Origin: an uncultured Methanosarcinaceae archaeon
GTDB lineage: Archaea > Halobacteriota > Methanosarcinia > Methanosarcinales > Methanosarcinaceae
Direction: 5' to 3'
DNA length: 64,000 bases
Assembly: GCA_963721455.1 (NCBI GenBank)
Contig: CAVRJG010000003.1
Coordinates: 32,001 to 96,000, forward strand
Part shown: positions 1 to 64,000 of the stretch, one piece after another
How positions within the stretch are numbered: the first letter of the stretch is position 1
Layout: the number at the start of each line of letters is the position of its first letter
Translations under genes and position numbers: made by a program
The notes under the pieces: generated by a model
What the model was told of the DNA's origin: nothing
Database searches by the model: none
The model's input: the letters and a program-made list of their open reading frames with translations, nothing else

Positions 1-3
1 GAT

Positions 4-1017
4 TTGATCCGGATAATAGCGATATTTGCAGTGGTGGCAATCCATGTCGACAATTTCGGATTTGCCTGGAATAAAATATCATGGATAGACTGGTGGATGT
101 CTAATGTATATAATGCGATGATACGTTTCGCGGTTCCAATATTATTCATATTGAGCGGTTACCTATTATTGGATAAGCAGGAGGATGACCGGATCTTCTT
201 TTCAAAGAGGTTTAGCAAGGTCGTTATACCTCTAGTTGCATGGTCAATGATATATATGGTATTCGCAAACAATTATAATATATTTAGTATATTTACCGTA
301 GATTTTGTGCAAAAATTCCTGTCTAATAAAATCTTTTATCATCTCTACTTCCTCTACTACATCATCGGATTATATCTCATCACGCCGTTGTTACGCAGGA
401 TCTTAGCGCATGCAAACATGTCTGACATCCGTTATTACCTAACATTGTGGTTTTTATTCACACCTGTCAACCAGTTAATAGGATTTTTCGGATACAATAT
501 TGGGATACCCGTAGAAGCCGCAACCGGGAATCTCGGTTTATATATCATTGGTTATGCTATCAAAAAAACCCAGATAACTGACAAATTAATATATTTGTCG
601 GGTGTCATAGTTGCTACTTCATTAATGATTATGATCTTCGGGTCTTATATTATGAGCATGAATAGCGGAAAATTCGATACGTTTTTAACTTCGACAAGTA
701 TAACACAAACAACATACGCGATATGTTTGTTCATCTTGCTCCGGAAAGCCCTGGACCATATGACATTAACAACGTCGTGCATGAATATAGAAAACATTAT
801 AAGTGCTGTTGCCGAAGCTTCCATGGGAATATACCTCGTTCACCCAATACTATTACATTATATACAGCATGGGTTATTTGGTGTGTTTTTATTATCTCCG
901 TCTTTTCTGAGCCCGATAATATCTGTTCCGCTGGTTACGGTCTTATTGTTCGTCGTTTCTCTGATCATTATAATAATAATGCAGAAAATACCTTTGATCA
1001 GGAAAATTGTGCCCTGA
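4..1017 (+). CDS. Acyltransferase family 3 (WecH/OafA-like membrane O-acetyltransferase), probably 5'-truncated by the window edge
   Basis: RIIAIFAVVAIH, AVPILFILSGYLL and SMGIYLVH motifs; about 10 hydrophobic segments. Confidence 0.85.
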   Translation: MIRIIAIFAVVAIHVDNFGFAWNKISWIDWWMSNVYNAMIRFAVPILFILSGYLLLDKQEDDRIFFSKRFSKVVIPLVAWSMIYMVFANNYNIFSIFTVDFVQKFLSNKIFYHLYFLYYIIGLYLITPLLRRILAHANMSDIRYYLTLWFLFTPVNQLIGFFGYNIGIPVEAATGNLGLYIIGYAIKKTQITDKLIYLSGVIVATSLMIMIFGSYIMSMNSGKFDTFLTSTSITQTTYAICLFILLRKALDHMTLTTSCMNIENIISAVAEASMGIYLVHPILLHYIQHGLFGVFLLSPSFLSPIISVPLVTVLLFVVSLIIIIIMQKIPLIRKIVP

Positions 1018-2090
1018 TTTTGACCTTGATTTTTTAATTTAGGTATAACTATATAATTCTATAAATCCGAACCTTAAATTAATGAGAATTCCGATAAACC
1101 CCCTATGCTCAAGAGTATAGGGAGCTTAAATCTCTCCTACATTCGGCAGCAGATGCTCCCAACATACATAAATTTTTGATTGCACTTTTTTGGTGAGAAA
1201 TCTAAAAATCAATGTCATGTGGACTAACTTTCGAACGGGATTTGTTATTCCCCCATTTACAACAATATAAATTTACGAATATATTGTCAACATTTAGAAA
1301 ATGCATATAATGACATAATTTTAGAAGTCTTGAGAAAAATCGATATCAGTAAAAAATGAAATGAATTTTTAAGTTCACCTGCCGAAAGCAGGAAGTATGG
1401 CCTTATTTCTATTTAATCTCTCTACTGATTACCTCGAGGATTTCGAGTATGGCTTTTTTATTGTGACATTTCAGACATTGACACCGTGGCTTATTTTCTC
1501 CAGATCCTTTATTCCCTTCTAATCGATTAGATACTCAATAATAACCTACTTTCAGCAGGTAACTTGTTTTTTCCGAGTATTTTTCTGATAGCGTTTTTGC
1601 TGGAAAACACATTATCCTTGATACTGAACATTATTGCAAAAATGGTTCATTGTTCATATACGTCGTGAGATTTGGGCAATATGTTAACCAGTTTTATCCC
1701 TGATAATAGTTACACAATGTTTAAAAAACGCAATCGATAAATATACTTAAAGTCTAATGTCGACCTGCCGAATATAGTAATAAGCTTTTTAAGCCACTCC
1801 TAAGATGAAGTAATGTAATATAGGACAATTTAATATTTTCATATCTGAAAATTAATATATGCCACAGAGTCAATAGAAATTACAAGGAATGAAAACGATC
1901 TGGGGAATGATATCGGGGGAGAAGTAGGAGCTTGTAGATTCTATTCCTGCGCTTGAATACTCAAAAAGATATTGATTTGTAGATTCAAATTTAGACTGAC
2001 GACGCCAGTTTAGAGAGGAATCCTACAGAGCCCAAATAAACAACCTTTGTATGCTACAATGTAAGAGAATCTATAGGAATTGGGGAAAGC

Positions 2091-4184
2091 ATGAAGAAGG
2101 GAGTAATATGTCTATTATGTCTATTCGTTTTTGGCATCGCACTAATTAACGCTTTAACTCTTGTAGCTTTTGGTTTTTCTGAAGCCTCGATGGGTACGAA
2201 CACCTCAGGACATGAGAATGAGAAGGCTATCGACCCTGAGGATATGAACCTTTCAGTAAAACCTGGAGACGACTTTTATGAGTATGCTGAGGGAGCCTGG
2301 ATAAAAAGCCATCCAGTGCCTGTGGACAAATCCCGATACGGAGAGACCGAGATAGTAGCGGACAGAACCTACGACCGCGTCAAAATAATCGTGGAGAGCG
2401 CAGCCAACAACACCTCTGCCCCCGAGGGAAGCCCCGAGCAGAAGATCGGGGAGTTCTACTGCGTAGGAATGGATAATGCCACCCTGGAAAAGCAGCGTCT
2501 GGATCCCATAAAAGACAAATTGAAGCTGATAGACAATATCTCCAACACTTCCGATATTCAAACCGTATCTACGCAAATGATGGATTATGGCATGGACCCC
2601 TTCTTCTCCATGTACGCCGCACCCGACAAGAAGAACAGCAAGGTCATGATCGCTACCCTTACTCAGGGGGGTCTGGGCCTCCCAGATAGAGATTTCTATT
2701 TCAGGCAGGACAACGAATCTATCAAGACCAGAGAGCAGTATCTGGCTCACGTTGCCAGGATGTTCGTCTATCTAGGCGATAGCCCAAAGGTTGCTGAGGA
2801 TAATGCCAGGACCGTGATGAGGATAGAGACCAGGCTGGCCAACGCATCCTTCACCAACGTGGACGACAACGATGAGATAAAAACATATAACAAAATGAGC
2901 CTTGAAGAGCTTGAGACCTTTGCTCCAGGCACGAACTGGTCTCGTCTCTTCAGCGTCCTGGGTCACCCGGATGTGGCCGAGGTCAACGTCAGAAACCCGT
3001 CCTTCTTTAAGGAACTGAGCACCGCCCTTCAGGACGAGAGCGTAGCTGACTGGAAAACCTTCCTGCGCTGGAAGCTGATCTTAGCCACGTCTCCCTATCT
3101 CAGCTCCGACCTGGAGAAGGAGCACTTTGACTTCTATGGGAGAAAGCTCAATGGCCAGCAAGAGATGGAGCCCCGCTGGAAGAGGGTCATCGATATAGAA
3201 AACCGGGTCATGGGTGAGGCCATAGGCCATGTCTATGTGGAAAGATATTTCGATCCAGATTCCAAGGCCAGGATGCAGGAGATGGTATCCAACCTTAAGA
3301 AAGCCTACAGGGAAAGAATTCAAAACCTGACATGGATGGAGCCTGAAACTAAGAAAAAAGCCCTCATGAAGCTTGAGGCCCTTGATGTCCAGGTAGGTTA
3401 CCCCGACGAATGGCTGGATTATTCAGAGCTTGAAGTGAAGAACGATTCATATGTCAATAATACCATCAGGGCCTCTAAATTCCAATTCCACCAAGGTCCC
3501 TACGGTCTGGACAGGATAGGCAAGCCCGTAGATCGCAAGCTATGGGAGATGAACCCACAGGAGGTTAATGCATATGCGGACTATAATAAAATCGTCATAG
3601 TCTTCCCGGCGGGCATTCTTCAGCCGCCCTTCTTCAACAAGGACGCCGATGATGCAGTCAACTACGGTGACATAGGTGCCATTATAGGACACGAGATGAC
3701 TCACCACTTCGATAGCCAGGGCAGGAAGTTCGATGCCACTGGAAATTTGACGGATTGGTGGACGCCAAAGGACGCCGATAACTTTGAAAAGAGCACGGGG
3801 GTTCTGGTGGACGAGTACAACAGGTTCGAGGTCCTGCCCGGCCTATACGTAAACGGCAACATGACCCTGCAGGAAAACATAGCAGACTTCGGCGGATTGA
3901 CCCTGGCCTACCACGCCTATAAGCTCTCATCAAAAGGAGAGTCGGAGACGATCGATGGATTGACCGGAGATCAGAGGTTCTTCTTAAGCTACGCACAGTC
4001 ATGGAGGGAATCAGACACGAATGAATACCTGAGGACGCTAACACTGACCGATACCCACTCGCCTTCCAGGTTCAGGGTCAACGGTGTGGTCTTCAACGTG
4101 CCTGAGTTTTACAAGGCATTCCCTAACGTAAAGCCAGGCGATAAACTTTACAGGTCAGAGAGTGAGAGGCCGGTGATCTGGTAA
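2091..4184 (+). CDS. M13 family zinc metallopeptidase (neprilysin/PepO-like) with signal peptide
   Basis: PGDDFYEYA, VNAY, GHEMTHHFD (HExxH), ENIADFGG, HSPSRFRVNG. Confidence 0.95.
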   Translation: MKKGVICLLCLFVFGIALINALTLVAFGFSEASMGTNTSGHENEKAIDPEDMNLSVKPGDDFYEYAEGAWIKSHPVPVDKSRYGETEIVADRTYDRVKIIVESAANNTSAPEGSPEQKIGEFYCVGMDNATLEKQRLDPIKDKLKLIDNISNTSDIQTVSTQMMDYGMDPFFSMYAAPDKKNSKVMIATLTQGGLGLPDRDFYFRQDNESIKTREQYLAHVARMFVYLGDSPKVAEDNARTVMRIETRLANASFTNVDDNDEIKTYNKMSLEELETFAPGTNWSRLFSVLGHPDVAEVNVRNPSFFKELSTALQDESVADWKTFLRWKLILATSPYLSSDLEKEHFDFYGRKLNGQQEMEPRWKRVIDIENRVMGEAIGHVYVERYFDPDSKARMQEMVSNLKKAYRERIQNLTWMEPETKKKALMKLEALDVQVGYPDEWLDYSELEVKNDSYVNNTIRASKFQFHQGPYGLDRIGKPVDRKLWEMNPQEVNAYADYNKIVIVFPAGILQPPFFNKDADDAVNYGDIGAIIGHEMTHHFDSQGRKFDATGNLTDWWTPKDADNFEKSTGVLVDEYNRFEVLPGLYVNGNMTLQENIADFGGLTLAYHAYKLSSKGESETIDGLTGDQRFFLSYAQSWRESDTNEYLRTLTLTDTHSPSRFRVNGVVFNVPEFYKAFPNVKPGDKLYRSESERPVIW

Positions 4185-4280
4185 AGTGATCATCGGAAGC
4201 CATTTTTGCCCGAATGGTATCAACTACAGTACCTATGAAGAAGTCATGAACCTATAAGGATAATATCACTGGTAGTCCGA

Positions 4281-5259
4281 CTGTCGCGTCAATCCTCAAG
4301 TATCGGATAAAGACGTGACAATTTTATCCTTGCATCTTCTATTGTGAATTGCCAATTAACCTTTGTATTTTTGTTGTTTCTGAACTTTTGCCAGGCGAAT
4401 ACTTCTTTCCTAACAGCCTCGATGTTATCCATTCTCCTTTTTAAACATTGACCTGTAAGTACATTCAATTCAATCTCTGCCATATTCAACCAGTTTCCAT
4501 GTTTTGGGGTTTACACAAACTCAAACCTATCCCACAATGCCTTTGCTGGTGGAAATATTTCATAGAGAGATCCTGGAATATGTGTGTTTGCAATCAGTTT
4601 TTTTGGGGATTCGTCCATACATATAACAGGATTTCGTGGATCAAATGGACGCTTATAAACATCCAGAACCATTTCCATATTTGCAACAAAGCTACTGTTT
4701 TGTTCCGGGGGAATTACCCATCCTTTCCTTTGCCAGGGTTTGATTTCGTTTTTTTAAAGTACGGCGAACTGTTTCATGAGAAATATTCTCGATATAGCCA
4801 AGTTCTACTGCCTGATCAGCCAACAATCGCAAAGACCACCTTGCAAAACCTTCAGGGGGTTTACTGCAACTAAGGGCGACTAGATGAGCTTCAAAATCAC
4901 CATCAACTTTTTTAGCATAAATGCGATCTCTTTTTTCCCCGTTGAGGGCAACTTCAAGACCTTCTTCAACAAATCGTTTTTTAACGCGGTCAATTTTTCT
5001 CATACTAATATTCAGGATACGTGAGATTTCTTCATTGGTTGAATGGTTAACATTCCATTCACTTTTATCACAATTAAGTAAGATCAGAGCATTGAGGATT
5101 TTTTGTGAGTTATGTTTGCCCTTTGAGGTAAGTTCACAAAGAGCTTCACGTTCATCTTTGGTAAGTGTCACAGTGTATTTATTCATAAGTAATCCTCCAG
5201 GATTCTTTATGAATAATATACAATATAATTTTTACGGCATTTTATTGTTGACACGACAG
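4281..5259 (-). mobile_element. IS630-family element, internally deleted and inactive
   Basis: Terminal inverted repeats actgtcgcgtcaa (4280-4292) and ttgacacgacagt (5248-5260). HTH ORF 4692-5186 shifts frame at an A-run. DDE part (CMDE ... WLNMAEIE) has an internal deletion and a TAA stop. Confidence 0.9.
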
Positions 5260-5334
5260 TAGAGAATCAGGATAATAAAGAAAAAAGAAACCATTTTAAA
5301 CATAAAATATGTACAAATTTCTGGGGTTGGGCAT

Positions 5335-5535
5335 TTGGTAGATCAAGAGAAAATTCACAACCAGTGTCTTAGCAACGATCCAGAAGAACGTATTAAGGCA
5401 TTGGAGCAGTTAACAAGTAATTTTTTATCACTGCCACATAAACAAAAGGAGTAGAGCGAGTTAATTAAACTCGCTAAAGATCAAGACTATTATGTGAGGC
5501 GGAGGGGCGCCGAAGTCCCTGGGTCTTTGTTCCTG
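5335..5535 (+). pseudogene. Remnant N-terminus of a Methanosarcina HEAT-repeat protein
   Basis: Translates MVDQEKIHNQCLSNDPEERIKALEQL...QKE*SELIKLAKDQDYYVRRRGAE, resembling the start of 41939..44674; TAG at 5452, then truncated. Confidence 0.65.
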
Positions 5536-5549
5536 AAAAGATGTGCTGG

Positions 5550-6035
5550 TCAGATATCAAAGTTAACCCTTAATACCTCACACTGTGGCATATTTTTAAT
5601 TTGTACGCCCTCCATTGTTCCTGTTACCTCCAGACTATCAAATTCGTTTGAACCGCATAGTACATCTTGATTCGGGTGCGTGCCAGGTGTGATATTGCAG
5701 CTTAGAACAGTCTTTTTACCAGCCGACACTACGATTGGAAGCCTTGGCGATGCAGGATGGTTCTTTGGAAGAACTATTAATGGTGACCTGATTTCCCGAA
5801 TCATGAAGAGAACGCATTTAAGCCCTTTCTCAGTTCTCTCATTCACCGAAAGCGCAGAAGCAACAATTAGGTCATGAGGTTCCAGTCCGAGTACAATCTC
5901 TTCGTTTTCAGTTTCCAGAAAGAACTGTCCACCCGGACCTACTTTAACAATAGCCACCGTTCCTGCCGTGCCGCGCAGGAGAAGCATTTCACTTTCCTTC
6001 AGTGAAATGTCTTTAGAAGAGGTCGATTTTTTCAT
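5550..6035 (-). CDS. Hypothetical protein
   Basis: Clean 161-aa ORF directly downstream of a small zinc-ribbon gene. Confidence 0.75.
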   Translation of the reverse strand: MKKSTSSKDISLKESEMLLLRGTAGTVAIVKVGPGGQFFLETENEEIVLGLEPHDLIVASALSVNERTEKGLKCVLFMIREIRSPLIVLPKNHPASPRLPIVVSAGKKTVLSCNITPGTHPNQDVLCGSNEFDSLEVTGTMEGVQIKNMPQCEVLRVNFDI

Positions 6036-6070
6036 GTTAAAAATAAGTATCTAAAAAATCCAGTTGATTA

Positions 6071-6226
6071 TCAGGATTCTGCTACATTTTTAGACTGGCA
6101 GGAAGGACACTTCACATTCTTGCCAATACCTTTGAATCTATTTCCACAGTCCTTGCATACATAGTCTTTAACCGGCAACTTTTCTTCCATATCGATATCA
6201 AACGCGTCTCCAACACTACACATCAT
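6071..6226 (-). CDS. 51-aa zinc-ribbon protein (not in ORF track)
   Basis: MMCSVGDAFDIDMEEKLPVKDYVCKDCGNRFKGIGKNVKCPSCQSKNVAES; CxxC...CPxC; GAGGT RBS at 6235-6231. Confidence 0.8.
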   Translation of the reverse strand: MMCSVGDAFDIDMEEKLPVKDYVCKDCGNRFKGIGKNVKCPSCQSKNVAES

Positions 6227-6628
6227 TATTACCTCATGGTTTTATCAAGGGGCTTACTATAATAATATAACCCACATATTATTACTAATACTTCTCCAAT
6301 TAATACCTTTCCATACATATCTCCGGGCAATTTCGGACCGCAGTTCTCCCATCAGGGCAACCATTTCCGCAAACCTGCAGAGAATTTAAAGGTAAAACGT
6401 ACCATGCTCGATTAGTTAAGTTATTCGGGCCTGGTTAGTCAGACGCCGAGAAAAGAAAAGCTATGTTGAAGAAGTGTGAGCTCGGAGATATAGACACCTC
6501 TCCATATAATGCAACATTTATATATTTATACTAACTATATTAATTTAGTTATGAGTTTGTAAATGTTTACTACTTCTGATATTGCCACGGCTATGTCGTT
6601 CCTGCAACAAAAATGGGCAGCTGAGACT

Positions 6629-7054
6629 TCAGGCCTTATTATTGGTTAAAAATGGTTGTTCGTCCATTTCTATCTTTGGCACTTCCAGGTTCTTCGTCAT
6701 ATTGTCATTTACTTTATCATATTGTTCAGCTGCACGAGCTAACCATCGCTTTACACTGGCAGGTTGTACCTCTGAAACATCGGCAATGGCTTCAATGCTC
6801 ATTCCTTTCATAGACATTTTTAGAGCTAAATCGATAGTTTTCTCATCTTTGCGAAGATCATGATAAAAAGTATCCGTATGGTCGCAAAATGCTTTGCCGC
6901 AGTGATGGCAAAGATATCTTCTTGTTTTTTCTCCACGACTTATGTAAGTTCCATTTCCAACAACATTACCTTGACCAGTAAGGCCATGGAGCTCACAGTC
7001 TTTATTCGGACAGGCAACGTCAGTAAATTGTGGTTTTGGACCTCTTTTCCCCAT
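6629..7054 (-). pseudogene. IS1-family transposase, truncated
   Basis: CPNKDC...CHHC zinc finger plus HTH; ends just after the IEMDE catalytic motif. Confidence 0.75.
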
Positions 7055-7353
7055 ATAACTCTATATGATTACTAATAAATAATATCAATCAAATACAAAT
7101 TGACCATCAATGAAAGTACTGAAAGAAGAATTGGATGAGTTTTGGGACAGACATATATTTGCACACAAAATGTCGCATTATTTAAAATAGTGACTATAGA
7201 TAGACATTCTTGATGACTGAGTTCGCCATATGTAATTTTTCCCGTCTGGACTGACTGCAAAAACTGGCTGAGATGCTCGCATAAAAAAAGAGAAGAGTGA
7301 CAGGGTTTGCCTGCCATTACTTTTTGCTAAAACATATCTGTATCTTCTTGGCG

Positions 7354-11518
<4,165 letters not shown>

Positions 11519-11915
11519 TTTACCACCTCGGCATTTTAATAGGAAGGTAGGCAACTTCCCAACCTTGCTCATTTTTGTTATCTGCTAACCCATTTCTACT
11601 TACAAAACAATTGTACTATGCTGACACTCCAATATGATAACCAAGCAAGTGAGTAACAGGGCAAACTTTTGGAGTTACATAATTTCTCATCCCCTGAACG
11701 AGAAGTAGAGTTTGTGTGACTTGCCCACGTTAGAGAAAGATGACCCAAGAAGCTCTGTATGGAGCAGTTCACCACATCGGCTTCAAATAAAAAAGGGAAA
11801 TTACGTTTCCTTTTTTTAACAGGCTTTTCTTTTGAAGGTTTTTTGATGTCAACCCGGTTTAATTTTCCCCGCATTGGTCAGTTTAAATATCTTCAAATTG
11901 ATATATAAATTTTAC

Positions 11916-12093
11916 GGCTCTTCGCTATTTTGAGTGGGTAACTTACATCCATTTCCTATATGGGAGGAGCGATGTATAAAATTTAGAATCATTTTTTGTT
12001 GAAAATCACATTCAAACTCGATGATTCTCATTTTGGCAGGCCAACTTTTCAACTGGACAACTATTTTCAACCCATACAAAACAGCGAAGAGCC
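11916..12093. mobile_element. MITE-like element, 178 bp
   Basis: Inverted repeats ggctcttcgctatttt / aaaacagcgaagagcc; near-identical flanks aattttac / aattttca. Confidence 0.7.
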
Positions 12094-12183
12094 AATTTTC
12101 AATTTTTCATGAATTCACTCAAAATTACTGGTAGAGATTTACCGTTTTTATACGCGGTTTCTTCCTTTCTTTCAGCCTGTAAC

Positions 12184-12319
12184 GGCAGTGTGTCGATTTT
12201 TATGTAAAATCATAAATCTCAAGAAGTTGGTAGTTTGAAAATCCAATATTGAAAGAATGGAATTATACTCAGTACACAAAAAATTAACTTTGAATTTACA
12301 TAAAAATCGACACACTGCC
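12184..12319. mobile_element. MITE-like element, 136 bp
   Basis: Perfect 25-bp inverted repeats GGCAGTGTGTCGATTTTTATGTAAA; no ORF; no target duplication seen. Confidence 0.75.
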
Positions 12320-12788
12320 ATTATCTATTGAGATAAAGGTCAAAATGCAGTAGTTTTAGGTAAAAATTACTGTACTTTAGGCTTAATAATATCCATTTTT
12401 TAAAAAGCCGGTTTTCTGCATCTGAAGCATTTAATTGTTATGCATTGATTCTGGTCGTCCATTTGTATTCAGTTGTTATTATTTCCCAGTAATCGAAATA
12501 ACGTTTACACTCATTCTTTTCCCATGTCTTTGGCGTTTGTAGAGCCATCGTATTGCAACAGCATCAAAACGCAATTAAAAGTCGCGTTTGGTATTTTATC
12601 CTGAAAACATCAACCATGTATCAGTGGACGACCTAAATTAATGACTAAGTTCGCCATATACAATTTTTCCCGTATGGACTGACTGTAAAAACTGGCTGAG
12701 ATGCTCAAGTAAAAAAAGAGAAGAGTGGCAGGGTTTGCCTGCCATTACTTTTTGTTAACACTGATCTTAAGTTTCGTGAGTGATGCTG

Positions 12789-15215
12789 TCACCTTGCGAC
12801 ATATATTGTCCTGCTTGCAACATTTGATTTGCCGCCATTGGTTGCAGTTAATTTCACAGTGTAAAACCCTGTAGTTTTATAGATGTGACTTGGTTTTGAC
12901 TCGGTGGTTGTTGCACTATTGTCTCCAAAGTTCCACTTTATTGAGGCTGCGTTGACGGAGTTATCTGTGAATTTAACTGTGAGGGGAGCACGCCCAAACG
13001 TAGGGGTTGCTGTGAAGCTTGCTTTTGGCTCAGCAGATGCCGCAGTGACGGTTATTGTCTTGCTTGCGGTGTTAGTACCATCTGCGTTGCTTGCAGTCAG
13101 GTTAGCAGTAAATGTCCCTGCAGTAGCATATGTGTGTTCAGGATTTTGAGCCGTTGATGTTGTAGTTCCATCTCCAAAGTTCCATTTCCATCCGGTCGGA
13201 CTGTTAGTGGATTTGTCAGTAAACTTCACAGTAAGAGGAGTTGTTCCTTCGGTCTTATTTGCAGTGAAGTTTGCAACTGGTGGCGTAGGTACACGGTTTA
13301 CGGTGATGTCCATTGATTTTTCATTGCTGTGACCATCAGCGTTTGTTGCAACCAGTGTAACTGTGTATGTTCCCGCGCCATTGAATGTATGTTCAGGACT
13401 CTGAGCGGTTGAAGTACTTCCGTCTCCAAAGTTCCATGCCCATCCGGTTGGACTGTTGGTAGATTTGTCAGTGAACTTCACAGTAAGAGGAGTTGTTCCT
13501 TCGGTCTTATCTGCAGCGAAGTTTGCAACTGGCGGTGTCAGTACACTGTTTACGGTAATATCCATTGATCTCACATCGCTGGAACCACCAGCGTTTGTTG
13601 CAACCAGTGTAACATGGTATGTCCCTTCACCACTGAACGCGTGTACAGGATTCTGCTCGGTTGAAGTACTTCCATCCCCGAAGTTCCACTCCCATCTGTT
13701 TGGATTGTTGGTGGATGTGTCAATGAACTTCACAGTAAGATCTGCAGTAAAGTATGCAACTGGAGCTATTAGTTCGGATTTTGAGGCATAAACCGTATTT
13801 CCATCCGGGCCTATGTTAATTCTGTTTCCGTTAGGTTCCGGTTCATTAGAATAGTCCGATAAAGGATCTCCGGCATTGATGCATGGGGAACTTACGCTGT
13901 CATTTACCCAACCGCTCCCGTTCCATCGCCCTACTTTTGACTTTAAATGGTAATCATGGTTGTTTCTGTCTGCATACTGCGGATCTGCCTGTATATCCGT
14001 AGATGATGCCTCTACATTCAAATAATCGCCGCCGGCGTTATTATAGAAACAATTGTTCTGTAAAACAAAGGAGTGGGTGCCTGTAAGTAAATTCGATATG
14101 CCAGCTCCGTTTCCTCCCGCTGATGAGGATTGGGTAGTGTTTGTTATAATGTTATTTCTCGCCGTAATGACATATCCTGAGCCATCCAGAGCTGTAGAAT
14201 ACACATTTTTCTGTACAATTCCAGCTCCACAGGCTCCATCGATCACGTTATTTTCAATGGTAACGTTGAATCCATCGGACACGATCCCCCCTATTTCTTT
14301 ACGGCTGGAGTTGGTTCCGGTATCGTAGATTTGATTATGATGGATATGGACATTTGCCGAAGAATTGAGATAAGATCCTGATCCGAAGATCCAGATTCCA
14401 GAAAGTACAGTCCTGTATATCGTGTTGTTATACACCTCAATATCATCCATTACAGATGTTCCGTGCTTCTGAATTTCGATTCCTGCACCTCCTGAGCCTT
14501 CAGATGTGATATTATTGTTGTAGAAACTCACGTGGTTTGTGTTATAAACTCTCAGTCCACTGTTTGTGCTGCAGGTTATCCTGTTATTGTAGGCTTCCAC
14601 ATACAAGCTGTTGGTGGCATATAGAACATCATGTCCCAGTAAATATGCCTCATTATCATGGAAGCTTATATTAGAACAACTTCTAGTTTTTAGGCCATCT
14701 CCACGGTTATTGGTCAGATACATATCGTGTACATCAATATTCTGACAATTGCTCAAGTTGATAAGGTTATAGTAACCGCTTCCGTCCTTAACGTTAGTGT
14801 TTCCTTTGCGGTTTCCATCAATTGCAAAACCCTTGATATTAATATTATGGTTTCCGAAGCTGTCCATTTGCGTAATTATAGATTTTTCTATGGGCCAGCC
14901 TGCGTTATCGGCTAATTTGATCACAGCTGTGGAGTCCCCTTCAAGAGTGGTGTTGTTGCCAATCAGAAGAGTATCGTCTATAACGTATGTGAATGGCCCT
15001 TTAAGGTGAACAGTTGTATAACTAGCGTTTTCAGCCGCGGACTGAAGGGCCAGGTTAATCTGCACGTGATCATTTGTTCCATTACAATTAAAATCGCCAC
15101 TACCATCTCCCGCAACGTAGACCATTGATGCAGGGGTCATACAAAAAGCAGTAGGAACGCTTATTAGCATATAGAGACACATAAGGAAAGAGAGCATTAG
15201 TTTTCGATTTTTCAT
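12789..15215 (-). CDS. Cell-surface protein: disaggregatase-related right-handed beta-helix plus 4 PKD domains
   Basis: Signal peptide; VYVAGDGSGDFNC..DHVQIN start typical of Methanosarcina beta-helix proteins; DYHLKS..SPCINAG; WNFGDG repeats. Confidence 0.9.
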   Translation of the reverse strand: MKNRKLMLSFLMCLYMLISVPTAFCMTPASMVYVAGDGSGDFNCNGTNDHVQINLALQSAAENASYTTVHLKGPFTYVIDDTLLIGNNTTLEGDSTAVIKLADNAGWPIEKSIITQMDSFGNHNINIKGFAIDGNRKGNTNVKDGSGYYNLINLSNCQNIDVHDMYLTNNRGDGLKTRSCSNISFHDNEAYLLGHDVLYATNSLYVEAYNNRITCSTNSGLRVYNTNHVSFYNNNITSEGSGGAGIEIQKHGTSVMDDIEVYNNTIYRTVLSGIWIFGSGSYLNSSANVHIHHNQIYDTGTNSSRKEIGGIVSDGFNVTIENNVIDGACGAGIVQKNVYSTALDGSGYVITARNNIITNTTQSSSAGGNGAGISNLLTGTHSFVLQNNCFYNNAGGDYLNVEASSTDIQADPQYADRNNHDYHLKSKVGRWNGSGWVNDSVSSPCINAGDPLSDYSNEPEPNGNRINIGPDGNTVYASKSELIAPVAYFTADLTVKFIDTSTNNPNRWEWNFGDGSTSTEQNPVHAFSGEGTYHVTLVATNAGGSSDVRSMDITVNSVLTPPVANFAADKTEGTTPLTVKFTDKSTNSPTGWAWNFGDGSTSTAQSPEHTFNGAGTYTVTLVATNADGHSNEKSMDITVNRVPTPPVANFTANKTEGTTPLTVKFTDKSTNSPTGWKWNFGDGTTTSTAQNPEHTYATAGTFTANLTASNADGTNTASKTITVTAASAEPKASFTATPTFGRAPLTVKFTDNSVNAASIKWNFGDNSATTTESKPSHIYKTTGFYTVKLTATNGGKSNVASRTIYVAR

Positions 15216-16248
15216 TTATCGGCCTCGGTTATTATTATACAAGTCAAAAAATATTTAATATAACTCGACACACTTTGAGAATATATGCAGCATGTAATCA
15301 TAATATACTGTAGTGGAATTTTGAGTCCGTGTCTGCGGTATTTTTCAAAGTTAAGCTGAGAGTTCATCCCAAAACTCGAAATTTGGTTCTTGAGCCTTGC
15401 ATTTCGAATAATCAATCAAGCTCATGATCATGAAAACAATCCTGAAAATTCTTGACGATTAAGAATAAAATGGCTTTTGGGATAGGCTTGATCAGAAGCC
15501 TTTCCCGGACTCCACCTACAGTATAAAAGAACAGATGTCTTTAAACAATATAAAAATTTTGATTCAGTTTAGATATGAGAAGAATAATCGGCTTTGTAGA
15601 AAACCTATCTAAACGGACATGAAATTCTTCGAATAACAGACATAAAAAAATGAAACTATTATTCACCTTAACTTTTATGACTATTGATTTCCTCATTACC
15701 TTGGGCAGTAAGGTTGTCCACATTTTGGTTTTTCAAAACCGTACCTAAACTAATCAGTGAATTGCCATCGAAGGCTCAAATGTGACTCTGCTCACGCATG
15801 CTAAATTGGCCTTTGAGGCAATTCCACTGCCCAAACAAATTTGGTGATCTAATTTGATTGAAGTCATAACCAAAGCTTGTGGTTTAGACATTCACAAACT
15901 CTTTTTCATTGCCACAATTCTCAGTAGATCCGGTGAAAAGCAGCAACAACTTTTGATAGAAACGATGATGGAATTTTAGCCCTTAAAAAATGGGTTACGG
16001 TCTTCCCGTTTGCAAGAGTTTATGTTACTGTACCGGCGCTTGAGAAAAGAAGATTGATGATTGAAGTTGCCGGAAAATTTATTCACAACGTTGTCGATAA
16101 ATCAGGAAAACTAGCTTATGTATTGATACGAAAAGTGAGTAGATTCTAACCTAAAAAGTAAAGAACCGTTTTTTAAAACCTTAAAATGAAGGTTACAAGA
16201 AAATGCTGGTATCCCTAATTTCAATACTCTATTTGTCTTTGTAAGCCT

Positions 16249-16656
16249 TTATTTCACTACGACAGTCCCCTTCATAGAAGGATGGATCGAACAATCATAA
16301 TTATAGGTTCCCGCGTCTGTAAACAGGAATTCGTATGTGTCTCCTTCCTCAAGTACCTCGGACTCAAAAGCAGGCCCTCTAACGGTATGAGCAGTTGAAT
16401 CCATATTCTTCCATCTTACGGTATCACCTGTCGATATTGCTACAGACTGCGGGTTAAAGGCAGAATTCTGAATATCAACTTCGACAATCTTGCCTTCATC
16501 TATAGGTTGAGGCGTTACATCCGAAACCGGAGCTACAGGCGTTTCAACCGGAGTTACTACAGGCGTTTCTGCTGGAGTTGCCGGTTCATTTCCTGCACAT
16601 CCTATTGCCAGGAATATGCTAAGTAAGACCATGAAAATTACAGGTTCTTTTCTCAT
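16249..16656 (-). CDS. Plastocyanin/halocyanin-like blue copper lipoprotein
   Basis: Lipobox LAIGC; FNP..I..GDTV.W.N.D..AH; C-x2-H-x2-M (CSIHPSM). Confidence 0.9.
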   Translation of the reverse strand: MRKEPVIFMVLLSIFLAIGCAGNEPATPAETPVVTPVETPVAPVSDVTPQPIDEGKIVEVDIQNSAFNPQSVAISTGDTVRWKNMDSTAHTVRGPAFESEVLEEGDTYEFLFTDAGTYNYDCSIHPSMKGTVVVK

Positions 16657-17104
16657 TCTTTCCCCCCATGAAAAATAAGGTGCTTTATAATTAATATTTT
16701 GATTTTATAATAGTTCCTACCAGTTTCTGAACTCAGTTCTTTTTATGATTTAATGTATTGTGCCAGAGCTTCTGGAACACGCATCCTCAGTTAACTCAGG
16801 AAATTTCCCTGTTTTCAGGTTTTACTTTCTCCTGGATTATAAACTGAAGCCCTCTAAAAATAGAATTTCCGGATGTATGCAGTACCTGCCGGACAATTAT
16901 AAAAATAGTTTCAACCCATGACAGGAATAGGGTAATTTTATCTAAAAAAGTGAAGCCATTTTTGTAAAAATTTGTTTTATGGGCAGAATCCTGATCATTA
17001 CTGACTGTCACTTAATAATTAGCCTTGACTCAGAGTTACTGGATACTCTGCCCATATCTTATTTCTTTTCAGTTGCCTCGGCAGGTATTACCTGCCAGGA
17101 GGAG

Positions 17105-17410
17105 TTACTTGACTACAGTGGTCCTAGTTGCAGTAGTATTATTGCCTTTTATAGTGGTCCTGGCTACAGTAGTGTTGTTACCCTGTATAGTGGTCCTATT
17201 TACAGTAGTATTATTGCCCTCTATGGTGGTTCTGGTTACTTGTTTAGCCGGAGTTACTGCCTGAACCGGAGTTTCCTTTACAACTGTTTCCTTTGTTTCC
17301 TTTGTTTCCTTTACAACCGTTTCATTCGGAGCTTTCTCTTTCTGACCAGCGCATCCTATTGCGAGGAACACGCCGAGCAAAACTATCAATATAATCAGTG
17401 CTTTTCTCAT
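17105..17410 (-). CDS. Thr-rich lipoprotein with three RTTIxGNNTT repeats
   Basis: Lipobox LAIGC; multiple N-x-T sequons. Confidence 0.8.
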   Translation of the reverse strand: MRKALIILIVLLGVFLAIGCAGQKEKAPNETVVKETKETKETVVKETPVQAVTPAKQVTRTTIEGNNTTVNRTTIQGNNTTVARTTIKGNNTTATRTTVVK

Positions 17411-17412
17411 TA

Positions 17413-17611
17413 TTTTCCCCCATACAATATAAGTTGCATTATAATTAATATTTTAAATTATATTTAAATTCCTACTAGCTACTGAACATAGTTCTTCTTA
17501 TGATCTGTCGTTTTCCCCCCATAAAATATAAGTTGCATTATAATTAATATTTTAAATTATATTTAAATTCCTACTAGCTACTGAACATAGTTCTTCTTAT
17601 GATCTGTCGTA
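17413..17611. repeat. Tandem ~99-bp duplication of the lipoprotein upstream region
   Basis: ttcccccata.aatataagttgcattataatt...tgatctgtcgt occurs twice back to back. Confidence 0.9.
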
Positions 17612-18126
17612 TGGTACCATAATTTCTCTGAAAATAGAGATATTCAGTTAACTCAATGCACTTCTTTATCTTCAGTTTTCATATTCTTCTAAATTACGAA
17701 AAAAGAGTTTCTAAAAGAGAGGCGGCAGAAAATCATATTCAACCTTGATGATCAATTAGAATATCAATTTCACCTCATTTATAAGGAAATGGGGCGTAAA
17801 ATGATCTTAAAAAGTGAGGTCGTTTTTAAAGGCTTTTCGTTAAAGTGAGATTTTTCGACAATTCCGGTATTTCAAGCATCTAAATATCATTTGCCTTTGT
17901 ATCGATCTTACTTCTTCACTGTTATATTCCTATTACTGTATCGCGTGAATCGAATACTCGTAGAAGTGCCTTTTCGGTAAACACGAACTTATTTGTTTCT
18001 TATTCCGGTTGCCAAACGAAAATTCACCTCTGCCTTTTATGCATTTAAGAATTCTCATATAATAAGCGAATTGCGCTATAAAGCGTCCGGGCTAGAGGCA
18101 AAGCCCTGAGTCACCACTTAAACGAT

Positions 18127-18431
18127 TTAGTAACCTTTTCTAGGAGTTACTTTGATTACTCCGGTTCCGCTTGTATTATTTCCAGCTTGAGTCGGCTGTA
18201 TGAGTGCCTTTTTTCTTTGAGTACTACCTAAAATCTTAGTTACATTACCAGTTGCGCTTTGGTTAGTAGTGGTATAGTTTTCAGTATAATTTTCAGCCGG
18301 AGTTACTTCTGTCAACCGGAGTTACTGTCTCATTTGGAGCTTCACCTTTCTGACCAGCGCATCCTATTGCAAGGAATATACACTGAACAATACTAACAGA
18401 ATAACCAGTTCTTAACCAGTTCTTTTCTCAT
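18127..18431 (-). pseudogene. Frameshifted paralogous lipoprotein
   Basis: MRKE start and FLAIGCAGQKGEAPNET match 17105..17410; an 11-bp duplication (aagaactggtt) breaks the frame. Confidence 0.7.
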
Positions 18432-18687
18432 TATTTCCCCCACTTAAAATTATGTGCATTATTAACAGATTTGTAATTGATATCATGGTCTTATAACAAT
18501 TACTGCTAGATTCTGAACATAATTCTTCCTACAGGGTGGAAAATCGCTATACATTTAGATATTTCTTCCTTTCGGGTTTTATGAATGTATGTAAGATCCG
18601 GAATCTTTATTTTCTGCTTAGTTCTCCTTAAATTATAATACCGGGAATTCCAATATTATTAAATGACTTTTTTTTGGGGGGAGGTCA

Positions 18688-20051
18688 TGAAAATCAAATC
18701 CGTTAATCCTTACACTGAAGAAGTAAACTGGACATATGACTCATTTTCTTTCGGGGAATGTGAAATCCGGATTGAAAATTCCAGGGCTGCTTTTTCCGGG
18801 TGGAGTTCATTGTCTGTTGAAGAAAGGGTAAAATATTTCTCAAGGGCTGGCGAGGTGCTTCGGCAGAATACCGAAATCTATGCCGAGATTATTACGAAGG
18901 AAATGGGAAAACCTATCCGGCAGTCGAGAGGCGAGGTTCAGAAATGCGCCCGGCTCTGTGACTATTACGCAGAAAATGCGGCCGGGTTTCTGAAAGATGA
19001 GGTTGTGGATACTGAGGCTGAGAAAAGCTATGTAACTTTTGAGCCGCTTGGAGTGATTCTCGGGATCATGCCCTGGAATTTCCCGTTCTGGCAGGTATTC
19101 AGGTTTGCAGTACCTGCAATGTGTGCAGGAAATGTGTGTGTGGTCAAACACGCCTCGAATGTGCCAAGATCGGCACTGGAGATTGAGAAAGTCTTCCTGG
19201 AGGCTGGATTTCCGGAGCATGTTTTCAATACCCTGTTAATTGACTCGAAGACTGCCATGGAGATTATTGAAGAGGATATGGTGGATGGAGTCTCATTTAC
19301 AGGCAGCATAGGTGCAGGCTCGGAAATAGGAGAGCTTGTGGGGGGAGCGATAAAGCCGCTTGTACTGGAGCTGGGGGGGTCTGACCCTTTCATAGTGCTT
19401 GAAGATGCCGATATCGAGAAGGCTGCGCAGGTCGCGGTAAAGTCCCGTTTTCTCAATACCGGACAGAGCTGTATTGCTGCCAAGAGGTTTATCGTTGTAG
19501 AAGATGTTGTGGTGGATTTTATTGAGGCATTTGAACTCAATATTCAGGAACTGAAAATAGGGGACCCGATGGATGAAGAAACCGATATCGGACCTGTTGC
19601 AAAGAAGGAATTTGTCGAGAGTCTTGAGAAGGTCCTGAAAGACGCGAAAAAGAAAGGGGCAGAGCCTCAAATTTTCGGAGAGAAGCCTGAAACGGGCTTC
19701 TTTTTCAGGCCGACCCTTATCCCTGCAGCCAGTTCAGACATGAAGGTCTGCAATATGGAAGTTTTCGGACCTATTGCGCCGATAATCATGGCAAAGGACG
19801 AGAACGAGGCATTGGAAATCGCAAACTCCACAGAGTTCGGGCTTGGGGCCGAAGTCTGGTCCGGAAACCTGGAAAGGGCTGAAAGGCTGGCAAAAAGGAT
19901 CAGATCCGGATTTGTAGCTATCAATGGCATGGTTAAATCCGATCCGAGGCTTCCTTTTGGCGGGGTAAAGAAGTCCGGAGTAGGGCGAGAGCTTTCCCAC
20001 TATGGACTTAAGGAATTTGTGAATATCAAGACTGTCGTGGTTAACAAATGA
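18688..20051 (+). CDS. gabD: NAD(P)-dependent succinate-semialdehyde dehydrogenase (SSADH1/GabD1 type)
   Basis: MPWNFPFWQVFRF, FTGS, LELGGSDPFIV, NTGQSCIAAKR, EVFGP; GGAGG RBS before ATG 18688. Confidence 0.85.
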
Positions 20052-20159
20052 AAGCTCCACAGGGCCTGAGAACTGATTGAAGCTTTATATTGAAAAGACT
20101 CTCCAGAGTTGATTAGATAACCTGTTTAAGCTTGATAATTTGTTTAAGCTTGACCAGTA

Positions 20160-20305
20160 AACTTACCTCAAGCTTAACAAACAACTTACCTCAAGCTTAA
20201 CAAACAACTTACCTCAAGCTTAATAAACAACTTACCTCAAGCTTAATAAGTAAACTAATTTAATTTAATTTAATTTAATTTAATTTAATTTAATTTAATT
20301 TAATT
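20160..20305. repeat. Four copies of a 23-bp tandem repeat followed by (TAATT)10
   Basis: Unit aacttacctcaagcttaa(c/t)aaac, no spacers. Confidence 0.95.
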
Positions 20306-20352
20306 ACTTGAACAAGAGACATAACAATTGAATTATATTTTGAGAGGTTTTT

Positions 20353-21987
20353 ATGAAAGCTTCGGATCTTTTCGTTGCCCAGCTTGAAGAAGAAGATGTG
20401 GAGTATATTTTCGGACTGCCAGGCGAAGAAAACCTTGACTTGCTTGAATCTCTCAGGATTTCCAGAATCAAATTGATCGTAACAAGGCACGAACAGGCTG
20501 CAGCGTTTATGGCTGCGACCTACGGAAGGCTGACAGGGAAACCCGGGGTTTGTTTTTCAACTCTTGGTCCGGGAGCTACTAACCTGGTCACAGGCGTTGC
20601 CCAGGCCCAGCTTACAGGAGCTCCTTTTATCTCCATATCCGGGCAAAAGGCCCTGGCTGACAACTGGCAGGCACGTTTCCAGCTTGTAGACGTTGTCAGG
20701 ATGATGGAGCCGCTCTGTAAAAAAGCCGTATCCATAACTGATCCGGGAATGATCCCTACAGTGATCCGGAACGCCTTCAAACATGCGGAAGCCGAAAGGC
20801 CGGGAGCTGTGCACATTGAACTTCCTGAAGATGTGGCTGAAGAAGAGACTGACGCAGTGGTGCAGAAGCGGAGCGAAATTAAAATTCCTTATCCTGATCC
20901 CGGAGCTGTCAAAGAAGCTGCGGCTATGATCTGTGAGGCTAAAAACCCCCTGATTATGGTTTCCTCAGGAGCGAACCGAAAATCGGTAACTGGGGAACTC
21001 GAAGATTTTGTCAGAAGGACAGGTATCTACCTTGTACATACCCAGATGGGGAAAGGTGTTGTTCCGGATGACTGCGTTCACAGCCTTTTTGCCACCGGAA
21101 TCCATGCCAGAGACTACGTTAACTGCGGAATTGACGGAGCTGACCTTATTATCACTGTGGGCTACGATATAGTGGAATACCCTCCCTACCTGTGGAACAG
21201 GAAACTGGACAAGCAGATCATAAATATCGATTTTGTAGAGTCCGTGCCTGACAGGTATTTTAACCCCACAGTAGAAATCATTGGAGATGTCGCCTCTTCA
21301 ATCAGGGAACTTGCTGCAAGCATTCCGGGAAAACGGGAGTTTCCGACCTTTGAAAACACAAGGCATTTCATTGAGGAAAAAATAAATGCTATTGCCAGGA
21401 AAAGCTACCCTCCTATCCCGCAGGCGGTAGTTCAGAACGTCAGGAAGGTGCTTGGAAGGGAAGATATAATCACGCTGGACAACGGGATTTATAAGCTCTG
21501 GTTCTCTCGCCTTTACAAGACCTATGCCCCCAACACTATTCTCCTTGACAATGCCCTTGCAACTATGGGCGCAGGGCTCTCTGCAGGGATTACTGCAAAA
21601 CTTCTTCATCCGGAACGCCGCGTGCTTGCAGTCTGTGGGGACGGGGGTTTTATGATGAACTGCCAGGAGCTCGAGACCGCGGTTCGCTATGGAATCCCTG
21701 TGGTTGTCCTTATCCTCAATGACAATGGCTTTGGCTTTATTAAATGGAAGCAGAAAAAGATGCATTTTGAGGACTTCGGGCTGGACTACGGAAACCCTGA
21801 TTTCTCCCTTTTTGCCAGGAGTTTCGGGGCTGAAGGTTTCAGGATTAAAGAAGGTGATGACCTTGCAGAAGTCCTGGAGAGAGCTTTTGCCCTGAATAAA
21901 GTGGCGGTCATTGAATGTCCTATCGACTATTCCGTAAACTACGAGACTTTCTCGATCGAACTGGGAAAGCTTACATGTAAATTCTGA
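20353..21987 (+). CDS. ThDP-dependent acetolactate-synthase-like enzyme; candidate 2-oxoglutarate decarboxylase
   Basis: FGLPGEENL, RHEQAAAFMA, LGPGATN, GDGGFMMN..ND; no small subunit nearby; adjacent to SSADH. Confidence 0.8.
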   Translation: MKASDLFVAQLEEEDVEYIFGLPGEENLDLLESLRISRIKLIVTRHEQAAAFMAATYGRLTGKPGVCFSTLGPGATNLVTGVAQAQLTGAPFISISGQKALADNWQARFQLVDVVRMMEPLCKKAVSITDPGMIPTVIRNAFKHAEAERPGAVHIELPEDVAEEETDAVVQKRSEIKIPYPDPGAVKEAAAMICEAKNPLIMVSSGANRKSVTGELEDFVRRTGIYLVHTQMGKGVVPDDCVHSLFATGIHARDYVNCGIDGADLIITVGYDIVEYPPYLWNRKLDKQIINIDFVESVPDRYFNPTVEIIGDVASSIRELAASIPGKREFPTFENTRHFIEEKINAIARKSYPPIPQAVVQNVRKVLGREDIITLDNGIYKLWFSRLYKTYAPNTILLDNALATMGAGLSAGITAKLLHPERRVLAVCGDGGFMMNCQELETAVRYGIPVVVLILNDNGFGFIKWKQKKMHFEDFGLDYGNPDFSLFARSFGAEGFRIKEGDDLAEVLERAFALNKVAVIECPIDYSVNYETFSIELGKLTCKF

Positions 21988-22068
21988 TACGCGGAATTTC
22001 TGCATGGGCTTGCGGGTTAATTTACGCAAACCCTGTACCGTTAAAAATCAAACCCAGGGGGAAAATAA

Positions 22069-23862
22069 TTGGGAGGCGAAGGGAAAAAAGCAGGGTATCC
22101 TATCCATTCACATGATGTGGTCATAGTCGGGGCAGGACTGACAGGGCTCCGTGCAGCAATCGAGACTGTGGATCAGGGGCTTGACACGGCCATTATTTCC
22201 AAGGTGCACCCTCTCCGCTCCCATTCCGTGGCAGCCCAGGGAGGGATAAATGCAGCCCTCGGGAATGCCGTGGCTGAAGATTCCTGGGAAGACCACGCAT
22301 TTGATACGGTCAAGGGTTCGGATTATCTGGCTGACCAGGATGCAGTGGAAATCATGTGCAAAAACGCGCCTGCCGCAGTAATCGAACTTGAACATTTCGG
22401 GACCGTCTTTTCCCGGTTTCCTGACGGCAGGATCGCTCAGAGGCCTTTTGGAGGAGGGATGTTCCCAAGAACCTGCTATGCTGCAGACAGGACAGGGCAT
22501 AACATTCTGCACACGCTCTATGAACAGCTTATAGGCAGGGAGAAAAATAAAAAGTTTAAGGGTGGTAAGCTTACCTTTTATGAAGAGTTCTTTGTGACCT
22601 CCCTGGTAAAAGCCGGAGAATCTTCTTTTGAAGATGGTTCGGGGAAAGAGGAAAGGTGCGCAGGCTGTACTGCAGTAAACATCGCCAATGGGAGCCTGCA
22701 TGGTTTTACCTGCCATTCCCTGCTCCTTGCGACGGGAGGTTTTGGGAGGCTTTTTGCCCGTTCAACAAATGCCCTGATTAACACCGGAGACGGAGCTTCT
22801 CTGGCGCTCCGGGCAGGCGTACCTTTAAAGGACATGGAATTCGTGCAGTTTCACCCTACCACACTGTACGGCACAAATATCCTTATCACTGAAGGGGCAA
22901 GAGGAGAAGGAGGCTATCTTCTGAACAGCAGAAACGAACGCTTCATGGAGAAGTATGCCCCCGCATCCATGGAACTTGCTCCAAGGGATATAGTTTCCAG
23001 GGCCGCTCAGCAGGAAATAGATGAAGGCAGAGGATTTGAGGGCGGTTACGTGCTCCTTGACCTCAGGCACCTGAAAGAGAAAAAAATTGCAGAACGCCTG
23101 CCCGGGATAAGGCTTATTTCCCTGGACTTTGCAGGAGTTGACCCTGTTGAAGCTCCGATTCCCGTGCAGCCAGGCCAGCACTATTCCATGGGAGGGGTTT
23201 CGGCAGGAAATGACCTTGCAACTGAACTGCCCGGACTATATGCAGCAGGGGAATGCTCCTGCATTAGCGTGCATGGGGCAAACCGGCTCGGGGGCAATTC
23301 ACTGCTTGAAACTGTGGTTTTCGGAAAGCTTGCAGGGCAGGAAATTGGAAAGTCTTTCCCGGCTTCAGGAACCTGGGACGGGAAAGGGGCCGAACATGCT
23401 GTCCTTGAATGCCTGTCCGGAGAGGATGCGAGGATAAAAGCACTGCTTGCCAGGGAATCCGGAATAAAAATGCATGGTCTCAGGGATGAACTGAAGAATA
23501 TGATGTTTGAGTACTTCGGGGTCTTTCGCGAAGGAAAGAGGATGGAAAAAGGGCTGGAAAAACTCATTGAACTCAAAGCCCGTTACCCTGAAGTCTATAT
23601 CGATAACAAATCCGCTCTATTTAACTACGCACTTATTTATACACTCGAACTTGAGGGATTATTTGATATCGCAGAAGCTGTTGCCAGGGGTGCCATTGCC
23701 AGGCAGGAAAGCCGGGGGTCTCATTCAAGGGCTGACTACCCGGATAGGGATGACGAGAGGTTCCTCTACCATACGATCTACAGGCTAAAAGGCGGAAAAC
23801 CTGCGCTTGAATCCCTGCCTGTAAGGCTCGGGAAATTCCCTGTAAAGGAGCGTGTATACTGA
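22069..23862 (+). CDS. sdhA: Succinate dehydrogenase/fumarate reductase flavoprotein subunit
   Basis: [16 protein letters not shown] (covalent-FAD His), [29 protein letters not shown]. Confidence 0.95.
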
Positions 23863-24629
23863 TGAAATTGAAGGTATTCCGCTTTGATGGGGAAACCGGG
23901 GAATCCCACTACGATACCTTTGAAATCGAACCCTCGGCAGGGATGACAGTACTTTCCGCGCTGTTCAATATCCAGGAAGAACTCGATGATTCCCTTGCTT
24001 TCCGCTATTCCTGCAGGGGGGCAGTCTGCGGGAGCTGTGCAATGCTAATTAATAAAATTCCAGGGCTTGCCTGCCGGACCCGGATCGAATCCCTACTCAA
24101 AGGCGAAGGGAAAATAAAGCTGAAGCCTTTTCCGGGAATGGAAGAGACTGTTTTCCGGGACCCTGGAAATGAGGTACTTGTAGAACCCCTTCCTTCCCTG
24201 CCGAAAATAAAGGACCTTATCGTGGACATGGATAAATTCTTCGAATTCTACAGGGCAATCGAGCCGACCTTTAAACCGGCTTCAAAATCCTCTGAAATGG
24301 AGCAGCTCATGCAGCCTGATGCCGTAAAGGAGCTTGAGAAGTACACAAACTGCATACTCTGTGCTGCCTGCGTGGGTTCCTGTCCGGTTTCGGGAAAAGA
24401 CAAGGATTTTCTGGGCCCTGCTGCTCTTGCAAAGCTATACAGGTTCCATATCGATCCACGTGAGGCAGATGATGAATCCAGACTCATGCTTGCGAACAGT
24501 AAATGCGGCTGGTGGGGCTGTGAGTTTCATGCCAATTGTAAGGCTGTCTGCCCGAAAGGCGTTCCACCTGTTGAGGCAATCGGAAAGGCCAGAAGGGAAA
24601 TCAGAGGACCTGGGAAGGAACCCGAGTAA
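23862..24629 (+). CDS. sdhB: Succinate dehydrogenase/fumarate reductase iron-sulfur subunit
   Basis: SCRGAVCGSC (2Fe-2S), CILCAACVGSCP, CEFHANCKAVCP; TGATG overlap with sdhA. Confidence 0.95.
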   Translation: MKLKVFRFDGETGESHYDTFEIEPSAGMTVLSALFNIQEELDDSLAFRYSCRGAVCGSCAMLINKIPGLACRTRIESLLKGEGKIKLKPFPGMEETVFRDPGNEVLVEPLPSLPKIKDLIVDMDKFFEFYRAIEPTFKPASKSSEMEQLMQPDAVKELEKYTNCILCAACVGSCPVSGKDKDFLGPAALAKLYRFHIDPREADDESRLMLANSKCGWWGCEFHANCKAVCPKGVPPVEAIGKARREIRGPGKEPE

Positions 24630-24678
24630 AAAATCCTGAAGCTTTTGAATGAGAATTTTCTGAGGTGAGGTTATAAAT

Positions 24679-26064
24679 CTGAAAACCCGAATCGAGAAGG
24701 ATTCACTGGGAGAAATGGAAGTCCCGGAAAATGCCTATTTTGGCATCCAGACCCAGCGGGCTCTTTGTAATTTTCCTGTAAGCGGCCACAGGGCAAGGCC
24801 GGAATTCGTCAGGGCATACGTCCTGGTAAAAAAGGCAGCAGCTCTTGCTAATATGGAGCTTGGGGGTCTTGACAGGGAGAGAGGAAATGCCATCGTGGCA
24901 GCAGCCGAGGAAGTCCTTAATGACCTCAGCGGACGGTATTCGGGCCAGTTTCCTGTGGACGTGTTTCAGGCAGGTGCAGGTACTTCCTTTAATATGAACA
25001 TTAATGAGGTTCTAGCTAACCGCGCTCTCGAAATACTGGGATGGAAACGAGGAGATTATAATTTCCTGAGCCCTAACGACCATGTTAACCGGGCCCAGTC
25101 AACTAATGATACTTTTCCAACTGCTTCCTACATAGCCATCATTTTTGCGGCTGACAGGCTTCTTGATGTACTCTCTTCTCTTTCCAGAGCTTTTCGGGCA
25201 AAAGCAGATGAGTTTTCGGGAATCCCTAAGTCAGGCCGCACACATCTTATGGATGCCGTACCTGTGACGCTTGGCGACGAGTTCGGAGCTTATTCTGCTG
25301 CGCTTTTGAGGGCTTCGCGCAGGATAAAAGAACGAAGAGATGATCTTCTCGAACTTCCTTTAGGAGGGACTGCAACAGGAACAGGGGCAAATACAGATCC
25401 GGGGTATCGGGAACTTGTAATCCCAATACTTTCCGCCCTTTGCAAACTGCCTTTCCAAAGGGCGGTTGACAGCTTCGAAGCCCTGCAGAGCCGGTCCCAA
25501 CTTGCCGCCTTTTCAGGGGCTCTCCGGGAACTTGCACTTGAACTTATAAGGATAGCTAATGACCTCAGGCTCCTTAATGCCGGCCCCACCTCCGGAATTT
25601 CCGAAATTGAACTTCCGGCTGTACAGCCTGGATCATCCATGATGCCAGGAAAATATAATCCTGTAATGGCCGAATGCCTGGACATGATAGGGTTCCAGAT
25701 TGTGGGCAATGATACAGCAGTCGCTCTTGCAGCTCAGGCAGGGCAGCTCGAACTCAATGTTATGACCCCTGTAATGACATCCAATATTCTTGTATCCATT
25801 TCCCTGCTCACGAATTATCTGCCCGTTTTTCAGGAACGCTGTGTAGAAGGGATTAAGGCGCATGAGGACAGGTGCAGGGCTTACCTTGAGCTAAATCCTG
25901 TCCTGGTAACCTTCCTTGCCCCGAAGATCGGGTATCTTAAGGCTGCGGAGATTGCAAAAGAGGTGCTGGATAAGAAGATGCCTGTTAAGGAAGTTCTGGT
26001 AATGGAAGGGATTTTGAGCAAAGAAGAAGCTGATGAACTGTTCAAAATTGAAAAATTATTATAA
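24679..26064 (+). CDS. Class II fumarase / aspartate ammonia-lyase family protein, probable CTG start
   Basis: GAGTSFNMNINE, QSTND, GRTHLMDA, GSSMMPGKYNP; conserved RIEKDSLG lies upstream of the ATG, in frame from CTG 24679, 8 nt after GAGGTGAGG. Confidence 0.9.
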   Translation: MKTRIEKDSLGEMEVPENAYFGIQTQRALCNFPVSGHRARPEFVRAYVLVKKAAALANMELGGLDRERGNAIVAAAEEVLNDLSGRYSGQFPVDVFQAGAGTSFNMNINEVLANRALEILGWKRGDYNFLSPNDHVNRAQSTNDTFPTASYIAIIFAADRLLDVLSSLSRAFRAKADEFSGIPKSGRTHLMDAVPVTLGDEFGAYSAALLRASRRIKERRDDLLELPLGGTATGTGANTDPGYRELVIPILSALCKLPFQRAVDSFEALQSRSQLAAFSGALRELALELIRIANDLRLLNAGPTSGISEIELPAVQPGSSMMPGKYNPVMAECLDMIGFQIVGNDTAVALAAQAGQLELNVMTPVMTSNILVSISLLTNYLPVFQERCVEGIKAHEDRCRAYLELNPVLVTFLAPKIGYLKAAEIAKEVLDKKMPVKEVLVMEGILSKEEADELFKIEKLL

Positions 26065-26438
26065 CTTGCTTGATTCCAGAGAATACTGCTGATTTTGTGC
26101 CTTCAAAAGCATCATAATGAGATAATGGGAAAATAATCGAGTACAGAAAAGTAATCGAGTACAGAAAAGTGGGCGGCAGAAAAGTTAAGAGTGAGACGTT
26201 TTTCCCCCATTAATCCAATCAGGTTATTGGTGGGATTCTTTATTTAGCTTGATTATAAAAATTATAGTTACGTCGTCTCGGTTCTTTTGAATTGAATTTC
26301 AGGCTTTTAAGTTTATGATTCTTAAAAAGTCCTTAAGTTTGTGGTTCTGACACTGTGATTCTTCAAAACCACTGGTTAATTGAAGCCACAGGTTAAGGTA
26401 GCGCTATGTAAAGCAAATAAGGTAATGTTTAATGTATC

Positions 26439-26792
26439 TTAATTAAGGTACCCTTTTCTTTCAAGCCATTCAATCTGGGGCCTTGTGTATTTCCAGGTAA
26501 CGTCGGCTTTTGAATTCTGAACTTCCCACGGATTGGCTATGACAACATCGCCTTCGCGGATCCACATTCTTTTTTTCTTGGAACCGGGAATCCTGCCCAT
26601 TCGGACTACTCCGTCCATGCACTGCAGTGTAACTCTTTTTGAGCCAAGTAAACTTGCTACTGTTGCCAGGACTTCGTTTCTGTCTTTACGGGGAGTTCGT
26701 ACCCTTGTTATTTCCTGGGGGCCGTCTCCTGAGCCTGTCGAACTGGTAGATCCTAATTTTCTTTTCCTAATAGTGCTTCTGTAATTAGCCAG
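26439..26792 (-). CDS. eif1a: Archaeal translation initiation factor aIF1A, copy 1 (missing from ORF track; CTG start)
   Basis: (M)[10 protein letters not shown]...RVRTP...[33 protein letters not shown]...[16 protein letters not shown]; GGAGG RBS 7 nt before CTG. Confidence 0.95.
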
Positions 26793-27063
26793 ATTAATTC
26801 CTCCGATGCTGATTTTTTTAGCTTAATAATTTCGGTAATAAATCCTTTTTGCTAGTTTCGATTCTTAATTCCGGTTGTTTTTCCTTTTTTCGCGAGTGGT
26901 ATCAAATATCTGCTATTTCCGAATAGATGTAATTAATTTATCATGAATTCGGTTCCAGGACGCATCCGCAGAAATAGAAGGCGAAAAACAGAAAGATTAA
27001 AACCATTAGTGAAAAATGAATTGAGTGTTAATCCAAAAAATTAACACTCAATACAGATTATCT

Positions 27064-27270
27064 TTAAAACTTCCTGTGGTTAGGAAGACATTCTCTGCAG
27101 TAAACCGGCCGTCCTTCAGTTGGCTTGAACGGAACTTCAGTCTCAACACCGCAGTCAGAACAGGTAACTTTGGTCATTTCCCTGGGGCCGCTGTTGCCGC
27201 CTCTGAAACCTCCACGGTTGCTGTCTCTGTTGCCGCCGCGGAAAGAATTTCCTCTGTCATTAAAACCCAT
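27064..27270 (-). CDS. CxxC-x17-CxxC zinc-finger protein with RGG-rich N-terminus, copy 1
   Basis: CSDCG..VPFKPTEGRPVYCRECL; GGAGGTG RBS. Confidence 0.9.
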   Translation of the reverse strand: MGFNDRGNSFRGGNRDSNRGGFRGGNSGPREMTKVTCSDCGVETEVPFKPTEGRPVYCRECLPNHRKF

Positions 27271-27422
27271 ATTTGTTTCACCTCCGCTTATAGCGGGTAA
27301 TTATAGAGTAAAAACAAGATTGTATAAAATTTATTGATTAAAAACAAAAATGGAGTTTTTAATAACAGATTATACGTCTCTTTATTTTCAACTATATCTA
27401 CACAGTCATTTAAATATATAAA
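27271..27422 (-). promoter_or_regulatory. TATA box plus conserved structured 5' leader (also at 27992-28140 and 29475-29626)
   Basis: Nested inverted repeats with compensatory changes across three copies; CCGCT-nnn-AGCGG hairpin overlapping the RBS; TATA at a constant offset. Confidence 0.75.
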
Positions 27423-27783
27423 TCTTCCTATGAAAACACAGAGTAATGGTGGTAAAATCCTCTCAAGCGGACGTCTATCAAGCGAATATCTATAATCTGC
27501 ACTTCGAATTTAAGTATATAAACTTGAGATAATTATTATCAGTCCACGGACTGCAGGAAATACCAATCTGCTGGAAAATCAGATAACTTTGCTGATTTAA
27601 AATCTTTGCTGATTTAAATGATTCTAAGGAAAGTTCAAACTCATTATTCTATGAAATATATAACAGTACACTTGTTCAATAAAAGCATAATATAAAAGAA
27701 GCCGTCCGTTTGGCCTGCCCAAGCTAAGCGAAACGGACATAATTGTCAAGTGAAATTTTCCGAATGAACTGGTATTAGCAATA

Positions 27784-27991
27784 TTAATACCTGTTTTCTC
27801 TGGGTTTTCTGTGGTTAGGAAGGCACTCTCTGCAGTAGACTGGTCTGTCGGGGTCAGGTTTGAAAGGTACCTGAGTTTCAGCACCGCAGTCAGAACAGGT
27901 TGCGTTGTGCATTTCCTTCGGGGCTCCGAAACCTCCACGGTTGCTGTCTCTTGCCGCCGCGGAAAGAATTTCCTCTGTCATTAAAAGCCAT
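27784..27991 (-). pseudogene. CxxC-x17-CxxC protein copy 2 with a 2-bp deletion near the N-terminus
   Basis: ggcaagagac versus ggcaacagagac in paralogs; ATG 27991 is out of frame with the zinc finger. Confidence 0.75.
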
Positions 27992-28466
27992 TTTATTTTC
28001 ACCTCCGCTTACAGCGGATAGTCAATAGTTTAAAAATAAGACTGATATAACTCTTTGATTAAAAACAGAAGGTAGTTTTTAATAACAGATTATATATCTC
28101 TTTATTTTTAATGTTCTTAGTATACAATCAAATTATATAAGTTTTACTCCTAAAAATCAGGAACGCGCAAAAAATGCTTTCTACTTTAAGAGTTACCCTT
28201 GTTAAAGCCAATCTTTCAGATTCTTTTCTGACAGATGTGGTAATTGCCAGTTAAACTCCACGAGGAAGGCAAGGATAAGTTGAAAAGGTTAGAGGTAAGC
28301 GCTTGAAGGAAGGAACACGGAAAAGGTTAAAGGTAAGCGAAGGTAAGCGCTTGAAGGAAGGAACATGGAAAAGATGAATAGGGGTTTAACCTAAAACTGG
28401 TTAAAACCGGATTATTGTCAGGACAATATAATTTTTATTTAAACTTTACTGTGATATTTCAGGAAT

Positions 28467-28811
28467 TTACTTCAGGTAACCTTTTCTTTCAAGCCATTCG
28501 ACCTGAGGCCTTGTGTACTTCCAGATTACATCGGCTTTGGAATCCTGAATCTCCCAGGGAGCGACGATTACTACATCTCCCTCGTGGATCCACATTTTCT
28601 TATTCTTGGACCCCGGAATTCTACCCATTCGGACTATACCGTCCATACACTGCAGTGTGACTCTTTTTGAGCCTAAGAGGGTTCCTACGGTTGCCAGGAC
28701 TTCATGATTCTCCTTACGTGGAGTACGCACCCTTGTTACTTCCTGAGTAGCCGGTGCGGCGCTTCCAGTTCCTGCTTTTCTCTTCCTGATATTGCTTCTA
28801 TAGTTTGCCAG
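28467..28811 (-). CDS. eif1a: Archaeal translation initiation factor aIF1A, copy 2 (CTG start)
   Basis: In-frame extension (M)[10 protein letters not shown] to CTG 28811 after GAGG; same OB-fold motifs as copy 1. Confidence 0.95.
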
Positions 28812-29267
28812 GTTAATTCCTCGTAGTTTTATCAGTTTAAATTATTTTGTCACGATTTGCTTATGTTTTATCATATTTTTCGGATTTACTATGTTCACCA
28901 ATTCTTTAGGTACTTTGATGTGAAGGTTCATAAATGGATAAGAATTAAAAAACCTCTAAAAAATATGAACTCTCTGAAAAATCCAAAATCTCAGGAAACC
29001 TTTAGATTTTAAAGATCCTTCAGTTACTCCATAACCCCTGGACTGAGAGTTTGCTTCAAAATCCTTCAGAGTAATTCTATATTCTATGATAAATTTTAAC
29101 TATGTATAATGGATATCTATGTCCCCACTCTATAACTAAATTAATAACTATTTAAGAGTTCCTATGTCCTTTACCTTCACTTAAGGTAAAAAACACAGAA
29201 TAAAAGGTGGAGTAAGTGTTGATATAATTAATTTGTAAATCAACACCTTCCATTGAGAAATTTGAAC

Positions 29268-29474
29268 TTAGAACTTCCTGTGGTTAGGCAGGCAGTCTCT
29301 GCAGTAAACCGGCCTTCCTTCTGTCGGCTTGAATGGAACTTCAGTCTCAACACCGCAGTCAGAACAGGTAACTTTGTGCATTTCCCTGGGGCCGCTGTTG
29401 CCGCCTCTGAAACCTCCACGGTTGCTGTCTCGGTTGCCGCCGCGGAAAGAATTTCCTCTGTCATTAAAACCCAT
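29268..29474 (-). CDS. CxxC-x17-CxxC zinc-finger protein, copy 3
   Basis: 66/68 aa identical to copy 1. Confidence 0.9.
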   Translation of the reverse strand: MGFNDRGNSFRGGNRDSNRGGFRGGNSGPREMHKVTCSDCGVETEVPFKPTEGRPVYCRDCLPNHRKF

Positions 29475-29817
29475 TTTGTTTCACCTCCGCTTATAGCGGA
29501 TACATGTATTCAATAAAAACATGATCGGATATAACTTATTATTTAAAAACAAAAATGGAGTTTTTAATAACAGATTATATGTCTCATTATTTTTACTAAT
29601 GATAAAACCATTTTTATGCTATATAAGATTAATCCATAAGAACCGGAAGAAATAGAAGCATATTCCTCAAAGAGAAAAGGGCATGGGGTGACATATCAAA
29701 CATACTAATAATACTAATAATTATAATAATAATAATAATAAATTGAGAGGGGAAACACTGTTACAAGAAGGTTTCCATTGATAATGATTAAAATCAAACG
29801 TTTCAGAATTTTTGGAA

Positions 29818-29912
29818 TTAGAACTTCCTGTGGTTAGGAAGACATTCTCTGCAGTAAACCGGCCTTCTTTCAGTTGGCTTGAATGGAACCTGCGTTTCAA
29901 CACCACAATCAG
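29818..29912 (-). pseudogene. 3' remnant of a fourth CxxC-x17-CxxC gene
   Basis: SDCGVETQVPFKPTERRPVYCRECLPNHRKF*; 5' part and leader missing. Confidence 0.8.
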
Positions 29913-29951
29913 AAAGAAGATAAAAATAAAGAGACGATAAATAATAGATTG

Positions 29952-30278
29952 ATGAATTATTATTACCTGCTTTTACTGGCAATTATATTTGAGGTCTGCG
30001 GAACTACATGCATGAAATTTTCCCAGGGTTTTTCAAGATTACTTCCGTCGATTTTGATCTTCGTTTTTTATGCTATCAGTTTCTTTTTTTTTACTCTGGC
30101 CCTTAAAGGTATAGATGTTAGCATTGCATATGCAATATGGGCAGGGCTCGGGACAGCTCTCATCACTGTGGTCGGGATTTTCTGGTTCGAGGAACCTGTC
30201 AATGCCCTGAAAATCGCTTCTCTTTTTGTTGTCGTGGCAGGAGTTATCGGGCTTAACCTTAGCGACAGAATGACCTGA
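29952..30278 (+). CDS. SMR/DMT small multidrug transporter (EmrE/EbrA-like)
   Basis: AIIFEVCGTTCMK (Glu14), AYAIWAGLG, 4 TM segments. Confidence 0.92.
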   Translation: MNYYYLLLLAIIFEVCGTTCMKFSQGFSRLLPSILIFVFYAISFFFFTLALKGIDVSIAYAIWAGLGTALITVVGIFWFEEPVNALKIASLFVVVAGVIGLNLSDRMT

Positions 30279-30332
30279 AGTAAGCCTGAAGACCTGTCGG
30301 CTTCAAAACCAATATTGAAATGAATTGAGGAC

Positions 30333-31022
30333 TCAAAGTTTTTTAGCAACAATAACAAATCCGTTGATTTTTTTTCCTGTCCTTGTTTTGAGCTCTTCAA
30401 TCCTGAAATAATCGATATCGAACCCGCAGTTTACCAGCAGACACACAAGTTCTTTTTCGGAAAAATGATGTGCAATATACTCGATTTCTCCTGTATCGGA
30501 GTTCAGGGCAAGGAAAGAGCCTTCTTTTTTTGTAACCGGAAAATCCCGGAGGTATCGGTTTCTGTAAAGTTTGAGGTGCCAGTTCTGGCCGAATTCCACA
30601 AGGTAAAGGTAACCTTCAGGTTTCAGGACCCGGTAGGCTTCCCGCATTATCACTTCCCTTTCCCGTGCATCAGGCACGGAGGTTAGAAAAGCCTGCATCA
30701 CTGCAAGATCGAAGTTTTGTGCAGAGAAAGGAAGTCCTGAAGCATTTCCAATTTCAAAATCAGCCTTCCCGGTCATCTTCCCATGTAGCTGAAGGTTTTC
30801 TGCAGTGGCTTTTGAAAGCCTGATCGCCTCCGAATTTATATCTATCCCGGTAACCGAATATCCGAGGGAAGCGAGCTTCAAGGTAACTTTTCCGAAACCG
30901 CATCCGATGTCGAGAATTTTGTAGCCGTGCTGTAAGTATTCGTAAATTACAGGATATAAGTCCAGGCTTGAAGGTATATTTTCTCCGAAAACTTTTTTCC
31001 AGTATGCTTCTGACATATACAA
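30333..31022 (-). CDS. Class I SAM-dependent methyltransferase
   Basis: ILDIGCGFG, VTGIDIN, RVLKPEG. Confidence 0.9.
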   Translation of the reverse strand: MYMSEAYWKKVFGENIPSSLDLYPVIYEYLQHGYKILDIGCGFGKVTLKLASLGYSVTGIDINSEAIRLSKATAENLQLHGKMTGKADFEIGNASGLPFSAQNFDLAVMQAFLTSVPDAREREVIMREAYRVLKPEGYLYLVEFGQNWHLKLYRNRYLRDFPVTKKEGSFLALNSDTGEIEYIAHHFSEKELVCLLVNCGFDIDYFRIEELKTRTGKKINGFVIVAKKL

Positions 31023-32320
31023 CCTAATACCACCTGGAAATAAAGAATATTTCGAGATCTTGTGCTCAACTAAAAATCCGGGAATTACCGGGTTAGGAAA
31101 TGATTATTATAAAATCCTGATCCCAAAAATAACCTGAAGATAACTTTCTTGGAGAGGCTTTTCTCCTGAAAACGCCTGCTTAAAAAATAATAAAGATATT
31201 TCAGGCAACCTCTGAAACCGCCCTCAGGGATTGCCTGGAAGATTCTTCTGTGTAAGGGATTAACCCCGATCCATACGGTCTCTGACACCGTCTTGCTACC
31301 GTTGCATTCAGGGCTTCGATTCCCGCAGCAGACCCTGTTTCAGTTCCTGACCTTCAGGCCTGGTTCGCCACAGAGAAATCCGGCAACCATATTTTCTGCT
31401 GCCGTGCAACCGCCCTTCCTGAAACCTGTCAGGGTTGCAGGGCAAGTTGCCTGCACGGGATTCGTCAACGGCTCCAGTTGCGGCGGCTCCGGAAGGAATC
31501 AGAGTCAGCAACGTTATTATAAAAGCAACAGGCGCCGCAGATTTCATTTGAACTTCCCTCAACGTTCATTTTTTTCTCCGTGTTTCGAAGTTCTTACCCG
31601 TTTTTGAATTTTCCTTCTTATTTTTTAGGACCTTTATTCCTTCAAATTTTAAAGATCTTTTCAAATCCCGTTTTATCGCTTCCCGGCTTTTTACTATTCT
31701 TTTCCGGGAGGCTGGCAGGGACCAAATCTCATATTGTAAAATTAAAATATAAGTATACTTTTTTCAATAGTCGGAGTATTGCACCGGATTGAGCCTTTTA
31801 AAACTTGATAATACTTTATTTCCCTTTATAAAAGATGAAAGGAACTTAAAATTTAAAAATAATATATATGGACTCGTATATTAAGTAAAAAAAGGCTCTC
31901 GGAAGCAAAAAAATGTTTCCAATTACTACCTATCTTCCGATCCTCTGTTGTATCTATAAAAATAGCTGGAAAAATAAACGAATCAATAAATCTTTTTTAA
32001 TAGACGCTGCTGTCAACATCAAGCCTTGAATCCCATAAAGAACCTTGCATAAGCTGTTTGGGATTGAGATCGACTCAGGCTCCATAATTCAAAATGGCGC
32101 ATGTTTTCTTTGCATATTCTTTCCTCCAAAATAAACGTTAGAAAATAAAACATGCAGCCGAGAAAATGGAAGATGAGGTTTCGAGAAGTAGTTAAACCTG
32201 GAAGCAGTTGAACTTATATCGAATACACTCTTTTTGAAAAAGCATTTAAATGAAAAAAATTAAAAGAAAGCAGGAAAATAGTCTATTTTGAACAGGAGCG
32301 AAGCAGCAGGAGCGAATATT

Positions 32321-32866
32321 ATGGAATGGCCTGTAACTGTTGGTGATTATGTAATAGGAGACATAAATTCAAGCGTAGCTGTGGTTACTCTTGCCTCTGA
32401 TTACAGAGCATGGGGACTAAGGAATTATGCAATTTGCGGGACCTGTTTTACCGAAAATTTCGGGATTGAAAAAATAATTGTCAATGTGCTTGCAAACCCG
32501 AACATAAACTGCCTGATCGTTTGCGGGGAAGAAAGCGCCCACCTGGCAGGCCAGTCCCTCATTTCCCTTGCCGAAAACGGAGTCTCCACCATGGCAAGCT
32601 CAAGAAAGATAGTCGGCTCAAATTCTCCCCTGCCCTATTTAAACGAAATCCCGATGAATGCAATCTCCCGCTTCCTCAGGGAAATAAAAGTCATAGACTT
32701 TGTCGGAAATAAAGATCCTGCCGCCATCCAGAAAGCAATCGACTCCTGCACCGCCCCTGCAAGAAGCGAAGCTCATATCGTTTCCATGCCAGAAATCGAT
32801 GAAAACAGCTGGAAAAAGTACGAAAAACTGGTAACTCAGAACGTGATGTCGAAAATAAAGAAATGA
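32321..32866 (+). CDS. mtrA: Stand-alone soluble MtrA paralog (corrinoid-binding subunit homolog)
   Basis: WP.TVGDY..GD..S.VAVVTL.S, TENFGIEKIIVN..ANPNI, ES.H.AGQSL; no C-terminal TM helix. Confidence 0.85.
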   Translation: MEWPVTVGDYVIGDINSSVAVVTLASDYRAWGLRNYAICGTCFTENFGIEKIIVNVLANPNINCLIVCGEESAHLAGQSLISLAENGVSTMASSRKIVGSNSPLPYLNEIPMNAISRFLREIKVIDFVGNKDPAAIQKAIDSCTAPARSEAHIVSMPEIDENSWKKYEKLVTQNVMSKIKK

Positions 32867-32891
32867 TGGCCAGAAGGTTGCCTCTGATTCT

Positions 32892-33701
32892 TCAATAAGG
32901 CTCATCCGGGTTGTACTTTAAATCGGTTACGGTTACATCAATATATTCCAAATCGCCTTCTTTCAAATTCCAGACACCTGCCCCTTTTAGAGGGAGTTTC
33001 AGCCCTTCAAATTCACCATATTCCCGAATTGGAGTGGACCAATTTTCTAATTCAAATTTATTGCTGCCCATATCTCGATAACGCGGGGCTATGAAGTTTG
33101 TCAATTTCCCTTCCTCGTCAAAATACATTGTCGCTGTTACACTTTTGCCCGTATCCCGCAACGTTACTCTAGCTGAATTAGCATCAATGGATTCGAAAGA
33201 AACATTCTTTCCCAAAAAAGCCGACGGGAACCACATCATTTCGTTAAGGTAACGCATCATTGCTCCCTGATCCATTTCCTTACCTGCAGAATTCGCAACT
33301 GTGAATAATGAAAGCGCCTTCACCAGGATATTTCCCCTGCCCTCCATGTAAAAATCCCTCACCCGCACCAGTGGCAAACCAAAAAATTTCATATATGCAA
33401 TCCACACGAAACAGGGAGGGCTTACGGAATAATATTCTTTAGCTTCAAAGTTCATCCAGGGCTGTTTGGCGTCTTTTCGAATTTTTCCCACCTGCTTAAG
33501 CCGTACCGTTTGAACGGTCGGCTTGCCAACCACCCCGGTATACACGAGATATCTTTTTACCGGTTCTGGCAGTTTTTGCAACATCTCTTCAGTGACTATG
33601 ACCTGTTTTTGTTCCCGGCGTTGCGTAAATACTTTATCTATCTCCTTGCTAAGGCTCAATGAGGCAACAAAAAATATATTTGAAGCAATGGCTTTTAACA
33701 T
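32892..33701 (-). CDS. DUF6544-like protein
   Basis: LPEPVKRYL...VRD.Y.EG.G...RYLNE.MWFP. Confidence 0.75.
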   Translation of the reverse strand: MLKAIASNIFFVASLSLSKEIDKVFTQRREQKQVIVTEEMLQKLPEPVKRYLVYTGVVGKPTVQTVRLKQVGKIRKDAKQPWMNFEAKEYYSVSPPCFVWIAYMKFFGLPLVRVRDFYMEGRGNILVKALSLFTVANSAGKEMDQGAMMRYLNEMMWFPSAFLGKNVSFESIDANSARVTLRDTGKSVTATMYFDEEGKLTNFIAPRYRDMGSNKFELENWSTPIREYGEFEGLKLPLKGAGVWNLKEGDLEYIDVTVTDLKYNPDEPY

Positions 33702-33945
33702 ATTTTACCTCCCATTTGCATTTTTTCCAGTGAGCAAATTGGCGGTTTATATAACTCAAGGACACAGCCAGGTTTTGGAACTGATCTTTGAATTTTATAA
33801 TAAAGATTATCCGGTCACACAAAAAGTGCAATTTGTGAATGCAAGCTCAAGCATATGGTTCATAGATACCCGGCTGCGGTCCCTTCGGGTCAGAGGTCAG
33901 CATCAAGCTAATTTTCGAAAAATGACTTGCCCTGCAACTTTTTAA

Positions 33946-35541
33946 CCTGAGTTTGACAGATAAATAAAAATAAGTGCTCTTTATTTTGTTTTATTCGGTC
34001 CAATGAATATAAAAACAAAAATAAGAGCATTCCCAACTATTCCTAACAAGAATAAATGTGTTTCTATCGGATCGATGCTTGCTGTTCAATACTTTTATGA
34101 AAAACTTAATTTTTCTGATGTTTTTAGCAAGCATAAAAGTAAGGGTTTAGATCTCAATAGTTTATTAATTGGCTTGGTGAGCTATAAGCTCACCGAGAAT
34201 TTTAGCATCAAGGAAGCTAGTAAATGGTTAAATCAGAAAGAAATTCTCGAGATTTTGAACCTCAAGAGTTTTCATGAAAAAGTTCTTTACAGGACTCTTG
34301 AGATCCTCGGACGTAATAAGGAGATAATTCTCGCGGAGATCTTAGATAATCTGTTTTCTGTTTATGGTTTTGGAGAGACTGATATAAACCTTGACTGGAC
34401 TAGTATAGTTCTTCACGGAACTAAATCCAAGCTTGGTAAGTACGGATATAGCAGGGATCATAGACCTGATAAGTTGCAGATAACAGTTGGAGTCAGTGAA
34501 CTCAGAAAACCAATTAACATCCCTATTGGAATTACAGTTAATAGAGGAAACGTTCTTGATCTGCAACATTTTCCTGAGACTTATAACCAGGTAAAGAGAA
34601 ATCTCAAAAAAGGATCTCTTATTGTCTTTGATAAAGGTGCAAATACAGTTGACAACATTAAGCTAATACAGGAAGATAAGATGACATATCTTACTTCCAT
34701 GAAACTGAACGCAAGCGACGATAAAATCATTGTGAATTTTGATAAAGATAAAGCAGAGCTAATAGATTCTGAAAAAAGTATTTATGGGATTAAGATCGTC
34801 AAGCCAAATAGCATTAAGTATTTTTATTTCTCAGAATCACTACAAGAGAAACAGTTGGAAGCAAAGGCAAGAACTGTTCTTAAGAAGTTACAGGAAGCAA
34901 AAGAGATACAAGAAATAATTGTTAAAAACAAAAAGCTTCCCAAGAAATTCAGAATCAACAATGAGTTGATTGAGATTGACTACTCTTTTACAACTAAGCT
35001 CGAAGAGCTTAGTGATGATGAAGCAATAGAACTTCTGAAAAACTCGATAATTAATGGAAGAGAAGGATTTTTCTGCCTTAAATCAAACAAGAATTTGACA
35101 CTTGAGAAGGCATTAGAAATATATCGAGAGAAGGACTCTATCGAGAAAATATTCAACTCATTGAAAAACGAATTACAGATTAAGCCGTTAAGGGTTTGGT
35201 CAGATAGTAGCATTTATGGAGCTGTTCTCTTAGGATTTATTGCTCAGTTGTTCATATCGCTGATGCGATATGAATTTGAGGAAATCAGGCATAAGTCCAC
35301 AAAATTCATCAAAAAAAGCTTAAAGAATTTGACACTTACAATAAAGTTCGTGAAAAACGGGGTCAAAAATCATATTTTTGCGAATTTTGATAAAATCAAT
35401 AGCTTAATAGTAGCAAAAATGGGCACTATTCCCTAGAATTTATTATAAAATTCGATGGATTCATAACCTCCTGTCAAACTAATTTGAGCTAAAAATAGAA
35501 CAGATTTTCAATATCAATTAGTGAATACTGTCAAATTAAGG
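33946..35541 (+). mobile_element. IS1634-family element, apparently intact (transposase 34003..35436)
   Basis: Inverted repeats CCTGAGTTTGACAG / CTGTCAAATTAAGG; 6-bp target duplication TTTTAA; GYSRDHRPD, FDKG, IEKIF..LK motifs. Confidence 0.95.
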
Positions 35542-35543
35542 TT

Positions 35544-35738
35544 TTAATAGATTTCCTTAACTCTTCCGACCTGACCATTCGTTAACTGGACTTTTATCCC
35601 ATGCGGATGAGTCGAAGAATTGGTTAAAATCCTCTTTACAACGCCCTGGGTTATTTTCCCGGTTTTCTGGTCTGCTTTTAAGACAATTCCTACGTTTAAC
35701 CCTTCTTTAATGTTTGCTCTTATACTGCCGTTGTTCAT
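35544..35738 (-). CDS. ywbE: YwbE family protein (DUF2196)
   Basis: IVLKADQKTG..T.G.V..ILTNS..HPHGIKV.L..GQVGRV. Confidence 0.9.
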   Translation of the reverse strand: MNNGSIRANIKEGLNVGIVLKADQKTGKITQGVVKRILTNSSTHPHGIKVQLTNGQVGRVKEIY

Positions 35739-35792
35739 GGCAGAAGGTAAATTTGGGACTATATAAATCAGTACGTTCTTAAAAAAATTAAA

Positions 35793-36254
35793 TTGGAATT
35801 TAATGAAAGTGCAGCCTTACTGCTGTATCCCGAACGTTCTCGGATCACTCCAAACAGAGAGATTATTTCGTCTTACTATTTGATGAATGCATTAAGCGGC
35901 GCTGCAATAGTCAAAGAGCAAATTGATAACCAGATTAGAGGACAAACACGCCCTGGAATAAACGGAAAAATTCTAAAATCGACTTCAATCCTCCTCCCCT
36001 CTCCCCGAACAGCAAGAAATAGTTCGTCGTGTTGATGCACTCTTTGCCTTTGCCGATTCGATTGAAGCAAAAGTTGCAGCGGCAAGAGAAAGGACTGAAA
36101 AACTAAGGCAGTCCATTCTTGCAAAGGCTTTTTCAGGTGAACTTGTAGAGACAGAGGCTGAGATTGCAAGAAGGGAAGGCAGGGATTATGAGACGGCTGA
36201 GGTTTTGCTTGAAAGGATAAAAACAGAAAAAGGGAAAAACGAGACAAAAAGATA
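35793..36254 (+). pseudogene. hsdS: Type I R-M specificity subunit, C-terminal remnant with frameshift
   Basis: EQQEIVRRVDALFAFADSIE...LRQSILAKAFSGELV...AEVLLERIK. Confidence 0.85.
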
Positions 36255-36442
36255 ATGTTAGTGCTTTTTTGAGTTCAATATCTTCTCTTATTATATTTCG
36301 GGAACGCCGGCTGCAAAGCAGCCGGTGAGAGCATGGGTACCCAAAATCAAAATTTAAAACCACTTTAAGACACTGAAGAGTTAATTCGACAAGCATCAAA
36401 AAAGCTTGAAACAAAGTATCTCTCTAGAAAAAAGTCTGGTTT

Positions 36443-36715
36443 TCACAGGCGGCCATACTTTTTATGCGCCTGCTCGGCAGTGAGGATATCAAAGACGTAA
36501 ACCTTCTTTTTGTCTTTGTCAATCCTGTAGAAGATTCGATAGCTTCCGACTCTCAAACGATATGCCGAATCTCCGGTTCCCTTGATTTCTTTTTTATTGC
36601 TTCCCTCACCCGGGAATGGGTTACTCAGCTCTTTAATTGCGGATTTAATATTGTCTTTAAATTCGGGAGGGATTTTTTCAAAAAGTGCGGGGATTACAAG
36701 AACATCAAAGCTCAT
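36443..36715 (-). CDS. relE: RelE/ParE family toxin
   Basis: YRLRVGSYRIFYRID; overlaps the upstream small gene. Confidence 0.88.
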   Translation of the reverse strand: MSFDVLVIPALFEKIPPEFKDNIKSAIKELSNPFPGEGSNKKEIKGTGDSAYRLRVGSYRIFYRIDKDKKKVYVFDILTAEQAHKKYGRL

Positions 36716-36899
36716 CTATGCTCACAAACTCGTCGATGTGTTCTTCTACTACTCGTTTGCTGTGTTCAACGAGTTTGTTTCTGTTGTGTTCCCGGATCAG
36801 ATTCTCGATGACCACATTATAATCATCGCCCATTGACCCTATAGCACGCAACTCGTCTCGAGTTTGTTTTTTTACCTGTATGGTGGTAGTTTCAGTCAC
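36705..36899 (-). CDS. Putative antitoxin (ribbon-helix-helix-like)
   Basis: TTIQVKKQTRDEL...DYNVVIENLI, acidic tail, coupled to the toxin. Confidence 0.8.
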   Translation of the reverse strand: MTETTTIQVKKQTRDELRAIGSMGDDYNVVIENLIREHNRNKLVEHSKRVVEEHIDEFVSIDEL

Positions 36900-37180
36900 A
36901 TTATTTGCTATAGCGGCTATAGTATTTATAGCTTATATTTCAAAATCTCAATGTTTGTACGGGCAAATATCCCTTCCTTAAAAACCTAAACCGTTAGGCG
37001 AAGATTAGGAGGAGTAGTTCTTTATTTTAGTAGTTCATTATTATAATAATCTCAAGTAGGAGTATCACAGCCATTAATGCCAGCAATTTTCTGATTTTTT
37101 CGGCTTACACCTCTTGAAAGGGTGCCATAGCTGTGATCGTTCCTCAAGAGTAAAAAGAGACTTTATAAAGGGGGAGTACC

Positions 37181-37360
37181 ATGAAAACAAGCACTGAGGA
37201 CCAGATTGAAGGCAAGCTTCGAAAAGCAAAGGGTGAGATCAAGGAGACGGCAGGGGATCTGAGCAATAATCCCGATTTGGAAGCTGAAGGTATAGTTGAA
37301 AAGGCAGAAGGCAAGGCACAGGAAAAGAAAGGTCAAATCAAGAAAGTGCTGGGAAAGTAA
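37181..37360 (+). CDS. csbD: CsbD family general stress protein, 59 aa (not in ORF track)
   Basis: MKTSTEDQIEGKLRKAKGEIKETAGDLSNNPDLEAEG..EKAEGKAQEKKG; GGGGGAG RBS. Confidence 0.9.
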   Translation: MKTSTEDQIEGKLRKAKGEIKETAGDLSNNPDLEAEGIVEKAEGKAQEKKGQIKKVLGK

Positions 37361-37561
37361 AAGAGCTGCGTATCATGCACCTGCATTCAGCCGCCTGATT
37401 CCTTATATGTTCTAATGCCCGGGTTGTGAATTTGATAGATCCTGATGAGGTGTGATCGTTGATATCGATCATATCAATCATGCTGACCCTCCATAAATAA
37501 TACTTAGGGAACATGATGATATCTTTTCAACCCTGAGCTAAATCTTTTTGGCTTACCCTCA

Positions 37562-37780
37562 GGAATTAAGGTACGGAGCAAGCGAGGATAGAGCCTGTGC
37601 CCTTCGATACTCGGATCTAATCCCAATGCCAGATTAAAGGCTTTTTCTGGAGAACTTGTTGAGACAGAGGCCGAGATTGCAAGAACGGAAGGCAGGGATT
37701 ATGAGACGGCTGAGGTTTTGCTTAAGAAAATAAAGGAAGAGAGGATGAAGAGTGGAAAAAACGACAAATGTCGTACTGTA
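37562..37780. pseudogene. Chimeric remnant: 3' piece of the 38980..40359 gene (-) fused to a second hsdS 3' piece (+)
   Basis: 37562-37647 matches about 38997-39082; 37636-37735 matches about 36123-36222; they overlap at AAAGGCTTTTTC. Confidence 0.8.
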
Positions 37781-37853
37781 ATAAAGCGATAAAAATAGAA
37801 GTGAGTGCTGGAACCCATTCCAGCACGACTTTTGCCTTTTCCCAAACTTTTTC

Positions 37854-38192
37854 TCACAAAAGTTTGCATTCATCTATGAAGCGTGTTATTTCCCGGTCTG
37901 CGGTCACACAGGTAATGAAAGCAGGTTTTCTCGTAATTTTGAGAGTAAGATCGGACTTTCCATCCCAATCGAAACTTCCGGTAATCCCTTTTCCCGAAAG
38001 TTCTCCTTTGTTTCCCGGAGGAACGTCGATGCCGTAGTCCTGGAGCTTTGTTTTCATACATTCAAACGTATCAGGTGTAACATCAGAAACCGTTACGGGA
38101 TCACAACTTTTCTCCCCGATCTGTGCTTGGGCAGATCCAAGAGAAAAAACTAAGCATATCAATAGCAGAGAAACTATCAATTTCAGATTCAT
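37854..38192 (-). CDS. Small secreted Cys-containing protein, paralog A
   Basis: Signal peptide; four mature Cys shared with paralog B. Confidence 0.8.
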   Translation of the reverse strand: MNLKLIVSLLLICLVFSLGSAQAQIGEKSCDPVTVSDVTPDTFECMKTKLQDYGIDVPPGNKGELSGKGITGSFDWDGKSDLTLKITRKPAFITCVTADREITRFIDECKLL

Positions 38193-38308
38193 TCTTTACC
38201 CCATATGCGAATTCAGCTATTCATCAAAATCATCAGTAAAAACTTCTATCTTTCTCGTAACAACTTCTATCTTTCCTGTAAATACTTCTACTTCTCTTCC
38301 TTTTTCCC

Positions 38309-38650
38309 TCACGGACCTTTGCATTCGTCTACGAATAGTATTAATCTCTCGTCTGCAGTCTCACAACTGACTGAAAAAGGTTTTTCCTTGATTATGATGG
38401 TAAGCTCGGACTTTCCATCCCATTCGAAACTTCCGGTAATCCCTTTTCCCGAAAGTTCTCCTTTGTTCCCTGGAAGGACATTGATGCCGTAGTTCTGAAG
38501 CTTTGTCTTCATGCACTCAAATGCATCAGGTGTAACATTAACAAACTTTATGGGTTTACAACTTATCTCTTCATTCTGCTGTGCTTGAGCGAGTCCCAGA
38601 GAAAAAACTAAGCATACCAATAGCAAAGAAACCATCAATTTAATTTTCAT
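38309..38650 (-). CDS. Small secreted Cys-containing protein, paralog B
   Basis: Highly similar to 37854..38192 (FECMKTKLQ.YGI...GNKGELSGKGITGSF.WDGKS). Confidence 0.8.
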   Translation of the reverse strand: MKIKLMVSLLLVCLVFSLGLAQAQQNEEISCKPIKFVNVTPDAFECMKTKLQNYGINVLPGNKGELSGKGITGSFEWDGKSELTIIIKEKPFSVSCETADERLILFVDECKGP

Positions 38651-38979
38651 TCTTTATCCTCCCCACATGCGAATTTGATCCTTCAATTCAGCCGAATACA
38701 AATGCGCAGTTAAATAATAGAATAATAAAAATAAATTAAGATAAAAAATTAAATATATATCGATTTAATATAAATTAGTTAATTATATGTGCCGGCTTAT
38801 AAATATTTAATCTCTATTAACTATAAGATCTTGTCCGGTTTTCAGAATTAGCAGAAACTTTGAAGAATATCTAGCTGCTTTTGAATCCGAATTCAGATTT
38901 GTTCCCCTATTTTTATCTGTTTCTTAAAATTTATAAAGTTATTTTAAGACCGTACCCGAGTCAAAGTTTTTTCCATAAC

Positions 38980-40359
38980 TTATTCTCTTTCTGGCTCATT
39001 AAGATACGGAGCAAGCGAGGAAAGAGCCTGTGCCCTTCGATATTCCGACTGAATCCCGGATGCCAGATTAAAGGCTTTTTCAAGGATTTCTTTTTGTCTG
39101 GATTCGTCCAGATATGGAAGAATAAATGAAAGGGCTTCAGGCCTCATGTCTCTATCTTTAAGATTGGAAGCTAATTCAAGGGCCTGTTCTAGAATTTCTT
39201 CTTTTCTTTGCTCATTCAGGTGTGGGACAAGAAAAGAAAGAACCTGTACCCTTTGATACTCGGATTGAATCCCGAATGCCAGCTCAAGGGCTTTTTCCAT
39301 AAGCTCTTCATTTCTTGACCCGTACAGATGCGGGACAAGCGAGGAAAGGATCTGGAACTTTGCATCTCCGTATTTAAGGTGAGAGGCGAATTCAAAGATA
39401 TTTTCAAGAAGTTCTTCTTTTCCCTGCCCTCTCAGATGACTGGCAAGCGAAGAAAGGACCAAAGCTCTTTCGTCTTCATCCTGAATATTGGAGGCAGAGT
39501 AAAGGGCTTTTTCTATAAGTTCTATCTTTCCTGGGCCCTCCAGAATCGGAACAAGCAGGGAAAGGACCTCTGATCTTATATCTCCATATTGAATCCGGGA
39601 GGCAAAGTTAAGGGCCTTTTCCATAATTTCTTCTTTTTCTGGTCCCTCCAGCTGAGAGACAAGCGCCAAAAGAGCCTTTGCTCTTTGAGACTCGTTTTGA
39701 ATTTCAACATCTATTTGTGTAATTCCTGCAATTTTTGCCATTCGTATCGCAATGGCACTACCATCTTCGATTGTAACTCTCTGGTCAAGTTGAATGTGCG
39801 TATAATGTTGACGCGGCTTTCCGGCACTGGCATCGTTTCCGGTTGTAACTCTCCGGCCAGAGGCAGTCTTTTCAGTATCCGGCACTTCGAACTGCTCTAA
39901 ATCCTGAACAGTACTGTTTTTTGCTATGAATCCTTCAAGCAACTTATTAAATTCTTCAAGCACTTTATTTTTGTCAATTGAATTCTGTATTATATTGACC
40001 GAACTATCTTCGGCCATCATCCTCTGTATTGCGTCGTTTTCCATAAATGATGAAATTTCTTTAGCTAAATCAGGATTCTTTTCAAACGAGTTTAGAATTT
40101 CCTGAGTCAAAATCTGCTTTACTTCCGGATCAGAAGGTGCAACAACCATATTTCCTGCGGTTCCTTTCAACTCAGAACATTCTCTCGAACACAGTTTTTC
40201 CCACAGTTTTTTCTTAATCTCCCAAACCTCAGGGCCTACTTTTTTGCCAGCCTCTTCAGCCGCTTTTTTAGACCCGATGACCAGATAAAGAATTACAGGT
40301 TCGATAAAATCTGTTACTTTTTGTGCCAGTTGCTTCATTCTTACATCCTGTTGCCGCAT
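38980..40359 (-). CDS. Alpha-helical repeat protein (about 38-aa EKALE.A..IQ.E..R...L..L.P.L repeats)
   Basis: About six C-terminal repeats visible. Confidence 0.8.
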   Translation of the reverse strand: MRQQDVRMKQLAQKVTDFIEPVILYLVIGSKKAAEEAGKKVGPEVWEIKKKLWEKLCSRECSELKGTAGNMVVAPSDPEVKQILTQEILNSFEKNPDLAKEISSFMENDAIQRMMAEDSSVNIIQNSIDKNKVLEEFNKLLEGFIAKNSTVQDLEQFEVPDTEKTASGRRVTTGNDASAGKPRQHYTHIQLDQRVTIEDGSAIAIRMAKIAGITQIDVEIQNESQRAKALLALVSQLEGPEKEEIMEKALNFASRIQYGDIRSEVLSLLVPILEGPGKIELIEKALYSASNIQDEDERALVLSSLASHLRGQGKEELLENIFEFASHLKYGDAKFQILSSLVPHLYGSRNEELMEKALELAFGIQSEYQRVQVLSFLVPHLNEQRKEEILEQALELASNLKDRDMRPEALSFILPYLDESRQKEILEKAFNLASGIQSEYRRAQALSSLAPYLNEPERE

Positions 40360-40853
40360 TTTTTCATCCTTCTATTTTAAAAATGTTATATTCTTCTTTT
40401 TATAGTTTAGTTCCAAAGTATACTGATAAAAGCAGGTGTAATACCTGCATCGGAGTATATAATTCAATAATTATGATATTAATTCAATAATTATAATATG
40501 AGTTCCTGATCAAAAAATTCCTAAACAACATAAATCAAACAATAATATAATATAACAAATACAATGAGATAAACACTAACTTTAAAAACTTTTCTGAGAT
40601 ACTTTAGCAAAAAACACGAGTATTAGAGATTCCAAAGCTGGGTACCAATTACAACTGAAGATACAATAAAGGTGATTGATATTGCTTTTGCCTTTATTTT
40701 GGCAGGGCAGATTAGATCGTAAAATTCACTAAAAAAGGAATTGAAGCACCTTCTGTTCTATTTTTCATTTTCCGGAAAAGGCTGGTTTCCTTCATCGGTT
40801 ATTGAGAATCCCGGAAACCAAAAACCAAAAATCAAAACTGCGTGCGGCCTCTG

Positions 40854-41642
40854 TCATACTTCTTTTACTTCTCTGGACAGGCCTTTGTAGTAAGTATAGA
40901 GGTCTTCTCCCCAGTTGAGGGCGTCTGGGTCAAAGCATATGATATCGTTTACATGGTCGTAGACGCCGTCGTTGTAGAAGAGGCCGAGAGAAAAGAAGCA
41001 GTTTGTTACTGCGCTTGAGAGAAGCATTTCTTTATCGTATACGTAGACGTGGGCGTTGTCCAGGGCCAGGAACCTCTCCACTTCACTCCTGAATTCCGTT
41101 CTCATCCTGTCAAAAACGGATTCTGTCAAGATAAGGGATACGTCTATGCCTTTTTCTGCAAAACTAAGGAACATTTTTGGGTACAGTGGATGGATAAAAG
41201 GGGAAATGCCTTTTACGAATTCGGATTTTGCAATATTTTCCACAAATTCAGTGTGGGGCGAAAACATGCTGCTCTCGTCCAGGGGTCTGGCAAAGGTGCT
41301 GCATTTCAGGTCACTTATTCTATTTAATAAATGAGCGGGTATGCCGTCAAGCCTGTGGCTGTTCCAGAAATCATATTTGCTCTCAAGGGTTTCTATAGTA
41401 TCGACCAGAGGCTGCATTTTTTCAGCTACTACTTCCCCTATTAGAGTAAGTTCGTATTCATCCTTCTTCCGGTGCAGGAGGCGTTTTTCTTTAAGCAGCT
41501 TTATTTGCGGATAAACCGAAGTTAGACTGCTATGCAGGGAACTTACAATCTCCTCCATGCTTTTTGGGCCTTCCCTCAGTAATAGAAGAATTTTCTTCCT
41601 CTTCTCAGAAGAGAAAACAAGGTCAAGATAAGATGTTTCCAT
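40854..41642 (-). CDS. Winged-helix transcription regulator with DUF1724 domain
   Basis: LVFSSEKRKKILLLLREGPK, FW..H.L.GIP, WGEDLY; ATG 41642 is the likely start. Confidence 0.88.
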   Translation of the reverse strand: METSYLDLVFSSEKRKKILLLLREGPKSMEEIVSSLHSSLTSVYPQIKLLKEKRLLHRKKDEYELTLIGEVVAEKMQPLVDTIETLESKYDFWNSHRLDGIPAHLLNRISDLKCSTFARPLDESSMFSPHTEFVENIAKSEFVKGISPFIHPLYPKMFLSFAEKGIDVSLILTESVFDRMRTEFRSEVERFLALDNAHVYVYDKEMLLSSAVTNCFFSLGLFYNDGVYDHVNDIICFDPDALNWGEDLYTYYKGLSREVKEV

Positions 41643-41938
41643 TCCTGTTTCCTCTTTTAAGCTGGCAACTATCACTTTTAATATCTGAAACAAAATTCGA
41701 TTTTGTAATTCTATAGTTGCTCTGAATCACAATAACCAATATATTTTGAATTGAATATGAAGTTTTACGTTTTGATCCGATAATTATCAGGCTGAGTTTC
41801 ATTTTACGGCTTTTCAGGTTTTGTGCCCAGTGTTTTTTACTTCCGGATAAAATATAAAATCAATAGCTATAAGAGGAGACCTGCCAGATTGAGATACAAG
41901 AAATAAAAAGGGAATAAAATAGCAGTTGGTGGAAATTC

Positions 41939-44674
41939 TTGAGTGAGCAGCCAGGAATACATGCTAGGACTTTCAGTCAGGCCTCGGATGAGAAGATAAA
42001 GGCTGCAATGCAGCTGGGAGCTTTTTTTGAGGTTTTTCCTGACAGGAGGCAGGCTTTTGAAGACCTTTTAAGGCTTTGTTCGGATGGAAACAGTGCAGTC
42101 AGGGAAGAAGCTGTCAATTCCCTTGCAACGATTTTTCCGAATGTGCCGGACAGGGAGCTTGCATGGGAGAGACTTGTGAACCTTACGGCTTATCCGGAAG
42201 AGACGGTAATGGCGGCTGCGGTCAATGCGCTGGTCAGTGTTTTTTCCCTCATGCCGGACAAAAACAGGGCATGGAAGGATCTGGTTGAGCTGATAAACTC
42301 AAAATCAAGCATGGAGGATGTGAACAGGGGGATTCTCCACTCGCTTTCTTATTTGATACAGGAAGTCCCTGATAAGCAGCAGGTGTGGAAAGACCTGCTT
42401 GAGATGGTGTCTTCGGATGACTCTTATGTGCGGGAGAAGTCGGCTTCGCTTTTAAGTATGGTTTTTCCGGAACTGGTGGATGAAGAAAAAGAAGAGGCCT
42501 GGAATGAAATGCTGGAGCTGGCTACCGAATCTGCGGACGGGAAGGTTAGGGAGCAGGCTGCGCGGGCTCTTGGCGCTGCTTATCCTGGGATGCCGGATGA
42601 AATGAAGGACGAAACCCTGGAGACTCTGCTGGAACTTGCAGTGTCAGGAAGCCCTGAGATTCAAAAGGAAGCACTTCTTGCTCTACCGCCTGTTTTTTCC
42701 CATATCCCGGATAAAAAAGAGACCTGGAATGATGTCCTCAGGCTTACGGGAGACGAGAGCGGGCATGTACGAAAACAGGCTGTAGATGCCCTGGCTTTTA
42801 TATTTCCTGATATGCCTGATAAGAAAAAGGTATGGGTTGATTTCCTGAGCCTCACCAGGGCACGGGACGAGTATGTAAGGGATGTGGCAGCTGATGCGCT
42901 CGCATCTGTATTTCCCAGCCTGGATGACAAAGGTTCACTCTGGAAGGAACTTATCAAACTTACAGGGGATGAGGACGAGCACGTCCGAAGAATGGCTGCT
43001 GATACCCTTATTAAGGGTTTTCCGTATATATCTGACAGGAATGAGGCATATTCTGAGCTTGCGCGCCTGGCTGAAAAAAAGGATAGTTCTGTACTCAGGA
43101 AGATTGTAAATACGCTTGCTTCTGTTTATCCTCAGTTATATAATAAGTATGGAGTTAGTGAAGGGGAATTGGAAGAACTGGGAAAATACAAATCGGGAGA
43201 AGAAAATAAGTCTGAAGAAACAAGTATGTCTGAAGAAAAAGGTAAGCACGAAGAAAAAAGTAAGCACGCGGAAAAAGGTAAACCTGCAGAAGCTCATGAA
43301 CTGACACCAGAGAAGGATACTTTTGTTAGAAGGGGTGCCGTCAATTCTCCAAAGCCTGTCTTTTCCGGGAAAAAAGAAGGAACTGATAATATACAGGTTC
43401 AGGATAAGGAAAGTAAAAAGCCTGCTTCTGATTTTTCCGGGTTTGCGGCTGATAGTAACAGGTACATACGAAAAGATATAGCAGAGCCATTTACCAGGGC
43501 AGACTCTGGCCTTCCGGACAAAAAAGAAATTATAGAAAAACTTATCAGTCTCAGTTCGGATCCGGACCCCCAGATGAGAAGAGGTTCAATAGAGTCTCTG
43601 CTTGCTGCTTATTCCCAATACGCCGGCAAAACGCAGGATATCTGGAGCGAACTTCTCTGGATGACAGGGGAAGACGACACCGGTACCAGAAAGGGCGCTG
43701 CAGAGTTGCTTCACTACGTTTTTCCAGCAGTTGAGGTAAAGTCCGCAGTCTTTTTCGACCTGGTCAGGCTCACTGAAAGTCAGGATGCCCAGCTTCGGAA
43801 GAGAGCAGCAGAACTTCTTGCCGCCGCTTTTGCTTATTCTGAAAATAAACAGGAAGCCTGGGACGAGCTTGTGAGGCTTGCGTCCGTTGAGGACAGGGAA
43901 GTCCGGAAGGGGGCCGTCCTCGCCCTGTCATCCGGCTATACAGAAGTTCAAGATAAGGGAAAAGCCTGGAAGGACATGTTCAGGCTTTCCGGTCATAGCG
44001 ACAGTTTTGTGCAGAGGGTTGCAACACGGGCACTTGGATCTGCCTTTTTCCATACGCCGGATAAGACACAGGCATGGAGAGACCTGCAGGCGCTCACTGA
44101 TAACCCCTATGTCTACGTCCGAAGGTATGCTCTCCGCTCCCTTGGAAGAGCTTCTCTCTGGAGAGCATTGAGGGCGGAGAACGAAGCTACTTACATTTTC
44201 GGGCTGAAAGAAGCTGTCAAATACTTTAAGGAAGCAGCTGAAACCTCTGTTGACTTCCATATTCCTGAATTCTATTACCCCTTTTATGAATCTCTCTTAT
44301 TCATTCTTTTCAGCGACAGGCCTGGCATAGCAAAACTTGAAAGTGATCGGTATCTCTCGAAAATGGCCGGTGAGTTCAGGGAGCAGAAAGAAAACCAGAC
44401 GCTTCTCGAAATCTTCGAACAGTTTGTAGGGCTTCTCCGACGCGCAGGAAATCTGACTCCTGGAGACCTTTCTGCGCAGAAGAAGCTGCTTGAAACCTGT
44501 ATTCTAACTTTTGATAGGTTTTCAAGCCTCTTTGAGAATATAGAGGATGTAGCTATTCTTGCTCTAAAAACCGTGAAAAAAGAAAAGATTGTGAAAAAAG
44601 ATTATTCTAAACTTGGAAAGGAACTTCTGGAGAGAGTCGAGGAAAAGAAGTCATCCTTGATCAAAAAACCGTGA
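41939..44674 (+). CDS. HEAT-repeat protein
   Basis: Repeated W.DL.RL..DED..VR..A..AL...F...PDK units. Confidence 0.9.
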   Translation: MSEQPGIHARTFSQASDEKIKAAMQLGAFFEVFPDRRQAFEDLLRLCSDGNSAVREEAVNSLATIFPNVPDRELAWERLVNLTAYPEETVMAAAVNALVSVFSLMPDKNRAWKDLVELINSKSSMEDVNRGILHSLSYLIQEVPDKQQVWKDLLEMVSSDDSYVREKSASLLSMVFPELVDEEKEEAWNEMLELATESADGKVREQAARALGAAYPGMPDEMKDETLETLLELAVSGSPEIQKEALLALPPVFSHIPDKKETWNDVLRLTGDESGHVRKQAVDALAFIFPDMPDKKKVWVDFLSLTRARDEYVRDVAADALASVFPSLDDKGSLWKELIKLTGDEDEHVRRMAADTLIKGFPYISDRNEAYSELARLAEKKDSSVLRKIVNTLASVYPQLYNKYGVSEGELEELGKYKSGEENKSEETSMSEEKGKHEEKSKHAEKGKPAEAHELTPEKDTFVRRGAVNSPKPVFSGKKEGTDNIQVQDKESKKPASDFSGFAADSNRYIRKDIAEPFTRADSGLPDKKEIIEKLISLSSDPDPQMRRGSIESLLAAYSQYAGKTQDIWSELLWMTGEDDTGTRKGAAELLHYVFPAVEVKSAVFFDLVRLTESQDAQLRKRAAELLAAAFAYSENKQEAWDELVRLASVEDREVRKGAVLALSSGYTEVQDKGKAWKDMFRLSGHSDSFVQRVATRALGSAFFHTPDKTQAWRDLQALTDNPYVYVRRYALRSLGRASLWRALRAENEATYIFGLKEAVKYFKEAAETSVDFHIPEFYYPFYESLLFILFSDRPGIAKLESDRYLSKMAGEFREQKENQTLLEIFEQFVGLLRRAGNLTPGDLSAQKKLLETCILTFDRFSSLFENIEDVAILALKTVKKEKIVKKDYSKLGKELLERVEEKKSSLIKKP

Positions 44675-44868
44675 AAAAAGAATCTTCTGCCCTGAAATGA
44701 GAAATTTGAAAATAATGGGGAAATGCCTGATGGAGCGCCACTTGAGGGAAGACACGTTTTGTTCTGATCTATATCTGATTCCGGTGTCAGTACACCTTCG
44801 AGAAATCCGGGCAAGTAAGTTGTCTCTGCACCCTGCAGTTTATATCCTATCCCGCCAATCCCCCGTTC

Positions 44869-45180
44869 ATGTACAGGGCAGGAATTGAACTAACAGATGC
44901 GGACTTTGAGTTTGCAAAATCTCCTCTTTCAAAAAAATTCATTCGCCTTGTGTTCAAAAAATATCAGCTTGATTTTATTGCTTATTTTGGCGAAAATATG
45001 TTCTATGTTTCAAGGCAGAATTCGCCTCCCCTCTCTCCCTTATATCCCAGTGCACGATATCCTGAAGATATCGAACTCGTACTTGATTTCATGGCACGTG
45101 AGAGAATCCGCAGGATCAGGTGTGAGAAAGGAATGCTCTTTAGGTCCGCAGTTCCGGGACTCTCTGCTAACGGGAAGTAA
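44869..45180 (+). CDS. Hypothetical protein
   Basis: 103-aa ORF with protein-like composition. Confidence 0.6.
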   Translation: MYRAGIELTDADFEFAKSPLSKKFIRLVFKKYQLDFIAYFGENMFYVSRQNSPPLSPLYPSARYPEDIELVLDFMARERIRRIRCEKGMLFRSAVPGLSANGK

Positions 45181-45375
45181 GTTCACTTTAAGAAAATGAG
45201 GCCCGGAGGAACGGGAAACTGAGAGTAAGGAATCCGGAAAAAAGAAGCTCGGATATGGCTGCATCGAAGACAAATACCTGATTTATTTTTTCCTTTTGTT
45301 CGGGTTATTTATAGTTTCATTTCAATATAAAACATTACAAAATTTATCTTTATCGTTAACTGGAGGGGGTATTAA

Positions 45376-45561
45376 ATGATACATCAATGGGAGTATGATT
45401 CTCGCAGGCTTGATGGTTTGAACATGCCACAAATGATGAGCGAACTCGAAAGAATCGGAAACGAAGGCTGGGAACTGGTTTTGATCAAGAACGATATTGA
45501 TGAAGAAGGCACAGTAACTGCAATTTTCAAACGGGAAAAGAGCGAGACGTTATCTGTATAA
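45376..45561 (+). CDS. DUF4177-like small protein
   Basis: WEY...L...G.EGWELV...IFKR; GGAGG RBS. Confidence 0.85.
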   Translation: MIHQWEYDSRRLDGLNMPQMMSELERIGNEGWELVLIKNDIDEEGTVTAIFKREKSETLSV

Positions 45562-45918
45562 AAACTTACTTTTTAATTTTTACTGTCTTTTTACTATCTT
45601 TTTACTTTTTTACTATCTTTTTACTATTTTTTACTATTTTTTACTGTGAATTTTGAAGTTTTCTATTTCTCAGTATCTTAATTATATTAAATATTTGCTT
45701 TTTACTAAGGTTTTCAGGTATCTCTTTCTTTCAGTTTATCAGTTTTGTAAAGATGATCTTTTAATATTTCTTTTACAGGGTGGCCTGAAAAATAAACATC
45801 AAACGAAGGAATGTCAAATGCTTTTCTCAAATACGGAAAAAGAAGTATGAGCTTCAGGATAAGCTTGTGCCGCTAATTCTGAAAATTCTAAAAAAAATTA
45901 TTTGATTTGGAGAAAAGA

Positions 45919-46140
45919 TTGCGTTCCCACCTGAAAAATTTTGGAAGTTCCGAACGGCACTTATTAGGTCTTGTTTAGGAAGAGGTTTGGTACTGGACTC
46001 ACGGGTTGCGAGCTCTTGATTTTATCTCTTCACTTCTAGAGTAGATTTTTCGGAGTAGGCGTTGAAGTATTTCTTGTGGAATAGGTCTTTGCTATGTGGT
46101 CTTGTTCTTTGCTATGTGGTCTTGTTAGATGAGAACGCAA
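45919..46140 (-). ncRNA. Candidate sRNA, copy 1
   Basis: TATA at 46167-46160; 12-bp terminal stem completed by G-U pairs on the minus strand; paralog at 46642. Confidence 0.6.
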
Positions 46141-46488
46141 GTAATACTAGGTTCTCACCTTATATATTATTTTTAACACATAATGTTATTTCAGATATGT
46201 TTTGTTAGTACATACTTCTAATTTACCTTCATTGGTTTAACCTTATAGCATCAAACTATAGTCCTGGACGTAAATATTCGCACCTGATTTACCCAGAGTC
46301 CGGTAACAAAGAAAAAATATTGACGAGCACGGAAAAATTCACTCAAGACTCTATAACCCGCTTCATTGTCTATTGACCATGGTGGGCACGGAAAAACTTG
46401 CTCCAGACTCTACACCCACGGAAAAGACCGACAGCCCTGAAAATTTCGTTTGAGATTAGTCAATGAATTTTAGTAATTGACTACAGGT

Positions 46489-46590
46489 CCCCTTCAAACC
46501 AGATTACCTTAAAATTAGATCTCCTTCAAACCAGATTACCTTAAAATTAGATCCCCTTCAAACCAGATTACCTTAAAATTAGATCCCCTT
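46489..46590. repeat. Three copies of a 32-bp tandem repeat
   Basis: ccttcaaaccagattaccttaaaattagatc(t/c) head to tail. Confidence 0.95.
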
Positions 46591-46641
46591 ACCAACACGC
46601 AGTTCACAAAGGTTCCAGAAAGTTACTTTTAAAATGAGGTA

Positions 46642-46831
46642 GCGTTCTCATCCACAAAAACCTGGGAGTTCCAAATGGTATTTAAGAGACTCACTTTGTT
46701 TAGTTGGGGAAGAGGTATTGAGGTATTTTGACTTATGGGTTGCGAGTTTCTCTTTCTATCCCTTTACTGTGGAGTTATTTTCTGGAGTAGGTGTCGTTTG
46801 CTAGTGGGGTGTTAAAGAGATGAGAACGCAA
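46642..46831 (-). ncRNA. Candidate sRNA, copy 2
   Basis: TATA at 46858-46851; perfect 11-bp terminal inverted repeat GCGTTCTCATC / GATGAGAACGC; motif blocks shared with copy 1. Confidence 0.6.
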
Positions 46832-47342
46832 GTTATACTATGCCGCCATCATATATAATATTTTTAACACTTAATATTATTGTATTCGTCTATTCCTGCT
46901 TTACCTTTCTAACTTTAATTCATTGATCTAATGTTTATATCATTAAACTAACCACACTAACCACATATCCGAAACTCTAACCAAACAGGAAAAATAATTC
47001 CAGAATAAAAATAATTGCAGAATGAAACCAGGATGTTATTGAAAAACTTTTCCAATAATTTTTGTGATAATAAGGGCTATTTCCGAATAAATACCATTTT
47101 CCCCAATTCTTATTATCCGGTATACGCAGGAATTATATGATCCCAATAAGAATACATTTCTTGATACTATAACCTTGATTCCAGGTTTTTGGAAGAAAAT
47201 CAGATTAAAACGCTTGATGGATTTATAGTTCCAGGAATCCCCATTCCCTGAAATTAAAACAGTTAACAGGGTCGGTGCACATTTTTTAAACCACGGCCTG
47301 TATGTAAAGCGACCTGTATGTAAAGAATTCATTGCAGAGTAT

Positions 47343-48122
47343 TTATTCTTCAATTAGCCCGTCCTTCAGCCTTATTACCCTGTCTGCATATTCCGCATGC
47401 CAGTTTTCATGCGTAACCATTACAATTGTCTGTCCCTGTTCCCTGTTGAACTTCTTGAAGAGGTCAAGCACTTCCTTTGAAGTCTGGGAGTCCAGGTTGG
47501 CGCAGGGCTCGTCTGCAAAAAGGACCCTGGGAGAATGGGCGAGGGCTCTTGCGATTGAAACTCTCTGCTGCTGGCCGCCGCTCATTTTGGAGGGGAGCTG
47601 CTGCAGGCGGTCGCCAAGGCCAACGGCTGTGAGAATGTCTGAGGCTGCGGATTCGTATTCTACTTTACTTTTGCCCTGCATCATCAGGGAGAGGTAGACA
47701 TTCTCCGAGGCATTGAGTTCGGGAAGAAGGGCATAGTCCTGAAAGACATAACCTAAGTTATGGAGCCGGAACTTGCCTTTTTCCCTGTCCGACATGCTGG
47801 AGGTGTCCATGCCGTCTATGGTGACTTTTCCCGAGTTAGGCGTATCAAGAAGTCCGAGCTGGTTTAAGAGAGTAGTCTTGCCAGAGCCGCTCGGGCCCAT
47901 GATCGCAATGAACTCCCCATGCCTGATTTTTACATTTACGCCGCGCAGAGCCCTGACCTGTACCTCTCCCATCCTGAAGGTGCGGACTATACCTATGCCT
48001 TCTATGATTGTGCCATCTGCAGGGGAGTTGAGGTTTCGGGTTCCGGTTTCAGTTCCGGTTCCACTCCTGATTTCTTTTTCATCCCCGGTTCCATTTTTGA
48101 TCCGGTCTTCCATTTTCTTCAC
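47343..48122 (-). CDS. ABC transporter ATP-binding protein (LolD/MacB type)
   Basis: GPSGSGKT, MSGGQQQRV, FADEP, VTH. Confidence 0.95.
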   Translation of the reverse strand: MKKMEDRIKNGTGDEKEIRSGTGTETGTRNLNSPADGTIIEGIGIVRTFRMGEVQVRALRGVNVKIRHGEFIAIMGPSGSGKTTLLNQLGLLDTPNSGKVTIDGMDTSSMSDREKGKFRLHNLGYVFQDYALLPELNASENVYLSLMMQGKSKVEYESAASDILTAVGLGDRLQQLPSKMSGGQQQRVSIARALAHSPRVLFADEPCANLDSQTSKEVLDLFKKFNREQGQTIVMVTHENWHAEYADRVIRLKDGLIEE

Positions 48123-48129
48123 CTCAATT

Positions 48130-49371
48130 TCATTTCTCCCAGATCAGTTCCAGGAGGTTTTTATTGGCCAGTTTGTATGCAGGGATTACCGAGCCTATCA
48201 CGGAAGCCAGAAAAAGAAGAATCGCACGGCTTAAGGCTTCGAAATTGTCCAGCTCCAGGCTGATGGCTCCAGCCGGGACCTGCACCGGATGAGATACAGT
48301 ATAAGGAGTGATCCCGTAATTCATCAGGAGGTAGCCGAAAATTACACCCGCACCTGCGTAAAGCATGGCTTGAAGGACGAAAGAAGCTATGATCACATTT
48401 TGCTCGATTCCGATGGCTTTCTGGACACCAATCTGTCTTTTTTTATTTACGATATTCACGTAGATAACCACAAAAATGATCACGAATGCTATCAGGAGGC
48501 CTATTGCATTCATAATATTCCGAATCGCTCCCAGAGTATCTCCGATCAGGCTCAAAATCCCGGCAAATTCTCTCCAGGTGCGCACCTCTTCCTTGATCCC
48601 AAGGGAAAGGAGCTTTTCCCTGGTCACTGCTTCATCCGTGCCTTCAGTGGTCCTGATTGCAATCTCCTGGGCCAGGTCCCGGTTCTGTATGCCGAGCATT
48701 TCTTCCATGTCGGACTTGCTGATGTAGGCTGCCGAATCGACCATGAAATAGAGGGTAGTATAAATGCCCTTGACCCGGAACTCCTTTGTTTTTCCCTGGA
48801 TTGTGACTTCCACCGTATCTCCGACTTCCACGCCGTCAAGGGAGCGAGAAACCATCAGGGCTCCAAAGCCCCCGGAAACTTCCCTGCCCAGTATGATTTC
48901 ACCCCTATCGAGCTTGCTAAGGTATTCTCCGCTTACCATGGCTCCCTCGATCCCTGTGACAAAGCTCTCTTCAGTAGGGTCGACACCGTACACAGTAGCC
49001 CCCATTTCTCTTTCCTTATAGCGGAAGGCACCTGAGGATTTCAGGCGGGCGGAAGTGCCTGTGACTTCAGGGAAACTCTCGATCTTCTTCTGAAGAGCTG
49101 AAGCGTCTTGAATATACCTTTCCTCTTCCCGGGGTTCGATAACGACGTTTCCAGTCTGGAAGTCCACAAGCAGCTTGTTGAATTGGACCGTGACCCCTGC
49201 AAGTATGCTTGAAAAAAGCACAAGCTGCACAAATATCAGGGTAAGGACGAAAACTGTAAAGATTGTGATTCCTTTATTGCCCCTGGTTATGGAGCGGCTG
49301 GCAAGGAAGAAGGAAACTTTCGCTTTTTCGAGCATGATCATGGGTCCTGCTTGTTTTGTCCGGTTTCTCAA
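48130..49371 (-). CDS. ABC transporter permease (MacB/FtsX type)
   Basis: One TM, large loop, three TMs; RQIGVQKAIG. Confidence 0.92.
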   Translation of the reverse strand: MRNRTKQAGPMIMLEKAKVSFFLASRSITRGNKGITIFTVFVLTLIFVQLVLFSSILAGVTVQFNKLLVDFQTGNVVIEPREEERYIQDASALQKKIESFPEVTGTSARLKSSGAFRYKEREMGATVYGVDPTEESFVTGIEGAMVSGEYLSKLDRGEIILGREVSGGFGALMVSRSLDGVEVGDTVEVTIQGKTKEFRVKGIYTTLYFMVDSAAYISKSDMEEMLGIQNRDLAQEIAIRTTEGTDEAVTREKLLSLGIKEEVRTWREFAGILSLIGDTLGAIRNIMNAIGLLIAFVIIFVVIYVNIVNKKRQIGVQKAIGIEQNVIIASFVLQAMLYAGAGVIFGYLLMNYGITPYTVSHPVQVPAGAISLELDNFEALSRAILLFLASVIGSVIPAYKLANKNLLELIWEK

Positions 49372-49393
49372 TTTATTCCGTAATAGTCGGATT

Positions 49394-50692
49394 TTAGAGC
49401 TTGCCTTTCTTTTTCATGTAGAAGACTGCGGCCGCAAGGATCAGAACTGCTCCCAGCGCAATTGGGAGAATGCTCCCCTTCTGCCTGCCCACGCTCAGGG
49501 TCAGGTCTTCGCTGAGCTGGTGCTCTCCGAAATCATCCTCATATTCTATCAGGAGGGTAACTGCCTGCTCGCCTGCTTTCTCAGGAACAAAGGTAAAAAC
49601 TGCAGGAGCGTCATTACCTTTTTCCAGGCGTCCGAGGAATGCGCCTGTACTGCCCGAACCTTCAAGCCCTTCAAGTCTGGCTTTAACTGAGCTGGCTTCC
49701 CCTTCCCCTACATTTTCAAGCCGTACGATCATGGATACCTGCTGCCCCTTTACAGGCATCCCCGGGTCAAATTTCAGGCTTGAAATGTCGATCTTTGCCC
49801 GGTTAAGGACATTAATTCCAATCTCCTGGGTTTTGTCTATCTGGAAGGTTTCAGCGTCATTTGAAGCCGTAATCCGCAGGGGAATCTTGTAGGGTTGCAC
49901 GTCTGCGTTGCTGCCGAGAAGGAGTTTGAAAGACAGGTTTTCAGAGTGTCCGGCACTCAGGTTTTCAACGAAAAGGACGTTATCTTCCAGCGGGATTAAA
50001 GGCGACGAGTTATTAAGGTTAAGCATTACCCTGACATTTTTTGCTTCCCCGTTTCCTGCATTCTTAACTGTTGTCCTGAGATAGAATTCCTGTCCGGGGA
50101 TGATGGCTCCTGAAGAGGAATTATCTCCGTTTACAGGAAGAATTTCAGTACCTGTAAGTACGAGATCCGGGTTTCCTTCCACGCGGACAGGAATCCTTCT
50201 TGAAAAACTTGTCCCATTCTTGTCTTTGATAGTGAATTCAAGCTGATAAATTCCGGACTCGGCCTTTGCATCTACCCTGAAATATAAATTCAGTTCGACC
50301 CTGGAACGCTGCCTTATCTGTTCAATTTGAAAATCTCGCTCCATGTTCGTCCCGGAACCGTACATCTCTGAGGTGCTGTATTTAAAAATAAAAGGATAAA
50401 ATTCCTCAATCCCTATTCTCACGTTTTCTGCGGGTTCGTCTCCGGCATTTTGTATACTGATTTTTATGAGCAGGTCTTCGCCCGGCCTGGCAGGGTTAGG
50501 GTTGATTTCCGAGACCTCAACTCCAAGATGGGTGTTTCCGGATACCACAACTGCAGAAGTCGTGCTTGTCAAAAAGACGGTTATCATAAGTACGGCAGCT
50601 GCAAAGCGGAGAGAGGCTGCCGATATTCGATCTCTCATTTTATGGTTCTCCTTTCCGGTGCAGGAATTCTTTTCTGGATAGGCGGGCTTCAT
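49394..50692 (-). CDS. COG1361 S-layer-domain/CARDB-like protein
   Basis: Signal peptide, repeated N.G.G.A.NV Ig-like units, C-terminal TM with basic tail; upstream of the ABC genes. Confidence 0.85.
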   Translation of the reverse strand: MKPAYPEKNSCTGKENHKMRDRISAASLRFAAAVLMITVFLTSTTSAVVVSGNTHLGVEVSEINPNPARPGEDLLIKISIQNAGDEPAENVRIGIEEFYPFIFKYSTSEMYGSGTNMERDFQIEQIRQRSRVELNLYFRVDAKAESGIYQLEFTIKDKNGTSFSRRIPVRVEGNPDLVLTGTEILPVNGDNSSSGAIIPGQEFYLRTTVKNAGNGEAKNVRVMLNLNNSSPLIPLEDNVLFVENLSAGHSENLSFKLLLGSNADVQPYKIPLRITASNDAETFQIDKTQEIGINVLNRAKIDISSLKFDPGMPVKGQQVSMIVRLENVGEGEASSVKARLEGLEGSGSTGAFLGRLEKGNDAPAVFTFVPEKAGEQAVTLLIEYEDDFGEHQLSEDLTLSVGRQKGSILPIALGAVLILAAAVFYMKKKGKL

Positions 50693-50834
50693 AGCTAACA
50701 GTCCTTATGCCTGGTTTATAACGGTTACACTTTATTTGTAACCTGTAACATGTTGTATTTTTCTATTTACTTCCATACTTCAATGGGATTATTCACACAT
50801 CTCAGCCGGATTATTCCCATACCTCAGCCGGATT

Positions 50835-52211
50835 TCAGGTCTCAGCCTTCAGTTTCTCAAAATACTGCCTTGTCTCGGCTGTAATAACTTTCCGCAGGGC
50901 CAGCAGGGCAATGAGGTTCGGGACAGCCATAAGCCCGTTTACGATATCTGCAAGGACCCAGATGACATCCAGGGTCAGGAAGGCGCCTGAAGCAACAATC
51001 AGGATGTAAATTATCCTGTAAGGAAGGATTCCCTTTACTCCGACCAGGAATTCCGTACAGCGTTCTCCATAGTAGTTCCATCCCAGAATAGTTGTAAACG
51101 CAAAGAAGATAAGCCCGACTGTTACAATGTAATTCCCGGCTTCGGCAAGCACGGTGGAAAAAGCGTAGCTTGTCATATAGACACCTGCAAGGTCGCCTGT
51201 CCAGGAATCCGTCATGACTAACACTGTTCCGGTCAGGAAACAGATGACAATGGTATCTAGAAAGGTTCCTGTCATGGAAATAAGCCCCTGTCTGGCCGGC
51301 TCTTTTACCTTTGCAGCCGCAGCAGCTATGGGGGCACTCCCGAGGCCTGATTCATTTGAGAAAATTCCCCTGGCAATTCCCATTCTGACTGCAAGCATCA
51401 CCCCTGCTCCGAGAAAACCGCCCCTGGCAGCAGTCCCTGTAAAAGCGGAATTTATTATCAATGCTAGAGTTTCCGGAAGCTTCTCAAGGTTCAGCCCGAC
51501 AATCACAAGGCTGCCGAGCACATAACCTATTGCCATAAAGGGCACCAGAAACTGGGCTACGGCTGCAATCCTCCTGATCCCGCCGAGAGTCACAACCGCT
51601 ACAAGAAGGCTTATTACAGCCGCGCTCAGGGCTTCAGGGATATCAAAGGCAATCCTGGCAGAGTCGACAATGGCATTTACCTGCGGAAAGGTTCCTATCC
51701 CGAAAAGTGCTACATTTACCCCGAAAATGGCAAAGAGTGTTGAAAGAACGCCACTGTACCATTTTTGCCCAAGCCCCTTTTTGATATAATACATTGGCCC
51801 TCCTGACATCTGCCCGTTTGCATCCACTATCCTGTATTTGACTGCAAGCAGAGACTCTGAATACATGGTCGCCATCCCGAAAAAAGCTGCAAGAACCATC
51901 CAGAAGAGAGCGCCGGGCCCTCCCGTTTTTATTGCAGTTGCGACCCCAACTATGTTCCCTGTCCCGATAGTCGCAGACAGTGCAGTGCTGAGCGCCGCAA
52001 AACTCGAAACATCCCCCTGTACTCCAATTTCGGCTTTCCTAGAGTTAAGCACATACCTGAGCGCAAGGGGTAGCCTGAAGACCTGGATCATCCCGAGCTT
52101 CCACGTCAGGAAAATCCCTGTCCCGACAAGTAAAACCAGAAGGGGTGGCCCCCAGATTAATCGATCTATCCTGGTAAGGATGTCAAGTATGCCCGTACCC
52201 AGCAGTTCCAT
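50835..52211 (-). CDS. agcS: Alanine/glycine:cation symporter (AGCS family)
   Basis: IGTGNIVGVATAI..GGPGALFWM, GGPMYY, FSNESGLGSAP. Confidence 0.93.
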   Translation of the reverse strand: MELLGTGILDILTRIDRLIWGPPLLVLLVGTGIFLTWKLGMIQVFRLPLALRYVLNSRKAEIGVQGDVSSFAALSTALSATIGTGNIVGVATAIKTGGPGALFWMVLAAFFGMATMYSESLLAVKYRIVDANGQMSGGPMYYIKKGLGQKWYSGVLSTLFAIFGVNVALFGIGTFPQVNAIVDSARIAFDIPEALSAAVISLLVAVVTLGGIRRIAAVAQFLVPFMAIGYVLGSLVIVGLNLEKLPETLALIINSAFTGTAARGGFLGAGVMLAVRMGIARGIFSNESGLGSAPIAAAAAKVKEPARQGLISMTGTFLDTIVICFLTGTVLVMTDSWTGDLAGVYMTSYAFSTVLAEAGNYIVTVGLIFFAFTTILGWNYYGERCTEFLVGVKGILPYRIIYILIVASGAFLTLDVIWVLADIVNGLMAVPNLIALLALRKVITAETRQYFEKLKAET

Positions 52212-52518
52212 TCAAGCCAGCCCCGATAAAGAAACAACAGTTTTAATTGAGTATTTGTTCAAGGCTGGTCTTAAACGTTGATGTTCACGTATTCGGGATC
52301 TGAAATGGCATTAGGGAGTTAGAAGCATTCGGAACGGATTTATTTAATAAATTCCCTCATATGAAGCCTGCTGGCCTTGATGGTTCAGCTGGTAATAAAG
52401 CAGGTCATTTCTAGAATAATTTTTTGTAAAATGCAAGCAGGCTACAGTAATTATACATCTAAGACTAAAAATAGTAAGTTGAGAAAAACGTTCTTTCCCA
52501 ACTTTCAACCTTTGTGGA

Positions 52519-54243
52519 TCATTTTTCTTTATGGATAACAATAGAGCCGCCACCAATGGAAGTTGATGGTTCTGTATCTTCTGCTATCCCAATCTCATTG
52601 TCGTAAATTATATCATTACTTTCTTTATCCCAGATCTTTATTCTGAACTTATCTATGCCATCTCCTTTGATCGCACCATCAACAGCACTCAACATGAAAC
52701 CATAGTTTCCTTTTCCATTGATAGTTCCAGTACCTTTGTACTTAGCCTGTGATCCGGCAACGACAAGCCAATCATAGCTAGTCGACTTGAAGTTCAGGCT
52801 TGCAACCTTGAACTGGAATTCTGTCTTTCCAGTTGGTACTGTGGCGCCTTTCTCATACTTAGAAACGAATCCGAATGTTGCTTTGCCTGCGAGGGTACTA
52901 TCTGGAGCATAAGCACCTGCAGGCGAGTTGATCCAGCCGCCGCCGGTTACGAAACCGCCTTCAGGATCGTACACGACAACATAATTGGGTGCTTCTTTTA
53001 TCTCAGATCTACCATCAGCATCTGTTACTGTGAAGTTGATGGTATAGATGCCTACGGAACTATACACATGAGAAGATTCAAACTGGGACGAAACTTGAGA
53101 CTGTGATGTATTTCCATCTCCCCAATCCCATTCGCCAGTAAATGCGTCCAAACTTCCCGGTGTAACAAATGCACTGGCCTTTATATTGGTACCTACAGGT
53201 ATTGGTTCAAGAGGAGTGATAATCAAGCTGACAGTAGGAAGAGCAACTATAAACTGGCCCCAAGCACAAGGAAAGCCTCCTATAAACACGCTGTCTGTAA
53301 CAGTGTTTGTGGCTGTGTCAATTACAGAGACACTACTGTTTTCGTAACGCGCCACATATACCTTTTTCCCATCAGGAGAGACCGCAATTCCTTCAGGAGT
53401 ATTTCGTACAATCACTATGGCTGTAACAGTGTTTGTGGCTGTGTCAATTACAGAGACAGTGCCGTTTATAGTATCAGGTTTGTTTTTATTCCCCACATAT
53501 ACTTTTGTTCCCGCTGGATTGACTGCAACTCCAAAAGGAGATCTGTCTACACGCACTGTCCCTGTAACAGTGTTTGTGGCTGTATCAATTACAGAAACAT
53601 CGGAACTGTTCATGTTCGTCACATATACTCTTGTTCCATCAGGCATGATTGCGATTCCATGAGGACTGGCTCCTACGCTTACTGTCTCTGTAACAGTATT
53701 TGTGGCAGTGTCAATTATGGAGACGGTATCATCGTCGCTGTTAGCCACATATACCTTTGTTCCATCCGGAGTGACTGCAACTCCAAAGGGACCACTTCCT
53801 ACGTTCACCCTAGATGTAACTGTGTTTCTTGCTGTGTCAATTACAGAGACGGTATTGGTGCCGTAGCTAGCCACATATACCTTTGCTCCAGCCGGGTTGA
53901 TTGCAATTCCGTAAGGTACGCCTCCTACATTCACGCTGGCTGTAACAGTGTTTGTTGCTGTTTCAATTACATAGACAGTGTTGCTGTAAATGCTCGTTAC
54001 ATATACTTTTGTTCCCTCTGGATTCCCCACAACTCCATAAGAATCACTTCCAACATTCACACTGGCTGTAACATTATTTGTTGCGGTGTCAATTACAGAG
54101 ACAATGTTGCTACCTGCATTGGTAATATATGTATATGGAGACGCGCCTACTACGCTCACCATTATTAAAAGCGCCAGCGCCGTCATTCCTATAAACTGTA
54201 TTAGGACGTGTACTCTAGTATCATCTGATGTTGTTTTTTTCAA
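52519..54243 (-). CDS. YVTN beta-propeller surface protein with PKD and C-terminal GFVTGGGW domain
   Basis: Seven G.KVYV....VSVIDTATN repeats; WDWGDG. Confidence 0.92.
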   Translation of the reverse strand: MKKTTSDDTRVHVLIQFIGMTALALLIMVSVVGASPYTYITNAGSNIVSVIDTATNNVTASVNVGSDSYGVVGNPEGTKVYVTSIYSNTVYVIETATNTVTASVNVGGVPYGIAINPAGAKVYVASYGTNTVSVIDTARNTVTSRVNVGSGPFGVAVTPDGTKVYVANSDDDTVSIIDTATNTVTETVSVGASPHGIAIMPDGTRVYVTNMNSSDVSVIDTATNTVTGTVRVDRSPFGVAVNPAGTKVYVGNKNKPDTINGTVSVIDTATNTVTAIVIVRNTPEGIAVSPDGKKVYVARYENSSVSVIDTATNTVTDSVFIGGFPCAWGQFIVALPTVSLIITPLEPIPVGTNIKASAFVTPGSLDAFTGEWDWGDGNTSQSQVSSQFESSHVYSSVGIYTINFTVTDADGRSEIKEAPNYVVVYDPEGGFVTGGGWINSPAGAYAPDSTLAGKATFGFVSKYEKGATVPTGKTEFQFKVASLNFKSTSYDWLVVAGSQAKYKGTGTINGKGNYGFMLSAVDGAIKGDGIDKFRIKIWDKESNDIIYDNEIGIAEDTEPSTSIGGGSIVIHKEK

Positions 54244-54514
54244 TTTAAGCCTCCTGCAATATCAAATCGATACAAATCAACTAATTTTATGTAGGCTGAG
54301 CAGTTACCAACAATCTGAAAGACGGAAAAACTTGATTGATTCGAGAAATAACTTTCCATTTCTTTTAGGCTTGAACTTTTTTATATTATTACAACTTCTG
54401 TAACAGTTTCTGTAAAAAATTAAGCGGGCAGGATACAGTAATTATACGTATAAGATTATAAAATAGAAAATTGAGGAAGAGAATGATTCCTCAATTTTTT
54501 AACCATCTTAAGGA

Positions 54515-56662
54515 TCATTTTTCTTTATGGATAACAATAGAGCCGCCACCAATAGAAGTTGATGGTTCTGTATCTTCTGCTATCCCAATCTCGTTGTCGT
54601 AAATTATTTTATCATTACTTTCTTTATCCCAGATCTTTATTCTAAACTTATCTGTGCCATCTCCTTTGATCGCACCATCAACAGCACTCAACATGAAACC
54701 ATAGTTTCCTGCACCGTTGATAGTTCCAGTACCTTTGTACTTAGCCTGTGATCCGGCAACGACAAGCCAATCATAGCTAGTCGACTTGAAGTTCAGGTCT
54801 GCAACCTTGAACTGGAACTCTGTATTACCAGTTGGTACTGTGGCGCCTTTCTCATACTTAGAAACGAATCCGAATGTTGCTTTGCCTGTCAGGGTATTAT
54901 CCGGCACATACGCACCCGCAGGCGAGTTGATCCAGCCACCGCCTGTTACAAAACCGCCTTCAGGATCGTACACGACAACATAATTTTCTGCCGCCACACT
55001 GGCACTTCCAATATCATTATCCGTAACAATGAGAGTTACCCAATACACTCCAGCATTTGTATATACATGCTCGCCTGTTACCGTGCCTGCACCGTTTGCT
55101 TCACTAACAGCGCCTGGTGAACTTGTACCGTCTCCCCAGTCCCATACCCCATTATGTGTATCTACGGTACCTGCGTCAGTGAATGTGCAACTGGTTGTAA
55201 TTTGCGTGTTAATTAAAAGCGGATCAATGGGAGATACAATTTTACCGGCAGCTGGATTCACATTGTTCACGGTTACAGAAAGTGTATCGGTCCCAACTCC
55301 ACCGTCATCATCAGTGACAGTAAGAGTGACAGTATAAGTTCCATTTTTGGCATAGGCATGGGTCGGAGTGAGCGTGTCGGATGCGTTTGACCCATCTCCA
55401 AAGTCCCATCCGATAGTGTGGGTATCAGCAGATCCGACATCAGTGTAACTTCCCGAGAAACTCACGGTATCTCCTTCGTTGACAGTCTGGTCATTGCCTG
55501 CTTCAACAACAGGATTCACGTTATTTATTGTTACAGCAAGTGTATCGGTCCCAACTCCACCACTATTATCAGTTACAGTAAGAGTTACAGTATAAGTTCC
55601 ATTTTTGGCATAGGCATGGGTCGGAGTGAGCGTGTCGGATGCGGTTGACCCATCTCCAAAGTCCCATCCGATAGTGTGGGTATCAGCAGATCCGACATCA
55701 GTGTAACTTCCCGAGAAACTCACGGTATCTCCTTCGTTGACAGTCTGGTCATTGCCTGCTTCAACAACAGGATTTGCATTACTTATTGTTACAGTAGCTG
55801 TATCAGTGCTAGTAAGTTCTCCGTCACTGACTTCAAGTTTTACACTTCCGCTCCAATCATCAGTCCAAGTATGAGCAGTTGCTGGATCATTTGACCATTC
55901 AGTATCCCATGTTCCATCATTCTCAAGATCCCATCTGTACTGCAGAGTATCTCCGTCCGGGTCATTTGACAGGCTTGCATCAAAAGTCACAGGAGAGCCT
56001 TCATTTGCCTGGTAAGGTCCACCTGCATCGGCTACTGGGGGCTGGTTAGTATTCACGTATTCATAAACTTCGAATTCGTATATCCATCCATGTTCTATTC
56101 GTGTACCATTAATGTTATTTTGGGAATTATCGAAAGAATATCTCACTTTACTGCCCGTAACAGATCCAAAAGTAAGAGTATCAGCATATCCAGCATTCGG
56201 CTGGTAAGTGAGATTTAGATCTCTTTGAAAATTGATAGATTTCCAAGTTGAACCATCCCAGTATTGTAGACTGACGTCTTTAGGGATATGTATGTAGGTG
56301 TGATGCCATATTATCACTTCATTAAAAGTGCGATCTTCACCAAAATTTATAGTTGCCTGTCTTACTCCAGGTACTCCATAATTTCCTCCAGTAAAAGCTA
56401 AGCCATGGTACCATTCTGGATAATCACGGAGTCCATCGACAATTTCCCACTGATCCGAGCCACCTCCCCAACCTTGGTCTGATTCCAGAGGGCTGGGGTA
56501 TCCAGATCTACTTGGGTTAAGAGCAATATTTGTTTGCAAAGAAGACTCATCTGTTGCTGCACTTACTGATGGGTTCATACTAACAATCAGAACCGCGCAG
56601 ACTAATAAAAACAAAAATTTTTTTATCCGTTTCATCTTATTTTCCTCTTTCCAATTTGACAA
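54515..56662 (-). CDS. Surface protein: discoidin-like N-domain, 4 PKD domains, C-terminal GFVTGGGW domain
   Basis: Signal peptide, ADAGGPY, two near-identical PKD repeats, shared C-terminal module. Confidence 0.9.
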   Translation of the reverse strand: MSNWKEENKMKRIKKFLFLLVCAVLIVSMNPSVSAATDESSLQTNIALNPSRSGYPSPLESDQGWGGGSDQWEIVDGLRDYPEWYHGLAFTGGNYGVPGVRQATINFGEDRTFNEVIIWHHTYIHIPKDVSLQYWDGSTWKSINFQRDLNLTYQPNAGYADTLTFGSVTGSKVRYSFDNSQNNINGTRIEHGWIYEFEVYEYVNTNQPPVADAGGPYQANEGSPVTFDASLSNDPDGDTLQYRWDLENDGTWDTEWSNDPATAHTWTDDWSGSVKLEVSDGELTSTDTATVTISNANPVVEAGNDQTVNEGDTVSFSGSYTDVGSADTHTIGWDFGDGSTASDTLTPTHAYAKNGTYTVTLTVTDNSGGVGTDTLAVTINNVNPVVEAGNDQTVNEGDTVSFSGSYTDVGSADTHTIGWDFGDGSNASDTLTPTHAYAKNGTYTVTLTVTDDDGGVGTDTLSVTVNNVNPAAGKIVSPIDPLLINTQITTSCTFTDAGTVDTHNGVWDWGDGTSSPGAVSEANGAGTVTGEHVYTNAGVYWVTLIVTDNDIGSASVAAENYVVVYDPEGGFVTGGGWINSPAGAYVPDNTLTGKATFGFVSKYEKGATVPTGNTEFQFKVADLNFKSTSYDWLVVAGSQAKYKGTGTINGAGNYGFMLSAVDGAIKGDGTDKFRIKIWDKESNDKIIYDNEIGIAEDTEPSTSIGGGSIVIHKEK

Positions 56663-57015
56663 TAGTTATTTACCTGTCATTTTGTACAGATCTTCCAACT
56701 ATCGGGATTGTTTTAAAACTAGCTTCAACTTCTCTGAACCGAAATTTCATCGGAGAGAAATCGTGGTCGACAAAACAAAACATGGTCGACAAAAATAAAT
56801 GGAATATCGGGTTGTGGGCAAAAAAATAAAATACCATAATTTTGAAGCCAACTTACATAATAAATTGAAGATAATGTATATATACTTTAGTTTTTATTTT
56901 AGAAACTGTTTAAAAAATATAAATAATGGGGTTACATTTTGTAAAGAGTATGCTTTTCCACAGGTCAGGTCAACCTTATCAGGATATTAACTAAAATCTG
57001 AATTAATTTCTTTTC

Positions 57016-57146
57016 GAGCTGATCCCAAAACCAATTTTATTTCCAAATCAGTAAAGCTTCAGAACTATGTTTTTCACGATCAGAAACTCGATTGAAATTT
57101 GGACTACGAGATTCAGAGAAGCAATTTTGAATTTTGGGATCAGCTC
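57016..57146. mobile_element. MITE-like element, 131 bp
   Basis: Perfect 15-bp inverted repeats GAGCTGATCCCAAAA. Confidence 0.7.
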
Positions 57147-57407
57147 TTCAAATATTGGAAGAACCTCAAAAAGGATATATTTCAAGAAATCATGCATTTT
57201 AGCATGTATAAATATCTTGACATTGTAACATTAACTCATTTTTGCAGGTTACGCAACCTATTTCCACCCAAATTTCACCATTTTGAAAATTTTTACCTTA
57301 CTATTTTTGTTTCTTCTGTTTTCGTCTTAATCAACATTTCCATTAGTACTTTAGGACAGAACTCCTCGTATATCTGTGCAAATCCTTTATATAGTAAGCT
57401 TTCTTCG

Positions 57408-57605
57408 GACTCAGTTCCAAAATCTAGTGATGAACGTAAAATTAAAAATCACTCGATTTTGAAAACGGTCACAATCTTTTGAACGTGACCTATTGATTGA
57501 CGCCGGAGATCTCGAATATTGAGTTTGATTGAAGACTGAATTCTTCTTGGAAATTCAAGATTTCAATCAAAAAATGCAAAAATCACTAGATTTTGGAACT
57601 GAGTC
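57408..57605. mobile_element. MITE, 198 bp, with 8-bp target duplication
   Basis: Perfect 24-bp inverted repeats GACTCAGTTCCAAAATCTAGTGAT; TTTCTTCG on both sides. Confidence 0.88.
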
Positions 57606-58394
57606 TTTCTTCGCCAATTTGAATATTTCTTAGAGGCATTTTTTTGGGGGAACCATTAATTACCTTAATTAATGGAAAAAAGAGAAATAATCTTCATTTT
57701 GATAGTGAGTTTAAGGGAACCCTATATCGCTTAAAAGATATTTTTAAAAACAAAACATTATCTCAATAAGTTATATTACCTTGTTTAAATATTGGAAAAA
57801 GCCGAAAGTTTACCTGCCCAATTTTTTGACCCGCCTTCTTCTACGCCTTCCGAAAAGCTCTCAAGGAAAATGCCTTTATTTTCTCGGTCCAGAAACCAGA
57901 AAACAGCCATTGCGGGTAAATCAGATTTTGAGATAAAAATAGTTTCATGCAGCCTTCAGGGATTTCTCTTTTTCGAACCACGGGATTAAGAGACATGAGC
58001 ATTTACATAACTCCTGACAATAATCCAGAGAACAAACCAACCAATTGCTGAAATCAAATCGTTTCTGAACTTTGTTTCCATGTGCTTATTTAAGCCCCTC
58101 ATCATATTTAATTTTTTTTGTATGTTTAAAAACTAACTGAACTGCCGCCTATCCCCGCAGGAAAACCTCCTGTCTCATACCAGAAATTTCTAATCACGGC
58201 CGCAGGACGATTTTATAAGGCAACTCCAAGTTCGAATAAATAAAAGAATAGTTTGTAAAAACTAACCTATTATGTATATTTATGACAACTGAACTGTCCA
58301 GAACATAATAAAATTAATTATAATGTATTACGAGTAAAAAGATTAAGATATTTTATAAATATCATCGTGATGGACAAAATCCCAGAATATGGCT

Positions 58395-59077
58395 TTATTT
58401 TCCGATTCAATTATTTCAAAAATAAGGACAAACGATCTATCTACGTGATGGACTTTTCAATTTTCAAGACCTTTTTCCAGATGCTTTCTGAGCTCAAATG
58501 AATACCTCAAAGCTTTGCCCCAAACTTCTTTTCAAATTCTGCCTTTGAAACAGTCCCTTCCTTTTTATTTCATTCAGCCTCTCAAAATACTCTTCTTTAT
58601 ACATGGCTATGAGTGTAAAATAAAATCCGATATTATTTCTCAGGCTGCTGCTTCAGAGATGCTGCGGTTGTCACCGGCATACGAATCATAAATGTGCTGG
58701 AAGACTGTATTGCATTTTTCTTCGTAGGTTTTGGTATCGTATGATTTGGGCAGCCTATCAAGTTCCTCTTCGATTTCTTTTTTAACTGCCGCGATTGCCT
58801 GCTGTTTTTTCCGCCAATCCAGAATGAGTTTCTCAGCTTTTAGTGTGGAAAGCAGTTCTCTTGCAACCTTTCTTTACCTGGCTTTTATCTTTTTCGGTTA
58901 GATCAGGTTTTCTTAGCTTGTCAAAGAGGGAGAGTTCTTCCTCGGTTAAATTTTCCATTATTGCTCTCTCATCCTCTTTTTTCAACGCTTTCGCAAATTC
59001 GATCAATTCTTTGTAAGAATGATCTATGTTAGCAGAAGCTGAATTATACACTTCGATCAGTGTTTCGAACTTTTTTA
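58395..59077 (-). repeat. Degenerate duplicate of the hsdR 3' end plus downstream DNA (other copy about 61935-62619)
   Basis: KKFETLIEVYNS...LFDKLRKPDL and about 240 bp of non-coding DNA repeated, with small indels. Confidence 0.92.
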
Positions 59078-59961
59078 TACGCACCATACAGAATAGTCTC
59101 GTTTAACTTAGGGACATTGAAAAGAGACTCGTCGAGTGGGGTATTCTTAGAAGGTGATTCACCACTGCAGTGAATATAAAAAATAGTAGTATAAAACTTC
59201 AAACTATCTAATTCATAATACTTATGGCAGACATGCGAATGTTTGATTTTGATCCTCAAATGCATAAGTCCAAAAATTATTAAGCTATATATTGGATCTT
59301 CAAAAAATAATTCATTTTTTAAGGGTTATTGAGCCTTATTTAGGAAATTAAGTGTGACTTCAGCTATTTCCCAATAAAAAATACATTGTAACGGAATTAT
59401 TTGCGATTCAAAGGGGTAAAAAGTTTTAATTTTAGATTTAAAAGATCTTTAATCCTTATTTTGGATATTTAATTTAGTATAACAAATAACAAAACTGGAT
59501 GCCATAATTATAAATAAATATAATTTGTCAACATATTAAGCTTTTATTCAACTTTATTATTACTTTTAATGATGGATAAAATTTATTTTTCAATATAGAG
59601 AACTATTAGAGTCCATTTTGACCTAAAGAGCCATTTATATACGTATTAGCAAAAATAAACAATTTAACTCCTTTATTTCTACTCTTGTTTTGAAGAAACC
59701 GATTATTATATCTTTATATATATTTATCTATATTTTTTATACTTCGATTATCAAAACAATATTAATATTAATTTCGGCCTTACATAGCTATTTATTCCCA
59801 TGTCATATGGAATTATATGAAAAACATTTTTTTAAAGCCGGATCTGCTTATTAATAATGAAAACTGGTATTTACAAAATATGACTATCTACGGGAAGTGA
59901 ATTGAGAGTACAACAGCTTTAAAATTGTATTAAATTTGGGAATAGTGGGGAATGAGGACAA

Positions 59962-61269
59962 ATGGGAAAACAGACATTTGACAGAATGAAAAAGACAGCA
60001 TGTCTTTTCGTGATAATATTTTTTTCGATATTAGTGTCAACTGCAGCAGCAGAAACCAACTGTAACACAGGGAACGATAGTAACTCAGGGCAGAATACAG
60101 GAACTCCCGAGTATATAGATGCTGGCTCAGGGAACGTATTTAACGATGTCACATTTAACAATGTCACATTTATCAATTCGGTTAATTCACGCAACACATT
60201 TAATAATGTGACATTTAACAATGTCACATTTCGCAATGAGCAGACTCCAAGGATCATCGTTCACAATCGTCAGAGTTCAGGGAACACCGTTAACGATGAG
60301 CTGAACACAGAGGACACCGCTAACAATGAATCACTCGCCGCGGACACTGCTAACAATGAATCATGCGCAGAAGACACTGCTAACAATGAATCGAGCACAA
60401 CGGACACTGCTAACAATGAATCTGAAGTAGGAAGTACTGAAAATAAGGGAGAGAATGCAGGAAGTACCGCTAACGAAGGAGCTTATGCAGGGGCTACCGT
60501 AAATAATGGAAAGAATTCAGGAAGTACTGTTAATGAAGGAGAGAATGCAGGAAGTACCATAACTAATAATTATGGAAAATACGGAGGAAGCACATTTAAC
60601 CTAGGGCAGTACGCAGGAAGCACTCTTAACAATGGAGAGGGTTCAGGAAGCACCCTTAACAATGGAGATGGCTCAGGAAACACTATTTACAATGGAGAGG
60701 GTGCAGGAAGCGCTATTAACTATGGAGAGGAGGCAGGCCAATATAGTTATGGAAGCAGTATTAACAATGGAGAGGAGGCAGGCCAATATAATTATGTTGG
60801 ACCGGGGGCAGGAAGCGCTACTAGCTATGGAGAGGAGGCAGGCCAATATAATTATGTTGGGCCGGGAGCAGGAAGCAGTATTAACAATGGAGTGGATGCA
60901 GGCGACACGAATTATGTTGGGCCGGAAGCAGGAAGCAGTATTAACAATGGAGAGAATGCAGGAAGCACCGTTAACGTGGGAGAGGATGCAGGAAGTACCG
61001 AAAATAATGGAGATCATGCAGGAAGTACCGTAATTAAAGGAGAGGATGCAGGAAGTACCGAAAATAATGGAGATCATGCAGGAAGCACCATAAATAAGGG
61101 AGAGGATGCAGGAAGCACATATAACAATGGAGATAATGTAGGAGCTACTGTAAATAATGGAGATAATTCGGGAAGTAACGAAAATAATGGAGAGAATTCA
61201 GGAAGCACCATAAATAATGGAGAGAATTCAGGGAGTACCATAACCAATAATGTAACCGTAAATAAATGA
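59962..61269 (+). CDS. Secreted Asn/Gly/Ser/Thr-rich repeat protein (predicted beta-solenoid)
   Basis: Signal peptide; NNVTF pentamers; EDTANNES and NNGENAGST(V/I) decamers. Confidence 0.85.
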   Translation: MGKQTFDRMKKTACLFVIIFFSILVSTAAAETNCNTGNDSNSGQNTGTPEYIDAGSGNVFNDVTFNNVTFINSVNSRNTFNNVTFNNVTFRNEQTPRIIVHNRQSSGNTVNDELNTEDTANNESLAADTANNESCAEDTANNESSTTDTANNESEVGSTENKGENAGSTANEGAYAGATVNNGKNSGSTVNEGENAGSTITNNYGKYGGSTFNLGQYAGSTLNNGEGSGSTLNNGDGSGNTIYNGEGAGSAINYGEEAGQYSYGSSINNGEEAGQYNYVGPGAGSATSYGEEAGQYNYVGPGAGSSINNGVDAGDTNYVGPEAGSSINNGENAGSTVNVGEDAGSTENNGDHAGSTVIKGEDAGSTENNGDHAGSTINKGEDAGSTYNNGDNVGATVNNGDNSGSNENNGENSGSTINNGENSGSTITNNVTVNK

Positions 61270-61529
61270 GCAGAACTAAACACAAAACGTAAGTATTCAG
61301 CCTGGGAAAAACGAGGTCAATAGCCATCTTAATTAAGATTCAGTAAGCAAATTTCAGTGAGCTGATTTTCTTAAATTACAGGCTATTGATCATTTTTTTT
61401 CTTTATGGTTTTTGATTGCTTTCTCTTTTTCTCTGGCATACTCTACCCCAAGCTAACAACACGAACTCTGTTAGCTCTCTTCTCTGAAAATTTTCAAAAA
61501 CCATCCAGGAAAGCAACGTTTGTCATAAA

Positions 61530-61905
61530 ATGTTGTTTGGCAAGAAGTCGCAGCATCCATATTTCATCAGGGTAACCCAAATCTTTTGGTTTCATACACG
61601 CAAGTGAGACTAAAAAAGCTCGTGATTCAACGATAATACCTTGATGTCTCTCACTTCTGAATTTGTCTACTAAGCCTTCTTTAACTCCAAAATCTAAAGT
61701 TCTTTTTATCTATTTTCTCACAGTTTTGTAATCTACTTTCAATTCTCTGGAGATTTAAGTATCGTTTTTTCCCTGGTAGCTTAAAAGTATTATCCTGGAT
61801 CTTTCAACAATGCTTGTGGCTTGATTTCTAGAACGACTTAACCTGGTCAGATAATCTAACTCTTTTTGAGTAAACTATAATTTGGGACGACAACTGATAC
61901 GAGGC
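61530..61905 (-). pseudogene. Decayed IS630-family transposase N-terminus
   Basis: Manual translation FTQKELDYL..LSRSR...VERSRIILL...SLACMKPKDLGYPDEIW..RLLA with several stops. Confidence 0.7.
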
Positions 61906-62180
61906 ACGAGCTAATTTTATAGAAAACCAATATATTTATTTTCCAATTCAATTATTTCAAAAATAAGGACAAGTGACCTATCTACGTGAGGGACTTTTCA
62001 ATTTTCAAGACCTTTTTCAAGACGCTTGCTGAGTTCAAACGAATATCTCAAAGCTTTACTTCGAACTTCTTTTCAAATTCTGCCTTTGAAACAGTCCTTT
62101 CCTTTTTATTTCATTCAGCCTCTCAAAATACTCTTCTTTATACATGGCCATGAGTGTAAAATAAAATCCGATATTATTTC

Positions 62181-64000
62181 TCAGGCTGCTGCTTCATAGA
62201 TGCTGCGGTTGTCACCGGCATACGAATCATAAATGTGCTGGAAGACTGTATTGCATTTTTCTTCGTAGGTTTTGGTATCGTATGATTTGGGCAGCCCTCT
62301 ATCAAGTTCATCTTCGATTTCTTTTTTAACTGCCGCGATTGCCTGCTGTTTTTTCCGCCAATCCAGAACGAGTTTCTCAGCTTTTAGTGTGGAAAGCAAT
62401 TCTCTTGCAACTTTTTTTACCTGGCTCTTTTGCTTTTCGGTTAGATCAGGTTTTCTTAGCTTGTCAAAGAGGGAGAGTTCTTCCTCGGTTAAATTTTCCA
62501 TTATTGCTCTCTCATCCTCTGTTTTCAACTTTTTAGCAAATTCTACCAATTCTTTGTAAGAATGATCTACGTTAGCAGAACCTGAATTATACACTTCGAT
62601 CAGTGTTTCGAACTTTTTCTGGTAGTCAAGGCGGCTGCTATTTAATTTCATCATTTCTCTTAGTTTGTAAGAGACAAGGTTTTTCAACCATTCAAACTCG
62701 GTGTTCTTGTGCTGTTTGTCGAATCTGTCTGCCAGAGCATCAAAATCAATGTCTCTAAGAGCAACGATTCTGCCCTTTTTTGATTCCTCTATAATGTATT
62801 CTCTGGATTTAATCGATTTATCAAGCACTCTCTGGATGCTGTCCATTACTCTTGAGATGTCAATTTCAGGATCAAGGGAATGAATTTCTTTTACCAGCTC
62901 TTCATAAAGGGTTATATGCGAAAGAAACTCCGAAGCCCGTTTGTGGGGAAGTAAGGATTTATATATTTTTAGAGCGGCTCCAGCTTCGGTTAAGAATTTC
63001 TTTTTTGTTGACTCGTTTTTGAGAATGGCATCGGTGGCGTTTTTTAAGAGCCTTATCTTCTCAAAACCCGATCTGGTTTTAATGATCTTTCCGGGATTTA
63101 CCGAGAGCCCAAGCAGGAATTTATTTATCTCTCTGACCTTCTTCGCAAGAGCTTCCAGAAGTTTTTCTTTCGGTTTGATCGGGATTTCAATTCCGCCAGA
63201 TTTTGGTGTGGCATAAATTTTCAGGGCCTCTTCAAGGTTTTCGAAGATGCCGATATAGTCAACAATGAAACCCCGGGGTTTTTTCCATAGACCCTGTTGG
63301 CCCTGGCAATTGTTTGCATGAGGCTGTGGTTTCGCATGGGCCTGTCCAGGTAAATTGTTGAAAGTGAAGGGACATCGAAGCCTTCTCTCCATTTGTTGCA
63401 TACGAAAACAATTTTAAGGCTGCTCTTTGAGTCCTTGAAAATTTTTTCCAGATCTTCCTCATTCATTCTTTTTCTGTGCGGCCTGATATTCAGCTTGTTT
63501 TCTTCAAACTTCTTTACCTCATTCTGTCCCTGGCTGACAACAACAGCCATGTCTACGCTTTCAAATTCGGAGATCAGTATTTCCAGAGATTTAGCTTCAC
63601 CTTCGGTTGTAGCTTTTTTCGTCTCCTTAAGTTCATTGATATATGGGTCCCAGTATTTTCTTACTTTGTCGTACATCTTTACCGTTGTGAGCTTATCGAT
63701 GGATACGACAAGGGCTTTTCCGGCATAACCCCGCGTAACATAGTGTTCCACAATGTCTTTTGCAATTGTTTCAAGACGGTCTTCCCTTACGATGATGTGG
63801 TATTCTTTTGCAAACTCGGTGGCAAGTTTGGACTCTTCTTCATCATCCAGACCGGCTTTTTCAATTTCTCCGTAAATATCATCATTGAGGCTATCGTTTT
63901 TCAACTGGACTTCAGGCACACGATTTTCGTAATAGAGAGGGACAGTTGCTCCGTCTTCGATAGAATGCATGAAGTTGTAGATGCTCACGTAGTCCCCAAA
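62181..64000 (-). pseudogene. hsdR: Type I restriction endonuclease subunit R, 3' part; single frameshift near 63280; continues beyond the window
   Basis: IEDGATVPLYYE, GFDVPSL.TIYLDRPM..H.LMQTIARANRV, then IVDYIG in another frame; LVLDWRKK tail. Confidence 0.9.

Follow-up and report, generated by a model that had tools for sequence, protein, structure and literature searches.

A candidate gene cluster joining 2-oxoglutarate to the C4 pool in a Methanosarcinaceae archaeon

Could a methanogen lead carbon from 2-oxoglutarate, where the oxidative branch of its citric acid cycle ends, into the C4 acids? The question is raised by five open reading frames on the + strand of a 64,000-nucleotide stretch of DNA (the window) from an uncultured Methanosarcinaceae archaeon, located at 18663–20051, 20353–21987, 22069–23862 (TTG start), 23862–24629 and 24715–26064. 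These encode, in order, an NADP-type succinic semialdehyde dehydrogenase (SSADH), a ThDP enzyme, SdhA, SdhB and a class II lyase, with the Pfam domains Aldedh; TPP_enzyme N, M and C; FAD_binding_2 and Succ_DH_flav_C; Fer2_3 and Fer4; and Lyase_1 and FumaraseC_C. The genes are similar in composition, with GC of 0.48–0.51 and GC3 of 0.45–0.53. The same window contains an AgcS-family amino-acid carrier (499 bits) at 50835–52211.

The preferred reading, to which we give roughly even credence, is that of an accessory central-metabolism cluster joining 2-oxoglutarate to the C4 pool. The ThDP enzyme would decarboxylate 2-oxoglutarate to succinic semialdehyde; the SsaD-type dehydrogenase, a step well supported by homology, would convert this with NADP+ to succinate; the anchorless SdhA/SdhB pair, whose enzyme type is clear and whose direction is assumed, would interconvert succinate and fumarate with some redox partner; and the aspartase-like lyase, judged by its family, would interconvert fumarate plus ammonium and L-aspartate. 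Read forwards, the route would run 2-oxoglutarate, succinic semialdehyde, succinate, fumarate, aspartate, and on paper it supplies steps thought absent from the methanogen citric acid cycle. An earlier note on this DNA had described five co-directional genes and proposed such a route; the layout is as it described, at 18687–26064, and its interpretation as a whole is partly supported.

The SSADH gene and the direction of the succinate step

The first gene encodes a 454-residue ssaD-like NADP-dependent SSADH (18687–20051, + strand; Aldedh, 461 bits). Its reading frame opens at 18663, and the true start is most likely the ATG at 18687, which lies 24 nt inside the frame, downstream of a GGAGGT SD motif, and coincides exactly with the beginning of the alignment to solved SSADH; the cluster start at 18688 given previously is therefore wrong by one base. 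The best NCBIfam model, NF006915 (NADP-SSADH), scores 512 bits, under its cut-off of 730. The top solved structures are the SSADHs 4it9 and 3vz1 (428 bits), and the best 7 of 14 solved-structure matches all bear that name. Aligned with the solved cyanobacterial SSADH, the protein is identical at W130, N131, W135, R139, K154, S157, E228 and C262, and has a Ser equivalent to S419. Passages of PMC7510979 on the Cyanothece/Synechococcus SSADH assign W135, R139 and S419 to the substrate carboxylate, K154 and S157 to NADP+, and N131, E228 and C262 to catalysis. In the tree, the protein falls within the SsaD-type SSADH clade (100* support). Substrate, cofactor and catalytic residues, structural matches and clade placement thus uphold the SSADH assignment, and strongly indicate an enzyme of the cyanobacterial SsaD type.

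The third and fourth genes encode an sdhA/frdA flavoprotein subunit of 597 residues (22069–23862, +; TIGR01812, 729 bits, cut-off 567) and an sdhB/frdB iron–sulfur subunit of 255 residues (23862–24629, +; NF004616, 233 bits, cut-off 228), the start of sdhB overlapping the sdhA stop. SdhA contains a ten-residue motif with the covalent-FAD His, HPT, RGEGG and a further eleven-residue motif, and SdhB the cysteine motifs Cx4Cx2Cx11C, Cx2Cx2Cx3CP and Cx5Cx3CP; judged by these motifs, SdhAB is catalytically intact. The closest SdhA outside the group shares no more than 53% identity with it.

A membrane anchor was not found: Sdh_cyt (PF01127) matched nothing in this 98.5% complete genome, even with E relaxed to 0.1, and neither cytochrome b nor another anchor gene was present in the cluster, window or genome. 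A soluble SdhAB cannot be driven by the membrane potential. The succinate/fumarate couple has a potential of about +30 mV, and methanophenazine (about −165 mV), CoM-S-S-CoB (about −140 mV) and F420 (about −340 mV) lie far below it, so that succinate oxidation would be uphill in a methanogen. In the route previously proposed, from 2-oxoglutarate to malate or aspartate, the SSADH type and the family of the ThDP enzyme stand, but because SdhAB has no detectable membrane anchor the succinate-to-fumarate direction is an assumption.

The fifth gene encodes a 449-residue class II lyase (24715–26064, +), which scores 576 bits on NF008909 (aspartate ammonia-lyase subfamily; cut-off 510) and 466 on the fumC model TIGR00979 (cut-off 665). 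Among solved structures, aspartases score 440 and 404 bits and the best fumarase 395, and its relatives carry the name aspartate ammonia-lyase. It thus resembles aspartases more than fumarases; of the two functions suggested for it, aspartase is retained and plain fumarase is not.

The cluster could also run convergently and reductively, an alternative that we consider possible but rather unlikely. Aspartase would deaminate aspartate to fumarate and SdhAB would act as a soluble fumarate reductase, both arms meeting at succinate; the 2-oxoglutarate arm would yield NADPH and the aspartate arm consume reducing equivalents. Succinate would then be the end product of a redox-balanced removal of nitrogen from glutamate and aspartate, or of electron disposal. 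On the potentials above, every known methanogen carrier could reduce fumarate, the missing anchor recalls soluble fumarate reductases, and aspartases are usually catabolic. SdhB has VSGKD in place of SYWWN, a Trp-rich stretch in the mitochondrial chain that reduces ubiquinone, and its best solved match is a fumarate reductase iron–sulfur protein (140.6 versus 138.3 bits). The presence of an amino-acid carrier in the window and the absence of sucC also fit, and the ALDH–ThDP pair alone, as found in most species, already stops at succinate. SdhA, however, favours the forward enzymes, both among solved chains (505 bits for its best match, the succinate dehydrogenase flavoprotein 1nek_A, against 429 for the fumarate reductase flavoprotein 1kf6_A) and on NCBIfam models (sdhA_forward 648, fum_red_Fp 536). 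It also has a Gln before the GG of its flavin motif, which in E. coli SdhA/FrdA work reportedly goes with succinate oxidation. Against convergence, further, the genes follow one another in the order of the forward steps, the ALDH remains with sdhAB–aspA in both relocated copies of the cluster described below, and two arms of one cluster would make a single product for which no use or exporter is known.

Genomic context and distribution of the cluster

Elsewhere in the genome, citrate synthase (419 bits, cut-off 421), AcnA, both the alpha and beta parts of class I fumarase, and MDH were found. The succinyl-CoA synthetase beta gene (sucC) was not found in the genome, and isocitrate dehydrogenase has three paralogues with no unambiguous candidate. 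With the cluster, the genome thus holds candidates for almost all the steps that a closed cycle needs, isocitrate dehydrogenase being the exception; such a set would not be expected in a methanogen. Contigs of one wetland RNA library, X1, contained pieces of every cluster gene except the ALDH at 99–100% identity and a depth of 2–10; coverage of the ALDH came from runs X2 and X3 alone. No RNA contig bridged genes, the sole bridging contig coming from a run in which DNA was probably sequenced.

Eight loci fetched from other genomes show the same five-gene order, among them L097, from a sister genus, and L014, the deep-branching KYL-1 locus. Across Methanosarcina, 16 of the 59 species genomes carry the sdhAB–aspA extension, so that the conserved order on which the earlier note made its proposal depend is real but confined to a minority; sdhA is absent in the other 43. 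All 16 SdhA-positive genomes have the ThDP gene, and in 14 of them SdhA lies directly beside it, which together with the recurrence in eight loci argues that the arrangement is not due to chance. The remaining two carry a second, relocated copy consisting of the ALDH, a 3′ remnant of the ThDP gene and then SdhA–SdhB–lyase.

Relative to SdhA-less relatives, sdhA–sdhB–aspA forms a cassette with limits at 21988–26255 (+): in blastn comparisons of the window with three such loci, homology ends at about 21988 and restarts at about 26255–26438. The cassette is a presence/absence block at a single locus, and relatives carry remnants of its deletion; one of them (L007) keeps aspA and has lost most of sdhA and sdhB. 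An ALDH gene lies upstream of the ThDP gene on the same strand in 12 of the 17 Methanosarcina-type loci, in 5 of the 6 from other Methanosarcinales genera and in 26 of the 36 cyanobacterial ones. In four of the five Methanosarcina-type loci that lack it, the ThDP gene is itself damaged. The pair is absent or decayed in 14 of the 59 genomes. The ALDH–ThDP pair is old and widespread in Methanosarcinales, and sdhA–sdhB–aspA is a dispensable add-on, repeatedly lost. The pair in methanogens is not new: a passage of PMC12214013 credits Zhang and Bryant 2011 with stating a 2-oxoglutarate decarboxylase/SSADH pair in 'some methanogens'. In the literature, we found no paper describing its sdhAB–aspA extension.

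Such a history would also fit an old ssaD–ogdA pair and a separate sdhAB–aspA cassette that merely share a locus, the latter with an unrelated job such as recycling fumarate from purine and arginine synthesis. We hold this to be quite unlikely. The clean presence/absence of the block, the retention of aspA in L007 and the occurrence of close lyase relatives (65–72% identity) in many other archaea, with no known link to this gene context, speak for it. It is opposed by the adjacency to the ThDP gene in 14 of 16 genomes, the same order in the sister genus and the KYL-1 locus, the like GC and GC3 of all five genes, and the fact that the SdhAB substrate is the product of the first pair.

The ThDP enzyme and its substrate

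The ThDP gene (20353–21987, +; 544 residues) is separated from the ALDH by a 301-nt spacer (20052–20352) containing tandem repeats, a 23-nt unit ×3.8 at 20160–20246 and TAATT ×10 at 20256–20305. The spacer is poorly kept between species, and the gap is 7–9 nt in other Methanosarcinales genera. By its score of 804 bits on NF006187 (cut-off 509), the protein is assigned to the OgdA/KGD family of 2-oxoacid decarboxylases, which holds the cyanobacterial 2-oxoglutarate decarboxylases. ALDH-linked cyanobacterial enzymes score 881–887 on this model, whose cut-off is also exceeded by all six relatives tested, three of them ALDH-linked or cyanobacterial. The GLPGEENL signature reported for the protein lies at residues 21–28, and PGEENL is common to all seven family sequences aligned; the genome's own IlvB reads GYPGGQII there. 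A biosynthetic acetolactate synthase was rejected, the AHAS model scoring 354 bits (cut-off 538) and the true genes lying on another contig in the order leuA–ilvB–ilvN–ilvC, in agreement with the reported lack of ilvN/ilvC neighbours.

K381 and K466 match two lysines of the Microcystis enzyme that docking in PMC10418658 places on 2-oxoglutarate; IlvB has Q and W there. Three of six docking-derived contact residues are kept, eight of 14 mapped MaKGD residues are identical, and the Microcystis active-site triad V382/A384/H385, beside the conserved lysine, is replaced by N/I/Y. In the tree, Methanosarcina ThDP enzymes lie outside the cyanobacterial clade on a long branch (0.87 and 0.77 changes per column along the branches leading to the protein), sister to bacterial enzymes. 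These nearest relatives from outside the archaea are paired with a different ALDH, which is lactaldehyde-dehydrogenase-like and under cut-off; this sister clade need not act on 2-oxoglutarate. A 96* clade unites the enzyme with ALDH-adjacent enzymes of other Methanosarcinales and neighbours a cyanobacteria-plus-Clostridia clade, in a tree that is partly unresolved and takes its root from a single, very long IlvB branch. The proposal of a 2-oxoglutarate decarboxylase therefore survives as to family and separation from IlvB, but not as to a place among cyanobacterial OgdA or full conservation of the contacts. Because of the long, divergent branch, we only infer 2-oxoglutarate as the substrate.

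It is very unlikely, in our view, that the enzyme is instead a catabolic acetolactate synthase or a 2-oxoadipate/2-oxosuberate-type decarboxylase, the latter feeding pimelate/biotin or coenzyme B branches while the ALDH oxidises the matching omega-carboxy aldehyde. Public records name the protein 'acetolactate synthase large subunit', every public name seen being of this kind, and the N/I/Y substitution and the non-SSADH partner of the sister clade also speak for a substrate other than 2-oxoglutarate. Methanogens make 2-oxosuberate, and we know of no enzyme assigned to its non-oxidative decarboxylation. Both the AlsS model (450 bits, cut-off 510) and the AHAS model stay under their cut-offs, however, with real ilvBNC elsewhere; the ALDH retains all succinic semialdehyde-binding residues of the solved SSADH, a pair that 14 of the 59 genomes lack or keep only in decayed form is a poor fit to an essential coenzyme pathway, and the downstream sdhAB suits a C4 product.

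Weighing against the forward route from 2-oxoglutarate to aspartate are the uphill thermodynamics, the missing anchor, the divergent ThDP enzyme and the different ALDH of its sister clade. Also counted against it are the SSADH score (512 versus 730), the ambiguous isocitrate dehydrogenase, the lack of a bridging RNA contig, the 301-nt spacer and the absence of sdhA in 43 of 59 genomes.

Comparison with known systems

SdhAB resembles the thiol:fumarate reductase TfrAB of cytochrome-free methanogens in being an anchorless flavoprotein and iron–sulfur pair and a plausible fumarate reductase. In contrast to TfrB, with its C-terminal HdrB-like CCG part, SdhB has no CCG domain by Pfam, and its third cluster motif is of the 3Fe-4S type (Cx5C); scores on the TfrA (458, cut-off 718) and TfrB (141, cut-off 385) models fall well short. 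Genomes with SdhA do not contain an additional CCG-domain protein (mean 11.8 domain matches in nine genomes, versus 10–16 in 26 SdhA-negative ones). With complex II (SdhABCD/FrdABCD), SdhA shares the covalent-FAD His and catalytic residues, and SdhB the 2Fe-2S, 4Fe-4S and 3Fe-4S type Cys motifs; unlike complex II, the pair has neither an anchor gene nor the aromatic quinone-site stretch, and SdhB carries an insertion of about 20–25 residues behind the 2Fe-2S domain.

The lyase has the Lyase_1 fold, GSSxMPxKxN loop and FumaraseC_C domain of AspA/AspB and FumC. It differs from strict AspA in scoring 509 on the aspA equivalog (cut-off 681), the fumC equivalogs failing too; the best solved aspartase outscores the best solved fumarase by only 45 bits, and its N-terminus is about 12–14 residues shorter than the models.

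The closest parallel to the first two genes is the cyanobacterial OgdA/SsaD bypass (SynPCC7002_A2770/A2771; Zhang and Bryant 2011), termed the ogdA ssaD operon in PMC5160925. Both proteins belong to the same families, the two-gene layout with the ALDH upstream is shared and, as in hosts of that bypass, 2-oxoglutarate dehydrogenase or succinyl-CoA synthetase is absent. The ThDP enzyme differs from OgdA in its long separate branch and in N/I/Y for V/A/H, and the Methanosarcina host, unlike cyanobacteria, is strictly anaerobic and has no high-potential quinone. Whereas Synechococcus 7002 keeps sdhA (A2569) and sdhB (A1094) apart (PMC5160925), here sdhA, sdhB and the aspartase gene are joined to the pair.

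Layout and surroundings of the gene cluster

The genome (3.94 Mb in 73 contigs, 98.5% complete), whose nearest named relatives are Methanosarcina species, carries five plus-strand open reading frames (ORFs) occupying positions 18663–26064 of the window, which spans 32001–96000 of contig C3. The first encodes an ALDH and most likely starts at the ATG at 18687, with GGAGGT just 5′ of it. It is followed by the gene for a ThDP enzyme (20353–21987) with Pfam N, M and C domains, by sdhA (22069–23862), which has a TTG start and no ATG ahead of the FAD-binding GAGLTG motif, by sdhB (23862–24629), which overlaps the sdhA stop codon, and by a gene for a class II lyase (24715–26064), aspartase-like by family models. 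The intergenic distances, in order along the cluster, are 301, 81, −1 and 85 nt. The 301-nt spacer between the ALDH and ThDP genes contains two tandem repeats (20160–20305), one with 3.8 copies of a 23-nt unit and the other with 10 copies of TAATT, and the corresponding distance in other Methanosarcinales genera is only 7–9 nt.

The upstream flank is made up of divergent small secreted-protein genes with a common repeated promoter and signal-peptide module, and the downstream flank of minus-strand eIF-1A and treble-clef zinc-finger genes arranged as repeated pairs; neither flank contains an anchor-like ORF. The upstream module, approximately 100–200 nt long, is present in three to four copies within 16558–18531, including a 99-nt tandem duplication (17413–17610, 98% identical), and reads on the minus strand as a promoter followed by a G-rich ribosome-binding site, an ATG and a lipoprotein-like signal-peptide start. 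One copy heads a cupredoxin gene (16249–16656) and another a 101-residue ORF without a Pfam match (17105–17410); a plus-strand ORF at 16979–17467 is probably spurious. The downstream block of small minus-strand genes (26439–29982), which relatives keep 3′ of the cluster, comprises two eIF-1A-family ORFs (26439–26618, N-terminally short, and 28467–28730), three or more treble-clef zinc-finger ORFs, each RGG-rich at the N terminus (27064–27270, 27784–28002 and 29268–29474) and a fragment (29818–29982). An Rfam search of 16000–30500 returned zero family matches, and scans for promoters and terminators, with a bacterial consensus inapplicable to archaea, gave matches no more numerous than in shuffled sequences.

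Elsewhere in the window are large PKD-domain surface proteins with a disaggregatase-related protein, a DDE transposase and a stand-alone MtrA-like ORF (7354–15215, minus strand; 34003–35436 and 32288–32866, plus strand). An AgcS-family amino-acid carrier (50835–52211, minus strand; 499 bits, above the cut-off) and an M13 PepO-like endopeptidase (2091–4184, plus strand; 307 bits, below the cut-off) are too distant to be linked with the cluster.

Four public RNA runs, examined as contigs over the cluster, covered it patchily and at low depth (approximately 1–10), and the neighbouring eIF-1A and zinc-finger genes at 29–139, the greatest depth in these contigs. In a wetland RNA library, fragments of 99–100% identity lie over the ThDP, sdhB and lyase genes and, as two pieces, over sdhA, at a depth of 2–10, with a depth of up to 49 over the downstream eIF-1A/zinc-finger genes; two other runs contain parts of the ALDH, ThDP and sdhA genes at 90–99% identity. 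These fragments are a weak sign that the cluster is transcribed, as RNA libraries can contain DNA. No contig in the RNA runs bridges two genes, although coverage gaps here carry no meaning, and the single bridging piece (21970–22175) belongs to a run marked as probable DNA; with respect to an operon, the RNA contigs give no evidence and neither show nor exclude one.

The ALDH and ThDP enzyme pair

The prediction that the ALDH is an SSADH, made in the earlier note, is well supported. Its top NCBIfam model of 42 is NF006915 (NADP-dependent SSADH), at 512 bits and below the curated cut-off of 730, and the best 7 of 14 solved-structure matches are all named SSADH, led by 4it9/3vz1 at 428 bits. According to excerpts of PMC7510979, the catalytic residues of SSADH are Cys262, Glu228 and Asn131, the NADP+ determinants are Lys154 and Ser157, and Ser419, Trp135 and Arg139 adjoin the carboxylate of succinic semialdehyde in structure 3VZ3. 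In the alignment with 4it9/3vz1, the window ALDH is identical at the catalytic Cys, Glu and Asn and at W135, R139, S419, K154 and S157, thus keeping substrate, cofactor and catalytic residues alike, and the stretches MPWNFPFWQVFRFA and INGMVKSDPRLPFGG are wholly identical between it and the solved SSADH. A 33-row tree built with a quick method places the Methanosarcina, other Methanosarcinales and cyanobacterial ALDHs in one clade (support of 100), far from the bacterial ALDHs encoded 3′ of ThDP genes.

The ThDP enzyme scores 804 bits on NF006187 (cut-off 509), and falls below the cut-offs of the AlsS model (450 versus 510) and of the AHAS model TIGR00118 (354 versus 538). Despite its label, ‘acetolactate synthase large subunit’, NF006187 is the family of the cyanobacterial 2-oxoglutarate (2-OG) decarboxylase, because the cyanobacterial members score 881–887 bits (three relatives, compared with 830–865 for three other bacterial ones) and are linked to SSADH, an SSADH-like gene lying directly upstream in two of the three. 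A Microcystis member of the family had activity on 2-OG only, among six 2-oxoacids tried (PMC10418658, section 2.4). The label, which is the public annotation of the ThDP gene everywhere, is probably wrong for the whole family. The possibility that the enzyme is the biosynthetic IlvB is dismissed by its score on TIGR00118, by its ALDH and sdhA neighbours and by the true ilvB of the genome, which lies on another contig (C54) flanked by leuA, ilvN and ilvC and whose product scores 1,069 bits on NF004710 and is 31% identical to the ThDP enzyme.

ThDP trees of 47 and 46 rows were built with a quick method, with SH-aLRT support only and a single IlvB, that of the genome itself, as the root. In both, the Methanosarcina-type enzymes form one clade (99–100), the sister of which is a Desulfuromonadales and Pseudomonadota group (100), and together these join the ALDH-adjacent enzymes of other Methanosarcinales (96). 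In these quick, singly rooted trees, the window enzyme thus falls not inside the characterised cyanobacterial clade but in a neighbouring one, beside a cyanobacteria-plus-Clostridia/Bacteroides clade (99); the basal part, which also holds three smaller lineages, is not resolved, and the branches to the group of the window enzyme are long (0.87 and 0.77). The ThDP genes of the bacterial sister clade have a different ALDH downstream (best model lactaldehyde-dehydrogenase-like, 361–431 bits, below the cut-off), and the clade may act on another substrate. In five of six Desulfuromonadales and Pseudomonadota loci (L022 and L024–L028), the ThDP gene is followed by this uncharacterised ALDH, the best model of which is a methanogen lactaldehyde dehydrogenase, an arrangement suggestive of a distinct ThDP-decarboxylase/ALDH pair not yet described. 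A second NF006187-like ThDP paralogue (41–44% identical, 570–584 residues) occurs in 8 of 59 genus genomes (loci L084 and L085 and six more) and forms a long branch of its own in the tree; at these two loci, no SSADH-like gene lies within approximately 3–4 kb on either side.

The catalytic Glu and the GDG...N diphosphate motif are present in the window enzyme, with E47, D430 and D457 aligning with E50, D435 and D462 of MaKGD, the Microcystis 2-oxoglutarate decarboxylase. MaKGD residues were mapped through a Microcystaceae sequence, in which an offset of −3 fitted 17 of 17 residues, and 8 of the 14 mapped onto the window enzyme are identical. Six residues, MaKGD Q254, V382, K386, A408, L467 and K471, have been proposed from docking only to hold 2-OG (PMC10418658, sections 2.5–2.6); three of these docking-derived positions are identical in the window enzyme (K381, A403 and K466) and the rest are H, N and F. 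K381 and K466 correspond to both lysines placed on 2-OG by docking, where the IlvB of the same genome has Q and W. The window enzyme has N/I/Y for MaKGD V382/A384/H385, and H, F and F for Q254, Y465 and L467. Decarboxylation of 2-OG is the most likely function of the ThDP enzyme and may be considered probable, mainly because of its partner gene and not its active site.

The linkage of the pair was counted for ALDHs at least 40% identical to that of the window, upstream and on the same strand, with cyanobacterial loci restricted to those having at least 1.5 kb of upstream sequence. Such an ALDH is present at 26 of 36 cyanobacterial, 12 of 17 Methanosarcina-type and 0 of 21 other bacterial loci; an ALDH also lies upstream of the ThDP gene in five of six loci from other Methanosarcinales genera. 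In four of the five Methanosarcina-type loci without the ALDH, the ThDP gene is damaged, by one in-frame TAG, by multiple stops and frameshifts (two genes) or by an internal deletion. The genus reads some TAG codons as pyrrolysine, and the single in-frame TAG found in otherwise intact relatives of the ThDP gene (genome G043; codon 17 at locus L016) and of sdhA (genome G027) could be read through instead of marking a pseudogene.

Among the 59 genus species genomes, the window-type ThDP gene is intact in 45, interrupted or partial in 7 and absent from 7. A survey of 251 genomes at the level of the order extended the window type (identity of at least 76%) to two neighbouring genera, all genomes of which have it (6 of 6 and 2 of 2). 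A form 42–46% identical is present in another six genera of the same family and, within a second family, in a single genus (6 of its 49 genomes); four further families gave no match (0 of 54 genomes). This spread in Methanosarcinales agrees with a 2011 statement by Zhang and Bryant, as it appears in an excerpt of PMC12214013, that closely related 2-OGDC/SSADH genes occur in some methanogens.

The sdhAB–lyase cassette

SdhA contains the covalent-FAD His motif, the catalytic His/Arg, HPT and RGEGG, and scores higher as a succinate dehydrogenase than as a fumarate reductase, both on solved chains (505 bits on 1nek_A versus 429 on the fumarate reductase flavoprotein 1kf6_A) and on NCBIfam models (648 on sdhA_forward versus 536 on fum_red_Fp). 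SdhB (255 residues) has 2Fe-2S, 4Fe-4S and 3Fe-4S-type motifs, with an extra segment after the first domain, and is composed of Fer2_3 and Fer4 domains only, without a CCG domain. Because of these motifs and scores, SdhAB is predicted to be a real succinate/fumarate oxidoreductase module.

A search for a membrane anchor with the PF01127 (Sdh_cyt) model gave no match in the genome even at E 0.1, and no anchor-type ORF is present in 26064–29883. The genome encodes seven CCG-domain ORFs, all on other contigs. The idea that genomes with SdhA have a CCG-type partner (SdhE/TfrB-like) of their own was rejected, as CCG domain counts, compared as per-genome totals across 35 genomes of at least 95% completeness, do not differ between SdhA-positive and SdhA-negative genomes. 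An identity of SdhB as TfrB was likewise rejected on its lack of the C-terminal CCG (HdrB-like) part and on its score on NF004898 (141 versus a cut-off of 385).

The lyase, left between fumarase and aspartase in the earlier note, is probably an aspartase on family and alignment evidence. It passes NF008909, the aspartate ammonia-lyase subfamily (576 versus 510), and fails both the strict aspA equivalog TIGR00839 (509 versus 681) and the fumC equivalogs. Solved aspartases score 440 (1j3u), 426, 414, 408, 404 (1jsw) and 398 bits, and the best fumarase, 1vdk, 395. Aligned with the aspartase chain 1j3u, the lyase has in common with it ...NPVM.E... past the SS loop and ...THL.DAVP...; where the lyase has NPVM.E and DAVP, class II fumarases carry NPTQCE and DATP. 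Its relatives at 65–72% identity are Methanoregulaceae, Thermoplasmata, Methermicoccaceae and Methanobacterium records named aspartate ammonia-lyase; a few entries from Methanosarcina bear the name fumarate hydratase. The genome already encodes a two-subunit class I fumarase, above the cut-off.

SdhA relatives at E 1e-100 or better were found in 16 of 59 genus genomes (11 of the 39 high-quality ones), with sdhA next to the ThDP gene in 14 of the 16 and interrupted by in-frame stops in 2; the SdhA model has no match in M. acetivorans, a model species used as a control. Gene order is conserved among relatives that have the cassette, as the earlier note would expect, but the cassette itself is confined to this minority of the genus. 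In blastn comparisons with relatives, the flanks (cupredoxin upstream; eIF-1A/zinc-finger repeats and an SMR gene downstream) are kept with or without the cassette, and at three loci (L004, L013 and L017) homology ends at approximately 21988 and restarts at approximately 26255–26438. At another locus (L007), a 250-nt sdhA piece is fused to the end of sdhB and followed by an intact aspA, which is a deletion remnant. Two genomes (loci L086 and L087) have a second copy consisting of the ALDH gene, the last ~340 nt of the ThDP gene, sdhA, sdhB and aspA, together with a normal ALDH–ThDP pair at its usual site (L091), and the full cluster is also present in a sister genus (L097) and at a deep-branching KYL-1 locus (L014). 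Taken together, the distribution, remnants, second copies and more distant full clusters suggest that the cluster is old and has been lost repeatedly. Acquisition of the cassette by horizontal transfer is unsupported: GC and GC3 are uniform across the five genes and do not stand out from those of other window genes, the cassette has no flanking repeats, and the closest SdhA sequences beyond the group reach at most 53% identity and belong to a mixture of lineages (an MSBL1 archaeon, Acidiferrobacter, Eggerthellaceae and Peregrinibacteria).

Direction of the proposed pathway and known systems

The first two steps would convert 2-OG to succinate irreversibly, because of the decarboxylation, and the succinate would have no visible fate other than SdhAB, because no sucC is present in the genome. 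Continued in the same direction, the cluster would lead to fumarate and then to aspartate, or, by way of the class I fumarase and MDH, to malate and oxaloacetate. This reading, in which the cluster bridges 2-OG and the C4 acids, has about an even chance of being correct as stated, and is favoured by three observations: the genes are arranged in pathway order, relocated copies keep the ALDH together with sdhAB–aspA, and SdhA has its affinities with succinate dehydrogenases. The same three observations weigh against a less likely second reading, in which steps 3 and 4 are reversed, from aspartate through fumarate to succinate, so that both arms meet at succinate; thermodynamics and the missing anchor argue for it. 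Judging by standard potentials, no known methanogen carrier takes electrons from succinate without energy input; succinate oxidation would face a redox obstacle because the carriers are too low in potential and SdhAB is without a membrane part supplying energy.

With the bridging reading, the predicted gene set of the genome closes the TCA cycle on paper. The closure proposed in the earlier note stands as far as citrate synthase and AcnA, encoded side by side on another contig (C46), class I fumarase and MDH are concerned, but for isocitrate dehydrogenase the candidates are three Iso_dh paralogues: LeuB, a second that passes the isopropylmalate/isohomocitrate subfamily model only, and a third that falls short of every model. 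That some Methanosarcina species and the sister genus run a closed oxidative cycle, with a 2-OG decarboxylase/SSADH bypass, an anchorless succinate dehydrogenase and a methanogen-specific electron acceptor, seems improbable. The CoM-S-S-CoB heterodisulfide could be a candidate acceptor, the reaction being near equilibrium at sub-millimolar thiol concentrations by our own estimate. Were the cycle closed, it would permit oxidation of acetyl units, or rebalancing of the C5/C4 pool and of the 2-OG nitrogen signal, by a route not known from any methanogen.

Textbooks present Methanosarcina as the standard example of an oxidative branch ending at 2-oxoglutarate. A 2022 paper (PMC9478090) describes the lack of a complete TCA cycle as ‘similar to all described methanogens’. 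Should the cluster function as proposed, the missing steps would be present in a substantial minority of Methanosarcina species, M. thermophila among them judging by the source names of lyase matches; genome-scale metabolic models would need these steps added, 13C-labelling results would need other interpretation, and ideas on the drainage of 2-OG, the nitrogen-status signal, would change.

The OgdA/SsaD bypass in cyanobacteria is already known, as is a one-sentence note on related genes in some methanogens. The literature searched, mostly outside subscription journals, contains no test of the 2-OGDC/SSADH pair in a methanogen and, for Methanosarcina, no report of sdhAB, of the cluster with its sdhAB–aspA extension or of a full set of TCA genes. 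The sharp biochemical question that the cluster raises is the electron partner of an anchorless complex II pair in a host with only low-potential carriers. Thiol:fumarate reductase differs from SdhAB in the C-terminal CCG (HdrB-like) part of its TfrB, and complex II (SQR/QFR) in its membrane anchor (SdhC/D, FrdC/D or CCG-type SdhE), the PF01127 and CCG-domain searches having found none for SdhAB; SdhB has VSGKD where the mitochondrial complex II chain has SYWWN. With complex II, SdhAB has in common a flavoprotein with the covalent-FAD His and an iron–sulfur subunit with three clusters.

Follow-up and report, generated by a model that had tools for sequence, protein, structure and literature searches.

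Three repeats of about 120 nt are found on the minus strand of the 64,000-nt stretch of archaeal DNA analysed here (the window, whose numbering is used throughout). They constitute the 5' leaders of paralogous genes coding for proteins with an RGG tract and a CxxC-x17-CxxC motif (Table 1). Matches of the window genes above the curated cut-offs of PF23477 (68.5 and 71.1 bits; cut-off 27) and TIGR04272 (72.6 and 74.9 bits; cut-off 36) assigned them to the CxxC-x17-CxxC / zf_Tbcl_2 family.

Table 1. Leader and gene features in the window
Feature	Position	Strand	Remarks
TATA box (TTTATATA), copy 1	27415..27422	-	read from sequence
Predicted transcription start (G), copy 1	27392..27392	-	23 nt past TATA; homologous to first base of M. 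mazei RNA
Leader hairpin A, copy 1	27309..27390	-	outer, middle, lower and apical stems; consensus 29 bp
Anti-start segment, copy 1	27342..27369	-	5' arm core, apical loop and first 3'-arm bases; complements 27253-27278
Small GC hairpin CCGCU-AUA-AGCGG, copy 1	27284..27296	-	overlaps first two Shine-Dalgarno G
Shine-Dalgarno GGAGGUG, copy 1	27279..27285	-	
Start region, copy 1 (spacer, AUG, codons 2-6)	27253..27278	-	partner of anti-start segment, helix B
Gene copy 1	27064..27270	-	68-aa RGG + CxxC-x17-CxxC zinc-ribbon protein; PF23477 E 4e-19, TIGR04272 E 1.6e-20
Leader hairpin, copy 2	28022..28116	-	model match 89.3 bits
Small GC hairpin, copy 2	28005..28017	-	
Gene copy 2	27784..27991	-	frameshifted: 4-nt insertion relative to orthologs
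Leader hairpin, copy 3	29505..29601	-	model match 75.4 bits; compensatory outer-stem and middle-stem changes
Small GC hairpin, copy 3	29487..29499	-	
Gene copy 3	29268..29474	-	68-aa RGG + CxxC-x17-CxxC protein; PF23477 E 6.1e-20
Truncated fourth family gene	29818..29913	-	C-terminal zinc-ribbon part only; without leader; PF23477 positions 9-37, 53.9 bits

The N-terminus of the family proteins is invariant (M-A/G-F-N-D-R). The family domain also occurs fused to what we take to be DEAD-box helicase domains (P0043) and PF01938 (P0046), both presumably tied to the archaeal cold response. The encoded proteins are likely to be RNA-binding in view of their RGG tract and of these fusions; a PDB sequence search with the family protein gave no significant match (best E 0.062, on the RGG tract). 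In M. mazei, small proteins of the CxxC-x17-CxxC type have been reported to bind zinc and to be abundant, two family members have already been purified and a role in transcription has been suggested for them (PMC12704099). They are among the most strongly translated small proteins of this species, and one of them, A00184, is represented by 1769 PSMs.

Each leader opens, at the predicted transcription start, with an AU-rich hairpin of 85 nt (helix A), which is clear of the ribosome-binding site and ends 17-20 nt before the Shine-Dalgarno sequence. All elements of the three-copy repeated leader described in the original prediction were recovered in the window copies. The outer stem, of 11 bp, is interrupted by a 1-nt bulge, includes two G.U pairs and is valid on the minus-strand RNA only; the plus-strand 10-mers by which it had been described carry two mismatches as written. 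The swap from AAGA/UCUU to AUGA/UCAU in the outer stem of copy 3 is genuine (pair 17:86, AU to UA). The same holds, by eye, for the change from GUAUAA/UUAUAC in copy 1 to AUAUAA/UUAUAU in copies 2 and 3 in the middle stem, which the model-based alignment puts out of register. The inner stem UUAAAAAC/GUUUUUAA is present as well, and invariant across the three window copies, and the small hairpin CCGCU-(A/G)UA-AGCGG covers the first two G of GGAGGUG in each of them. The stems of the leader hairpin carry a bulge and asymmetric internal loops, and the single-copy folds had z scores of -2.6, -4.1 and -3.1 against dinucleotide shuffles.

Both the spacing of the TATA box and the 5' ends of M. mazei RNAs place the transcription start upstream of the stems rather than downstream of them. 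The near-constant TATA offset seen in the window extends to nearly all of the 76 copies examined, in which the box lies 21-27 nt upstream of the model start. In M. mazei Gö1, MM_3372 and MM_3373 belong to the same gene family and have, by eye, the same leader sequence (PMC11456600 supplements; PMC12704099); their annotated RNAs begin GUUGA(A/U)AAAUAAAGAG, at the same base as the predicted start. Metatranscriptome contigs cover the leaders, and two of these end at 27384 and 27389, a weak hint for the start. An RNA contig from a relative extends beyond the TATA box of copy 2. Copy 1 and the aIF1A gene are joined in one RNA contig, without this proving that they share a transcript.

The M. mazei annotation lists two leader transcripts as sRNA features (PMC11456600 supplements), and these features extend into the coding sequence and are translated. 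The supplements of PMC11456600 and the accessible text of PMC12704099 list transcripts and proteins only, the word 'UTR' being absent from the main text of the latter, and the literature searched yielded no account of how the leader folds or pairs with the start region. A literature search by locus tag returned nothing relevant, and a bioRxiv preprint on spRNAs does not mention the family genes. In M. mazei, the family genes stand out by very high mRNA levels and ribosome occupancy. For its six members, Ribo-seq at 37 °C gave translation efficiencies of 20.6, 17.9, 11.2, 7.6, 3.3 and 3.3, against a mean of 4.49 over coding sequences. All six decrease under nitrogen limitation, suggesting that these genes follow the growth rate.

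With a covariance model of the leader, 41 of 42 genomes from three genera were found to carry 2-12 copies each, as against none of 108 genomes from 13 sister genera. The element recurs in 42 of the 151 genomes of the taxonomic family, which hold more than 250 copies between them, and is confined, among the genomes searched, to Methanosarcina-type archaea. Leader counts per genome nearly coincide with PF23477 counts, and for 63 of 76 model matches an intact family ORF starts 25-34 nt downstream. One and the same leader has been retained on 2-12 paralogs despite diverged proteins: mean pairwise identity reaches 82.6% in the hairpin, 70.6% in the coding sequence, 56.5% at third codon positions and 31-47% in the flanks. 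The unpaired parts of the hairpin are as strongly conserved as its stems. The Rfam search proposed as a check left the leader uncatalogued. With Rfam 15 at the gathering score, no family, cspA included, matched anywhere in the window, and a search at E values up to 10 over 27000-29700 returned just two chance-level matches, located elsewhere.

The small GC hairpin, although found in the window copies, is present in merely about 38 of 61 units and absent from about 23. Its compensatory variants include CCACU/AGUGG in M. mazei MM_3373 and CCGUU/AACGG at L047:2189-2354. Three leader-only loci (L035:899-994, L037:2174-2269 and L045:2057-2152; 80-86 bits) have kept the promoter and lost nearly all of the coding sequence by deletion, and resemble one inherited deletion. 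A conserved upstream ORF in the 5' arm was considered and rejected: about 24 of 57 matched units have UUA, which is no start codon, as the first codon of the frame; the M. mazei sORF_018 has been called on the leader, and the frame is open in most units. Inspection of the internal loop by eye gave no match to a K-turn.

Among 59 distinct sequences, 96.7% of the helix A cells are paired, as compared with 40-53% in slid controls. On the sense strand, 88 cells are G.U and 26 are A.C, an excess in keeping with pairing on the minus-strand RNA. The compensatory swaps put forward as evidence of covariation are real, yet the signal is thin, with two-sided changes in 4 of 29 helix A pairs over the 59 sequences. 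Each helix shows only some 3-5 compensatory events, clustered in paralog groups; the sequences vary little and the statistics ignore phylogeny.

The 5' arm and apical loop of the hairpin are also complementary to the start region of their own gene, that is, to the spacer, the AUG and codons 2-6. This second pairing (helix B) and helix A are mutually exclusive since the 5' arm is common to both. In the same 59 sequences, 93-95% of the helix B cells are paired (46-64% in slid controls). Its core consists of 13 contiguous bp, the energy of which was reached by dinucleotide shuffles in 6/3000 and 1/3000 trials, and of 687 other genes of the same genome, only 4 have an upstream region that can form a contiguous helix of at least 13 bp with the start region. 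Pairs 38:153 (AU 40, GU 16, GC 3) and 56:138 (UA 26, CG 13, UG 12) covary. Duplexes between cognate leaders and start regions average -20.51 kcal/mol, against -19.37 kcal/mol for non-cognate ones, a value as low being obtained in none of 20,000 permutations. The raw duplex energy is unexceptional against the whole genome, since 32-170 of 687 control genes are as low; it stands out only against AT-rich upstream regions, and the complementarity also does so by contiguous helix length and in the shuffles. Among family genes from sister genera, leader/start complementarity was significant in just one of six, which does not show the start-pairing logic to be general.

The apical loop tracks codon 2 (GCU, GGU, AGC/AGU), and codons 2-6 are frozen at synonymous sites, GAC and AGA included. 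Codon 3 is TTT in 61 of 61 cases, whereas elsewhere in the same genes TTC outnumbers TTT by 174 to 11; codon 4 is AAT in 58 of 61 (108:186 elsewhere in these genes) and codon 6 is AGA in 59 of 59 (53% elsewhere). A double pairing constraint would explain why the UTR is more conserved than the gene, why the N-terminus is invariant and why synonymous codons 2-6 are frozen. The hairpin may, however, have arisen as an inverted copy of the start region, which would be another reason for its 3' arm to resemble that region.

According to the energy model, states A and B are close in energy, with a mean difference of about 3 kcal/mol at 37 °C, where B dominates 40 of the 61 units and A dominates 17 (17-20 units being predicted as A-dominant). 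Nearest-neighbour predictions are uncertain for AU-rich long-range helices. In equilibrium folds of the growing transcript, all 61 units are dominated by A before any coding sequence is made, and 42 of them are dominated by B when its length has reached 21 nt, the hairpin being favoured until about 15-21 nt of coding sequence. The number of A-dominant units falls from 39 of 61 at 5 °C to 17 at 37 °C and 5 at 55 °C, and the predicted accessibility of the AUG shifts merely from 0.42 to 0.32 over this series. No consistent relation was observed between predicted state and measured translation efficiency for the M. mazei member types, the best-translated type being predicted as B-dominant. A copy at L039, which encodes a protein identical to the best-translated M. 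mazei member, has a predicted helix B value of 0.77, suggesting that B is either scarce in vivo at 37 °C or weakly repressive. As a mask or thermometer acting on the Shine-Dalgarno sequence, the small GC hairpin was rejected: the accessibility of that sequence hardly varies between 10 and 55 °C and is similar in units that have the hairpin and units that lack it.

The conservation, the start upstream of the stems and the lack of an Rfam match partly bear out the proposal of a cis-regulatory RNA, in that the leader is transcribed, cis-acting, selectively maintained and uncatalogued. The regulatory logic seems to reside in the anti-start pairing, which the original prediction had overlooked. On the basis of comparative and modelling data, we lean towards a two-state control of translation initiation acting in cis. 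In state A, the first 85 nt would fold from the 5' end of the RNA and leave the ribosome-binding site and start codon free. In state B, the 5' arm and apical loop would pair with the spacer, the AUG and codons 2-6 over 21-25 bp and thereby mask the start. Translation would be ON in state A and OFF in state B, and conversion from A to B, which is likely to originate in the apical loop, single-stranded in A, would set the output of all paralogs jointly. That M. mazei translates the family genes efficiently at 37 °C suggests that the ON state prevails there. As to the trigger, feedback by the encoded, probably RNA-binding, proteins is our tentative first choice; temperature, with cold favouring or trapping A, ranks second and is possible, and a passive timer set by the speed of ribosome loading comes third and is somewhat unlikely.

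Autoregulation by the predicted RNA-binding products is plausible, and might take the form of an autogenous operator: the RGG/zinc-ribbon proteins would bind the hairpin, loop or 3' arm of the leader and in this way repress all paralogs jointly, the RNA switch being the means or possibly unneeded. The conservation of unpaired hairpin parts to the level of the stems, the sharing of one leader by 2-12 paralogs with diverged proteins and the likely RNA-binding role, indicated by the RGG tract and the P0043 and P0046 fusions, all fit such an operator. Much of this conservation is, however, already accounted for by the double pairing constraint, and the published suggestion is a role in transcription (PMC12704099); the operator is possible but doubtful. 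The thermosensor advanced in the original prediction fared unevenly, as a cspA-like preference for cold does appear in silico, while a sensor that is off at 37 °C is not supported by the M. mazei Ribo-seq data. In a cold-favoured version, cold would favour or trap the open hairpin and warmth would let the mRNA refold to the masked form. The temperature series of the energy model, the early formation of the hairpin during synthesis and the domain fusions with their presumed cold-response link speak for it. Against it stand the small predicted change in AUG accessibility, the nearly constant accessibility of the Shine-Dalgarno sequence and the efficient translation of the family genes, which at 37 °C rank with the best of M. 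mazei; in addition, the literature searched gave no cold-induction data, and the word 'cold' is absent from PMC12704099. This version appears rather doubtful.

The leader may also be a plain expression element, the hairpin of which would serve only to protect the mRNA from 5' decay and to keep an unstructured ribosome-binding site insulated, start complementarity being a relic of the way in which the hairpin arose. The position of the hairpin at the very first RNA bases, the very high mRNA and ribosome occupancy in M. mazei and the reported stabilisation of Methanosarcina mRNAs by long 5' UTRs (PMC5378194, citing Cao et al. 2014) are in agreement with this. A stabiliser requires a stem but not a fixed sequence, and the co-variation of loop and codon 2, the better cognate fit and the frozen codons 2-6 would be left unexplained, making such a role quite unlikely. 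Very improbable is an antisense action in trans, by which leaders or leader-only loci would be released as small RNAs and pair with paralog start regions. It could draw on the three loci that keep promoter and leader, on the two transcripts listed as sRNA features and on the anti-start segment, which fits the start region of every paralog (non-cognate mean -19.4 kcal/mol), but the loci look like one inherited deletion and the M. mazei features reach into translated coding sequence. That the inverted repeat, situated just downstream of the promoter, works as a DNA palindrome (transcription-factor site or cruciform) is hardly credible given the sense-strand bias of G.U over A.C cells, the bulge and asymmetric internal loops of the stems and the fact that the 5' arm has a second partner in the coding sequence, at a distance of about 90 nt.

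Very few cis-acting mRNA control elements have been described in archaea, and a leader that is shared by 2-12 paralogs and has two conserved, mutually exclusive ways of folding offers a testable handle on their control and, indirectly, on the role of their proteins, in a genetically tractable host such as M. mazei. The two-state control favoured above can be extended to a more speculative and unlikely scheme, in which the leader, as a self-timing switch, would let a whole regulon of abundant RNA-binding mini-proteins sense RNA-folding conditions. Each mRNA would be open when new, in the hairpin form, and then close over its start codon, how fast depending on temperature and on the annealing or chaperone activity of the encoded proteins, leader-only loci serving as trans-acting antisense copies in some genomes. 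If true, this would represent an archaeal counterpart of cspA made of unrelated parts; as far as the literature searched is concerned, no mRNA switch responding to cold or to chaperones has been described in a methanogen before.

The 5' UTR of the E. coli cspA mRNA is a cold-shock thermosensor, catalogued in Rfam as the cspA family. Its mechanism is cited in PMC5378194. As in cspA, a long leader precedes the gene of a small, abundant, multi-paralog protein that binds nucleic acids (probably so in the methanogen), alternative folds would expose or mask the start, the early co-transcriptional fold would be the open one and cold would favour it, in silico only for the methanogen leader. Unlike cspA, to which it has no sequence or structure match, the methanogen leader has an archaeal promoter and its hairpin at the 5' extremity, and its genes are translated efficiently at 37 °C, cold-induction data being absent from the literature searched. 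The cspA functional class is defined by a cold-induced cold-shock-domain gene downstream, whereas the gene found here encodes a PF23477/TIGR04272 zinc ribbon. Heat-opened RNA thermometers such as ROSE and FourU mask the Shine-Dalgarno sequence directly and open with heat. They have in common with the present leader an AU-rich or weak pairing near the start and a temperature-dependent equilibrium, but here the Shine-Dalgarno sequence lies outside both large helices and the predicted shift is opposite in direction. A thermometer of this type was rejected, the GC hairpin covering only two Shine-Dalgarno bases, with flat accessibility from 10 to 55 °C. Long-range pairing with the start region is known from autoregulated ribosomal-protein leaders, e.g. 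the L20 operator of rpmI-rplT. Here too, the translation start has a predicted pairing partner far upstream, sequence and structure are conserved and the genes follow the growth rate. The methanogen leader differs from these in being common to 2-12 paralogs and in its competing local hairpin, which would act as a built-in anti-repressor. With two conserved and mutually exclusive helices (96.7% of cells paired in A, 93.4-94.9% in B), it shows the pair of competing helices expected of a two-state leader.

The three full units (leader plus family gene, copies 1 to 3) were all organised in the same order: TATA box, about 23 nt, an 85-nt AU-rich hairpin, a linker of 17–20 nt enclosing a small CCGCU-NUA-AGCGG hairpin, GGAGGUG, a spacer of 7–8 nt and AUG. 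In the proteins of copies 1 and 3, an RGG-rich tract occupies the N-terminal part and a CxxC-x17-CxxC zinc ribbon the C-terminal part. The gene of copy 2, whose type of ortholog shows the strongest translation among family members in M. mazei, resembled the two others in its 5' part, as though its frame had been broken by a conversion tract; alternatively, the frameshift may stem from an assembly error. A further family gene with a leader in the window's genome was also frameshifted, its zinc-ribbon part lying in a different frame, and a fourth family copy in the window abutted and overlapped the start of a small multidrug-resistance gene. Two paralogs of the translation initiation factor aIF1A each lay directly downstream of a zinc-finger gene, and a single metatranscriptome contig extended from leader 1 across both gene copy 1 and the first aIF1A gene. 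In copies 1 and 3 the stop codon is directly followed by a strong hairpin and then a U run, which look like terminators; the hairpin of copy 1 matched an Rfam microRNA family at chance level. A short tandem repeat was found between the copy 2 promoter and the second aIF1A gene.

Coordinates of the features discussed (in the window unless a locus or contig is named)
Feature	Position	Strand	Details
Gene copy 1	27064-27270	-	68 aa; PF23477 E 4e-19; TIGR04272 72.6 bits
Gene copy 2 (middle)	27784-27991	-	out of frame; 4-nt insertion (CGGC) relative to orthologs
Gene copy 3	29268-29474	-	68 aa; PF23477 E 6e-20; TIGR04272 74.9 bits
Fourth family copy	29818-29913	-	C-terminal stump only
Multidrug-resistance gene	29883-30278	+	PF00893
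First aIF1A paralog	26439-26784	-	PF01176
Second aIF1A paralog	28467-28730	-	PF01176; NF003085 157 bits
Metatranscriptome contig	26301-27384
Hairpin after copy 1 stop	27020-27054
Hairpin after copy 3 stop	about 29215-29250
Tandem repeat	about 28255-28365		units like AAGGTAAGCGCTTGAAGGAAGGAACA
Helix B, leader segment	27342-27369		5' arm core, apical loop, first 3'-arm bases
Helix B, start region	27253-27278		spacer, AUG, codons 2-6
Frameshifted gene, contig C53	L007:1300-1598	-
Second-subfamily locus L091	C51:79000-80000
Leader-only loci	L035:899-994, L037:2174-2269, L045:2057-2152		hairpin 80-86 bits

All stems of the original prediction were recovered in the three copies, both compensatory differences included; as RNA, the outer stem contains a 1-nt bulge and two G.U pairs. 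Its small GC hairpin, present in all three window copies, proved less general, being found in only about 38/61 units and confined to the leader class with a full GGAGGUG, where compensatory variants occur (CCGUU/AACGG, and CCACU/AGUGG in M. mazei). In the other leader class, the linker is A-rich and AAGGUG replaces GGAGGUG. The RNA was also expected to start upstream of the stems, in agreement with a TATA motif 21–27 nt upstream of the start of the hairpin match in nearly all of 76 copies examined. This offset places the predicted start of the copy 1 RNA at G 27392. The Ribo-seq supplements of PMC11456600 annotate two M. mazei Gö1 RNA features of this gene family, MM_3372 (17483-17795) and MM_3373 (18204-18410), which begin with GUUGAUAAAUAAAGAG and GUUGAAAAUAAAGAG at the equivalent position, 123 and 134 nt upstream of AUG. 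Both lines of evidence suggest that no more than two bases precede the hairpin in the mRNA. As a weak hint to the start, leader 1 is covered by metatranscriptome contigs of two studies whose ends fall at 27384 and 27389.

A covariance model built from the hairpin alone and applied with strict filters matched 42 of 151 genomes of the family, including that of the window (seven leader copies), with 2–12 copies per genome. By genus, positive genomes were 33/34, 2/2 and 6/6, and none of 108 genomes across 13 other genera was matched under the same filters. An intact family ORF followed 63 of 76 matches in the fetched loci at 25–34 nt; the other 13 comprised two reverse-strand echoes, four matches truncated at the end of a locus or contig, two frameshifted genes, one decayed gene, three leader-only remnants without CDS and one weak match without a gene. 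Per genome, PF23477 genes and leaders were nearly equal in number, the exception in the window's genome being a second-subfamily gene (N-terminus MERKGF) with a different leader. This subfamily (MERKGF or MENRGF; loci L091, L087 and L088) has its own long leader with blocks common to three genera, two of which show a CCUCCC stretch able to pair with the Shine-Dalgarno sequence.

The 5'-terminal hairpin (helix A) was in standard pairs in 96.7% of cells among 59 distinct sequences, against 40–53% when partners were slid by 1–3 columns; two-sided changes concerned only 4/29 pairs because the sequence hardly varies. The same 5' arm and loop are antisense to the unit's own start region (helix B). 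In copy 1, the contiguous 13-bp core amounts to -13.8 kcal/mol by itself and the whole duplex to -16.1 kcal/mol, a value reached by 6/3000 dinucleotide shuffles of the CDS and 1/3000 of the leader. The longest contiguous leader/start helices of family members in this genome were 13, 13, 13, 13, 12 and 13 bp, and only 4 of its 687 other Shine-Dalgarno-preceded ORFs had one of at least 13 bp between upstream and start regions. Helix B was 93.4–94.9% paired over 59 distinct aligned sequences (slid controls 46–64%), with covariation at 38:153 (AU 40, GU 16, GC 3) and 56:138 (UA 26, CG 13, UG 12). Moreover, the apical loop varied in step with spacer and codon 2: UUUC loops and AGAAAAUG spacers occurred together in 16 units, alone in 0 and 1 and neither in 44, and extra-C loops and AUGGG together in 7, alone in 0 and 4 and neither in 50, and two Ser-codon variants had a matching U in their leader. 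In helices A and B alike, compensatory events are few and clustered by paralog group, and the statistics ignore phylogeny. Cognate duplexes averaged -20.51 kcal/mol against -19.37 for non-cognate ones (50 distinct combinations), and 0/20,000 permutations, which likewise ignore phylogeny, were as low.

Mean pairwise identity among 61 distinct intact units, collected through the leader with little resulting bias given that family genes lacking it are rare in these genera, was 82.6% in the hairpin, 72.3% in the linker, 70.6% in the CDS, 56.5% at third codon positions, 62.8% in the TATA region and 31–47% in other flanks. Early codons were frozen at synonymous sites: codon 3 was TTT in 61/61 units (TTC 174, TTT 11 in the rest of the same genes), codon 4 AAT in 58/61 (108:186 elsewhere) and codon 6 AGA in 59/59 (53% elsewhere). 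Bases that must suit two partners, one of them also protein-coding, account for conservation of the leader above its gene.

In ensemble predictions at 37 °C with 60 nt of CDS, the 5' arm paired with the start region in 40/61 units and with the 3' arm in 17/61, the mean difference between forms A and B being about 3 kcal/mol. Along a growing transcript, A was predicted to dominate in 61/61 units without CDS and in 52/61 at 15 nt of CDS, and B in 42/61 at 21 nt and 39/61 for the full mRNA. Because the loop is predicted to stay single-stranded in form A and can itself pair with the AUG region, it may be where the change from A to B nucleates. Cold favoured A in the energy model (39, 25, 17 and 5 of 61 units at 5, 25, 37 and 55 °C, respectively), with a modest shift in predicted AUG accessibility from 0.42 to 0.32.

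Published M. mazei data give translation efficiencies of 20.6, 17.9, 11.2, 7.6, 3.3 and 3.3 for six family genes at 37 °C under nitrogen sufficiency (mean of all CDS 4.49), 38,000–117,000 Ribo-seq RPKM for MM_RS12120, and list all six as lower when nitrogen is limiting. Such efficiencies suggest a predominance of the open form during growth at 37 °C. Form B was nevertheless predicted at 0.77 for a copy encoding a protein identical to the best-translated member, which counts against a simple equilibrium switch being off at this temperature; kinetic control, in which the hairpin forms first and ribosomes load at once, fits this mismatch, as does a helix B weaker in vivo than predicted. A 12-codon sORF_018, which DeepRibo called in the MM_3373 leader (5' arm) and which was retained on manual curation in PMC11456600, was rejected as a conserved uORF since its frame often lacks a start codon in homologs; its signal may come from a nuclease-resistant structure. 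Family proteins are described as zinc-binding and readily detected in PMC12704099, and the M. mazei protein A00184 reached 1769 PSMs. A PDB sequence search with the family protein returned no relative. Among 56 longer relatives, one combined PF23477 with PF00270 and PF00271 (DEAD-box helicase) and one with PF01938 (TRAM); these fusions and the RGG tract suggest that the family binds RNA.

From sequence comparison and energy models, the sources of all structural evidence here, a cis-acting two-state leader is the best-supported explanation: the start would be accessible in the hairpin form and masked by helix B, the long-range pairing. A pure stabiliser role of the hairpin would leave the co-variation of loop and codons and the frozen codons unexplained. 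Action at the DNA level is unlikely; the 88 G.U cells on the sense strand of the hairpin, against 26 A.C cells, fit RNA pairing on that strand and not a DNA palindrome. Action in trans is possible, on a thin basis, for the three leader-only loci, which retain promoter, hairpin and GC hairpin and have lost the CDS except its last codons; their 5' arm has CUGCUAUU in place of CUGUUAUU, which would strengthen pairing with paralog start regions. For the cis-acting leader, product feedback ranks first as candidate trigger, temperature second and passive control by ribosome loading third.

The consulted portions of two M. mazei papers (PMC11456600, PMC12704099) list the genes and two RNAs and do not discuss leader structure. 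No description of the leader or its folds was found in freely readable full-text articles, and the Rfam comparison proposed with the original prediction found no family for it in Rfam 15. Leaders with alternative pairings are a well-known kind of element, few of which, to our knowledge, have been described in Archaea; the present leader is a previously undescribed archaeal example among them.
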